Positions 1 through 43,840 of a DNA stretch of 43,840 bases are shown here, in pieces. Both the position numbers and the translations under genes were made by a program. The DNA is from Promethearchaeota archaeon (GTDB lineage Archaea; Asgardarchaeota; Lokiarchaeia; Sigyniarchaeales; SOKP01), in assembly GCA_008080735.1 (NCBI GenBank), contig SHMW01000028.1, positions 1 through 43,840 on the forward strand, given 5' to 3'. Position 1 is the first letter of the stretch, and every line of letters starts with the position of its first letter. Below the pieces are notes generated by a model, which ran no database searches, was not told where the DNA came from, and worked only from the letters and a program-made list of their open reading frames with translations.

Positions 1-72
1 AATCGTCGAGATAAAAGAAAGTGTTGTCAGTATAAAAATCAGTCCAAGCGATATTTTCTTTCTTGTATTCAT
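1..72 (-). CDS. 5' end of a secreted/membrane protein, truncated by the window edge
   Basis: ATG at 72 reads MNTRKKISLGLIFILTTLSFISTI and stays open to the edge; the basic N-region plus hydrophobic stretch look like a signal peptide. Confidence 0.65.
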   Translation of the reverse strand, partial: MNTRKKISLGLIFILTTLSFISTI

Positions 73-328
73 CCTTTAGCGAACTCTTTTTTTGTAAGAT
101 TTTTTTATTGTTATTTTGTGAATAAACTAAATTCATAATTAAAACTCTAGATTAAAAGTTATAGAAATAGTTAAATTTATAGAAACATGATTTTAATTGT
201 TTTAAAGACATATATTTAGAGATCTAAAAACAGATGTTAAACCTTAATTGTCTTAACAAGTTAAAATCATACTGAAGACAAATTTAATTAGATTTAATTA
301 AAGAAATAAGAATGGTATTATATCTAAG

Positions 329-622
329 TTAAATACAATTGTTTTGAATATAATTCCGGATATTGCCTTTAGTAATGCTCTCTTTCTGAAATTCTACATC
401 CGTGGTGCATGCGAGCTCATTTTGTTTATAGATATTAATTCTGAGGGCATTATTTAATTCTTTGGTACGAACTTCTAAATCCTCCCCCATTCTGCCTTTC
501 ATGATGAATTTATCTATATTTTCGATCTTGATTTCCTTTTCTTTATATTTCAAATGATCGTCATATATTTGGCCTCTGTGGTGTTTCCTCATACATAAAG
601 TGCAATAATACGGTTTTGCCAT
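329..622 (-). CDS. Small hypothetical protein with N-terminal Cys2His2-like metal-binding motif
   Basis: YYCTLCMRKHHRGQIYDDH; GTGAG SD-like sequence upstream. Confidence 0.6.
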   Translation of the reverse strand: MAKPYYCTLCMRKHHRGQIYDDHLKYKEKEIKIENIDKFIMKGRMGEDLEVRTKELNNALRINIYKQNELACTTDVEFQKESITKGNIRNYIQNNCI

Positions 623-983
623 TCTTACTCACTTCTATTCATGGTATTTCAAATTCAGATATTATAATAATACGAATTCTATTTAAATTAGGGGATTCTG
701 AAAAATTTTTATAATAGTATCACGAAATTCCCTTCTTTATATGCGAACGAGTAATCTTTTGTTATAAAAAGAGTTTCTAAATTTTTCACATTATGTTATT
801 CAAAATAGAAAAATTGTTAAGATTTCCCTAAAAGATAATGAAGTTTTGTATTTTTCAGCATTTCGCCAATACTTGTGAATTCAATTTCACAATAAAGAAC
901 TTTAAAAACAAACCTTAATTACCCCAAATAAGTTATGAAAATCGAAAGCATTACTTTCAAATCAAAATAGGAAAAGTGATGAT

Positions 984-1385
984 ATGTCAGACGACGAGTT
1001 AGAGAAAATAAGAAGACAAAAACTTGAAAATTATATGAAACTTCAATCGATGCCTCAGGGCATTATAAAGATTCACACACCACAAGAGTACGAACAACTC
1101 ATCAATGAACATCCCTCAGCAATACTTATCATTGATTTTTGGGCAGAGTGGTGCGGACCGTGTAAAAATTTTGCTCCAGTATTTGAAAAACTTCAGAACG
1201 AATACGGAAATGAGTTTATTTTTGCTAAGGTAGATGTTGATGAGAATGGTAGTTTAGCCCAGAGATTCGGGATAACTGGGATTCCTACGACAGTATTTAT
1301 TCAAAACGGTAATTTAATAAATAAAGTTGTCGGAGCGATGGGCTACAATGGGATGAAAAACGTTTTAGAAAAACTGAAATCTTGA
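984..1385 (+). CDS. trxA: Thioredoxin with N-terminal helical extension
   Basis: IDFWAEWCGPC active site, GIPT cis-Pro motif, archaeal-type DELEKIRRQKL N-terminus. Confidence 0.95.
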   Translation: MSDDELEKIRRQKLENYMKLQSMPQGIIKIHTPQEYEQLINEHPSAILIIDFWAEWCGPCKNFAPVFEKLQNEYGNEFIFAKVDVDENGSLAQRFGITGIPTTVFIQNGNLINKVVGAMGYNGMKNVLEKLKS

Positions 1386-1478
1386 GACCAATAAGACCGA
1401 CAACTCATTTTCAAGTCATATATATTTTATATTAAATCAACCAATCTATATGTGTTATTTGCAAGGTGAATATTTTTT

Positions 1479-1964
1479 ATGGAAAGTATTTCAAGCCAAT
1501 TAGAAGAGATGGAACGGATTGATATTGAAAAACTGCGAGAGAAGGATGTATTTAAGAGTAAAAAGCTATTCAATTGTATTCTTGGACTAAATGATTTAGA
1601 GACGCAAGTATTTGCATATTTACTAAACAATAGCGACGTGGGAACATCGGAGCTGACAGATTTTTTTGATATGGACAGAAGTTCAATTCAACGCGCATTG
1701 CAGGCATTATATGATATGAACTTGATAAGCAGAGAATCTATGAGTCTGAAAAAGTATTCAAATCTTAAGAATTTAAAGCATCTAAAAAAACGAGGGTATC
1801 TTTATGTGTATAATGCCAATGATATCAAAGAGATCAAGAAACGGATGAAATTCCTCTTAAAAAAATGGTATGAATCAATGGATCGCTATATCGACTCAAT
1901 AGATTCATTATTTGACTGTTATGAGGAAAATGGCGAATTATGCTCTGAATTTGAGTTTAAATAA
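1479..1964 (+). CDS. TrmB-like winged-helix transcriptional regulator
   Basis: CILGLNDLETQVF...ELTDFFDMDRSSIQRALQALYDMNLISR...RGYLYVY pattern of archaeal wHTH regulators. Confidence 0.85.
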   Translation: MESISSQLEEMERIDIEKLREKDVFKSKKLFNCILGLNDLETQVFAYLLNNSDVGTSELTDFFDMDRSSIQRALQALYDMNLISRESMSLKKYSNLKNLKHLKKRGYLYVYNANDIKEIKKRMKFLLKKWYESMDRYIDSIDSLFDCYEENGELCSEFEFK

Positions 1965-2065
1965 CTAAACCATTCCTTTCGCACTAGTCAGAAAGTTATA
2001 CCCAATATCAAAGTTGTCCAATTGAAAGAGCAAATTTTTTAACAGAGTCCCATCTAGTTTCATAT

Positions 2066-3412
2066 ATGGAAAAGCAACCTCGAAATTCTTCAATACTATC
2101 CATCATCCTTTTTGTAGTTATAATTTCTTTTGTATATTCAACACAGTATATGATCTCTCCCAATTTAGAGCTAATTTCCATCTATTTTGGGTTTGGTGGG
2201 AATACCAGCCCGCTCGGCGTTCTTACTTTCTCTTATACAATCATTTCGGGAATTTCAATCATTATATTTGGCTATCTCGCGGATAAAGTAATCCGAAAAT
2301 GGATTGTATTTGGGGGGAGCGTTCTTTTTTCCATCTTCTCCTTGTTAACGATCTTCGTACCTTCGGGATTTTCCGGATATGTTATGTTTTTCTTGCTCAC
2401 TTCCGTTAATGCGATTGGTTTCGGTGCGATTATTCCCTCAATCTTCTCACTCATTGGGGATCTCATCTCTCAAACGGAACGCTCGAAAGGGTTTTCATTC
2501 TTTTCTATCGCATCCTTGATTGGAACTGCGCTGGGGCTAGTGTTGGCGACTATCGCAGGTTCTATCGATTGGAGGATTGCATATCTTATCGCGGGAGTTG
2601 CGGGAATTATTACGACAATTCTCATACTCTTTTTCAGAGAACCATCTAGAATTGGCAAAGATTACGCTGGAATGGTTGAAGAGGAGATGGTAACATATTC
2701 TTATCGCATTAAAATCTCTGATCTCCACGAGATTTTTCAAAAAAAATCGAATGTATGGTTAGTGATTAATTTCGTGGATACAATTCCGACAGGTATAATC
2801 ATTTTTTTATTATTTGAATATATGAAACAATACCATAACATCCCCAACGACATTTCCCTTATTTTCCTCGCGTTGATTTTATTAAGCACACTTATCGGAA
2901 CAATTATCTTTGGATTTGTGGGGGACAATTTGTTTAAGAAAGGGAATAAGAAAGCTCGTGTCCATTTGGCTCTATTTGGGAATATTTTTCCGATCCCATT
3001 CTTATTCATCGCGCTTTTAATCCCTTTCCAGGTGGCGGACCCGAGTTCGATTTTAAACGTGTTATCCACCCCTGGCGTGATTATTTGGGTGGTGCTTTTT
3101 GCTGTCGGGCTATTCGCGAATGGTGCGGTCAATGGAAACTGGTACGCCACCGTTGCGGATATCAACTTGCCGGAAAATCGGGGCACCGTACTCGCAACGA
3201 CAAATTTCTTTGATATTATAGGAAGAGCTATTGGCCCACTGATAGGAGCTTTTGTCGCAGATGCCCTCAACTATGTTGCCGGGATGATGATGTCAATTAT
3301 TTTTTGGATTTTCATCCCGTTTTTTTGGATACCCGTATTGAGAAATGTAGTCGATGATATGACACAAACCCAAAAAACCTTTGAAGAGAGATTAAAAGAC
3401 TTAAAATCCTAA
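2066..3412 (+). CDS. MFS transporter
   Basis: About 12 hydrophobic segments; motif A-like GYLADKVIRK; PENRG loop. Confidence 0.92.
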   Translation: MEKQPRNSSILSIILFVVIISFVYSTQYMISPNLELISIYFGFGGNTSPLGVLTFSYTIISGISIIIFGYLADKVIRKWIVFGGSVLFSIFSLLTIFVPSGFSGYVMFFLLTSVNAIGFGAIIPSIFSLIGDLISQTERSKGFSFFSIASLIGTALGLVLATIAGSIDWRIAYLIAGVAGIITTILILFFREPSRIGKDYAGMVEEEMVTYSYRIKISDLHEIFQKKSNVWLVINFVDTIPTGIIIFLLFEYMKQYHNIPNDISLIFLALILLSTLIGTIIFGFVGDNLFKKGNKKARVHLALFGNIFPIPFLFIALLIPFQVADPSSILNVLSTPGVIIWVVLFAVGLFANGAVNGNWYATVADINLPENRGTVLATTNFFDIIGRAIGPLIGAFVADALNYVAGMMMSIIFWIFIPFFWIPVLRNVVDDMTQTQKTFEERLKDLKS

Positions 3413-3523
3413 AATAAAACTATTATTTTTTTATTAGGTTTCTTTCACAAGAGAAACTAAACGGCTAAAAAGGAATAGAAGATAAGAAAAAAAAATAAAA
3501 ATAAATCTAAGTATGACTGGTTT

Positions 3524-5392
3524 TTATTCATTTTTATTCATTTGTCTTGAGATATAAATTCCCGCTATAAGAATTATCGTGGCCGTTAGAGGGAGAAATA
3601 CCATTGGCAGGAAGCCCGGAATATACATGTCCTCTTCTTTAGTAGTGAAGGAGAATTGAGCCGAGACCGTATTCACCAAACCATCTGATACGTTTACAAA
3701 CCATTTGTATTCTGTATTGTATTCTAAATCGCTCCAAGTCAATGAGACTACTTCTGGTTCGCTACTCGAGACCGTCTCAAACCCAAGAGCAAAGGGAGTA
3801 CCCGAGGTATTATCATAGAAATGGATTATTAAATCTTGTCCATTCACATCCGAAACACTAACTCGTAGTATGGGATTAAGATCTACGTTCGTAGCGCCAT
3901 TCGATGGACTTTCTGCGCCTACTGAGGGAGGAGTATTCGGTATTGTGGTAAATTGCCATTCATCTGAGGTCGTATTCTCTAAACCATCTGATACATTTAC
4001 GAACCATCTATATTGCGTGTCATAAGAAAGCCCATTCCAATCAAATGAGGCTTTTGAAGGGCCACCATCCATTATATTGTCCATTCCAAGAAGATTTGGA
4101 TTGTCCGAAGAATTATCATAGAAATAGATCATCAAATCGTGCCCATTCGCATCTGATACGTCCACTTCTAATGTGGGGTTAAGATCTACGTTCGTAGCGC
4201 CATTCGATGGACTCGGATTAGTAATCTCTGGGGGCGAATTGAAGAAAAACACCCTTGAATACACACCATAACTTCCATCTGGGTCTTGTCCCTGGCTTTC
4301 CCAAGCTATTGCAACACGATCCTCAGAAAGGGAAGCAATAGATGGCGATTTTTGATCATCATTTGTATATTTATTTACCCTAAATTCAATTGTTTGATTA
4401 GTCATTTCCGTCTTATCAAATACCGTCGCGTATATACCATAACTTCCATCTGGGTCTTGCCCTTCGCTTTGCCAGGATATAATAAATGTATCCTCAGAAA
4501 GGGCGCCAACCGAAGGATACCATTGCAGATCATTACTATAATGATTTATTCTAACTTCTTGCGTAATATTATTACCAGTTGTCGCGTTAAACACAGATGC
4601 ATAGACACCCACGCTATTATCGGGATCTTGGTTTTGACTTGACCAAGCGACTGCAAATGAGTCCTCTGAAAGTGCACAGAGGGAAGGATTCGCTTGATTA
4701 TCTTGATAATAATCATTAATGCGAAATTCTTTAGTTATATTTATACCTGTCAGAGTATCAAATATTTTTGCATAGATACCCCCGCTGTTATCGGGATCCT
4801 GGCTTTGACTTGTCCATACCACTACAAGTTTATTATTTGAAAGAGCACATATTTCTGGGGACGACTGAGAAAAGTTAATAAAATCATTCACACGAGTTTC
4901 AGAAGTTATATTCTGAGTTGTTGTCGCATTAAAGAATGACATATATACCCCAAGACTTCCATCAGGATCTTGAGTTGAGCTTGCCCAAGCGACTGCAAAT
5001 GAGTCCTCTGAAAGTGCACAGACCTTGGGAACCTGTTGCAACCCATCTGTATGTTGATTAATACGAAATTCTTTAGTTAGGTTCATTCCTGTTGACGCAT
5101 TGATGATTGTTGCGTAAACACCCAAACCAAATCCATCTTGAAGATTACTTTGCCATACAATAACAAGTTTTTCATCAGATAATGAACTAATAGAAGCACC
5201 ACTTTGACTGAAGTCCGTAAAACTATTTACTCGAAATTCATCAACTTGAACAACAACACTTAACGATTCTGTAGACGATAACTTTATAGATTTTGGATTA
5301 GGCAATTCCATTTTATTTATTTGGCTCATCCCCATTACAATTAAGGAACTAAGAGCTATTAAAGCGAACACATAATATTTATTTTTTTTCAT
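3524..5392 (-). CDS. Cell-surface glycoprotein: six ~57-aa beta-propeller-like repeats, two ~100-aa Ig/FnIII-like repeats, Loki-CTERM-type anchor
   Basis: Signal peptide; 6x EFR(V/I)N..Q..P....LS....V.W.S..QD...G(V/I)Y; 2x SPSNGATNVDLNP...WFVNVSDG; C-terminal IPGF + TM + basic tail; many NxS/T sequons. Confidence 0.85.
   Translation of the reverse strand: MKKNKYYVFALIALSSLIVMGMSQINKMELPNPKSIKLSSTESLSVVVQVDEFRVNSFTDFSQSGASISSLSDEKLVIVWQSNLQDGFGLGVYATIINASTGMNLTKEFRINQHTDGLQQVPKVCALSEDSFAVAWASSTQDPDGSLGVYMSFFNATTTQNITSETRVNDFINFSQSSPEICALSNNKLVVVWTSQSQDPDNSGGIYAKIFDTLTGINITKEFRINDYYQDNQANPSLCALSEDSFAVAWSSQNQDPDNSVGVYASVFNATTGNNITQEVRINHYSNDLQWYPSVGALSEDTFIISWQSEGQDPDGSYGIYATVFDKTEMTNQTIEFRVNKYTNDDQKSPSIASLSEDRVAIAWESQGQDPDGSYGVYSRVFFFNSPPEITNPSPSNGATNVDLNPTLEVDVSDANGHDLMIYFYDNSSDNPNLLGMDNIMDGGPSKASFDWNGLSYDTQYRWFVNVSDGLENTTSDEWQFTTIPNTPPSVGAESPSNGATNVDLNPILRVSVSDVNGQDLIIHFYDNTSGTPFALGFETVSSSEPEVVSLTWSDLEYNTEYKWFVNVSDGLVNTVSAQFSFTTKEEDMYIPGFLPMVFLPLTATIILIAGIYISRQMNKNE
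4643..5022. repeat. 38-bp identical intragenic repeat (4643-4680 and 4985-5022)
   Basis: ccaagcgactgcaaatgagtcctctgaaagtgcacaga occurs twice, offset 342 bp (two 57-codon units). Confidence 0.9.
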
Positions 5393-5851
5393 CTTTAATT
5401 TTTTTATTTGGTTTTCTAATGATTATGATTCACTTTTATCCTTATTATAGTTTTCTCTTTTCCCAAGTTTCATTATAAGTTTAAGATGGAAATTTTAATT
5501 GTCATTAATATTATCATATTGGTATTTAATAAAATTTGAAGGAAATGATTATTTTTATGTTTATATTAACTCCATAATACCAAATAAACCAGATTTAGAC
5601 AAAAATTTATATCTCTAAATTTGTTTTTGGCAGATATCCGTTTACATTTATGTCAATCAATCATATAAAATGAACTTTACATATTTTGTTTCTCAGCAAG
5701 GAGACTAATTTCAATTCCCATATTTACTTGGAGGAATTAAAAAAAATTATTGCCATAATTCTAAGAGATTATGCCTTAAACTAGCCGAAAGTTCAAAAAC
5801 TATTTACCTTTAAAATGAATAATATTGATTAAACTGAACAAATAAAAACGA

Positions 5852-7420
5852 ATGAACACCATGGAGAGTTCAATTTCCTACTGGTTTCGAAAAGTGTTTG
5901 TTAGAGATGTTGATCTCTCCAAACGTGGATTTTTTTACTTTTTTATTGGATTTTCCCACTGGATTTTTATTTTAGACTTTATTCTTTCTCATTTTATTAG
6001 TTTTAATACCGATGAAATGTTTTCTCTGGTGAATATCGTCGCAATAATCGTATTTATCCTAACATTCGCCTTGGCGGGTTTTCTTGTCGATAAGATCAAG
6101 CGACGGATGAGATTCTTGGTTATACTTTCTTCTCTAATCTCTCTTTCGGCGGTTCTCTTGTTCTATGATGAATTAGTATATACTATTTTCCCAATCTCAT
6201 CGTTACTTTTTGCTTCGGGAATCTATCTTATTGACCTCTTAACTGTATTTACTCATGAAACAACCATCTTAAATAGGGGGCGCCTTCTCAGCTATTTACT
6301 CATTATCTCCTTCATTATTTCACATCTTCTAATTGTTTTGATAAATCTTGATATAATGGCGTTTGTCATCATAAATATCACATTCTTGGCAATAGAATTC
6401 GCAATTTCCAGAGTTTATAGCTACGTGGAAACAGAGGAGCGCTTAACCTCAGATCATAGTTTTAAGGAGATTCTCTTAGAGAAATCGCATTTGGGCTATT
6501 TATTAGCATTTTTGAGTTTAGGCTATACCATCGGAAATGCCTTTGAATTCAACGCGCCCCTTTTTACGAACCCCTTTTTTTTCTTCAGTTTATTACTCGT
6601 CGCAGTCGGGATCACAGGAATTTTCTTGGATAACATGGGACGCAAATGGAGTTTTAGTGCGGCAATTTTAATTATCTCGATTTTGATCATTTTTTCCGGG
6701 ATTTTAAGACCAATATTTTCCACTATATTCCTTCCACTTGCCTTACCTATAGCTCTGATTCTCTTATTTGCGTTTACAGGGGACTTTTCGACCGAAAGAA
6801 ATACACTGAAATATAGGGGGGCAATCTCAAGTATTTTCTTGTTTTGCGCAATCTCCGGGTTTCTAGGAGGGATATTCATAAAGATTATTGCTTTGCAAAC
6901 CTTTTTGGCGCATCCAGATCTTTGGTGGATTCCAGAACTGACGAAAGCGATAAATACGCTTCTGTTGATCATTATCTTAGTATGGATCATGCCTCTCCCC
7001 GAGATTTTATCTTCCAAAGAATCCATTTGGGCAGATGCTCTCCGAAATCTCTATGTATTCAACCGCAATTCGCTGTGTATCTATTCAAAAACTTTTGACT
7101 CGAGGAATCAGAGTGCTCTAAGTGAAGATCTTATTACAGGGGGTCTTTCTGGCATTTTGAAATTAATCTCGGAAATTACCAATGAGCGAAAAAATCTGCG
7201 CATAATTGACAAAGATCAAGTAAAACTCTATTTCGAATACGGGAGATATACCGTTCTAGCTCTTACCGCAGACCGATATCTTCCCATATTGTTTAAAAAA
7301 ATGGAGATATTTCTGAAACGCTTCGAACATGAGTTCGAGAAAGAACTGGAAAATTTTCATGGGGAAACCTCTCAGTTTTCGTCCAAGACTGAACTATTGG
7401 TTAATAGGTACTTTAAATGA
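5852..7420 (+). CDS. MFS-like polytopic membrane protein fused to a C-terminal longin-like domain
   Basis: Many TM segments with GFLVDKIKRR and GIFLDNMGRK motif-A-like loops; soluble tail LYVFNRNSLCIYS...EDLITGGLSGILKLISEI...LYFEYG...FLKRFEHEF. Confidence 0.75.
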   Translation: MNTMESSISYWFRKVFVRDVDLSKRGFFYFFIGFSHWIFILDFILSHFISFNTDEMFSLVNIVAIIVFILTFALAGFLVDKIKRRMRFLVILSSLISLSAVLLFYDELVYTIFPISSLLFASGIYLIDLLTVFTHETTILNRGRLLSYLLIISFIISHLLIVLINLDIMAFVIINITFLAIEFAISRVYSYVETEERLTSDHSFKEILLEKSHLGYLLAFLSLGYTIGNAFEFNAPLFTNPFFFFSLLLVAVGITGIFLDNMGRKWSFSAAILIISILIIFSGILRPIFSTIFLPLALPIALILLFAFTGDFSTERNTLKYRGAISSIFLFCAISGFLGGIFIKIIALQTFLAHPDLWWIPELTKAINTLLLIIILVWIMPLPEILSSKESIWADALRNLYVFNRNSLCIYSKTFDSRNQSALSEDLITGGLSGILKLISEITNERKNLRIIDKDQVKLYFEYGRYTVLALTADRYLPILFKKMEIFLKRFEHEFEKELENFHGETSQFSSKTELLVNRYFK

Positions 7421-7555
7421 GAATTTTAATCTATTTATCAAGGTTGGAAAATTTATGTAAGCGGAAATTATAAAATTAGAAAAAGAGAAAAATAAAAAGA
7501 ATAACGGAAAGGCAATTTTAGCAAAATTATCTTAATGGATTTCTAAGATTTACGC

Positions 7556-7834
7556 CTATGCGTTCTTTAAAATGAAAAGCATCGAGTCGTGTGGAATGAA
7601 AAACTCATCTTCTCTCTTGATAATGACTGTATGGAAATATTCAGCTAAACCGAGAAAGCCCCGAATAACGCTCTCATCCTCTTCGAATTCAAATGTCACG
7701 TGAACGATACCATTTTTAGAACTAATTTTGACATCATCGTACACGCGCTCATCGATGAGGGGGATCTTAAGTTCGTTTATAATTTCGAATACTCTCTTAA
7801 CAAAAAGTTCGTCTTTACCCATATTTTTTCCCAC
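7556..7834 (-). CDS. Hypothetical protein
   Basis: 92-aa ORF with globular composition; no motif recognised; start may be the ATG four codons in. Confidence 0.7.
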   Translation of the reverse strand: MGKNMGKDELFVKRVFEIINELKIPLIDERVYDDVKISSKNGIVHVTFEFEEDESVIRGFLGLAEYFHTVIIKREDEFFIPHDSMLFILKNA

Positions 7835-8100
7835 TCTTTTCTATAAGTTGTATTCTGTTTAGTATATAACAATAATAAATTGATGTTTTTTAATTATTAT
7901 TATTTTTTATTTTCTTAGATAATAAATTTTACAATTTTCGAGTATTTAAGAATTTCGAATACTAGTCCTAGCTTCATTTTTCCATTGAGAGATATCATCT
8001 AATATTCTATTATATTGAATTGAAGGAAGGAAAAAATCCACCAAAATGGACAAAACCAGTGAATCAAAGATATTGCTTATTAAGAGGGAAGATTTCAATA

Positions 8101-10002
8101 TTAATCAAGACCGTCAAGATTTAATTCTCTAATTTTATTGACGGTCGGATGTCCAGTTTCTCTGTCCCATCCGCGTTCATCATAATAGTGGTCCAATAGA
8201 GATTCGGCTATTTCCCGGGTTATCTTCACATCCCCTTCGAAGTTTTTAAACTCGAGCTGATGATCTCCGTATTTTAAGGGTTTAAACCACTCGGGCGGAA
8301 ATTTATCATCAGCACGGAAAAATCCTTCTTTTTGGTTTAGAATTCGCAATAGATTCCACGTGCGTTCCGCTGCACTTCTCAGCTGCTCTGGAGTGATATC
8401 AAGTCCCGTGGCAGCATTGTAAAATTTCGCTACAGACTCAATACTATAAAACCGATTCATTTGGGCTCGAGCACACAATCCTAAACTTGTCAGAATCGTG
8501 TACCAATCTTCAGAATAGCGAGTCAATCGGCCTATATCAACCCCCATATCTGGTCTAGGAGGGTTAAATAGACGTGAATATGCTTCTTGCGGAATTCCCA
8601 TCCGAGCAAAATGTCGCCGAAATTTTTCCTTCGTATGTCCCGCGCCTACATAGGTAGGAGAGCCTCCAGAAGCTACATGCGCCCCTTTTGGATTTACTAC
8701 TTGTTCAAACTCCATAGTCCCCATCCTTAAGAAGCGTGGCTCGAACACCACATCGAGACCTTTGATAACAAGCATTTTCTTATCAAGTTCAGGATATGTT
8801 TTTGCTAATGTATTCCAGCCTCCCGCAAGAATATTTCCAAATCCTTCTCGAAAAGCGCACATCTCAATCAAGCGTATTAAAGAATGATAATCTCGTTTCC
8901 AATCGACTCCCGTTTCCGCTTCCGTGAGTGTTCCCTCTTCATTTATCGCTGCCAAAAAGTCTAATAATGCGGTGATAGTCAGAGAATCAAGACCATATCG
9001 ATTAATCAAATCAAACGCTTTAATAGCTTGACCATAGGTTTCCAGCCCATCGAGAGTCAGCATAAGGAAAGGATTAATAACGGAAGAGGTATAATTAGTC
9101 AGTCCAGAAAAGTTTCCCTCTTGAAGTTCCAGAAGGTCCTTATCAGCCATAGGGCACGACGGACAAGCCATCCGTCGATATTTAATTTTTTTCAGATAGG
9201 TGCGTTCATTACATTGCCGAGCCTTCTTTTTCTGCCCTTTGGCAGCTAAGATCATATTAATCGGTAAGGAGCGTAGCATACCTAGTTCATGCCAAGATTT
9301 ACGTTGAGGATAATTAGCAATGCGGTTATATAAGTCACGGTAAAGATTCATAAATTCTTTTGGACGTCCGATGGTAATTCCTTTATTGCCTTGGATGATG
9401 ATTGCTTTAAGATGTTTTGAACCCATTATTGCCCCGAGTCCCCCTCTCCCTAGGGTGGATGTTTTATCAATTAAGGTTAATGCAGAAACCACCATATTTT
9501 CCCCCGCTTGCCCAATCGCGATCACTCCCGAATTTCCGTACTCCTTTTTAAGGATATTGGTGGCTTCTACGATATCTTTGCCCCACAAATGAGTAGCATC
9601 GTTAATCCGTATCTGATCATTGTTTATATGCAAATAGCAAGGCTCGTCAGTTCCTCCTCGGATAATAATGTGATCATATCCCGCTTGTTTCATGTAAAAT
9701 GCAAAACTCATACTCCCGCAGGAATTGGCAATAGCACCAGTCGCGGGAAACTTCGACATCACGACCGTTCGGGAAGCGCCTGGCATAATAGACCCAACTA
9801 AAGGCCCCGTACCAACAATAATTGGGTTATCGGGCGATAAAGGCTCGATTTTAGGTTGGATAAGCTCTGCCGCGAGTCTGCAATTCATCCCAATTCCACC
9901 TACAAATTGCATAAGATCATCCAAGTCTTCTTCTTTAAGGATCGCATTTCCACTTGAAAGATCGATATCGAGGATCTGGCCCGTATAACCGTGCCAATTC
10001 AT
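8101..10002 (-). CDS. aor: Aldehyde:ferredoxin oxidoreductase (AOR/WOR) family protein, divergent
   Basis: GYTGQILDIDLS, PLSPDN, AIGQAGEN, GRGGLGAIMGSKHLKAI, YYDERGWD...GHP motifs. Confidence 0.92.
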   Translation of the reverse strand: MNWHGYTGQILDIDLSSGNAILKEEDLDDLMQFVGGIGMNCRLAAELIQPKIEPLSPDNPIIVGTGPLVGSIMPGASRTVVMSKFPATGAIANSCGSMSFAFYMKQAGYDHIIIRGGTDEPCYLHINNDQIRINDATHLWGKDIVEATNILKKEYGNSGVIAIGQAGENMVVSALTLIDKTSTLGRGGLGAIMGSKHLKAIIIQGNKGITIGRPKEFMNLYRDLYNRIANYPQRKSWHELGMLRSLPINMILAAKGQKKKARQCNERTYLKKIKYRRMACPSCPMADKDLLELQEGNFSGLTNYTSSVINPFLMLTLDGLETYGQAIKAFDLINRYGLDSLTITALLDFLAAINEEGTLTEAETGVDWKRDYHSLIRLIEMCAFREGFGNILAGGWNTLAKTYPELDKKMLVIKGLDVVFEPRFLRMGTMEFEQVVNPKGAHVASGGSPTYVGAGHTKEKFRRHFARMGIPQEAYSRLFNPPRPDMGVDIGRLTRYSEDWYTILTSLGLCARAQMNRFYSIESVAKFYNAATGLDITPEQLRSAAERTWNLLRILNQKEGFFRADDKFPPEWFKPLKYGDHQLEFKNFEGDVKITREIAESLLDHYYDERGWDRETGHPTVNKIRELNLDGLD

Positions 10003-10247
10003 AGCTCCTCATCCTCCACTATTTCGAGCGCCTCGTAGATACAGTGTTCCACACATAAGCCACATCGCTTACAAGATTCCAAAATGTTTAAGCTGGGGTT
10101 TCGACCATATGGATGTCTGATTCGAATATGGGACAAATCGGGGTTAAACTGATGATGGTAGGTGAAAGAGCAGATTAATTGACAAGTACGGCATCCTGTA
10201 CATTTTTCGGGTGTAAACCGTATATTGAAATCGGAATGGATTTGCAT
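9999..10247 (-). CDS. 2x[4Fe-4S] ferredoxin, partner of the AOR
   Basis: CTGCRTCQLIC and CKRCGLCVEHC; 4-bp overlap with the aor start. Confidence 0.92.
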   Translation of the reverse strand: MQIHSDFNIRFTPEKCTGCRTCQLICSFTYHHQFNPDLSHIRIRHPYGRNPSLNILESCKRCGLCVEHCIYEALEIVEDEEL

Positions 10248-10429
10248 TATCCAACACCATTATGATGAATATAGATAATTAGATGAGTTTTGAAAATAAA
10301 AGTCTAACGAATCTTGCGAAGTTAATCTTCATAAATTAAGGGAAGAAGTGTAGATCTTAGGATTGAAATTGTTGGAACATAATCCTAAAAGAATAGATGA
10401 AAAAGAATGGTTTTATAGATTAGAATAAT

Positions 10430-12694
10430 TTAGGCGTTTGTTTTCGGGTGAAATACCTTTTTTTCAATTAAATCTAAAATCATCTCAGCAAGATCAATCT
10501 CGAATCCTTCCTTATGTGAAAATAGTTGTGAGACATAAAAATAATCGTTAAATCGTTTTTTCATGGTATTTCTCGCTTTTTCTATAATTCTTTGTTCTTT
10601 TGAATTGAGTTTTTCTATATTTATATTTTTATTGATTGTTAAGGGATAAATCAATTTGGTCTGCAAATGTTTATCGATTAAATCTCTAATTCCCTTAAAT
10701 TGGGATATGTCTCCATTAAAATTTTTAAGCAATGGGCCATAGGTGGTTTCGATGTCATAAGATAATTCTCGAATAGAATCTAAAAAGTCTTGGGAAGGAT
10801 TTTCACTCATTATCAAAATCAACCGGAAACTTCTAAATTCCGCCATCAAAATTTTTGAATCTTGATATTCCAATTTTACTGTTTGAGAATTCCCTTCATA
10901 ACTTGTTAATTCTAATCCAAAGGAGCGTAAAGCCTCAAGAAACCCCGATATGAGAGTAGGGTCAATATCTTTGCCAAGGAAGATTTGGTCATATATATTT
11001 AATCCCGATTCTTTATTAATTATGAGTATATATTGGAGATTTAAGATGTCCATATATTTGTTATAGATTTTTTCCCGTCGCTCTTTTTTCAATCGTTTTT
11101 GTCGTTTAACCAGTTTATAGGTACCGAACGCACTGATGCTTCCCATAAGAAGTAATATTGAGACGATGGTAACTATCAAGGGTAAATAATCGATGTTTAC
11201 TGCAAACTCTTGTAATTTCACTGCTGCATGTGTTTGATTATACCAATAGAAATATCCTTGGTAGATTCCTTCGTTTGGGTTAGCAGAGAGAACATAGGAA
11301 AAAATATGTTCAGAAGAGATGATTTCCTGAGTTTCCCGATATTCTTCAAAGCCTAGTGCATCAATTAATACAAAAGTCGCATTTCCGCTAATCGAGGGAA
11401 GCGTAAGAGATGCTTTTATTTCTTGATTTGGTTCAAAACTCGTTTTGGGAACATTTAATGTGAAACTCATTTGAGGAGAATGTGCCATTATCTGCCAGTC
11501 AGAATCTTTTATAATTGTTTTATTGGGAATAATTACATAACTTAAGGTGGAATTTATAGTCACATTCGATGTAACATCAAATCCATCTCTTAAAATCGAA
11601 TTAATCTGCCAATTCGTGGGATAAATAAATTTCACGGAATAATTATCAGAAATCCGTGAGATTTGGGGACTTAATGACCATATGTTATCTGAGAAGGCTT
11701 CAATAGTTAATTCAGCACTGCTTAAAAAAAGACTGGTTAATTCAATGGAATATGTCAAATTATACGCGAGAGTGACTGATATATTATTAGAAATAGTGAA
11801 ATGAATAAAAGGTCTTTCAGGATCATATAGCTGATAAGTCTGATTGATGTATCCATTTCCCTTCTGACCTCTGTTGTAAATTGAATAATTAATTCCTCCT
11901 AAATGTATTTTCATATCAATATCTTCTGGAAAATATGTTTGATTTCGCTTTTGGGCTATTTTATATAGATAAGCCCCAGGTGATGGAGTAGTCCATATGC
12001 CACCAAGTAAATTTTTATATTGTGAAATTTGAAGAGTGGGATCATCAGGAGTTTTATCATTTAAAAACCAATAAATATTTAGATCTTCATTAAAACTTAG
12101 GCCCGTACAATTAATTACTACTGAATAAACTCCTTCTTCCAATTTGACTGATTCGGAAAATTCTTGTTTATACCAATTAGGTGTCGTAGAGATATTTAGT
12201 GCAGTAGATCTTAAGATAGGTCCATTAGGTCTTCCGCCAACCCCATTTTCCTTTATTTGTACTTTTGCATCAGAAATCTTAGTTGATCCTGAAATAAAGC
12301 AGTATAGATAAACAGAAAACAACTCTATTGATTCAGTTACATTAATATGAACACCTAAAGCGGGTTGAGAAGAGCTTATTATGCTAAAACCTACCGTTCT
12401 ATTATCCTCAATTATAACTATCTCTCTCTCTAAATTAATATCAGAAAAATTAAATTCAAAACTGGTAAGATTCCACCTTGGAGTGGGAATCGGTACTTGG
12501 AAAGAATTATTTAAAAGGGATAAATTACCATTATTTTGAGAATATTCTTGGAATGTGTAAATAGCATCTGTCTGAACTGAAAAATTGGATGATTGAGCCC
12601 TAACCCATCCGACCTGATCAATCATTACACAGATATTGAATATAAAAGCGAGGAGAATTATTCCTGTAATAGTGAGCTTTTTCAAAGTTTTCAT
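10430..12694 (-). CDS. Single-pass membrane glycoprotein with large ectodomain and cytoplasmic longin-like plus wHTH-like tail (paralog A)
   Basis: Signal sequence, sequon-rich beta ectodomain, TM LPLIVTIVSILLLMGSISAFG, basic stop-transfer, DPTLISGFLEALRSFGLEL. Confidence 0.8.
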   Translation of the reverse strand: MKTLKKLTITGIILLAFIFNICVMIDQVGWVRAQSSNFSVQTDAIYTFQEYSQNNGNLSLLNNSFQVPIPTPRWNLTSFEFNFSDINLEREIVIIEDNRTVGFSIISSSQPALGVHINVTESIELFSVYLYCFISGSTKISDAKVQIKENGVGGRPNGPILRSTALNISTTPNWYKQEFSESVKLEEGVYSVVINCTGLSFNEDLNIYWFLNDKTPDDPTLQISQYKNLLGGIWTTPSPGAYLYKIAQKRNQTYFPEDIDMKIHLGGINYSIYNRGQKGNGYINQTYQLYDPERPFIHFTISNNISVTLAYNLTYSIELTSLFLSSAELTIEAFSDNIWSLSPQISRISDNYSVKFIYPTNWQINSILRDGFDVTSNVTINSTLSYVIIPNKTIIKDSDWQIMAHSPQMSFTLNVPKTSFEPNQEIKASLTLPSISGNATFVLIDALGFEEYRETQEIISSEHIFSYVLSANPNEGIYQGYFYWYNQTHAAVKLQEFAVNIDYLPLIVTIVSILLLMGSISAFGTYKLVKRQKRLKKERREKIYNKYMDILNLQYILIINKESGLNIYDQIFLGKDIDPTLISGFLEALRSFGLELTSYEGNSQTVKLEYQDSKILMAEFRSFRLILIMSENPSQDFLDSIRELSYDIETTYGPLLKNFNGDISQFKGIRDLIDKHLQTKLIYPLTINKNINIEKLNSKEQRIIEKARNTMKKRFNDYFYVSQLFSHKEGFEIDLAEMILDLIEKKVFHPKTNA

Positions 12695-12712
12695 CTCAAT
12701 TAATCTCCATGA

Positions 12713-12769
12713 AGTAAAAAATTTTTACTGAATATTGTAAACTAAACTGAGTAAAAAATTTTTTCTGAA
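12713..12769. promoter_or_regulatory. Two 20-bp near-palindromic direct repeats (candidate operator or terminator)
   Basis: agtaaaaaatttttactgaa (12713-12732) and agtaaaaaattttttctgaa (12750-12769), 1 mismatch. Confidence 0.3.
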
Positions 12770-12807
12770 AAAAATATAACGATATGAGAATAAAATTTGT
12801 ATTAATA

Positions 12808-15072
12808 CTATTGAGAATTCTGGTATTGCTGGAAAATGTTCTTCTCAATTAGAGATAGAACTGTTTCTGCGTCCTTAACTGGGAAGCCCCCCTTAGTACC
12901 GAGTAAATGACTCACAAAGAAGTAATTGACATTGCGCTTTTTAATAATGTGCTTAGCTCTGTTTATTATTGACTTCTCCTCAGAGGAGAGTTTTATCTCA
13001 AGATTATCATTAATTTCCAATGGATAAATAAGGGAAGTATTCAGATGATGGTCAACTAATTTTTTGATATTTCTAAATTCTTTTATGCTTCCCCCTCGAA
13101 ATTGCCGTATCGCATCTCCATAATATTTTTCTATTTCAAGTGAAAGCTTTCTTATCGATTCGAGAAAATCTTCAGACGGATTCTCATTCATAATTAATAT
13201 CACACGGAATTCTTTGTACTCTGTCATTAAGATTTTCGAGTTTTGGAATTCAAGCTTTATAGTTTGAGTTTGATCTTTAGAATTTGTTAATTCGATACCA
13301 AATGATCTCATCGCATCTAAAAATCCCGATACTAAGGTAGCGTCCATTTCCTTTCCCGTGAATTTCTGTTGGTATACATCCAATCCTGACTTTTTGTCAA
13401 TAATTAAGATGTATTGGAGATTAAGTATATCCATATATTTATTGTAAATTTTTAGACGGTGTCGTTCTTTCGAAGCCTTCACACGCTTATACACTTGATA
13501 TCCAGAGACGCTTCCCGCTAATCCAAGCATAGAGGCCAGAGCAATTATAATCACTACCATTGGGTCTAACGTAAAAGGAATGGTAATTTGAAAGGTTTGT
13601 ATTTGTATTCCCGCATTTGTTGCATTATTCCAAATTATATAACCAGTATGAATACCATCAAGTGGGTTTTCAGGTATTTGATATGAAAATGTAGTATCTT
13701 CTGAGCTGACTGACTTAGTTTGTTGATTTTCTAAAAATCCATCTGGATCATATAAAATAAAAGTCAGATTACCATCAATAGAGGGTGAATTAACAGAGAA
13801 TTGGAGATCTTGTAGAGGTTCAAGAGTAAGAGACCCGAAGGATATTGAAAAATCTATTTTCCTCGTTGCCGCTCTTATTTCCCAATTGGCATCTTTAATT
13901 TCATTATCTGGTATTTCTAAATATTTCTCATTTGTCTCAATTGTACAATTAACAGTGATATCCACGCTATCTCTAAAAATACGAAGATCTTCCCAATTAT
14001 TTGGATAATCAAATCTAATAGAATTATTACAACTACAATCTATTATCTCAGGTTCTAAGGTCCAATTAATATAATCTCCAGAAGTTCTTATAATACTGGT
14101 TCCGAGTGAATGCAGATTTTTAGAAAATCTACTGAAGTAGGTGACGTTAAAGATTAAGGGACTTGACTGGTTATTTAAAACCTCGATAGATATTGGATTA
14201 CTGTTGTCAGAGAGAAGGTTTATATTTGTCAAGTTCAATTTTCCCTCTCCTTTATTTATTATGTTATCTACTGGATGGTAATCATCCCCGATTTTAACAG
14301 ACATATTTATATCACTTGGGTAAAAATCATTCAATTTGATTTGATCCAATTTGTAAAGAAAAGTTGATTCATTTGAGGGATACCAAGTTGACCCCGAGAG
14401 GACTGATTTATATAATTCTGGATATATTGGATTAACATTGTTGTAGTCCCACCTATAAAATGTATTTCCGGTTTGAATACCAGAATTATTAAATAATAAA
14501 GAATAGTTTCCTTCGGGTAAAATTGGGGGTATTAAGAATTTTTGATAGTACCATTTAAGATCACCAGAAATATTCAATTTTAGATTCTTCCCAGCAAAAA
14601 TGGTTCCATTAGGTCTATTAAATTGATCATCGTATCCTTGAATTTGAAAATAAATATCATCACCGGGATTAGTATTACCCGCTTGCCCGTAAATATATGC
14701 ACCAAAAATCTTTGTCTCCGAAGTTAATTCTAATTGAATAGACATTATGGCTACATCCTTACTCATTATATCATAATTACGTGAAAAATTTTCACCAATG
14801 AAAATTTCTCTATCAAACTTAATTTCAGTGAAATTTACTTGAAGATTTTTTAGATTCCATACATCTCCCGAGGGAAGGTTTAAATTAATATAATTTAAAT
14901 TTTGTTCTGAACTTGAACTATACGCATATTCCAAAATATTAAATCTAGCTGAAGTATTATAGACAAATTCACCTGATTGAGCTCGAGAATTGATAGTATA
15001 GCTTAATATAGAGAAAAAGCCCATGAAAAAGACCATCGAAATCACTATTATATACTTATTTAATTTCTTCAT
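12808..15072 (-). CDS. Single-pass membrane glycoprotein with ectodomain and cytoplasmic longin-like plus wHTH-like tail (paralog B)
   Basis: Same architecture as 10430-12694; shared KIYNKYMDILNLQYILII; DATLVSGFLDAMRSFGIEL. Confidence 0.8.
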   Translation of the reverse strand: MKKLNKYIIVISMVFFMGFFSILSYTINSRAQSGEFVYNTSARFNILEYAYSSSSEQNLNYINLNLPSGDVWNLKNLQVNFTEIKFDREIFIGENFSRNYDIMSKDVAIMSIQLELTSETKIFGAYIYGQAGNTNPGDDIYFQIQGYDDQFNRPNGTIFAGKNLKLNISGDLKWYYQKFLIPPILPEGNYSLLFNNSGIQTGNTFYRWDYNNVNPIYPELYKSVLSGSTWYPSNESTFLYKLDQIKLNDFYPSDINMSVKIGDDYHPVDNIINKGEGKLNLTNINLLSDNSNPISIEVLNNQSSPLIFNVTYFSRFSKNLHSLGTSIIRTSGDYINWTLEPEIIDCSCNNSIRFDYPNNWEDLRIFRDSVDITVNCTIETNEKYLEIPDNEIKDANWEIRAATRKIDFSISFGSLTLEPLQDLQFSVNSPSIDGNLTFILYDPDGFLENQQTKSVSSEDTTFSYQIPENPLDGIHTGYIIWNNATNAGIQIQTFQITIPFTLDPMVVIIIALASMLGLAGSVSGYQVYKRVKASKERHRLKIYNKYMDILNLQYILIIDKKSGLDVYQQKFTGKEMDATLVSGFLDAMRSFGIELTNSKDQTQTIKLEFQNSKILMTEYKEFRVILIMNENPSEDFLESIRKLSLEIEKYYGDAIRQFRGGSIKEFRNIKKLVDHHLNTSLIYPLEINDNLEIKLSSEEKSIINRAKHIIKKRNVNYFFVSHLLGTKGGFPVKDAETVLSLIEKNIFQQYQNSQ

Positions 15073-15209
15073 AAGATCCCCCGTTAATTAATTATAATAC
15101 TCTTAGGAGTTACCCGTATTATGAAAATAAATACTTTTCATTAATAATTAATAAAGTCGACTATAAATATCTTCCAGTATAAACTTTTCCTTTTACACAA
15201 CTGTATAGA

Positions 15210-16508
15210 TTAGCGTATGGAAATGAACTTCCCTCCTTTAAATTTCGCCCAAAACATTAAGGCAACCATTTTTGCCAAGCTGCAGGGAAGTAAATCCTTT
15301 AATTCAGATATCGGAATCTTCATAGCGTGTCTGAGTGCCGTGCCAACCTCGGCGATGTTCAGGTGTTCATGAATATAATGGACTTCAACATCTTCCTCGT
15401 CTTGTCTCTGGATGAAATAGTCTTGGAGTTCTTCAATTGCGCATGGTCCATTCACGATAAAGGGTCCATCATAAATATCCAATTCTTCTATATTATGCCC
15501 TTTTCCATAAATTCCGATACATTTGGATAATTCAGTCTGATTTCCAAACCACATAAAAACAGGTTCGAGAAACGAACAGCCACTTTTGCAAGTTTTTTCT
15601 TTTCCTTTAAAGATTTTAACTGATGGGGGAATGGGGTTGGGAATATCTTTATGACTCAATTTCACACGATATTGATCAATTAAATCTTCAGAAGGTAATA
15701 CTTCTATTCTATCTCGTTTATTATTACCGAATCCACGTTCTGCAGCTAAACGGACGTGCTTCACATCATCAATCCCAATTAAGTCTGAGCATATCGTATC
15801 CACAGCCACGGGATCCTTTCCAGATATAATTAAATTCATAGGCACCTCCCAATCTTCGAAAATTGCCATAGGACCATAATTCACCACCGAACTGGCATCC
15901 ACAATATTAAAATCGGGTTTAAAAAGGTTCATGATATCAACCATTTTTTCGTGGATTAAATGATGATTATACATTTTATCCTCATCATAAAGTAATCCAT
16001 GCTGGTTTTTAATGCAGCACGTCATTTCGGATAACACATGCGCCTTTAATTTGGCTACATTAATATAGGTATTCTGATCCTTACGTTTTATCAAATTTTC
16101 ATGAAGAATCTTAGGAATAGCAATCGGTTTATCAAGAACTTCTCCTTCAAAATTCACCTTAGTAGATTTTTCCTCATCCAAATAGAGAGGTTTTGCTCCT
16201 AGGTGTTTCACTCGCTTTGATAGATCTTCTATTTGGAATACTATACGACTAAAAGTTGCAACCGCAGGGTTTTCCATTACATAGATTTGTTTAGGAGATG
16301 AATGGTCTTGTATGACTTGAATTATAGATAAAATGAGTTCGGGATCTGCTATAGCACTCTTGAACTGCATTGTCCCGTTGAATTTGATAAAAACATTTCC
16401 TTTAATCAGAGATTCGAGACCTCCAAATGTATCAAAAGATTTCTGAATCAGTTCATAATAATTAGATTCAATGGGAGTGAGTAAAACTTTTGAAGCATTA
16501 GATTTCAT
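15210..16508 (-). CDS. DUF362 family protein (putative Fe-S)
   Basis: VFIKFN, INVAKLKAH...MTCCIKNQHG, KPDFNIVDA, GKDPVAVD motifs; C-terminal CKSGC and GPC. Confidence 0.85.
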   Translation of the reverse strand: MKSNASKVLLTPIESNYYELIQKSFDTFGGLESLIKGNVFIKFNGTMQFKSAIADPELILSIIQVIQDHSSPKQIYVMENPAVATFSRIVFQIEDLSKRVKHLGAKPLYLDEEKSTKVNFEGEVLDKPIAIPKILHENLIKRKDQNTYINVAKLKAHVLSEMTCCIKNQHGLLYDEDKMYNHHLIHEKMVDIMNLFKPDFNIVDASSVVNYGPMAIFEDWEVPMNLIISGKDPVAVDTICSDLIGIDDVKHVRLAAERGFGNNKRDRIEVLPSEDLIDQYRVKLSHKDIPNPIPPSVKIFKGKEKTCKSGCSFLEPVFMWFGNQTELSKCIGIYGKGHNIEELDIYDGPFIVNGPCAIEELQDYFIQRQDEEDVEVHYIHEHLNIAEVGTALRHAMKIPISELKDLLPCSLAKMVALMFWAKFKGGKFISIR

Positions 16509-16646
16509 AAATTAATTTTATGATTCAATGATTTTTAAAACTAGTCTTTTTGCTGTTACTGAAGGTAAAATTTTTTCCTTGATGAGTGAGTTTTATTGAA
16601 AGATTAAATTTCCTTAGAAAAAATCTGGAAAAATAAAGTAATAAAA

Positions 16647-18188
16647 CTATGTCCCAGCTATCCGTTTTGGGAAGCGAGATTGGGCTTGAAGATTTTTATG
16701 GAGCAATTTGTTTACTAACTTTAATTTAAGACTTTCCATGCTATCCTTAATCCATAAGTTATTCAATTCTCCGGGATCTTTCTTTCGGTTAAAAAGGTCT
16801 CCATAATGTTCTAAATTTTTATTTTTATCCTCATAAACTGTAAGTTTATATTCTTTGGTGATTAAATGTCGTAATCTAACATAAAGCGGACCTTTTGGAC
16901 CAACTTCTTCATCATTTTCTATAAGGATGCAATCCTTTACTTCTTTTGAGGGATCCCTTAAAACTTCCGTATAGTCTTTTCCTTGCATGTTAGGAGGGTG
17001 ATAACGTTCTCGAATATCTAACATACTCAAAATAGTTTTTGGTAGGTCTATAGATGCAATCAAAGCATCCGTGACTGTGTTAGGGTTGATTTCTGGAGCA
17101 CGAAAAATTAAGGGTACATTGAATACTCCTTCAAACGGAGCCGGCCCTTTGAAAAGGAGTCCATGTTCTCCCATTAAATCTCCATGGTCACTCGTATAAA
17201 TCACAATCGTATTGTCGGCATATCCCAACTTATCCAAAGAGGCTAAAATTTGTCCTATACTATGGTCTATTAACGCAATAGTGCCGTATGTCCACGCGAT
17301 AAATTGTTTTACCTCTTTTTCATTGGTTTCTCTGAGCATCGCTCCTGGAAATACATTAAGATAAGGAGCTAAAAATGGATGTTCACATAAATTCTCTAGA
17401 TCATCGAAATTATCTGGCAAGAACACATCATCTGGATTATAAAGCTCTCGATATTTTCCTGGTGGACAGACAGGTTGATGTGGATCTGGAAAGGAAGAAT
17501 GAACATAAAATGGTTTGTCTCCATACTCACCTCTGGCGTGGCGCTCTAAAAAAGCTATAGTGCGTTCTTCCACATATTTTGTAGAATAGAGATCCTTAGG
17601 TAAGTCATGCTCACAAAATACAGAAAAGAAATTATCAATATCATCCCATCTTTCTCGCATTGATTCTGCCAACTCAGGAGCTCTTTCTTCTAACCAATTC
17701 ATATAATGTCCAGTGAGACATGGTCCATGACCAATCACAGTCTCAACTTCTTGATATCCGTAATAGGGAATCGGGAAGTTTTCTCGAACCGGATACTCAC
17801 CTTTTTTAGGGAATACCCAATCATGAAATGATTCAGCAGATTTGTCCCCAATTCTATACGGAGGGGTATTAAATTGATGGTGTAATTTTCCAAATGCCGC
17901 AGTGTGCCATCCCTTATCAACTAAAGTGTCCGTAATTGTAGGAATTTCCCTTGACATGATCATTCCATTACTGCGAACACCATGAACATTCGGATAGAGC
18001 CCTGTAAGCAATGTTGCACGGTTTGGCATGCACATAGGGTTGGTACAAAACGCATTAGTGAATCTTACACCTTGGGAAGCTAATTTATCAAGATTTGGGG
18101 TCTTTAATACCTCATTTCCCGCACAACTCAGATGATCTGCTCGATGTTGATCTGAAATTATAAAAAGTACATTATATTTTTCACTCAT
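16647..18188 (-). CDS. Cys-type sulfatase (S1/AslA-like)
   Basis: NVLFIISDQHRAD, CMPNRATLLTG (CxPxR), GKLH, SFPDPH, YTSDHGDLMGEH. Confidence 0.93.
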   Translation of the reverse strand: MSEKYNVLFIISDQHRADHLSCAGNEVLKTPNLDKLASQGVRFTNAFCTNPMCMPNRATLLTGLYPNVHGVRSNGMIMSREIPTITDTLVDKGWHTAAFGKLHHQFNTPPYRIGDKSAESFHDWVFPKKGEYPVRENFPIPYYGYQEVETVIGHGPCLTGHYMNWLEERAPELAESMRERWDDIDNFFSVFCEHDLPKDLYSTKYVEERTIAFLERHARGEYGDKPFYVHSSFPDPHQPVCPPGKYRELYNPDDVFLPDNFDDLENLCEHPFLAPYLNVFPGAMLRETNEKEVKQFIAWTYGTIALIDHSIGQILASLDKLGYADNTIVIYTSDHGDLMGEHGLLFKGPAPFEGVFNVPLIFRAPEINPNTVTDALIASIDLPKTILSMLDIRERYHPPNMQGKDYTEVLRDPSKEVKDCILIENDEEVGPKGPLYVRLRHLITKEYKLTVYEDKNKNLEHYGDLFNRKKDPGELNNLWIKDSMESLKLKLVNKLLHKNLQAQSRFPKRIAGT

Positions 18189-18337
18189 TTCTTAAATTCT
18201 CTCAAATAGTTATCCGATAATTATGATATAGAATTTGAGCTTATATTATTTTAAGTTTGTCTAATTTCATAACAATTAAGTCAAATCATTAAAGAAAAAG
18301 ATTAAAAATGTTTGGAATGATCAAATCAATTATGTTC

Positions 18338-19858
18338 TCAACTACCCGCTATACGTTTTGGATATTTTGTCTGTGCTTTCAAATTTTCCCTTAGACATTG
18401 GTTAAGCAACTTACAACGTATATCTCTATAGGATAGATCATCCCATAGATTATTCAACTCATTGGGATCATTATTTCGATCATATAAATCTCCGAATTCT
18501 GGCGCAGTTTCATATACAGTTAATTTGTAATCCTGGGTAATTAAATGTCTTAACCTTGACTCGAGCGGTCCAATCTCCTCATCATTTTCAATAAAAACAG
18601 AGCTCCGAATGCTAAGATCATTATCTGTTAGAATACTAGTGATATCAAACCCTTGCATATCTGGAGGATGATAACGTTCTCGAATATCTAACGTACTCAA
18701 AATAGTTTTTGGTAGGTCTATAGTACTTACCAAGGAATCACACGTCGATCCTTCAGAGACTCCGGGAACTTTCCATATAAGGGGAATCTGTAGAACGCCG
18801 TTAAATGGGCATGGACCCTTGAACAATAATCCATGATCTCCCATAAGATCTCCATGATCACTGGAAAATAGGACCATAGTATTGTCAGAATATCCTAATT
18901 TTTCTAATGCCGCGAGAATTTGACCGATGCAGAAATCTACATAGGAGATTGACGCATATGTTAAAGCAGTAATATTTTTAACTTCTTCCTCAGAAGATTC
19001 TCTTAGAAAGGCTTTTTTGAAAGGAGGATTTTCAAGTAATGGCCCCAAATACTCATGATTATAGAGTCTTTCGATATCATTAAAACTTGGAGGAAGTTCA
19101 ATTTCCTCAGGGTTATACATTTCTTGATATTCTTCGGGAGGATATAATGGATAATGGGGGTCTGGGAAGGAACAATGTAAATAGAACGGCTTATCCCCAT
19201 AAATTCCGTTGGCATATCTTTCCAGAAAGGCGATAGTTCTCTCTTTCACATAGGTCGTGTTATAAAGGTCCGCTGGGATTGGGTCGCAATAGAGGCTAAA
19301 TAAATTATCATAATTTACCACTTTCTTTTTCATTTTTTCCGCTTCATTTGGTGATTTTTCTTCTAACCATTCAAGATAATGTCCCGCGCAAATAGATCCA
19401 TTGCCAGATACCACCTCGACTTCTTCATAACCATAATAGGGACTTGGAAAATTCTCTGAGGTGACTTCTTCCTTGGCCCACTCCACTAAGCCTTCATAAG
19501 ACTTATAGCGATGTTTAAATGGTGCCATCCAATATTGATGATGTATCTTACCGATAGCTGCGGTATGCCACCCTCGTCTTCGCAAGGATTTTATCATCGT
19601 CGGGATGTGTTCGTCCATATTAATTCCATTACTCCTCACACCGTGTACATTAGGATATACACCCGTTTCTAATGTAGCGCGATTTGGCATACAGATAGGG
19701 TTTGTACAGAAGTAATTGGTGAATTTGACTCCTTGATCCGCTAACCTGTCAATATTTGGTGTTTTTACTGTCTTATTTCCCATACAACCAAGGTGATCCC
19801 ATCGAAGAGCGTCACACATTATAAATAAAACATTCCTTTTTTTGCTCATTATTTTCAC
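18338..19858 (-). CDS. Cys-type sulfatase (S1/AslA-like), tandem paralog
   Basis: CMPNRAT, GKIH, SFPDPH, SSDHGDLMGDH; start may be the ATG at 19849. Confidence 0.93.
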   Translation of the reverse strand: MKIMSKKRNVLFIMCDALRWDHLGCMGNKTVKTPNIDRLADQGVKFTNYFCTNPICMPNRATLETGVYPNVHGVRSNGINMDEHIPTMIKSLRRRGWHTAAIGKIHHQYWMAPFKHRYKSYEGLVEWAKEEVTSENFPSPYYGYEEVEVVSGNGSICAGHYLEWLEEKSPNEAEKMKKKVVNYDNLFSLYCDPIPADLYNTTYVKERTIAFLERYANGIYGDKPFYLHCSFPDPHYPLYPPEEYQEMYNPEEIELPPSFNDIERLYNHEYLGPLLENPPFKKAFLRESSEEEVKNITALTYASISYVDFCIGQILAALEKLGYSDNTMVLFSSDHGDLMGDHGLLFKGPCPFNGVLQIPLIWKVPGVSEGSTCDSLVSTIDLPKTILSTLDIRERYHPPDMQGFDITSILTDNDLSIRSSVFIENDEEIGPLESRLRHLITQDYKLTVYETAPEFGDLYDRNNDPNELNNLWDDLSYRDIRCKLLNQCLRENLKAQTKYPKRIAGS

Positions 19859-19960
19859 TTATTAAGTTCAGATGGTCCTTTTCCTAATGATTCTTTTTCT
19901 ATTTAAAATCAGATCTAAAAGTTATAAATCTTATCAGAATAAAAAAAGCTTATGATTTGT

Positions 19961-20141
19961 TTATTCGTTTTTAACCTTTGAGAAAAGTAGATTTTCCTTG
20001 TCTAATAGGTATAAAAAGAGTAGAGACCATGCGAGATCATATAATATCGCGGGAATGAGAACCACAACTACTCCCCCTACAATAAGCAGCCACTACTCCC
20101 CCTACAATAAGCAGCCATTTTAAGATAAGGTTGTTATTCAT
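19961..20141 (-). pseudogene. Small membrane-protein ORF frameshifted by a 25-bp tandem duplication
   Basis: Removing one repeat copy yields 51 aa MNNNLILKWLLIVGGVVVVLIPAILYDLAWSLLFLYLLDKENLLFSKVKNE. Confidence 0.5.
20067..20116. repeat. Perfect 2x25-bp tandem repeat
   Basis: actactccccctacaataagcagcc at 20067-20091 and 20092-20116. Confidence 0.95.
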
Positions 20142-20251
20142 TTTTCAATATGAGTCCATTTTAATATTTTCTATTAAAATAAAGAAAGTTGAAATATTTG
20201 TAAAACTTTTTAAAATGATTTTTAAGAAAAAATTAAGAGAGAGATAATTAA

Positions 20252-20827
20252 TTATGCTTTAAGCTTTTTCAAGACATATGCGACATTTTCACCGAGAGTC
20301 TTAAAAGTTTGAATGCCCTCTTCATCCTCTTTCACATCACCGGGCGCTTGTCCATACCCAAGATTCCAATAACTCGAACCCACCACTATCATCTGCGCAA
20401 TCAAGAAGAAATAATTCATACTTTCAAAGACATGGGTGCCTCCTCCTCGCCGGACCGCGACCACTGCGGCGCCCACTTTCCTTTTTAACAGATCTCCGCT
20501 TACTCTGCATACATATCCCGCTCGTTCTATTAGTGCTTTCATATTCGCTGAAACGTCAGCAAAATATGTAGGACTTCCTAAAATGATGCCATCTGCATCA
20601 ATCATTTTTTCGATATATTCGTTCATCCCATCATCGGGAAGGACGCATTTTCCATCTTTCTTTTCTATGCAAACTCCACACGCAGTACATCCTTGTAAGT
20701 TTGTCCCACCTAACCAGATATATTCACATTGGATATCTTGCTTTTCTAACTCTTCTTGTACCACTTGGAGAGCATGATATGTATTTCCATTTTTTCTAGA
20801 GCTGCCGTTGAATAATACAACTTTCAA
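20252..20827 (-). CDS. Iron-sulfur flavoprotein / NADPH-dependent FMN reductase (flavodoxin-like)
   Basis: GSSRKNGNT FMN loop, CTACGVC....C cluster motif, GIILGSPTYF, RRGG. Confidence 0.92.
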   Translation of the reverse strand: MKVVLFNGSSRKNGNTYHALQVVQEELEKQDIQCEYIWLGGTNLQGCTACGVCIEKKDGKCVLPDDGMNEYIEKMIDADGIILGSPTYFADVSANMKALIERAGYVCRVSGDLLKRKVGAAVVAVRRGGGTHVFESMNYFFLIAQMIVVGSSYWNLGYGQAPGDVKEDEEGIQTFKTLGENVAYVLKKLKA

Positions 20828-20926
20828 TTCTTATTCACCTTATTTTGTAAATTATTACTTATTAGAGAAAAAAATTTATCGTTCATAATTTTACTTATAC
20901 TAAGGTACAGACAGAAACTAAAATTT

Positions 20927-22189
20927 ATGAAATCAAATTCAATAGATACCCCCGAGCTATTAGCCCCGGTTCAAGATTGGAAGACATTAAAGTTCATCGA
21001 AACTATTCCCGATTCAATATATTTTGGTCTCGAAAACTTTAATATGAGAAGGAATGCGCAGAATTTTAAAGAGAACGATTTGGGCAAAATTGTTGAATAT
21101 TGTCACTCACAGGAACCCCCCTCGAAAGCCTATTTATGTACAAATATCCTTATATATAATTCTGAGTTAGAAGAATTGAAGCGCGTAATTAGAAAGGCGA
21201 AAGAAGCAGAGATTGATGCGATTATAGCTCATGATATAGCTGCTATTGAATATGCGAGGGAATTTGATATCAATTTTCATATATCTACTCAAGCTAATAT
21301 CTCTAATATCATGTCAGCCCAATATTATGAAAATTTGGGAGCGGAACGATTAATTTTAGCTAGAGAACTTTCCCTTGACCAAATAAAAGAAATAAAGCAA
21401 AGTCTTAAAACTTGCCAAATAGAATGTTTTGTTCATGGATCAATGTGTACCTCAATTAGCGGGAGGTGTTATTTTTCAGCCATAGTGGAGGATTCCTCAG
21501 AATATTCTGCGAATAGAGGAAAATGTATGCAACCGTGTCGACGAGAATGGACGGTTAAAGATGATCAAAATAATGAGTTCATTTATAATGGAGAAATGTT
21601 TTTGAATGCGAAAGATTTGTGCATGATCGAACATATTCCCGAATTAATTGAAGCCAATATTGATGCCTTCAAGATAGAAGGAAGGATGAAAGATCCATTG
21701 TATGTAAAAACCGTATGCCAATGTTATAGAGAGGCCATAGATAGCTATTATACCAATACGTTTACCCAGAACAAGATAGATGGGTGGCTAAAGAGGCTCT
21801 CTAAAGTATACAACCGAAGCTTTCATACGGGATTTTATTTTCAGACTCCCACTCCAGAAGAAATCCAATTAGAAACAAGAGGCAATACTTCAAAATGGAA
21901 AAGGGCATATATTGGAAAAATTCTCTCCTATAATTCTAACACAAAAACCGCAAATATACTTATTGAAAATCAAAACCTCTCTATAGAAGAGGGAGAGAGA
22001 ATTTTCATTGAAAATGAACAAATATTACTCGAGGATGTCTTAAAAAAAATATTCATCAGCGGCGAGAAAGTTAAGTCAATACAATTAGGAAAAAGCTCAT
22101 CATCAATCCAAATTAATGCATCTCTCCAATCCAAACCACAATCTGGAGATAGAATCTTTAAAATCACCAGAACACCAAAGATCTTATAA
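20927..22189 (+). CDS. U32 peptidase family protein (TrhP/RlhA-like Fe-S hydroxylation factor)
   Basis: PELLAP, HISTQAN, RLILARELS, FVHGSMC...SGRC, NRGKCMQPCR, FKIEGRMK. Confidence 0.93.
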   Translation: MKSNSIDTPELLAPVQDWKTLKFIETIPDSIYFGLENFNMRRNAQNFKENDLGKIVEYCHSQEPPSKAYLCTNILIYNSELEELKRVIRKAKEAEIDAIIAHDIAAIEYAREFDINFHISTQANISNIMSAQYYENLGAERLILARELSLDQIKEIKQSLKTCQIECFVHGSMCTSISGRCYFSAIVEDSSEYSANRGKCMQPCRREWTVKDDQNNEFIYNGEMFLNAKDLCMIEHIPELIEANIDAFKIEGRMKDPLYVKTVCQCYREAIDSYYTNTFTQNKIDGWLKRLSKVYNRSFHTGFYFQTPTPEEIQLETRGNTSKWKRAYIGKILSYNSNTKTANILIENQNLSIEEGERIFIENEQILLEDVLKKIFISGEKVKSIQLGKSSSSIQINASLQSKPQSGDRIFKITRTPKIL

Positions 22190-22338
22190 TCAAAAACACA
22201 ACCACTTCTTCTAAAAATCTTTTCTGCTCGGGTAAAGTTCGCTTTTCTTTTAACCGTGTATATATTTTATTAAACCATTTTTGAAAAAAGATTATTTATT
22301 ATCATAAATATCATAAATAAATACAACGGAGAGAAAAA

Positions 22339-23010
22339 ATGAACTTCGAAGAAAAAAGAAAGGAATTAGTTGAGAGTTTGAAGGACCGGGGGATTTTAAC
22401 GCAGCAAAATGTAATTGATGCCATGCTCAAAGTACCGCGAGAATTATTTATCCCTGAGGATGTCAAATCTTCTGCGTATGTGGATTCTCCATTGTCAATA
22501 GGATCGGGTCAAACAATTAGCGCACCCCATATGAATGCGATGATGTGTGAAATTCTCGAGTTGAAAGAGGGAGAAAAGGTTCTTGAAGTGGGAACAGGTT
22601 CGGGATATCATGCTGCGTTATGTGCCGAAATAATCGCTCCTCCAGATTCTAAATCTCCGGGTCATATATATACAATAGAGCGGCATGAGGATCTAGCAGA
22701 AAATGCACGCGAAAATTTTAAGAAAACGGGTTATGATGAGGTTATCACGGTAATTGTAGGAGATGGGACTTTGGGTTATGATAAAGAAGCTCCTTATGAT
22801 AAAATATTAGTCACCGCAGCCTCGCCCAGCGATATACCTTCACCTCTAAAAGATCAGTTGAAAGAGGGGGGTATTATGTGCATACCCGCGGGCTCCAAGC
22901 GATTCACGCAATATTTATATAAAATCCAAAACATTGACGGAGAAACAAAAAAGAAAAAAATCACAGGTGTGAGATTTGTCCCTCTGATGGGAAAACATGG
23001 ATTTGAGTAG
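22339..23010 (+). CDS. pcm: Protein-L-isoaspartate O-methyltransferase
   Basis: VPRELF, GQTISAPHM, VLEVGTGSGY, APYDKILVTAA, VRFVPL. Confidence 0.96.
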   Translation: MNFEEKRKELVESLKDRGILTQQNVIDAMLKVPRELFIPEDVKSSAYVDSPLSIGSGQTISAPHMNAMMCEILELKEGEKVLEVGTGSGYHAALCAEIIAPPDSKSPGHIYTIERHEDLAENARENFKKTGYDEVITVIVGDGTLGYDKEAPYDKILVTAASPSDIPSPLKDQLKEGGIMCIPAGSKRFTQYLYKIQNIDGETKKKKITGVRFVPLMGKHGFE

Positions 23011-23011
23011 A

Positions 23012-23179
23012 TTAGCTTATTTTAGAAAACTTGTGTTTTTCGCGTCTCTTTTTCATTAGATGCTCACGAACATCTTTAACATACTTGCTCCTGTTTATCT
23101 TTTCTTTTAAATAATCCTCGCATTCTTTCCAACACCCTTCTGTATTACATCTGATTTTACATTTATCTATTTCAACCAT
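23012..23179 (-). CDS. 55-aa Cys-rich microprotein (family member 1; not in ORF track)
   Basis: MVEIDKCKIRCNTEGCWKECEDYLKEKINRSKYVKDVREHLMKKRREKHKFSKIS; SD GGAGGAG at 23193-23187; homologous to the adjacent ORF. Confidence 0.85.
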   Translation of the reverse strand: MVEIDKCKIRCNTEGCWKECEDYLKEKINRSKYVKDVREHLMKKRREKHKFSKIS

Positions 23180-23362
23180 AATTAATCTCCTCCAGATTTA
23201 AATACAACCCTTCTACATAAAATGTATGAAAACTAAGCAATATTAAGGTTTCTCTTATGGTTTAAAATCATTAATTCCATGAGATACATAAATAATAATT
23301 TAATTTATGTTATTTTTTTCATGAGCTAAACCGCTAATATATATTTATAAAATAATCAAATT

Positions 23363-23518
23363 CTAATGATTTAATTTTTCACGCTTTTTTTCCATTAGTT
23401 TGTTTCTTATCTTATTTACAAATTTACTACGATTTATCTTTTCTTTTAGTGAATCTTCACAATCATTCCAACAAGCTTGGATAGAACATACAGTATTACA
23501 TCTAAAGGTCTCAGACAT
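23363..23518 (-). CDS. 51-aa Cys-rich microprotein (family member 2; not in ORF track)
   Basis: MSETFRCNTVCSIQACWNDCEDSLKEKINRSKFVNKIRNKLMEKKREKLNH; SD GAGGAGGT at 23534-23527; 26/51 identities to member 1 without gaps. Confidence 0.85.
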   Translation of the reverse strand: MSETFRCNTVCSIQACWNDCEDSLKEKINRSKFVNKIRNKLMEKKREKLNH

Positions 23519-23662
23519 TTCTGTAGACCTCCTCAAAAATGATTAATTACCTTTCTTATTCATAACACAAAATAAAGATATTATTAGTGTTTTTATTATA
23601 GCCTAAAAACCAATCTAAGTTATTCCAATAAAAATTAAGTTTGTATTCATTTTACTTTTAGA

Positions 23663-23773
23663 GATTAATCATAAAAGAAGTGAAATAGATTAGCAAAATC
23701 TTATTTATTGAACTTCTTATTCATCAATTTTTTCCTAATATTTTTGAGATTTCAGTCTTTTTCTAAAATTCTT
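23663..23773. repeat. Left copy of direct repeat: non-coding remnant of the 3' end of microprotein member 3 and its downstream flank
   Basis: 23692-23750 identical to 32247-32305 (59 bp, offset 8555) with imperfect flanks; minus frame reads *VRILEKD*NLKNIRKKLMNKKFNK*. Confidence 0.92.
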
Positions 23774-23866
23774 ACCTATCCATATCATTAACACTCGAAG
23801 ATTATATCGATATGGGAAATTATTTCTAATAAGATTAAATTGAAATTATGAATATAAAAAAAAAAA

Positions 23867-24841
23867 TTAAAAATCTTCCAAAAAAATTACTTTTCCCTCA
23901 TTCTCAGCAGATTTAATTGAAGCCAAACATACTTTAACAGCCTCTTTGGCCTCACGTGGAGAAAGCAAAAACTTTTTTTCTCTATTTACTATCACATCAA
24001 AAAAGTGTTCTAATTGATTATAATAGGCATTAGCTGATTTATACACATCTTCCATCTGGAGATCTTCCTTATTATATATTGTTTCTTCGTCAAATTCAAT
24101 ATACCCATCAGATCCAATTATTTTTGTCTTCATTAATAATTCGTAATCTTCTGGTTGCGCCCAACTTGCCTCGCATTCTGCATTAGCATTTTGATAATTT
24201 AAATTTGTTATAGATTCACCAAATAAATCCATACCGTATTTATTAATTTTACTCGCTTTACAAGAAACAGATATGGGAGTTCCTAAAATCCATAAAATAT
24301 AGTCAATATCGTGTATTGATAGGTCTAATATAACTCCTCCAGATTTTTTTTGATCTGCGAACCATTTACTCCAGGGAAATGTGCTAAGTCTCTTTGAAGA
24401 AATTGACTGAATTGTACCAATTTCAGAATTATTATTCTCCAAATAATATTTAACATTTGCATATGTCGACCAGAACCTCAAACTGTGTCCAACAAAAAGT
24501 TTAATATTATTTTCCTTCATTGAATCGATGATTTTATCACATTCAATCACATTACGAGCCATTGGTTTTTCTAAAAAAATGTCTATTCCTTTTTCAGCGC
24601 AAGCACAAGATATTTCTTGGTGAGTATGCGTAGGTGTAGTTATCATTGCAATATCCAATTTTTCTTTTTCGAGCATCTTATCATAATCCTTGTAAAAAGA
24701 AATGTTTCTATGACCTCGAACCTTTTTTTCAGTTCGAGAGAACACTGAGGTTACTTTGACATTGGGAAAAATCTTCAAAATTGCCATATGAATTTTAGCA
24801 ATATATCCATATCCAATAACTCCAACTTTTAATTCTTCCAT
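23867..24841 (-). CDS. Gfo/Idh/MocA family oxidoreductase
   Basis: VGVIGYGYIA Rossmann motif, ITTPTHTH, IFLEKPMA, SGGVILDLSIHDID. Confidence 0.94.
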   Translation of the reverse strand: MEELKVGVIGYGYIAKIHMAILKIFPNVKVTSVFSRTEKKVRGHRNISFYKDYDKMLEKEKLDIAMITTPTHTHQEISCACAEKGIDIFLEKPMARNVIECDKIIDSMKENNIKLFVGHSLRFWSTYANVKYYLENNNSEIGTIQSISSKRLSTFPWSKWFADQKKSGGVILDLSIHDIDYILWILGTPISVSCKASKINKYGMDLFGESITNLNYQNANAECEASWAQPEDYELLMKTKIIGSDGYIEFDEETIYNKEDLQMEDVYKSANAYYNQLEHFFDVIVNREKKFLLSPREAKEAVKVCLASIKSAENEGKVIFLEDF

Positions 24842-24875
24842 TTTTTGAATATCCCTCTTTTCTAAAATTTATTAA

Positions 24876-25937
24876 TTAAGCTTTATCGTAAGTCAAAATT
24901 ACTTTTATAACTTCTTCAGGATTATTATCAATTAATTCGTACGCTTCTTGTGCTTTTTGAAACGGTATTTTATGTGTTATAAAATTTTCAATACTGAGCT
25001 TATTTTCCTGAAATAGTTTTATAACAACATTGTGAATACGATCCCTGTCCCAATTTGGATATCCTCTATGAGGACAACCCCAAACTCCCATACTCGAATA
25101 TAATGTAATTCTGTTGTGGTGCCATTCTTCTCCTAATCTTAATCCCTCTGCACTACCTTGATAAAAACCAGCCGCTACAACAGTTCCAGCCATTTTGACA
25201 CTTCTTATTGCATCATGAAGAGCTTTATAGTTTCCAGATGCCTCAATAGCGATATCTGCCCCCTCGTGAGAATCATTGGTTTTAAGTTCCATCCCCACAT
25301 CACAGTCAATTGGGTCATAGGTTTTATTAGCACCTAATTTTTCAGCTAGAGCTCTTCTTTTTGGAATAGGATCGACAGCGTCTATCCAAATAGCTCCATT
25401 TAGCTTGGCAAGTTGTAATATTATTAATCCTAAAGTTCCCAAACCAAAAATAATAATTCGATCTCCCAATTTTATGTGAGCGTCATGAACCGCTTGTAAT
25501 GCTACACCCGCTAATGCTAAAAATATTGCTTGATCGGTATCAAAATTTTCGGGTAAAGGTTCAATTTTTCCGTACATCGTCTCCATATCTTCAAAAAAAG
25601 TATGACTTGTTCGATGTCCTAAAGGTAAATGAACTATGTCGTCTCTTTTAAATTTTTTCACATTTTCTCCTATCTCTACAACTCTACCTACCCATTCATA
25701 GCCTAAGTTCATGGGATATGAGCTAAAGTTCTCACCCTTTAGAAATAATCTATTTTTCAGGTCAAAAATCTTATCATAAAAAGGAGCAGTCCCTTTAAAT
25801 AGATTTAGCTCGGTTCCATGACTTATCCCACTAGCAAGTGCGTTAGCTCTAACTTGGTTTGGTTTTAATCGTCGCTCTCTGCAAGATTTATATTCAATTC
25901 TATTTGGTTCTTTTATTATTATTTCGATCGGTTTCAT
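24876..25937 (-). CDS. MDR-superfamily dehydrogenase of the SxGTE/GY subgroup lacking canonical catalytic Zn ligands
   Basis: SGISHGTEL and LGYEWVG instead of C..D/GHE; GLGTLG NAD motif; ADIAIEASG. Confidence 0.9.
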   Translation of the reverse strand: MKPIEIIIKEPNRIEYKSCRERRLKPNQVRANALASGISHGTELNLFKGTAPFYDKIFDLKNRLFLKGENFSSYPMNLGYEWVGRVVEIGENVKKFKRDDIVHLPLGHRTSHTFFEDMETMYGKIEPLPENFDTDQAIFLALAGVALQAVHDAHIKLGDRIIIFGLGTLGLIILQLAKLNGAIWIDAVDPIPKRRALAEKLGANKTYDPIDCDVGMELKTNDSHEGADIAIEASGNYKALHDAIRSVKMAGTVVAAGFYQGSAEGLRLGEEWHHNRITLYSSMGVWGCPHRGYPNWDRDRIHNVVIKLFQENKLSIENFITHKIPFQKAQEAYELIDNNPEEVIKVILTYDKA

Positions 25938-25979
25938 TTTTAATCAATCAAATTTGTTAAATTTTCAATATTCTAACCA

Positions 25980-27413
25980 TTATATATTTTTCTCAATCAA
26001 GATTTCTTGTATTTTCAATTTTTTTGCTCCATAGATATCGTAGAACAAAAGGAATAGAATTCCCGCAATTAAAAGAAGAATTGCTGGAATGAGTCCAGTA
26101 TGAACTCGAACGCCTGTTACGGCTAATTGTGTTTGTACAGCATTAGGTTCCTGTATATAACCTGTCGCAATATGAACTATTGCAATAATCGCCGCTACAA
26201 TAAGGTAAGAAAATCGGAAAAAGAAATTTGCGATCCCTTGAAGGGTCGCGTCTTGATGTGCTCCTGTGGTGGCCGTTATTTCATCGAATGTGTCGGATAT
26301 GATGGGAAAAAGGATGATTGCTGGAGCGCTGTAGCAAAAGCCGACGAAAAATGCGCAAATGATAAATTGTAAGGGTGTAATTAACCATAAAAATGGTAAC
26401 AAAGCTAAACCCATAAAAATATATCCGTATCCGTATACCCTCCAATTTCCTATTTTCTTGCTAATCTTCAGCCATAGCGGAATTGCGACTAAAAATCCCA
26501 CTATAAAAGCTAACCATCCATACATCAAAAAATCAGTACCTTGCCCCAGTACATCCTCGATAAAATATAATTGGGAAGCGTAAAATAGGTTATATTCAAT
26601 TGCAAACAAGAAATAGGCTATAATGTAGACGATAAAATTCTTTTTACTCAATGCAACCTTCAAAATCTTTATTAACGATAACTTTTTTTCACCGGTCTCC
26701 TCTCGACCAACTAAATAACATTCCTTTACATGATCTGGTTCTCTAATCCCCGGGATAATTATAATGGCATTGATAAATAGAATAACCATAGTTATCCCAG
26801 AAGCAAGAACGAAGGATTCTTTGTTGCCAAATTCAAGAAAATTTGGTAAAATAATTGCATTAACCAAAATTAATCCCATCGTAGAAAATATTAATGCAAA
26901 AACCCCAAATTTTCTTCTAGAATTTTCTGTCTTAAATATCGCAATAGCACCTGCCGTAAGATTGGAATTGAGAATTGTATAGCATGTATCGAAAAGGCAA
27001 ATGGTCACAATCATATATATAAAAACTGGTAATGGATTTGATTTAGCATCAATGTTTGGGGGGAGGAATATAATGAAAAACAAAAAGGCAACAGAAAAGG
27101 CTCCGAAAATTATCCATGGAGTCCTAAAACCGTATTTCCCAATACTTTCTTTAGATCGGGGTTTTTCCGTTAAAAAAGCGATTAATGGATCATTAAATGC
27201 ATTCCAGACAGCAAAAATTCCAAAGGCTAAAGCAACATAAAAAACTGCAAGACCAATTTCAACTTCATAAAAGTAAAACACAGTCACGCCGTATATTGCG
27301 ATAATCATCGAATCGATTAACCAAGCACTAGTATAAGAAAGTATTTTTCCGAGAGAATGATTTGATCTTTCCTCGAGATTTTTTACTTCATTTATCTTAA
27401 CTTTTTCTTCCAT
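25980..27413 (-). CDS. MFS transporter, GPH/MelB-like sugar:cation symporter
   Basis: WNAFNDPLIAFLTEK, YGFRTPWI, PIISDTFDE; ~12 TM. Confidence 0.9.
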   Translation of the reverse strand: MEEKVKINEVKNLEERSNHSLGKILSYTSAWLIDSMIIAIYGVTVFYFYEVEIGLAVFYVALAFGIFAVWNAFNDPLIAFLTEKPRSKESIGKYGFRTPWIIFGAFSVAFLFFIIFLPPNIDAKSNPLPVFIYMIVTICLFDTCYTILNSNLTAGAIAIFKTENSRRKFGVFALIFSTMGLILVNAIILPNFLEFGNKESFVLASGITMVILFINAIIIIPGIREPDHVKECYLVGREETGEKKLSLIKILKVALSKKNFIVYIIAYFLFAIEYNLFYASQLYFIEDVLGQGTDFLMYGWLAFIVGFLVAIPLWLKISKKIGNWRVYGYGYIFMGLALLPFLWLITPLQFIICAFFVGFCYSAPAIILFPIISDTFDEITATTGAHQDATLQGIANFFFRFSYLIVAAIIAIVHIATGYIQEPNAVQTQLAVTGVRVHTGLIPAILLLIAGILFLLFYDIYGAKKLKIQEILIEKNI

Positions 27414-27646
27414 TTTAAAAACAATTCTCTACATATTATTAAGTCTAAAAAATTTAAGGCTTGATTATAACAATTTTTTAGATATAAATATAATAAAATT
27501 GGCATCATATATAAATGTTCGAAAAATAGTACCTTTTTCAAATGTTCGGATAAAAAATTTTACTGTGAAAAAATAAAAATCAAGAGGGATAAAGGATCTC
27601 TGATTCTTTATTCATATATATTAAAATATCTATCGTAAAAATGAAA

Positions 27647-28795
27647 TCAATATCTTCCAAATTCTTGGATTGCTTGAAAGAGAGCAATTATATTTTCTGG
27701 CTTCTGATCCAACAACCAATTTGTTGGTCCCGGAATATATCCTCCATCTTTCCCAAGCATCTTAATTTTATTTTGAATATCATTTCGAACCTCTTCAGGA
27801 GTACCATTTACCAGAAGATTAGTATCGTCGATAGTTCCTAAAAGTGCAATCTCTGGAAATTTTTTACGATATAGCTCTAAGTTGTTAATTGTAGGTTGAA
27901 GAGAATCTATACCATCAATGCCTAATTCCACAAAATCTGGAAAAAGCTCTTCGATAGCACCACAACAATGTAACAGAAATTTAACTCCAGATTCATGTGT
28001 TAATTCTACATATTTTTTCAAAATTGGTTTGAAAAAAGATTGCCAATGCTTTAGGGGTAGCTGAAGACCTCCATTATGACCGATATCACTCCCAATCATT
28101 ACTATCTCGGGTTTAGTTTTTAATAAGAGTTCTAAAGAAGGGCGTTGAAAATTTTCCCATAAGAAATTAATGTGTTTGTGTAAAAATTCAGGATCTTTTC
28201 TGGCAAGTTTCGCAAACATAGCATAACCTATTCCTAACACACATGTTTCAAATGGGCCATTGATTCCTTGTGCCACAACTATATCGTATTTTTTCATTTT
28301 CTTACGATTTTTGGAAAGTATTTTAAAACGCGCTTTATCTGGTCTTAAATCTTTTTGAGTTTCCCAAAATATTCTTATCTTCTCTTTAGTAGTTAAAGAA
28401 GGCGCAATATACCAATAACCCGGAATTCCATCATCGTTCACGATAAATTTAAAGATTTGGCCATTTTCAGTGACTAATGTATCAGATTCTGTGCCTTTTT
28501 TGAGAGGTATTCCATAGAGAACTTCCCAACACAAATCGATTTTAGCGTTTAATCCTCCCTCGTAAATCTCTTTAGGTGAGAATTTTGCCAGTAAATGCTG
28601 CGTGTGAAGAAAACGAGGAACAAGACCATCCTTGGCGAAATGTTCCAAATCTTCTTGAGTGAATGCATATGGAGAACGCATGAAATGATTTAGAAATTCA
28701 AAATCCGCCCCAAGACAAATACTTGGAACCCGATCGGGAACACCTCCTTCTAAAACGATATTTATTCTTTCAAAAGCAGTTAATTCGTCTTCCAT
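27647..28795 (-). CDS. Uroporphyrinogen decarboxylase-like / MtaA-CmuA family (corrinoid methyltransferase-like) protein
   Basis: PDRVP, GPF, SDIG, LLHCCG, GIDSLQP, GTPEEVR, GGYI motifs. Confidence 0.85.
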   Translation of the reverse strand: MEDELTAFERINIVLEGGVPDRVPSICLGADFEFLNHFMRSPYAFTQEDLEHFAKDGLVPRFLHTQHLLAKFSPKEIYEGGLNAKIDLCWEVLYGIPLKKGTESDTLVTENGQIFKFIVNDDGIPGYWYIAPSLTTKEKIRIFWETQKDLRPDKARFKILSKNRKKMKKYDIVVAQGINGPFETCVLGIGYAMFAKLARKDPEFLHKHINFLWENFQRPSLELLLKTKPEIVMIGSDIGHNGGLQLPLKHWQSFFKPILKKYVELTHESGVKFLLHCCGAIEELFPDFVELGIDGIDSLQPTINNLELYRKKFPEIALLGTIDDTNLLVNGTPEEVRNDIQNKIKMLGKDGGYIPGPTNWLLDQKPENIIALFQAIQEFGRY

Positions 28796-28797
28796 TT

Positions 28798-29166
28798 TTA
28801 AAACACGCTCGCTATAGCTCCTAAGTAAATTAAAACTTTATTATCGTTGATTTTTACGGTATTTTGCGATATTCCTTGAAAAATTTTATCAGCTCCTTCT
28901 AAAAGAAGATCTGAGGGAATAGCAAGATAGTAGTCGTAAAGATTTTTTGCTTCTTTTATATCTACTAAATTCATTATTTCATTTTCTATTTTTATGGAAA
29001 AATCTCCTTTATCTATACAAATTAGAAAGGCTGGGGGAGCATCTGTAATTAAAACTAATATTTTTATTTCAGTATCTGAATAATCTTTTTCCAATATCCC
29101 AAGTTCCTTTAAGATATATAATCCAGAATACATTAATGCGGGAAAACCAGTGTATTTTGCAGACAT
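28798..29166 (-). CDS. Hypothetical protein, possibly SCP2 sterol-carrier-like fold
   Basis: Size and alpha/beta pattern (ILVLITD..PAFLICIDKGDFSI...VKIND); fold call is a weak impression. Confidence 0.45.
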   Translation of the reverse strand: MSAKYTGFPALMYSGLYILKELGILEKDYSDTEIKILVLITDAPPAFLICIDKGDFSIKIENEIMNLVDIKEAKNLYDYYLAIPSDLLLEGADKIFQGISQNTVKINDNKVLIYLGAIASVF

Positions 29167-29403
29167 TTTTTTAACTATCTCAATATTAAAATTTTTTTCC
29201 TTCTATATATAAGTTTAACATTTGATATTTATATACTTTATCAAACCTTCGAAAATAGCCTAGATTTTAATTATCAAACGATTAACAAACTTTGAAAGGT
29301 TATTCTACTAACATAAAAGACTTCTAAACTTTTTTTAAAAACTCTGTATAAAAATAAAAAAAAGAGAATTGATTTTATTGAACTGAATTAATTGAATCCC
29401 TTT

Positions 29404-30159
29404 TTAGGATAAAGCAATTTTTCTTACCCACTGAGGTAAAGTAAATCCAATATAGAAAAATATTCCACCAATTATCCTAAATAAATAGACAAATATAATG
29501 AGTATCAGTAAATTTAGCCACCCCGACGTTAAAGTAACTCCGATAACAGCTATACCTGCTAATGCCGTTGTTAAAATGCCAATTAATAATAGCTTTCCTT
29601 TTATTTTATTTTCTACGTTATCCGTTTCGAAACATTGATAAACGAAAATGCTTGCAGTAAAAAGCATAATAACCGAAGAAATAAGGATCAATGATGAAAC
29701 AAGTATTGACCATGTAGTATAAATTCCCCCTTCAGTAGTGGCAACCATATCTGGATCAATGAACCATGCACCTATATAAATCAAAAACATGACGCTTGAT
29801 ATAACTATAGCGCCAATTTTTGTAAATTTAATCAATCTCTCTTTCATGGATATCAAACTTATGACACCAAATAAGAAGAACATCAGCGAAAAAAAGAATG
29901 GACTAAACATTAAATAGATGATAGGATCCGCAAGGGGTGTTCCGATTATTAAAATTTTAAAGAAAGAAATTATCCAGCCAATAGCCGTTACTCCCAATAG
30001 GAGAAAAGTGAAACTAAAATGAATCAGTTCAACCATTTTGTATTTGCGATACTTCCCGAAGAATAATCCGCTTAATATAAGATTTATTATAACGTAAGCA
30101 CATTGCGAAATTATAAATATGTATTCTTCTAACCCTAAGAGGACCATATTTTTTAGCAC
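29404..30159 (-). CDS. Stand-alone ~7-TM membrane protein
   Basis: Seven hydrophobic segments, C-terminal YIGFTLPQWVRK; no soluble domain; start may be the ATG at 30147. Confidence 0.75.
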   Translation of the reverse strand: MLKNMVLLGLEEYIFIISQCAYVIINLILSGLFFGKYRKYKMVELIHFSFTFLLLGVTAIGWIISFFKILIIGTPLADPIIYLMFSPFFFSLMFFLFGVISLISMKERLIKFTKIGAIVISSVMFLIYIGAWFIDPDMVATTEGGIYTTWSILVSSLILISSVIMLFTASIFVYQCFETDNVENKIKGKLLLIGILTTALAGIAVIGVTLTSGWLNLLILIIFVYLFRIIGGIFFYIGFTLPQWVRKIALS

Positions 30160-30306
30160 TTTGTTTATTGAAGACTTAACTAAACTTTTTTATTGTTAAT
30201 TAAATTATCTTTGAAGTGTTATAAATATATTAATATTTTTCATATATTTTCAAATGTTAGATAATATTATATTAAATCATACTTAAAAATTTTAATCCAT
30301 ATATAT

Positions 30307-31053
30307 ATGCCAAAAAAAGAAAATAATTCTTCGGATAAGAGACAAAAGTTTGAAGATTTAATGGATGATTTAAACAGAAGTATTAAAGTTATGGAAATCT
30401 TAGATAGTGTCCCTCGTATCCGAATTGCTCTATTATTGCTCATTTATCAAAAATTAAGCTTAGCCCAATTAAGTTCTCTTCTAAATCGTTCAAAAGCAAC
30501 GGTCACACACCATCTTAAAAAGTTCGAAGATTTAGGACTACTCAATATTACGAGAAAAGACGCTAGAGGCTCAATAGACGCTAAAGTGTACGAATTCAAT
30601 TCTGACTTTTTTAAATCTGTTCAGCTAAGCATGGATGATTTAAAATCGATAAAACCTGAAGAAGCGAAAAACATATTTAAAACTGCCATTAGAAAAGATC
30701 AGCTAATATTCGAATTAATTAAAAATATCTACGAAATATCAGATGATTTTTATCAAGGGATTCAGACATTATTAGATACTAATTCTCTTGAAAATATTCA
30801 AAAAAAATACTTTAAATCTCCGATTAGTTATCAATTTTGGTTTTTAGATGAGGAAGGTTATGAATCGTACGAAAAATTAATAAATGAATTTAATAATAAG
30901 ATGAGAGAAATCGTCAAAAAATCAACTCAAAAAAAGCCAGAAGAAATTGAGAGATCTTATTGTATCTTTCATTCATTCTTACCCTTAAAACATATTATAA
31001 AATATGATTTGCGAAATAAGCGATTTTTAAAATTTCTCGGCGTTTTCGACTAG
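30307..31053 (+). CDS. ArsR-type winged-helix transcriptional regulator
   Basis: RIRIALLL...LSLAQLSSLLNRSKATVTHHLKKFEDLGLL; divergent from the cassette genes. Confidence 0.88.
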   Translation: MPKKENNSSDKRQKFEDLMDDLNRSIKVMEILDSVPRIRIALLLLIYQKLSLAQLSSLLNRSKATVTHHLKKFEDLGLLNITRKDARGSIDAKVYEFNSDFFKSVQLSMDDLKSIKPEEAKNIFKTAIRKDQLIFELIKNIYEISDDFYQGIQTLLDTNSLENIQKKYFKSPISYQFWFLDEEGYESYEKLINEFNNKMREIVKKSTQKKPEEIERSYCIFHSFLPLKHIIKYDLRNKRFLKFLGVFD

Positions 31054-31398
31054 ATTTTAATCATTATATTTGATTTTGTAATTGAATAATTCCAGATTTT
31101 TTATCATTTTTAATTCCAAAAATACTTCCATTAGTACTTAACTTCCAGAAAAAAAGTTTTATCATCAAATTCCTCTTGAACTTATATTTCAATTTTTAAA
31201 TGATTAGCTTTCGTTTCCCATTCAGGGGATAGATGTTAATTTTCTCCCAATCTATCGAGTTATTATAAGATCCTCAAGAAAAACTTCTATAGCAGTAAAA
31301 TCTTTAATAAATCAATATCCCAATCTAAGATAAGAAAATTCTATCGTTTGGGTTCCTGAATATAAGTTTATATTGATAATTTAGATAAAATCTGGGAC

Positions 31399-32031
31399 TC
31401 AAATTTCAGCCAATCTCTTGATGCGTTTTACACCATCAATGGCGTCTTCTGCAAAATCGTCTGCTCCGAGCTTACTAGCCAAGTCCATATTTAAGGGAGC
31501 TCCGCCTACGATAAGCTTGACTTTATCTCTCAAACCCGCATCTTGCAAAGTTTTATGAACTGTATTTATTTCTTCTACTGTCATCGTTAATAAGGAACTT
31601 AATGCCACAATGCTAGCCTTAGTATCCTTTACTTTTTCTACAATTGTAGTTTCGTCCACATCCATACCCAAGTCAATAACTTCAAATCCAGAACTTAATA
31701 ATAATGAAGCGAGGATATTTTTACCAATATCATGATTATCTCCTTTCACCGTAGCGAGAATTACTTTCGTTTTGCTTTGTGATTTATCAGCTGCTGCCAA
31801 GGCGGGCTGCAATATTTTGAACGCCTCTTTCATTGTTTCGCCAGCTAAAACTAATTCCGTCAAGTAATATTCTTTTTCTTCATATCTACGACCTACTTCA
31901 TCCATACCCAATGTTAATGCTTTTAAAACTTTGAATGGATCTTTAACTTCTTTTAGAGCTTCTTTTACAGCGTCAGCAATATCTTCTATTTCTAATTCGA
32001 TAATCAATTCTGTTAAGGTTTCTAAATTCAT
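31399..32031 (-). CDS. Methyltransferase cognate corrinoid protein (MtaC/MttC-like)
   Basis: Cap domain GMDEVGRRYE..EYYLTEL; DxHxxG motif GDNHDIGKN; DLG, LSSL, VGGAP. Confidence 0.95.
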   Translation of the reverse strand: MNLETLTELIIELEIEDIADAVKEALKEVKDPFKVLKALTLGMDEVGRRYEEKEYYLTELVLAGETMKEAFKILQPALAAADKSQSKTKVILATVKGDNHDIGKNILASLLLSSGFEVIDLGMDVDETTIVEKVKDTKASIVALSSLLTMTVEEINTVHKTLQDAGLRDKVKLIVGGAPLNMDLASKLGADDFAEDAIDGVKRIKRLAEI

Positions 32032-32217
32032 TTTTGTAGTATTTGATTAATTAGTCAATTTTTTTTATTTTTTGAAAATCATACATTTTATATAAATGCT
32101 TTTTTTCTAATGTTAGAATTTTCGACTTGAATTTTTCGATGATGAAGATTTAAAAATAATAAAGATCGAAAATAAAAAATTTGATAATATCTACTCGATT
32201 TAGTTAAATATTTTAAC

Positions 32218-32329
32218 GATTAATCACAAAAGAAGGGGATAAGAACAGCAAAATCTTATTTATTGAACTTCTTATTCATCAATTTTTTCCTAATATTTTT
32301 GAGATATTCGTTCTTCTCTAAGCATTCTT
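32218..32329. repeat. Right copy of direct repeat, overlapping the 3' half of microprotein member 3
   Basis: 32247-32305 identical to 23692-23750. Confidence 0.92.
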
Positions 32330-32393
32330 CTAGAGTTTTATTGTTAAACGTCCAGCTTGACCTTCTGTATGGGTTATGGCGATAATCTCTCAT
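32256..32393 (-). CDS. 45-aa basic microprotein (family member 3, lacking the Cys motif; not in ORF track)
   Basis: MRDYRHNPYRRSSWTFNNKTLEECLEKNEYLKNIRKKLMNKKFNK; aligns without gaps to members 1 and 2 from the conserved W onward; TTTAAATA TATA-like box about 50 bp upstream; no clear SD. Confidence 0.7.
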   Translation of the reverse strand: MRDYRHNPYRRSSWTFNNKTLEECLEKNEYLKNIRKKLMNKKFNK

Positions 32394-32529
32394 GAGTTTA
32401 AATTGATGTTTTTTTACTTCTAGTTTTAGATGGGTTTTCTAACTATTTAAATGTTAAGAATTTCGACAAATTGCATAAATGGTGGTGAAAAAGGAGGAAA
32501 AATCATAAAATTTAAAAAGGATAAATTAA

Positions 32530-34713
32530 CTACGTGATAGTCAACCTTATCTTTACGGTAAAATCTTTTTCAAAATTGAAAATAGGAATCACATTAGTCC
32601 CCTGGTAGATGTTCTTATATCCCTCATCAGTCCAGGTATATGAGATGAGGGGAAATTTGGAAATTTTGTGCCGAAGTTCAGAATCGATTTGGACTTCGAA
32701 AGTAAGGTCATATGTCTTATCATATGCGCTAAAATGAGAACCAATATATTCAAATTGGTCTTGAAGTTGATTATCCTTTATTAGATGCTCGTCCAAATCG
32801 CTACTTTTCCAAGAAAATTTCTTAGGATCTCCATTAAAGAAGAAAGGAATATCAATCCCAAAATTAAGACGTTCTAAGAATTGTTTTAAATTCTTCTCTA
32901 TTAGGGTTGAATTCTTCAATGTCCCAGAAAGTATAATACTGATAACATTTTTCTCAACTTCAATTTTTTTTTGAAGGTCCAAAAGATAGGTTTTTTCAGA
33001 AGTAATATCCTTTATTTCTCCTAATTTTTCCAAAATAATGGTTGCATTTTCCCCATCTTTTTCGGATTTCTTTACTTCAAAATCTAAATCGGGGATATTT
33101 GAGTACTCAGCATAAGTATCCGCCGCTAACTCGTCCAGAGAAGTATTGTCTTGAAAAATTCTGAATCTGAGCATACTTCTTCTGAAGCGATCAACAGATA
33201 TTTCGTTGTTTTCAATTTTTTCTTTTTCGTGATAGGCCTCCTCCCAACGCGTGAGAGTATTAAGCAGATTATAGGATTTAGGCTTATAATCCAGTTCAAA
33301 AATGGTTCCACCTTGAGCAGGATCTATATACAGATTTAGTGTGTCCGATTCTAAAATCAGTTCAGATCTACTTTTTTTATAGAAATCAACAGGTAAGACA
33401 CTCATATATGAACCAAGCTTTGGATATATAAGTTGATTAATTTTATCAATGAGATTTTCCGCATTAATCAATCGTTTGTATATTGCGAATCGTAAGAATT
33501 GTAAATATACACCCCCGAATAGTCCGTGCCAATATGCATCATTACATTGGGCTTTATGGATTTCTTCCCAAGCCTCTTCGACTTTTTTTCTAATTGTATC
33601 TTTTATGGTCTTATCCTCGAGACTCTTTAATTTATTTTCGAGTCCTATTAGCTTTTCACGGATATAAAGCATTTTTTTATGCATATTATTTGATTCAGGG
33701 TATTTTACCAGAAAATATCGCCAAAACCCTCCCTTTAAAAACATATAGAGGTCTTGTTTTTCTTCGCTTTCCCTCAGCTTATCTCTATAATCTTCAAAAT
33801 TCCTGCGGATTTTTGTTGGCAGTACCCATTCTTCCATTTTATCATAAGAAGCCGTTGGCAGATAGACCAAGTCTTTTGCGGGGAATTTCTCCATGTATTC
33901 AGAGAGAGTGATTGATTTTATCCATTCATTATCTCGGATTCTTCTAAAGAGCATAGGAATAAAGGGTTTTCCGCTATCACCTTCTTCATGTCCGCAGCCC
34001 TCATTATAACAAATTTGATGGGTCGAACCCCACACACCCATTTTTTCTGCATCCGAGATTAGAAGTGCCATCCTATCTCCTTTCTTATCGGCGATGGTTT
34101 TTAAATGATCTATAGTCTGTGTCGTAGGTTTCCAGGGAGTTAAATAACGGAGCTCTTCATTTATGGGAAAAATTCTTAGCGTTTTTCCTTCATCCTCGGT
34201 ATTATAAGAATAAAGAGTCTCTTCTTGAGAAATGCCCGTGGATCTGAAATGATTATCATCAACTATAACATATTTCAATCCTGCCTCGACTAAAAAGGAA
34301 GGATAATTCGGTTCCCATACCCTTTCGGAAAGCCAGGCACCGTTTACTGCCAAATGAAATTCCTTCTCTATTAATTGCGTAAGCTTTCTGATTTGAGCAA
34401 TCCTATCACGTCGAGGAATCACCGCATAAATAGGTTCATAATATCCTCCCCCGATAATTTCAATCTGTCCTCTGTGTGCCATTTCTCGAATTTTATTAAT
34501 AAATTTTGGTTTGTTCTCTAGAAACCATTCTAAAATATTTCCCGAAAAATGAAGCGTAACTTTTATCTCTGGAAAGTTATAGATATTTTGTATTAATGGT
34601 TTGTATGATTTTTGAAAACTCTCCTCAAAAACCCACGGAAAATTATCTACTGGCTGGTGAAAATGGAAAACAATTGGAAAATAGATACTTGGTTCTGTGT
34701 TGGTTTTACTCAT
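32530..34713 (-). CDS. GH57 alpha-amylase / 4-alpha-glucanotransferase
   Basis: HFHQP, GGGYYEP, WLSERVWEP (nucleophile), SDAEKMG (acid/base), AQCNDAYWHGLFGG. Confidence 0.95.
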   Translation of the reverse strand: MSKTNTEPSIYFPIVFHFHQPVDNFPWVFEESFQKSYKPLIQNIYNFPEIKVTLHFSGNILEWFLENKPKFINKIREMAHRGQIEIIGGGYYEPIYAVIPRRDRIAQIRKLTQLIEKEFHLAVNGAWLSERVWEPNYPSFLVEAGLKYVIVDDNHFRSTGISQEETLYSYNTEDEGKTLRIFPINEELRYLTPWKPTTQTIDHLKTIADKKGDRMALLISDAEKMGVWGSTHQICYNEGCGHEEGDSGKPFIPMLFRRIRDNEWIKSITLSEYMEKFPAKDLVYLPTASYDKMEEWVLPTKIRRNFEDYRDKLRESEEKQDLYMFLKGGFWRYFLVKYPESNNMHKKMLYIREKLIGLENKLKSLEDKTIKDTIRKKVEEAWEEIHKAQCNDAYWHGLFGGVYLQFLRFAIYKRLINAENLIDKINQLIYPKLGSYMSVLPVDFYKKSRSELILESDTLNLYIDPAQGGTIFELDYKPKSYNLLNTLTRWEEAYHEKEKIENNEISVDRFRRSMLRFRIFQDNTSLDELAADTYAEYSNIPDLDFEVKKSEKDGENATIILEKLGEIKDITSEKTYLLDLQKKIEVEKNVISIILSGTLKNSTLIEKNLKQFLERLNFGIDIPFFFNGDPKKFSWKSSDLDEHLIKDNQLQDQFEYIGSHFSAYDKTYDLTFEVQIDSELRHKISKFPLISYTWTDEGYKNIYQGTNVIPIFNFEKDFTVKIRLTIT

Positions 34714-34933
34714 CTTTCTTTCCTTCTCTTAACTCTAAACTACTATGATTCTTAATAATTTTTGATATAATGTAAAAATTTTGAAATCGCTCAAAGAAAA
34801 AAATTAATTACACGATTCACTCATAAATTGTATATTTATCATGAAGTAAAATTTTCATTCGAAATAATTATTATACTAAAGTTATTATAACTCAATAGGT
34901 TTTAAATAAACACAAACAAGGTGGGAATCACAA

Positions 34934-36661
34934 ATGTCTTTTTTAAAACATATCGACAAGAATATAATTGAAAATCTCATGAATTCACACGAATTTAAAG
35001 CATGGCTGATTTCGAGACGATGGTTTGGTGATAAATTTCTCTTGTCAAATCTAGATTTTTACATTTCTCTTGAATATTTTGAAATTATCGCTGAGCGAAT
35101 ATTTTTAACTATTATAAAAATCTCCCGAGGAGAGGATTATGAACAATCCTATTTCTTACCTTTACTATACTATAAAAATTTAAATCAGATTTTGGAAAAA
35201 AGTGAGAAAGAGAAAGATAATTTCATAAAACTTACTGAAAACACGTTTAGCAAAAAAATAGCCATAACTCTTGAGAAAGAGCAAAAATCATTCACATTTA
35301 ACTTATTAGAAGCGGAGTTTACATTATTCTTCTGGAAAAACATGTTATTTGAACAAGAGATAACGGAAAGTTTCCCCAAGCTATCACTCAAGCTCACCTT
35401 ATACGAAGAACAATTTCAAGATAAGGAGAATATGAAAAAGGTCCAAAATCTGATCGAAGCAAGTATATATTCTGAAAGATATGATATAATACTAGAGCAA
35501 TTAGGAAAAGGAAATACGACAAATCTGCTATTTAAATTAACTCTTATCAATAAAGTGGAGGATTCAGAACCAATCTCTTATGTGATGAAATCATATAAAG
35601 AGTATTCTGAAAGCCTTGAACCTCAAACTTTATTCGTATTAGTTAAAAATAATTATCCAGGGGCTCCAAATATCTATGGGACTATCAAGTTGATGGGAAA
35701 AGACGCAATAGGAGTATATCAATATATACCAAATCAAGGAAATGTTGGAGATATCCACTGGAACGAGTTAAATGAGATGATTTATGAGGTGTTTTCAGAT
35801 CCAGACGGCGATTATTCAAAATTGGATGAGACGAAAGAAATTTCTCAACTAATTAAAGACTACTGTGAGGCAACTTTACAAGTATCTTCGGAAATTGCAG
35901 AGTCTATAAAGAAGTTACATCACGCATTAATCTTTGCTGAAGATTCGAATTATGCGTCAGAAGTGGTAGAGAGCGACTTTTATTTGAGCAACTACACCCA
36001 AAAACTCAATCTTATGATTTCGGATCTTCAATACTTGATGAAACAAGAATCAGAAAATATGTTCTATAACCTCCCTAAAATTAGTTCTGTCTTAATTGAC
36101 ACCAAAGATGTTTTAGAAAAATTCAGAACGGAATTTCAAAAAGAAAGCATTGATGTACAACCGGTGCATCAAGATCTTCATATGGAACAAATTCTTTATG
36201 AAAAAAAAAACGGTCCTTACCAATTCTATTTCATGGATTTTGAAGGAGATCCACAACTGTCTTTAGAAGAGAAAAAACAAAAATATCCTACGGAAAAAGA
36301 CTTGGCATCATATCTACGTTCATTAAGTTATATAAAATTCAATACCTTACTTCAATATATAGAAAAAAAGATCGTTGATAAAGAGAAATATGTTGTTTCC
36401 GAAGAAATTTTATATAGTCTATTTTTCCGAAAAGGAACACGCGAGAAACGAAAAACTTTAGATGCGCTACTAAGATTCTTGAATAAATGGGAAGTAAAAA
36501 TTATGAACAAATTTCTAAAAGACCTTAACCCAAGCATTACTCTAATCAACTACTATACTATAGAACGTATTCTTCATGAGGTTCAATATGAAATGCTCTT
36601 TCGGCCCAACAAATTTATTATACCCCTTTTAGGACTCCAAGAAATAATAGAGAATAACTAA
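34934..36661 (+). CDS. Maltokinase (Mak/Pep2)-like phosphotransferase
   Basis: WLISRRWFG N-cap, HQDLHMEQIL, DFEGDP, KDLASYLRSLSY, HEVQYE...RP. Confidence 0.8.
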   Translation: MSFLKHIDKNIIENLMNSHEFKAWLISRRWFGDKFLLSNLDFYISLEYFEIIAERIFLTIIKISRGEDYEQSYFLPLLYYKNLNQILEKSEKEKDNFIKLTENTFSKKIAITLEKEQKSFTFNLLEAEFTLFFWKNMLFEQEITESFPKLSLKLTLYEEQFQDKENMKKVQNLIEASIYSERYDIILEQLGKGNTTNLLFKLTLINKVEDSEPISYVMKSYKEYSESLEPQTLFVLVKNNYPGAPNIYGTIKLMGKDAIGVYQYIPNQGNVGDIHWNELNEMIYEVFSDPDGDYSKLDETKEISQLIKDYCEATLQVSSEIAESIKKLHHALIFAEDSNYASEVVESDFYLSNYTQKLNLMISDLQYLMKQESENMFYNLPKISSVLIDTKDVLEKFRTEFQKESIDVQPVHQDLHMEQILYEKKNGPYQFYFMDFEGDPQLSLEEKKQKYPTEKDLASYLRSLSYIKFNTLLQYIEKKIVDKEKYVVSEEILYSLFFRKGTREKRKTLDALLRFLNKWEVKIMNKFLKDLNPSITLINYYTIERILHEVQYEMLFRPNKFIIPLLGLQEIIENN

Positions 36662-36675
36662 TAAACTTTCATTTT

Positions 36676-37293
36676 CTATTTCTTATCCTCAACTTTAGCA
36701 AATTCAAAAGCAAAATGTGAAGCATCCCGTCTGACGGGTTGGATGGTCTCTTTATATTTTTTCATTAATTTACTACTGTCTTCCAGTTCCTCCGTGATAA
36801 ATTCCTTATCAAAATCACCTTTATCGCCTTTTGTGATAAGATACCAAATAAAAGCCTCCACAAACCGTTCGGGTCCAAACTTTTTGGTAATTAAAATATA
36901 GTTCTGTTTATCAATAAATTTTGGAAATAATCCATATTCTTCACAGAGATCTAATTTATAAGATATATCGTCCAATTTTCCTTGTAACCTTGCGAGATCG
37001 TTGATAAAGCGAGCTAGCTCTGTCCCAAGTTCGATCTGTTTTTTTTCATCAAAATTTGTAATTAAAGACTTAAAAAATCTCCTTTTTAATAAAACAAGGT
37101 CATTTTCATTGAAAGATTTTATCGAACTATGGTCTATTAAAAAAAAGCGAGCCCGTTCTAAATACTCTCTAATGACCGCCGCTTTAGTGAGACGTCTCTT
37201 TCTGCAAATCTCATCTAATGTGTTATCTAACTCTGGACTTATCCTTACGGTGAGAATTGCATCCTTCTTATTTTTATTTTTATCTTTCGACGT
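36676..37293 (-). CDS. Ribbon-helix-helix (CopG-like) regulator with C-terminal domain of unknown function; 205 aa if started at ACG 37293
   Basis: Frame is open 318 nt upstream of the ORF-track TTG (36975) and encodes DAILTVRISPELDNTLDEICRKRRLTKAAVIREYL; SD AGGTG 8 nt before ACG. Confidence 0.75.
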   Translation of the reverse strand, partial: TSKDKNKNKKDAILTVRISPELDNTLDEICRKRRLTKAAVIREYLERARFFLIDHSSIKSFNENDLVLLKRRFFKSLITNFDEKKQIELGTELARFINDLARLQGKLDDISYKLDLCEEYGLFPKFIDKQNYILITKKFGPERFVEAFIWYLITKGDKGDFDKEFITEELEDSSKLMKKYKETIQPVRRDASHFAFEFAKVEDKK

Positions 37294-37467
37294 AGATTAT
37301 ACACCTAATTCCATTTTGAAGTGTTTTTATGGTGATTTATAGATTAATATAACAAATTCTATGTAACGAAAGTAATTTTTGTATTTATTTCTATTCATAT
37401 TGAAATGATTTTAAAAACTGCAATCTCTATCCAAAAGCAGAAAAAAGTGAGTTCAATTAAAATTTTT

Positions 37468-39852
37468 TCAAACAGAGATTACAGAAAGTACTTCTGGGTT
37501 ATCTATACGAAGAAATTCCAAATTTTTGAGAATTTTTTCAAGATCTTCTATTGTAATTAAGAATTTACCTTGCATTTTTTTGTTATTTTTAACCTTCTCA
37601 ACTTTGATAATTTCCAAAGCATCTACGATTTTTTTTCCATATTCGTTCCTCATCAAATCGGAAATATCATATAATCCATTTTTAATCTTAATTATTTTAG
37701 AGTTTTCTAATTCATCCTTAAGATCATAGATAATTTTTAGTGTCCATTTTTTAAACTCTGGAAATGACTTAAGATTCTTCAAATTAATTTCATGATATTT
37801 CTTATTTTTGATCGAATCAATTAATTTAGCAGTAATAAATTTTTTAAAATCATATCTTAATTCTTGCAAGCAATCCCTATTCAGAGGGGTTTTTGAAAAC
37901 TCCAAAACTGTATTCTCATCTCTAAAAATAGTTTTATAGCGCTTAAAGCCAATCAAATTTAGAATTTTATTCTCTGAATGAGATTGATTCCGTATTTTCT
38001 GATAAAAATGATTATAATCGGCTGAGACCTTTTCTTGCATCAATTTGTTGAAATGGTATTTAAATCGGTCCTTTTTAGGGGAGAATATGTTTTCAAATTG
38101 TTGATTAATCCTATTGTAGGCATCAATTTCATCAATTTTATGATTCTTCAAATCAGCTACTATATTAAACGGTAAATAGGAGCATACATACACTATTCCT
38201 TCATAAACCAAGTCAATAGCTGTTTTTATACCCAATTTTCGTATTGGGCGGAATATCTTAATGTTTGATGGTTTTATCGTAATCGGTTCTTTCAGACATA
38301 AAATCAGGTCAAAAGGTTTGATCTCATAAGTTAAAGGATTATCCTTTTCGGGAATGATAAATCCGTCATTAAATTGACAAATATAACTCCCTAAAACCGG
38401 TTTTTGAGCAAGATCCCACTCAATAAGGATATATTTTTTCACATCTTTTAACCTTAGGTGAAAATTTAATTCACCAGTATCATGTGTATATGCAGTATTT
38501 TGAATACTAGGATTCTCATCCTTCCAGAATTGTTTGACTTCTCTTTCTAATGGATTATTGCTATTAAAAATATGTTTAAATACAGGATAATTTTCTACAA
38601 AATAATTAATACTAATATAATCCAGATGATGTTTCTCAAATCCACATTTCTGAAGGATATAATAGTAGAGAGGAGATTTGTTTTTTTTCACATTGGACCA
38701 TAAGATCGTGGGAAATTGGTATTTATAATGAAATTTGATCTCTTCAAGTTTATCCGTTTTCGTATTTGATATCACTAATGATCTTAAAGCGGCATGTTTT
38801 TGTTTTAGGCCTTCTCGATAAAGATTTTCAATCTTCGTTTTATAATCAATTAATTCGGAAGTTGAAACAACTGAATCTTTAACCTGCAAATTATTTGCTA
38901 TGTCCATTAGAGCCTGTACATAGGGTTTTGAATCTAGATTGGTTATTGCCCGTTGAATTTCAGACTTCACGATATTAGTGATCTTTTTTTTTATAGCTTT
39001 ATTTGATAAGTCTTTGTGGTTTTCAAATTCACGGCACTTAATAAAGAAAGGTTCGAGAGATAGTTTATTCTGAAATTTATGGAGCAGAATAAATTTTAAA
39101 ATTGTATTTTCAATTTCAGAGAAATTGATTTGATTTAGCAATCTTGTTCTCTCAACTTCTTCTAATTTCAACAATAAAAGCTGGATTTTAATAAAAATAC
39201 CAACTAGATTTTCAAAAATATACGAATCTATCTTAGAAATTATTGAATTGATAATTTTTGGAAAGGAAGCAGAATTTTTCCTAATAAATTGTTCATGTTG
39301 GACTATATATTGGATAAATTGACCTGGTAAATCCTTTTCTGTTGATAAATTTAGAATTCTCGAAATATAATCTAAGTTCTTTGATTGTCTATAGGCTTGA
39401 GATAAAAATTCAATTGCCTCTAGATATTTTTTCTCTTTGATCAATTTATTAGCCTTTTGGGCGGAGTTCTCTTGTTTGCTTCTTTTTATATCTGCGAAAT
39501 TAGAAGAAAATTTTATATTCTTATAATTCCCTACAATCTTTTTGCAAACCTCATGATCAATTACTAAAAGTGTTTTTAAGATATGTTTACAGAAGTTATA
39601 GCCTTTTTTATAATCGGGACAATCATGAATGACTAGAAAAGTATTACTTTCATTTTCAAGAATATTAACGATATAGTTATTATTACTGGAGCCTTTTATA
39701 CTGCATAAAATAGTAATAGGATTGGTTTCAACATCAAAATTAATAAAATTCTTTGATGGTATATTTCTTGCTCTACTCAATCTCTTTCCGACAGCATATC
39801 TTTTTACAAGATCTTCATTTTTTCTGTTATTTACTAATCTAATATTTTTCAC
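37468..39852 (-). CDS. SWIM zinc-finger-containing large protein
   Basis: IKGSSNNNYIVNI...HDCPD......FCKHILK followed by a TPR-like helix pair and long helical region. Confidence 0.75.
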   Translation of the reverse strand: MKNIRLVNNRKNEDLVKRYAVGKRLSRARNIPSKNFINFDVETNPITILCSIKGSSNNNYIVNILENESNTFLVIHDCPDYKKGYNFCKHILKTLLVIDHEVCKKIVGNYKNIKFSSNFADIKRSKQENSAQKANKLIKEKKYLEAIEFLSQAYRQSKNLDYISRILNLSTEKDLPGQFIQYIVQHEQFIRKNSASFPKIINSIISKIDSYIFENLVGIFIKIQLLLLKLEEVERTRLLNQINFSEIENTILKFILLHKFQNKLSLEPFFIKCREFENHKDLSNKAIKKKITNIVKSEIQRAITNLDSKPYVQALMDIANNLQVKDSVVSTSELIDYKTKIENLYREGLKQKHAALRSLVISNTKTDKLEEIKFHYKYQFPTILWSNVKKNKSPLYYYILQKCGFEKHHLDYISINYFVENYPVFKHIFNSNNPLEREVKQFWKDENPSIQNTAYTHDTGELNFHLRLKDVKKYILIEWDLAQKPVLGSYICQFNDGFIIPEKDNPLTYEIKPFDLILCLKEPITIKPSNIKIFRPIRKLGIKTAIDLVYEGIVYVCSYLPFNIVADLKNHKIDEIDAYNRINQQFENIFSPKKDRFKYHFNKLMQEKVSADYNHFYQKIRNQSHSENKILNLIGFKRYKTIFRDENTVLEFSKTPLNRDCLQELRYDFKKFITAKLIDSIKNKKYHEINLKNLKSFPEFKKWTLKIIYDLKDELENSKIIKIKNGLYDISDLMRNEYGKKIVDALEIIKVEKVKNNKKMQGKFLITIEDLEKILKNLEFLRIDNPEVLSVISV

Positions 39853-39862
39853 CTAAATGACT

Positions 39863-42466
39863 TTACTGGTTGGAAATAATCTCAGAGATCAATTTAGGAA
39901 AATCCCTCCATTGATCCAAGGTTAATAGGCTGCCCTCTGCCATTTTTACCATCCTATTTGCTAAAACGGGTGAAAAATTAAATTTAGGAACAACCATTAC
40001 AAACCTTACATTATTATCTTTCATTTTACGCAATTCTTGTTTACTATCATCGAAATCGAAAACGTCGGCATCAGTAAATAAAATATTTAATCGATATTTT
40101 GAACGAGTTTTTTTTTCAAACTGATCATTAGCCCAATCTAAAGCTGCTCGTATGCAAGTTCCTCCGTAGGCGTTTATATCTAACAATTCTTCAACCAATT
40201 GGTCTAAATCTATATCTTCATCAATGTCTTTTAGTTTATGAGTATTAGACTCAAAAAATGAAAGTGCGAGTTCTTCAGGATTAAAAGCATATACCAACAT
40301 TGTAGCACATAAAGCCATCTGTGCAAGTTTCTCTCCACTCATACTTCCACTGATATCTAATTCTAAAACCAGACATCTAAGCCCTTGACTTGTTTTATGA
40401 ACCAAAAAGTCATCATCAGTAATCATATTGATTGTTTTTCCAGATTCAATAATATTATTAATAGTATCTTCTAAATCTATAAGTTCAAAACTATCACCAA
40501 TATTATATGGGACGACTGTATTTTCAACTAAGGGACCCGAATTCGAGGTTCCTATGAGATTGTTTGCTGCCTTTATGCCAAGATCAATCATTATATTTTT
40601 TATTATTTGTTTTACCTTTTCTTTCACTATCGGAGAGATATTATGTTTAGAAAAAAACCATTGCTCCAATAAATCCAACCCACTCCCCGCACCTAATGAT
40701 GAGATAGCAAGGTCTATAAATTCATTTCCAAGGTTGTTTGCGTGTTGAAGAACATCAGCCAGATTAGTCTCACCCATCGCAGAGATGATTGAAAGATTAG
40801 GAGGATCCATATCAAAAGCGATATCAACTAACTCTCCCACTTGATTCCGATTTAATTTAAGGTTTTTAAGAAATTTTTTGTAGTCTTGATATTGGGATTG
40901 ATTCTCAGACACAATTTTTCTCAGATTATCATAAGTAGGGTTTATTAATTTGAGAATTTCTGATTCTGACATTCCTAATTCTTTTCCAATCTTTTTTATC
41001 GTATTCGTATCAAGATGATAACCCATATCAGAAAACTCCTCTATAACATTCTTAAAATCTTCTTGGTTTGAAACATAAGGTAGGGTTTTGTCTAAAATCT
41101 CATTGATTTTATCCTTAAGTTGAGTTTTACAAATCGGATCTGAACAATATGATCTTTGATTTATAACTTTATCCAGATAATTCTTAATATAATTATATTG
41201 ATTCTCGGATTTCTCATTTTCCCGTATGATAGTATCTAATTCTTCATCAATTGTATTGCTCAACAATTCTCTCCAATTATTAGATTTTGTAGGATTATTA
41301 ATAAGAGCATCTCGGATCTCTTCTAATTCTGGAGTATCATCTAATTGATTAGATATTTCCTCCATATAGGTATCTAACAAGTGTCCCCCAAAGTATCTAT
41401 CAATATTTTTAATAGTCTTATAAGTTTCCTCAAAATCTTTGTCAAGACTATTTTCTATTAAATTTTCAAGAATTTCTTCTGATAAATCTAAATTCTCACC
41501 CAGTGTTTTTGCGGCCTCAAAAAAGTCATTAATGTCTCTATTCATCCCTGAAAGAAATTCTTCAAATAAATTTCGTACTAATTTTGTGCCCGAATCATCT
41601 AAAACTTCAGATTTGATTAAGAAATCCATTGTTTTGAGAGCATTATAAAAGTTATCGCAAAACTGATCCCTCATAGTTTTTTCGAAGTTTGTTTTTTTTT
41701 TTTCTTGTGCTAGCTCAGCGCCCATTCGTTCATGAATCTTTTCCGTCTTTTGCTTTAGTTCATCAAGAAGATCTAAAATTTTAAAATTAAGAATATCTTC
41801 CGGTTCCAAATTATTAATTTTTTTTCTTAAGATATTTTGAGCATATTCAATCAAATCATTAAGTGTTTGGATATTATTGAAATTGGCAATCATATTGTCC
41901 TCTATTACTTTTAATGCTGTTTTAAAAGGATCATCTTTTAAATCTTCCTTGAATTTATGAAAAAACTCATCATAAGCATTATGGTATGCTTGATCCCAAT
42001 CAAAATCGTCCAATTCTTTCAGATTCCGTTCAAGAAAATTTAGATCATCAAAAATCTCATCCAACTCATCAAAGGTAGATTTAAATTCATTTACTAAATC
42101 CGAAGCATTCACAGTTTCCAGCATATCCAGATTGCTCAACTCATCTATCGATAGAGCCTTTTTATGTGGATTTGAATATGATAATATCTCATTGGCGATC
42201 TTTCTTGCAAGTTCTTGATTTTCCAAAGGACTCGTAACTACAGCAATTTCTACAAAATCTTTTAAATCACAATACCCCCGATTAATAAATCTTGCAATAA
42301 TTAATCTACAAATCGCAAGAGCTTGTCTAATCGACGGTTTATAAGGACATTTTTCGTGATTCCGCAGAATATGGATAAATTTTAATGAAAACCATATTGG
42401 ATCTTGAGGAAATAATATCATATGAATTTTTACCTCTATAATAGCGCAGTTTTTAAGCCGTTCCAA
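39863..42466 (-). CDS. VWA-domain (CoxE-like) protein; true start possibly ATG ~42421
   Basis: MIDAS LDISGSMSG...GGT...LFTD; IDLEDTI pre-VWA motif; long acidic helical N-region. Confidence 0.9.
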   Translation of the reverse strand: MERLKNCAIIEVKIHMILFPQDPIWFSLKFIHILRNHEKCPYKPSIRQALAICRLIIARFINRGYCDLKDFVEIAVVTSPLENQELARKIANEILSYSNPHKKALSIDELSNLDMLETVNASDLVNEFKSTFDELDEIFDDLNFLERNLKELDDFDWDQAYHNAYDEFFHKFKEDLKDDPFKTALKVIEDNMIANFNNIQTLNDLIEYAQNILRKKINNLEPEDILNFKILDLLDELKQKTEKIHERMGAELAQEKKKTNFEKTMRDQFCDNFYNALKTMDFLIKSEVLDDSGTKLVRNLFEEFLSGMNRDINDFFEAAKTLGENLDLSEEILENLIENSLDKDFEETYKTIKNIDRYFGGHLLDTYMEEISNQLDDTPELEEIRDALINNPTKSNNWRELLSNTIDEELDTIIRENEKSENQYNYIKNYLDKVINQRSYCSDPICKTQLKDKINEILDKTLPYVSNQEDFKNVIEEFSDMGYHLDTNTIKKIGKELGMSESEILKLINPTYDNLRKIVSENQSQYQDYKKFLKNLKLNRNQVGELVDIAFDMDPPNLSIISAMGETNLADVLQHANNLGNEFIDLAISSLGAGSGLDLLEQWFFSKHNISPIVKEKVKQIIKNIMIDLGIKAANNLIGTSNSGPLVENTVVPYNIGDSFELIDLEDTINNIIESGKTINMITDDDFLVHKTSQGLRCLVLELDISGSMSGEKLAQMALCATMLVYAFNPEELALSFFESNTHKLKDIDEDIDLDQLVEELLDINAYGGTCIRAALDWANDQFEKKTRSKYRLNILFTDADVFDFDDSKQELRKMKDNNVRFVMVVPKFNFSPVLANRMVKMAEGSLLTLDQWRDFPKLISEIISNQ

Positions 42467-43682
42467 TTATTTGTGAAATAATATTGGTGGCAATATCATT
42501 AACTTTCACTCCTGGTTTTGGATTAATTGCACCAATTAAAACATTTTTGGCAACTTTTCTTAATATTTGATTTGGGTTTTGATGTGGATATTTCAACTTT
42601 AACAAACCCGATAGTCTTGCCATTGCAATACCACTTCTCAAACTTGCTGGAATTTGAATTTGATGATGATTTCTGGTACGGCTGATTATCAAATATATTT
42701 TTTCAAGGATACTTTCATCTATTTTATAATGGGGATTATTTTTTTCAATAATTTTCATTTCAGTTTGCTTTTCGGGATAATCAAGCTCTATCCAGACGTT
42801 AAACCTATCCTTTAGCGCCTCTCCTAGGCGGTGCGTTCCAACGAGCTCAGAAGGGTTCATAGAGCCGATAAAGAAGAACCCGCTTGATGCTTTAATACGT
42901 CCAAGATGAGGGACTGCGAAGGTTCTTTCTTCAAGCGGTTCAAGCAACGAATTCTGGGTATATTCCGTCGCCCTATTAATCTCGTTAGCTAAAAATACTC
43001 CACCTTTAAGCATTGTTTTTAATAATGGTCCTGGGTTAAAAGAGTCAAAATTAAATCCCTTTTGAATGGTAATTGAGGGATTAAAGGATCCAATCAAATG
43101 AGCGGGTTTAGTAGATTCATCAAATGTGATCCATTCAAAGGATTGATTGCCGGTGAGTTCAGATCTCATTTGCGCATAATATCTGCATAGAGTAGTTTTT
43201 CCTATTCCAGGAGGACCCACGAGAATTGGATGAAGCTCTGAAGCATCAGCCTCTAAAAGAAGATCTAAAGCTTCTTTATACTGCCCTGATAATACTATTT
43301 CAATCTTCTTTTCCTTTTCTGAAACTTTATTTTTTTCAAATAACGTTTTCAAATCAGCTTCATTCTGTTTTTGTGCTTCCCTCATCAACTTCTTAAATAG
43401 AGTTGTCTCTTTTAATATATCCAAAAAATCCTCATTATCGACAGTCTTATCCTTCCTTTTTTTTACATTATTGACTTTTTTTTCTTTTGAGATCTCTTTT
43501 TTATCTAAAAGATTATTTTTTTCCAAAATTATGTATAATTCCTCTTCAGTGAGAGTTTGTATAATTAATTCAATAATCGCTTTCTTTCTCAGACCATTAT
43601 ACTCCTCAATCTTATAACTCTTGCATATCTTTATTAGATTTTTTACGGTTAATTTCCCTAACAAAACATTTGGATTTTGCAA
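42453..43682 (-). CDS. MoxR-family AAA+ ATPase with N-terminal Rho-N/HeH-like module
   Basis: GPPGIGKT, GPL, FLANEINRA...QNSLL, SMNP, ALKDRF; N-terminal LTVKNLIKICKSYKI..YNGLRKKAIIELI. Confidence 0.92.
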   Translation of the reverse strand: MQNPNVLLGKLTVKNLIKICKSYKIEEYNGLRKKAIIELIIQTLTEEELYIILEKNNLLDKKEISKEKKVNNVKKRKDKTVDNEDFLDILKETTLFKKLMREAQKQNEADLKTLFEKNKVSEKEKKIEIVLSGQYKEALDLLLEADASELHPILVGPPGIGKTTLCRYYAQMRSELTGNQSFEWITFDESTKPAHLIGSFNPSITIQKGFNFDSFNPGPLLKTMLKGGVFLANEINRATEYTQNSLLEPLEERTFAVPHLGRIKASSGFFFIGSMNPSELVGTHRLGEALKDRFNVWIELDYPEKQTEMKIIEKNNPHYKIDESILEKIYLIISRTRNHHQIQIPASLRSGIAMARLSGLLKLKYPHQNPNQILRKVAKNVLIGAINPKPGVKVNDIATNIISQIIGTA

Positions 43683-43840
43683 TTCTTTAACACCCTGTAG
43701 ATCTTAAAATCTTATTTTATGGTTATAATAGTTTTATTTAAACTCTGAAGATTTATTAAGATAGTTTTTTCTATGTGTTTTTAATGAAAGGAGAGTGATG
43801 ATTTTTTTAGATTAGGATATTAAAGAGGGAATTTTTTATT

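Follow-up and report, generated by a model that had tools for sequence, protein, structure and literature searches.

The window analysed here, a 43,840-nucleotide stretch of contig SHMW01000028.1 from a Promethearchaeota archaeon, raises the question whether three very short open reading frames on its minus strand are genes, to which family they belong and what their products might do. The three frames of 55, 51 and 45 amino acids are present as the original prediction described them: m1 (23012..23179, minus strand) and m2 (23363..23518, minus strand), both type A in the nomenclature used below, and m3 (32256..32393, minus strand), a type B gene. A gapless consensus from the Trp onward fits all three proteins, in alignment as well as by eye, and the identity of 26/51 residues between m1 and m2 was borne out. 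The frames had been called an unannotated family of three members. The first term holds for m2, which is found only in a JGI record, but not for m1 and m3, which are contained in NCBI nr; a near-identical protein from another MAG is deposited at NCBI as a hypothetical protein. The second term is right in that the trio is related, but the family is lineage-wide, comprises two ancient types and has left a fourth, degenerate copy in the window. In the 4.1-Mb genome a profile of the trio found only the three loci (E 4e-28, 9e-28 and 3e-22) and a remnant at 23704-23766 (E 4e-4).

The signals around the frames are those of separately expressed genes. The strong Shine-Dalgarno sequences claimed for m1 and m2 were confirmed: GGAGG lies at 23189..23193 and at 23528..23532 (both minus strand), in each case 9 nt 5′ of the ATG, and SD-like 5-mers precede 14 of 29 type A genes in relatives. 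For m2 an alternative TTG start at 23536 would give 57 instead of 51 amino acids; because this TTG lies upstream of the GGAGG motif, the ATG is the likelier start. Upstream of m3, a TATA-like box (TTTAAATA, 32444..32451, minus strand) is located 58 nt 5′ of the ATG. Such a box occurs between -75 and -45 in 46 of 47 distinct B upstream regions, and its start positions are clustered, mostly at -63 to -65 (35 of the tabulated matches). The type B gene thus appears to have its own promoter, most B genes having such a box at a constant spacing from the start.

That the frames are not genes at all, but reflect conservation of an RNA or of regulatory DNA between GH57 and PIMT, or arise by chance, is suggested by the base composition, since AT-rich DNA (GC about 31%) favours long open frames, and by a few B orthologues that have no canonical start codon. 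Substitution patterns argue strongly against it. Mean pN is 0.30-0.37 and thus far below pS of about 0.70, and the median dN/dS of 0.28 for type B and 0.44 for type A indicates purifying selection. Protein-level selection on m1 and m2, claimed from the LKEKINRSK block, is seen in different codons at 12 of the 26 identical residues, including five of the nine in this block; synonymous sites between the two genes are saturated (pS 0.79, pN 0.26). In six-frame searches of Asgard genomes, open stop-free frames were found at the syntenic site in 116 of 134 species genomes of one Lokiarchaeia family with the trio profile, and in 115 of the 134 with the B profile; frames are therefore kept open in more than 100 genomes despite saturated synonymous sites. 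A scan of 22900-23900 gave no Rfam match, the conserved promoter and Shine-Dalgarno signals stand at the right distances, and the protein core is retained by paralogues located at unrelated sites. Although every sequencing run listed as containing this stretch is a DNA run from marine sediment or tidal flat and none is RNA, we regard the non-genic reading as close to refuted by these comparisons, and the three frames as what their sequences indicate, genuine protein-coding genes under selection that belong to an undescribed family.

The distribution of this family is narrow. Among 265 other genomes of the phylum, probably including that of a cultured Lokiarchaeum, the six-frame profile search gave no convincing match; weak matches in three of them (G242, G214 and G371) were partial, inside larger ORFs or stop-bearing, and were treated as chance. 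All 14 genomes of the family that probably holds the cultured Lokiarchaeum were without a microprotein match, and the PIMT loci of three genomes of that family showed neither an adjacent GH57 gene nor a microprotein gene. Translation or proteomic tests in cultured Lokiarchaeia, as the original prediction proposed, would therefore probably fail, in strains of Lokiarchaeum and Promethearchaeum alike. The microproteins are also absent from genus g2 of their own Lokiarchaeia family, which, like the sister family f3, has no GH57-PIMT linkage and may therefore be an early branch. All 100 of 100 matches among 1.8 billion representatives are 35-101 amino acids long, from which we conclude that the family is never fused to other domains. 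The microproteins evolve faster than the neighbouring genes and, with type B alone at 23 of 70 loci, their copy number varies. Restriction to one family, variable copy number and fast evolution together fit an accessory or regulatory role better than a role in core machinery.

Comparison of the members points to two old paralogue types, B (m3-like) and A (m1/m2-like), which are parted by one tree branch with a support of 94/93 and are homologous to each other according to hhalign (97.9%, E 4e-13). Type B is the more widespread of the two. They differ in their cysteines: 52 of 56 type B proteins are Cys-free, while at least four Cys near the Trp are found in 27 of 35 type A proteins. Overall, type A proteins have 3-5 Cys clustered around the conserved Trp, at -3/-1, +2/+3 and +10 relative to it, and since these positions shift between genera no single metal site can be drawn. 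In the window, m1 has four Cys around Trp17 and a pI of 9.4, and m3 one Cys and a pI of 10.1. m3 is orthologous to the widespread B gene and m1 to the sole type A gene in a genome of the same genus (G155); m2 arose by duplication of m1 within the genus.

In relatives the gene order is GH57 → B → A ← PIMT; it is shared by at least 12 genera and is very probably the ancestral arrangement. Both synteny anchors are present in the window: the GH57 α-amylase/4-α-glucanotransferase gene (32530..34713, minus strand) is the co-directional upstream neighbour of m3, and the gene of protein-L-isoaspartate O-methyltransferase (PCMT, PIMT; 22339..23010, plus strand) converges with m1, the two stops being 1 nt apart. 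Between B and A, an eight-gene block (23867..32031) is inserted that is absent from this position in relatives. Pfam identified a GFO/IDH/MocA oxidoreductase, a URO-D-like protein and a B12-binding protein in it; translations read by eye suggest alcohol-dehydrogenase-like, transporter-like membrane and HTH-like proteins, and two ORFs are of unknown function. Next to the type A genes lies the degenerate fourth copy, a type B pseudogene (23640..23845, minus strand) with four in-frame stops, indels and a start codon changed from ATG to ATT, in which nothing but the final 16 codons (23704-23751) has stayed intact. Direct repeats at 23656..23766, comprising a B-gene 3′ end with 3′ flank, and at 32211..32321, comprising the 3′ end of m3 with its 3′ flank, are 86% identical over 111 nt, including an identical stretch of 59 nt. 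The 8.5-kb gene block sits inside the old array and separates m3 from the decayed B copy and the A genes. A possible cassette-free variant would join 23691 to 32247. The origin from a tandem array, which had been proposed from the three frames, is supported.

Known families do not account for the microproteins, as the original prediction had anticipated. The HMM search matched no characterised family, and searches of curated collections remained without a match in NCBIfam and PADLOC and gave sub-threshold noise only in Pfam-A (DnaA_N and KIX_2, 14 bits each). The best PHROGs match (E 0.0017) was to a family of unknown function, and profile searches of PDB sequences gave nothing below E 0.5. 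With structures, the best Foldseek match had an E of 9.6, a hairpin of 45-55 amino acids being too small for a fold search to decide, and the best VIA-align match of this very small hairpin (Z 3.0) was to generic helices only. No description of the microprotein family was found in a full-text literature search.

Several individual resemblances were followed further. In a language-model look-alike search with a typical type B protein, clusters of Cir_N, the N-terminal motif of eukaryotic CIR1 and CWC25, ranked first with a score of 0.79, a range also reached by shuffled proteins. By eye, both share a basic stretch, a Trp and then [ST]-L-K-x-N. However, the Cir_N model (PF10197) gave scattered weak hits of at most 18.5 bits in 135 genomes (cut-off 22.6), never on the B/A loci, and among 29 type B proteins it had no match at E ≤ 10. 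A distant archaeal kinship of type B with this motif of spliceosome-associated proteins is hardly credible. For m1, the look-alikes in the Atlas were viral clusters without a name (0.84), but a viral origin was rejected because the B and A profiles found no relative in IMG/VR, none was found among GenBank phages and the PHROG matches were weak. Many type B proteins start with MG; N-myristoylation of this start was discarded, as the NMT model stayed below threshold in this genome (21.9 bits; cut-off 25) and m3 has no MG start. The twin Cx3C motifs of m1, m2 and the type A protein of G155 recall the small Tim proteins (zf-Tim10_DDP), in which two Cx3C motifs are placed on two helices, 11-16 residues apart. 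In the microproteins the motifs are 4 residues apart and there is no Pfam match, and membership was dismissed since only some members of a single genus show the exact pattern, the Cys positions being different elsewhere.

Two further known systems were compared. The ribosome modulation factor RMF (PF04957) of Gammaproteobacteria, an analogue and not a homologue, is a basic protein of about 55 amino acids with two helices that acts by settling on rRNA. The microproteins are similar in size, strong basicity, two helices, a free-standing gene with its own promoter and restriction to one lineage, but they do not match PF04957 in Pfam, and RMF does not have the Trp and Cys features. The small zinc-finger proteins of Haloferax are of the CPxCG type, e.g. 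HVO_2753; like them the microproteins are archaeal and shorter than 70 amino acids, and the 3-5 Cys of type A could bind metal. Unlike them, the microproteins have no CPxCG or CxxC pairs and are predicted to be helical instead of forming a zinc ribbon, and type B is Cys-free.

What the proteins might do has to be read from their composition and predicted fold. The proteins have 45-55 residues, a pI of 9.3-10.1, 12-17 Lys and Arg residues and net charges of +5 to +8. AlphaFold2 predicts a loose N-terminus followed by a hairpin of two helices, the second of them rich in Lys/Arg, with block-mean pLDDT values over the helices of 80-97. The N-terminal tail is poorly conserved, the Trp is near-invariant and one Arg is invariant. 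The swappable N-termini of the original prediction are, like its nucleic-acid or ribosome binding, speculative. In the model, the small hydrophobic core of the hairpin consists of Trp, Leu, Ile, Tyr/Phe, Val, Ile/Val, Leu and Met; the invariant Arg could be a structural residue, for example by pairing with the conserved Glu of the first helix in a salt bridge, and not a contact residue. The description as basic amphipathic helices fits the short first helix (µH about 0.5), but not the long basic helix, whose µH of 0.15-0.33 is no better than that of shuffled sequences; the µH of 0.16 of the type B consensus helix was reached or exceeded by 69% of shuffles. This also bears on a reading of the microproteins as cationic membrane-active peptides, toxin-like or antimicrobial, which is favoured by their small size, strong positive charge, helical AlphaFold2 models and several dispersed copies. 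A long helix with a hydrophobic moment not above shuffles, translations that by eye contain no signal peptide or hydrophobic segment, and loci with neither a conserved antitoxin-like partner or antisense arrangement nor a PADLOC match make such peptides very unlikely.

The best explanation as a whole, which we hold with slightly less than even confidence, is a lineage-specific microprotein family acting as polyanion binders. Its parts differ in strength. Very probably, judged from the sequences, the trio represents translated, separately transcribed, lineage-specific microprotein genes encoding a hairpin, with an A/B duplication, an ancestral locus and a block insertion. In each protein, a short helix of amphipathic character and a long one rich in Lys/Arg would fold into a mini hairpin. 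An early duplication would have led to Cys-free type B and Cys-rich type A; at the GH57 → B → A ← PIMT locus of this genome, the type A gene would have been duplicated and the array split by the 8.5-kb block. The free-standing protein would bind a polyanion through its basic second helix, with RNA, the ribosome or DNA as the most likely target, and type A would add a metal- or redox-sensitive Cys site. This functional part, a free-standing RNA, ribosome or DNA binder with type A as its metal- or redox-sensitive variant, is drawn from charge, fold and Cys count and is a tentative possibility. The net charges make an A-B heterodimer without a polyanion unlikely. Sequence and fold searches showed no similarity to nucleic-acid-binding families.

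Alternatively, the microproteins could be regulatory subunits that tune a larger protein or complex, such as the neighbouring α-glucan enzymes or PIMT. Small proteins acting in this way are common in bacteria and archaea, and the fast-evolving, lineage-specific pattern suits an accessory regulator. The conserved gene order would place a partner on either side, and one genome (G075) has an extra type A-like copy downstream of a GH77 4-α-glucanotransferase gene. In the largest genus, the B proteins start with a tail rich in Asn-Gly, the dipeptide from which isoaspartate, the target of PIMT repair, classically arises. However, m3 has no Asn-Gly and the GH77 case is a single instance. The whole neighbourhood of 8-10 kb (x575-GH57-B-A-PIMT-U32) is syntenic, so that adjacency is little informative, and the dispersed paralogues of other genomes adjoin unrelated genes (malate dehydrogenase, NAD synthase, aIF2-α, Mrr and others). 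The neighbourhood thus points to no specific partner. Moreover, the microprotein genes are served by promoters of their own, and at its A end the array meets PIMT tail to tail. We consider regulatory subunits somewhat unlikely and prefer polyanion binding. A bolder form of the latter, in which the microproteins originated inside a single uncultured family of Lokiarchaeia as a new RNA- or ribosome-binding class and type A is a metal or redox switch on the target of type B, is unlikely.

In conclusion, Asgard archaea have been studied for the traits that they have in common with eukaryotes, and the small proteins specific to their lineages have hardly been explored. New in our case is the family and not a mechanism, and orphan families of this kind are numerous. 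The locus provides an example of a small-gene array as a site for segmental duplication and gene-block insertion. The family described here is a clean and well-bounded case, with proteins of about 5-7 kDa, purifying selection, apparent promoters of their own and an old split into Cys-free and Cys-rich types, and its members are small enough for chemical synthesis and hence for work on binding, metal and structure.

The original prediction described three minus-strand ORFs, and an ORF listing together with direct reading recovered all of them: m1 (23012-23179, 55 aa), m2 (23363-23518, 51 aa) and m3 (32256-32393, 45 aa). From the conserved Trp onwards they match the proposed gapless consensus. 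The reported identity of m1 and m2 (26 of 51 residues) was reproduced, with different codons at 12 of the 26 identical residues, and the Shine-Dalgarno sequences announced for these two genes are present as GGAGG 9 nt upstream of each ATG. The ORFs belong to a real, previously undescribed microprotein family that lies outside every curated family testable. By the Nei-Gojobori method the median dN/dS was 0.28 for m3-like proteins (type B) and 0.44 for m1/m2-like proteins (type A), with a mean pN of 0.30-0.37 against a pS of ~0.70, which is near saturation; the postulated selection at the protein level was thus borne out. On sequence grounds it is nearly certain that the family is coding. That the ORFs are non-coding is extremely improbable, and Rfam has no match in the m1/m2 stretch.

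Allowing one mismatch, a TATA-like TTTAAATA was found at -75 to -45 in 46 of 47 distinct type B upstream regions, clustering at -63 to -65; m3 itself has a TATA-like box at -58. Among 29 type A genes, 17 are preceded by a TTCTTATA-like box and 14 by Shine-Dalgarno-like motifs. Type B genes have a conserved GGTTTT in their presumed 5' leader, at roughly -13 to -8 relative to the ATG, where a canonical Shine-Dalgarno sequence would be located. In five type B orthologues (loci L012, L028, L034, L035 and L036), the interval from the in-frame stop upstream to the conserved core contains neither ATG nor GTG nor TTG; they keep 'ATT AAA' opposite 'ATG AAA ATT AAG' of a sister genome and may initiate at AUU.

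The family is broader and older than the three members originally envisaged. The suggested six-frame profile search for preserved frames, applied to 161 genomes, gave stop-free matches in 116 of the 134 species genomes of the window's family, covering 12 of 13 genera, and in none of the 26 genomes from other families of the class. A type B profile run against 400 genomes of the phylum was positive in 115 of the same 134, and outside the family it produced three partial matches only, located inside larger ORFs or containing a stop. Genus g2 of the window's family lacks the genes (0/5 genomes), and in three g2 genomes the linkage between GH57 (alpha-amylase/4-alpha-glucanotransferase) and PIMT (protein-L-isoaspartate O-methyltransferase) is missing. 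The sister family f3, which probably includes a cultured Lokiarchaeum, had no match in 14 genomes, and at the PIMT loci of three of its genomes neither GH57 nor a microprotein gene adjoins. The genes are probably absent from the cultured strains in which testing had been suggested. All named records derive from uncultured MAGs labelled Lokiarchaeota or Promethearchaeota. NCBI nr already contains m1 and m3, and the type B proteins of public collections form 96 clusters, all unnamed or annotated as 'hypothetical protein'.

Two types can be distinguished among the recovered ORFs. Type B proteins have ~47 aa, end in a Lys-rich helix, show an R-N-G-W-like turn in most genera and are free of Cys (52 of 56), while type A proteins carry Cys at -3/-1, +2/+3 and +10 relative to the Trp, with at least four Cys in 27 of 35. 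Comparison of the two profiles by hhalign shows that they are homologous (97.9%, E 4e-13). In the tree, m1 and m2 cluster with type A genes from the same genus. Because one branch (support 94/93) separates A from B and the genus groupings are broadly mirrored on either side, the split agrees with one duplication at an early stage of the family's spread. In a third subfamily (L090, L092, L093, L094) Tyr or Phe replaces the Trp and two Cys are present; a flavodoxin-domain gene lies near three of the four loci, two of which also have a malate/lactate dehydrogenase gene nearby.

Across the window's family the genes keep the order x575 - GH57 - B - (A) - PIMT - peptidase U32. Synteny extends to the entire block, and having GH57 or PIMT as a neighbour is therefore hardly informative on function. 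Of 70 loci, 45 contain B+A, 23 B only and one B+A+A, and the PIMT-side locus of the window contains A+A. Other genera hold more divergent paralogues dispersed at unrelated loci, beside genes as different as malate/lactate dehydrogenase, NAD synthase, an Lrp/AsnC regulator, an Mrr nuclease, aIF2-alpha, a CDC48-like ATPase and, once, a GH77 4-alpha-glucanotransferase. This single case (L091, G075:C40, 2411-4867) places an additional type A-like copy downstream of a second alpha-glucan enzyme and in the same orientation. In the window, PIMT (+) and m1 (-) end in stop codons 1 nt apart, at 23008-23014 (11-35 nt in relatives); overlap of the two convergent transcripts, or a common terminator, is unavoidable. 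Asn-Gly is the dipeptide most prone to deamidation, and the resulting isoaspartate is repaired by the methyltransferase encoded by this convergent neighbour. In genus g12 the N-terminus of type B proteins (e.g. L022, L027, L030) contains three Asn-Gly pairs in a stretch of 12 residues, which we regard as a curiosity because m3 has none.

A profile of m1, m2 and m3 matched only one further site in the 4.1-Mb assembly, a remnant at 23704-23766 within a degenerate fourth copy (23640-23845). The last ~60 nt of coding sequence and the 3' flank of this copy resemble m3 (86% over 111 nt, with an identical core of 59 nt); in its 5' half the ATG has become ATT, and indels and four in-frame stops are present. 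Between m3 and this decayed B copy lies an eight-gene cassette (23867-32031). Assembled contigs of one sediment run (X1) span the left junction (23341-23866), and one contig of the sister run X2 connects 23691 to 32247 over the 59-nt repeat, omitting 8555 nt. This joint represents either the cassette-free ancestral order GH57-B-A, in which case the 8.5-kb block would be polymorphic for presence and absence, or a collapse of the assembly at the repeat. In G153, a genome of the same genus, the locus (L086, 2480-6652) contains GH57, a type B 3' fragment, two GH57 C-terminal pseudo-fragments, B, A and PIMT, an independent segmental duplication different from that of the window. The genes were therefore originally a tandem array, as predicted, and this array has been rearranged repeatedly.

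The microproteins had no match to a curated family, a PDB sequence or a fold, in agreement with the initial failure to recognise a family, and all 100 matches among 1.8 billion representatives were 35-101 aa long. Two leads from a language-model search, Cir_N and a viral one, failed testing. AlphaFold2 with family alignments modelled a mini-hairpin, in which 15-20 low-confidence N-terminal residues are followed by a short and then a long helix (block-mean pLDDT 80-97 over the helices). The predicted amphipathic character holds for the first helix, but the long basic helix is no more amphipathic than shuffled sequences.

The product is free-standing, under selection and strongly basic (pI 9.3-10.1), with an old split into Cys-free and Cys-rich paralogues. 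As both types have a net charge of +5 to +8, a bare A-B heterodimer seems unlikely. The nucleic-acid role initially proposed is still a guess; it is conceivable, at a tentative level, that the basic helix binds a polyanion (RNA, ribosome or DNA). The main rival, in which the microproteins regulate a partner protein by binding to it, is somewhat doubtful, and a membrane-active peptide is quite improbable. Based on the Cys count, we consider the chances even that type A would carry a metal or redox site.

Follow-up and report, generated by a model that had tools for sequence, protein, structure and literature searches.

How can a catabolic cassette come to lie within an array of microprotein genes on an archaeal chromosome? 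This question is raised by a locus in a Promethearchaeota MAG (Lokiarchaeia-type Asgard, genome of 4.1 Mb), in which a cassette of about 8.4–8.5 kb for sugar/methyl-group catabolism sits in the third unit (mp3) of a microprotein (mp) array. The window, that is, the whole stretch of DNA analysed, comprises 43,840 nt, and the features of the locus are collected in Table 1. An earlier sequence-only reading had proposed that a microprotein gene serves here as an integration or recombination hotspot for metabolic cassettes. We think instead that the cassette entered a flexible locus in a single, homology-driven insertion and is not an active mobile element, a reading to which we give a probability of roughly 0.45.

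Table 1. Features of the cassette and of the interval that holds it, in order of position.
Feature	Position	Strand	Basis
pcm (protein-L-isoaspartate O-methyltransferase), conserved left anchor of the interval	22339..23010	+	Pfam PCMT, E 6.6e-68; syntenic in relatives
mp1, Cys-type microprotein, 55 aa	23012..23179	-	translation; family profile E 1.3e-17; G006 ortholog 65% identical
mp2, Cys-type microprotein, probable ATG start at 23518	23363..23536	-	translation, alignment; family profile E 5.7e-19
Left copy: full-length pseudo-mp3, promoterless, start-less, stop-ridden	23656..23843	-	repeat search, alignment
59-nt perfect core, left copy	23692..23750	.	offset comparison
T11 run (coding strand) right after the GFO stop	23853..23863	-	read from sequence
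GFO/IDH/MocA oxidoreductase (IolG-like)	23867..24841	-	domain/family searches
Zn-dependent dehydrogenase (IolM/Tdh-like)	24876..25937	-	domain/family searches; 69% homologs in just 2/120 family genomes
GPH/MFS_2 sugar:cation symporter	25980..27413	-	domain/family searches
URO-D/MtaA-like methyltransferase	27647..28795	-	domain/family searches
122-aa partner, always adjoining the URO-D-like gene across the family	28798..29166	-	neighbourhood comparison
251-aa 7TM membrane protein, HisKA_7TM-like fold, Promethearchaeota-specific	29404..30159	-	homology
ArsR-family wHTH regulator	30307..31053	+	domain/family searches
Corrinoid (B12-binding) protein	31399..32031	-	domain/family searches
Right copy: intact mp3 (CDS 32256-32393) with 45 nt of 3' flank and 13 nt of leader	32211..32406	-	repeat search, alignment; 83% DNA identity to G003 resident mp3
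59-nt perfect core, right copy	32247..32305	.	offset comparison
Upstream region of mp3, conserved, with TATA-like TTTAAAT	32394..32529	-	vs G003 88% over 135 nt; vs G006 94% over 49 nt
GH57 alpha-amylase/4-alpha-glucanotransferase, conserved right anchor of the interval	32530..34713	-	homology, synteny

Besides a corrinoid protein and an MtaA-like methyltransferase with its small partner, the self-contained cassette encodes a 7TM protein, an ArsR regulator, a GPH transporter and two dehydrogenases; the 7TM protein and the methyltransferase partner are its two remaining ORFs of unclear type, and neither is a recombinase. The T11 run is likely the oligo-T terminator of the cassette operon, judging from its position, and a TATA-like sequence upstream of the first cassette gene may act as a promoter. 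A promoter motif shared by the upstream regions of mp3 and the corrinoid-protein gene was considered and rejected; an indel hid it from the pattern search, and it is not above chance (about 0.4 expected by a hand estimate). Foreign composition was ruled out by the tetranucleotide distance of the cassette, at the 82nd percentile, and by its GC content of 31.2% vs 33.6% for the genome, so that the compositional profile suggested earlier as a check revealed no anomaly. An intragenomic duplication of the cassette was ruled out as well by its best paralogues in the genome, which reach 81% identity for the corrinoid protein, 70% for the methyltransferase and at most 37% for the remaining genes.

The surroundings of the cassette are conserved. 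The mp genes form a real family, present in 119 of the 135 genomes of the host's family, typically as 1–3 tandem units between pcm and the GH57 gene; the array period is 310–340 nt and the copy number ranges from 1 to 4 through unit duplication. A profile search of the host genome returned three genes and the remnant in the left copy, nothing more. In about 30 related species from at least 10 genera, including four of the six other species of the host's genus, pcm, mp and GH57 are contiguous. Because the pcm–GH57 interval extends over 9520 nt in the host but 291–1345 nt in these species, we read the cassette as a lineage-specific insertion for which the relatives hold the empty site. The empty-site alleles that the sequence-only reading had suggested looking for are therefore at hand, and so is different cargo between the same two anchors: the interval carries other cargo or scars in G005 (a 17-kb block), G024 (GH32), Loki_b31 (a 220-aa ORF) and G003. 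In the last of these, which belongs to the host's genus, part of this locus is duplicated homeologously, the junction being an illegitimate one, and the resident locus bears a deletion scar from inside mp1 to the spacer downstream of mp3. In the other variable relatives, the extra DNA is placed elsewhere in the interval and involves no mp duplication. A cassette bracketed by mp3 copies occurs in the host genome alone, and a role of the microprotein gene itself as a recurrent integration target is not supported.

These comparisons also bear on the possibility that the cassette is ancestral at the site and that the empty sites of the relatives are secondary deletions between the repeats. Recombination of the repeats would indeed remove it cleanly, and the resident locus of G003 carries the deletion scar named above. 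However, empty sites would then have arisen across all the genera mentioned, homologues of the Zn-dehydrogenase exist in just 2 of 120 family genomes and at other loci there, and no pseudo-mp3 remnant was found in the relatives examined. We consider an ancestral cassette very improbable.

The boundaries of the insertion are formed by the single repeat family found, 23656–23766 vs 32211–32321 (111 nt, 86% identity, offset 8555 nt), and the longest perfect run at this offset is the 59-nt core, an exact match just as described beforehand. The repeat has two copies in the 4.1-Mb genome and no others, so that it is not a dispersed element, and it is the most widely spaced of nine intra-contig repeat pairs lying 1–60 kb apart. 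Its right copy takes in the final 22 codons of the intact ORF of 45 aa and 45 nt past the stop, in agreement with the earlier placement in the 3' half of mp3. The left copy had been described as a start-less 3' remnant with in-frame stops lying upstream of mp2 and mp1. The lost start (ATG to ATT), the stops and the position, on the same strand as both genes, stand; the limitation to the 3' half does not, because weak homology spans the whole of mp3 up to 13 nt 5' of its start. To the right of the core, the global alignment score is 15 vs −8.3 ± 4.3 for shuffled sequences, with none of 2000 shuffles as high. The left copy is thus a full-length pseudogene, in which a pseudo-CDS at about 23701–23838 lies between a start region and 45 nt of 3' flank, and the family profile still recognises its 17 C-terminal residues (genome-wide E 0.0038). 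The core holds no terminator-like site and has no Rfam match.

The identity along the two copies is far from even: 27/36 positions (about 75%), then 59/59 (100%), then 10/16 and finally about 60% with indels. Since uniform decay cannot yield such a pattern, we take the mosaic as the mark of recombination or gene conversion between the copies, and it points to the host's homologous recombination or gene conversion more than to an att site. The duplicated unit measures 196 nt and ends 13 nt ahead of the start codon. It thus falls short of one array period and is not simply a copied array unit. Outside the two copies the DNA is native, as the spacer on the left, 164 nt from the mp2 start to the pseudo-mp3 stop, fits that of the relatives and the mp3 upstream region on the right is 88% identical to that of G003. 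When the 8555 nt are removed in silico, 164 nt separate the mp2 start from the mp3 stop, vs 167–169 nt in the two nearest relatives, G006 and G003, and the contiguous three-gene array predicted by the sequence-only reading is restored.

An assembly artefact, or a free 8.5-kb circular element that shares the core and was threaded into the chromosomal contig, would give an identical picture through a shared-repeat loop, and the host assembly is a short-read MAG of 140 contigs with 7% contamination. Nevertheless, contig-end overlaps of exactly 77 nt give k = 77, longer than the core, and therefore each junction is spanned by real k-mers; the flanks diverge within a few bases of the core. No other contig of the assembly shows an empty-site or circle junction, the cassette has a composition typical for the genome, and it lacks a replication gene. 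An artefact seems to us a very slim prospect.

Integrative islands and proviruses insert in the 3' end of tRNA or protein-coding genes and carry a replacement 3' end. The locus resembles them in that direct repeats bracket the cargo, one copy lying in an intact gene and the other being a displaced remnant, and in that relatives hold an empty site which recombination of the repeats would restore. The core also has a length typical for elements targeting 3' ends. It could be an att site located at the end of mp3, on its 3' side, and the cassette could be CIME-like, with its integrase lost or never present, and moved by a recombinase encoded elsewhere. The layout would fit an attL and an attR with the 3' end of the target gene restored, and CIMEs are defined by attL and attR kept without integration genes (PMC5704250). 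As in CIMEs, flanking repeats enclose no recombination genes here, although these repeats are only putative att sites.

Unlike known islands, however, the cassette comes without integrase, excisionase, transfer genes or a second instance, its repeat is a whole decayed gene of mosaic identity, and its target is a 45-aa microprotein gene and not a tRNA. Searches of all ORFs of the window, those of the cassette included, with Pfam, NCBIfam and PHROGs found no gene for an integrase, a recombinase, a transposase or replication, which confirms the absence of an integrase noted beforehand, and the only good tyrosine recombinase of the genome is on another, unlinked contig. The core and its 3'-flank motif were not found at other sites of the genome; exact matches are absent from JGI metagenomes for a 44-nt stretch of the core and from IMG/VR for one of 40 nt. 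At the loci examined in relatives, no integrase, cassette or other element lies beside the mp genes, and there are no mp remnants beside homologous methyltransferase modules elsewhere. A CIME is identified through the att sites that it has in common with a cognate ICE or IME integrase system, and CIMEs are described in bacteria (streptococci), not archaea (PMC5704250); no such partner or shared att was found for this cassette. Moreover, the Asgard elements described to date encode integrases and sit at tRNA genes (PMC8813620). Site-specific integration in trans is, in our opinion, improbable. We regard as a somewhat longer shot still the broader proposal that the mp3 3' end is a true attachment site at which a chromosomal recombinase acting in trans captures and releases integrase-less metabolic cassettes in Promethearchaeota; if true, archaea would have a tRNA-independent equivalent of cis-mobilizable elements or of integron-like cassette capture. 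A transposon target-site duplication was rejected on account of the length of the repeat, 111–196 nt where an identical duplication of 2–15 nt would be typical, its mosaic identity, the lack of terminal inverted repeats among the inverted repeats listed for the window and the lack of a transposase.

Neither a donor nor a second mp3-tagged cassette was found in the genome, metagenome and viral searches. The transporter has no close relative among the genome contigs searched and the methyltransferase no match in viral contigs; the GFO gene is found in four metagenomic contigs at 51–63% identity, without synteny. Family-wide, just the pair formed by the methyltransferase and its 122-aa partner is widespread. 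The cassette genes resemble genes from within the family: G003 and G004 hold rearranged modules at other loci, with no mp remnants, whose genes are 75–79% identical to those of the cassette.

What we observe directly is an insertion accompanied by a duplication, the lack of any recombinase and a mosaic pattern of identity between the copies. As to the recombination route, we infer that insertion and duplication were probably one recombinational event. The incoming DNA would have carried the cassette beside a promoterless mp3 homologue and recombined with the chromosomal mp3 by the host's homologous recombination system, either by a single crossover of Campbell type with a circular intermediate or by some equivalent event anchored in homology. 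This would leave an intact mp3 beside GH57 and a dead copy beside mp2, the 59-nt tract being the putative crossover or conversion tract. In Campbell-type integration, the host recombination system duplicates the homology on both flanks of the insert. The locus shares with it, and with homology-facilitated illegitimate recombination (term as in PMC8116780), the lack of a dedicated recombinase, duplicated homology flanking the insert, copies that may be hybrids, a perfect tract that would mark the crossover and a parallel in the homeologous scar of G003. It differs in that neither intermediate nor donor is observed and in that the homology outside the core is low for efficient RadA exchange: a crossover between sequences 60–75% identical would be inefficient. 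We count in favour of homology-driven insertion the empty sites, the native outer flanks, the 196-nt unit, the mosaic identity, the lack of mobility genes, the normal composition, the local gene pool, the G003 scar and k = 77, and against it the missing donor and second instance, the inefficient crossover, and the G003-like flank and the P-Y-R motif described below.

Some details of the copies would also suit a different order of events, in which the duplication came first. An old in-place duplicate of mp3 (mp1-mp2-mp3a-mp3b) would have decayed, the cassette would later have entered the spacer upstream of mp3a by illegitimate recombination, and conversion by mp3b would have made the 59-nt tract. 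Unit duplication is how arrays of this family change in copy number, and the spacing of mp1, mp2 and pseudo-mp3 in the host is regular (351 and 338 nt). The pseudo-copy retains the P-Y-R motif specific to the mp3 of its clade, and for this reason it could be an old in-place duplicate. Moreover, the 3' flank of the right copy resembles the G003 resident locus slightly more than that of the left copy does (score 40 vs 29), a 26-nt match to the region downstream of the G003 resident mp3 lies further left of the right copy (p about 0.014), and both would fit a native right copy and downstream spacer. A Campbell-type insertion would leave hybrid copies, with inner halves from the donor and native outer halves. 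In the left copy, the inner half has diverged strongly, as this would predict; in the right copy, the inner 3' flank is no less similar to G003 than the outer flank. On the other hand, no relative examined has two tandem mp3-type copies without extra DNA, and the homology between the copies covers only the 196 nt, less than a period. The cassette must also have landed exactly at the homology edge, and conversion must have begun between sequences already 60–75% identical. We consider duplication first unlikely, while giving it serious weight.

Returning to the homology-driven insertion, the cassette would now be a fixed chromosomal islet and not an autonomous mobile element, although it could yet be lost by RadA-type recombination of the 59-nt repeats, which would restore the three-gene array. 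The pangenome literature describes flexible genomic islets that occupy conserved hot spots between core genes. The pcm and GH57 anchors with cargo differing by species are of this kind, and the interval between them has changed repeatedly within the family; unlike such hot spots, it stays minimal in most of the family's species, and bracketing by a gene duplicate occurs in the host alone. The insertion is real but a fairly ordinary recombination scar at a variable chromosomal spot.

Little is known on how Asgard archaea acquire accessory metabolism. We think that this locus offers a clean and datable case, with the empty site in relatives, both junctions intact and a complete operon as cargo, of a catabolic module entering a Lokiarchaeia-type chromosome without a dedicated mobility gene. 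Besides, it provides a candidate corrinoid-dependent demethylation module and a conserved microprotein family for follow-up. It may thus serve as a usable test case for the question of whether host homologous recombination is the main route of gene gain in these organisms.

The repeat search of the window returned a single repeat family, with its two members at 23656-23766 and 32211-32321 (111 nt, 86% identity, spacing 8555 nt); the longest perfect run at this offset, the core, measures 59 nt (23692-23750 = 32247-32305), just as the sequence-only reading had placed it. The right copy spans the last 22 codons of the microprotein gene mp3, its stop and 45 nt of 3' flank, and is thus the 3' half of an intact gene, as had been claimed. 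Translation also agrees with the description of the left copy as a start-less remnant, since the frame it yields is interrupted by three stops, finishes with the same 15 residues as mp3 and lies upstream of mp2 and mp1, two Cys-containing small ORFs (23012-23536), on the same strand. What has to be revised is that the left copy holds only a 3' half, as a whole gene can be recognized instead. Beyond the 111-nt repeat, the copies share 80% identity at a near-colinear offset across 25 nt around the mp3 start codon, and global alignment of the sequence right of the core (23751-23843 vs 32306-32406) scores 15, against −8.3 ± 4.3 for shuffles, of which 0/2000 reach 15. This gives a promoterless duplicated unit of about 196 nt that extends from 45 nt downstream of the mp3 stop to 13 nt upstream of its start. 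In another frame, this pseudo-mp3 reads R-N-N-F-P-Y-R opposite R-D-Y-R-H-N-P-Y-R of mp3. Exact repeats of at least 30 nt are also present inside a Big_5-domain ORF (3524-5392; copies at 3876-3920 and 4179-4223, 303-nt period) and in two tandem sulfatase paralogues (17024 and 18694).

The DNA between the copies carries eight intact genes (see table). The cassette looks like a complete expression unit, a prediction based on the T11 run after its last stop codon and the TATA-like sequence before its first gene. The joint presence of the corrinoid protein, the methyltransferase with its 122-aa partner, the symporter and the IolG- and IolM-like dehydrogenases suggests that the cargo (23867-32031) would allow a methylated sugar or cyclitol to be demethylated in a corrinoid-dependent reaction and then oxidized. 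The cassette includes neither an MtrH-type methyl-acceptor gene nor a RACo activase.

Microprotein gene mp3 and genes of the cassette
Feature	Position	Strand	Remark
mp3	32256-32393	minus	intact 45-aa ORF
corrinoid protein gene			cassette
ArsR-type regulator gene		opposite	cassette
7TM membrane protein gene			cassette
122-aa protein gene			cassette; constant companion of URO-D/MtaA-like gene in the host's family
URO-D/MtaA-like methyltransferase gene			cassette
GPH-family sugar symporter gene			cassette
Zn-dehydrogenase gene, IolM/Tdh-like			cassette
GFO/IolG-like oxidoreductase gene			cassette

The microprotein ORFs are a genuine gene family. In an alignment of 26 sequences from relatives, a Trp and an Arg are nearly invariant and a basic C-terminal motif is shared. 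The family profile finds 1-4 copies per genome in 119 of the 135 genomes of the host's family (0/5 in genus g8), and Pfam and NCBIfam hold no model for it. The genes are arranged in tandem, with a unit length of about 310-340 nt; they run in the same direction as the GH57 gene and nearly always lie between it and pcm. Relatives identified by the GH57 protein are Promethearchaeota/Promethearchaeia MAGs, together with a few bearing other Asgard labels. In 17 of the first 20 genomes examined within the host's family, the order FMN reductase, U32 peptidase, pcm, microprotein gene(s), GH57 and a 575-aa gene is contiguous.

The cassette-free site that the sequence-only reading had proposed to look for in related genomes exists: the pcm-GH57 interval measures 291-1345 nt in 30 named Promethearchaeota loci, containing only 1-3 microprotein genes or a small ORF, versus 9520 nt in the window. 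Removing 8555 nt leaves 164 nt between the mp2 start and the mp3 stop, and the corresponding distance, from mp1 start to mp3 stop, is 167-169 nt in G006, the closest species whose locus is intact (73-85% protein identity), and 168 nt in G003, a relative of the same genus as the host; recombination of the repeats would thus restore a contiguous array, as had been anticipated. Moreover, the region upstream of mp3 is conserved (88% identity over 135 nt to G003, 94% over 49 nt to G006). Because of these empty sites, the restored spacing and the conserved upstream region, the cassette is a derived, lineage-specific insertion in an otherwise conserved array.

The window is a complete contig of a 140-contig MAG, in which fifteen exact repeats touch contig ends, all of exactly 77 nt, which therefore points to de Bruijn assembly with a final k of 77. 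Because k exceeds the length of the core and the sequences flanking the two core copies diverge within a few bases, both paths are backed by real 77-mers; none of the 140 contigs presents an alternative junction. This k = 77 signature is an aid for weighing any repeat-based finding in this MAG. A genome-wide count had also been suggested, and the repeat occurs only twice in 4.1 Mb, as does a 16-nt motif of its 3' flank, with the family profile matching the three genes and the left-copy remnant and nothing more. The genome is repeat-poor, with nine intra-contig repeat pairs 1-60 kb apart, and the mp3 pair is the widest. Two other pairs may be remnants of integrase-type elements: 100-nt direct repeats (91%) around 2.3 kb on contig C44 (6659-6758/8952-9049), enclosing a weak integrase-like fragment (8494-8706), and a pair on contig C66 (13242-13380/14338-14474) about 3 kb from the only clear tyrosine recombinase (17166-17687).

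Identity along the duplicated unit is strongly mosaic (27/36, 59/59, 10/16, then about 60% with indels). Transposase-type target duplication is ruled out by the length of the repeat and this mosaic identity. Uniform decay of a once-identical duplicate is likewise rejected, as a 59-nt mismatch-free run is wildly improbable at about 30% overall divergence; because of this exclusion, we infer, robustly, that the perfect tract must have arisen by crossover or gene conversion between the copies. We favor, tentatively (probability about 0.45), a single homology-driven event, Campbell-type or equivalent, that would have inserted the cassette and duplicated mp3 together. The outer side of each copy is continuous with native DNA, the restored array spacing agrees with relatives, the array period exceeds the length of the homology unit, and the end of homology is exactly the point at which the cassette starts. 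Two tandem mp3-type genes occur in no relative examined, which counts for the single event over a rather unlikely history of earlier mp3 duplication, later arrival of the cassette and subsequent gene conversion; that history would fit the 3' flank of the right copy being somewhat closer than that of the left to the G003 resident sequence, a 26-nt match to that sequence further left of the right copy (p ~0.014), and the clade-specific PYR motif kept in pseudo-mp3. A site-specific recombinase acting in trans on the core is possible at long odds, but no cognate integrase, second element or further copy of the core was found anywhere searched. Absence of an integrase had been recognized from the start: among the ORFs of the cassette and the rest of the window, none looks like an integrase, a transposase, an excisionase or a replication protein, and the one clear tyrosine recombinase of the genome lies on another contig. 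That the mp3 3' end is an att site used by integrase-less metabolic cassettes with a trans-acting recombinase is, in our opinion, very improbable.

Composition, another check proposed from the sequence, is unremarkable: the tetranucleotide distance of the cassette to the genome ranks at the 82nd percentile among windows of equal size, with the flanks at the 81st and 88th, and its GC content is 31.2% vs 33.6% for the genome. A recent internal duplicate is rejected, the best paralogues being 81% (corrinoid protein), 70% (methyltransferase) and at most 37% (the rest) identical. G004, of the host's genus, has a module at another locus (methyltransferase 75%, corrinoid protein 79%, transporter 50%, regulator 34%), and G003 has a similar one, also elsewhere; their gene order is unlike that of the cassette, and the microprotein profile detects no remnants beside them. 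The Zn-dehydrogenase is rare, with 69% homologues in 2/120 genomes, at other loci, and GFO homologues on metagenome contigs (51-63% identity) lack synteny. No donor was found in the relatives' genomes or metagenome contigs searched. For two of the cassette proteins, the nearest clusters likewise come from Promethearchaeota.

The sequence-only reading had regarded the microprotein gene as an integration hotspot, and different cargo is indeed found between pcm and GH57 in relatives. G005 belongs to the same genus, and its pcm is separated from the microprotein genes by about 17 kb with a mixture of genes (L071 + L032, contig C8, 49866-69633): class II RNR, NUDIX, SDR, RACo corrinoid activase, thermosome subunit, LRR protein, HTH_10 regulator, MttB-family methyltransferase, corrinoid protein, SCP2 and two MtrH-like genes, with no recombinase found in the block; an Rce1-like gene follows between the microprotein gene and GH57. 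G024 has a GH32 glycoside hydrolase gene between mp3 and pcm (L043:4130-5530), and Loki_b31 a 220-aa ORF within the interval. G024 also carries GDPD and endo/exonuclease-phosphatase genes in place of the U32 gene. In G003 (L026:7440-9720, C372), a very diverged partial duplicate is present, made up of pcm', mp2', mp3' and a C-terminal piece of GH57' (49% identical). It is joined without homology to 31 codons from the 3' end of a second pcm, after which come what is left of the mp1 3' end, an mp3 with a frameshift and the resident GH57 (81%); the duplicate looks like a homeologous segment of another lineage joined by homology-facilitated illegitimate recombination. At the G003 resident locus, about 75-95 nt of additional, GC-richer sequence with a CCCCT...AGGGG inverted repeat separates the conserved 3'-flank motif from the mp3 stop (L026:9340-9420); this could be a structured RNA or a small inserted element. 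These four variants imply that the interval changes repeatedly, and it is therefore partly a hot spot; mp3-bracketed cargo is seen only in the host, so the microprotein gene itself is not demonstrated as a recurrent target.

The Asgard mobile elements published so far carry integrase genes and reside at tRNA genes (PMC8813620), and CIMEs were defined in bacteria (PMC5704250). The cassette works like an island inserted in a gene's 3' end, but it lacks the recombinase that defines an integrative element, and the cognate system that a CIME requires was not found; its structure is the one expected if homologous recombination had mediated insertion at a flexible locus. We regard the cassette as a real gene gain, lineage-specific and well delimited, whose genes are part of the local gene pool of Promethearchaeota.
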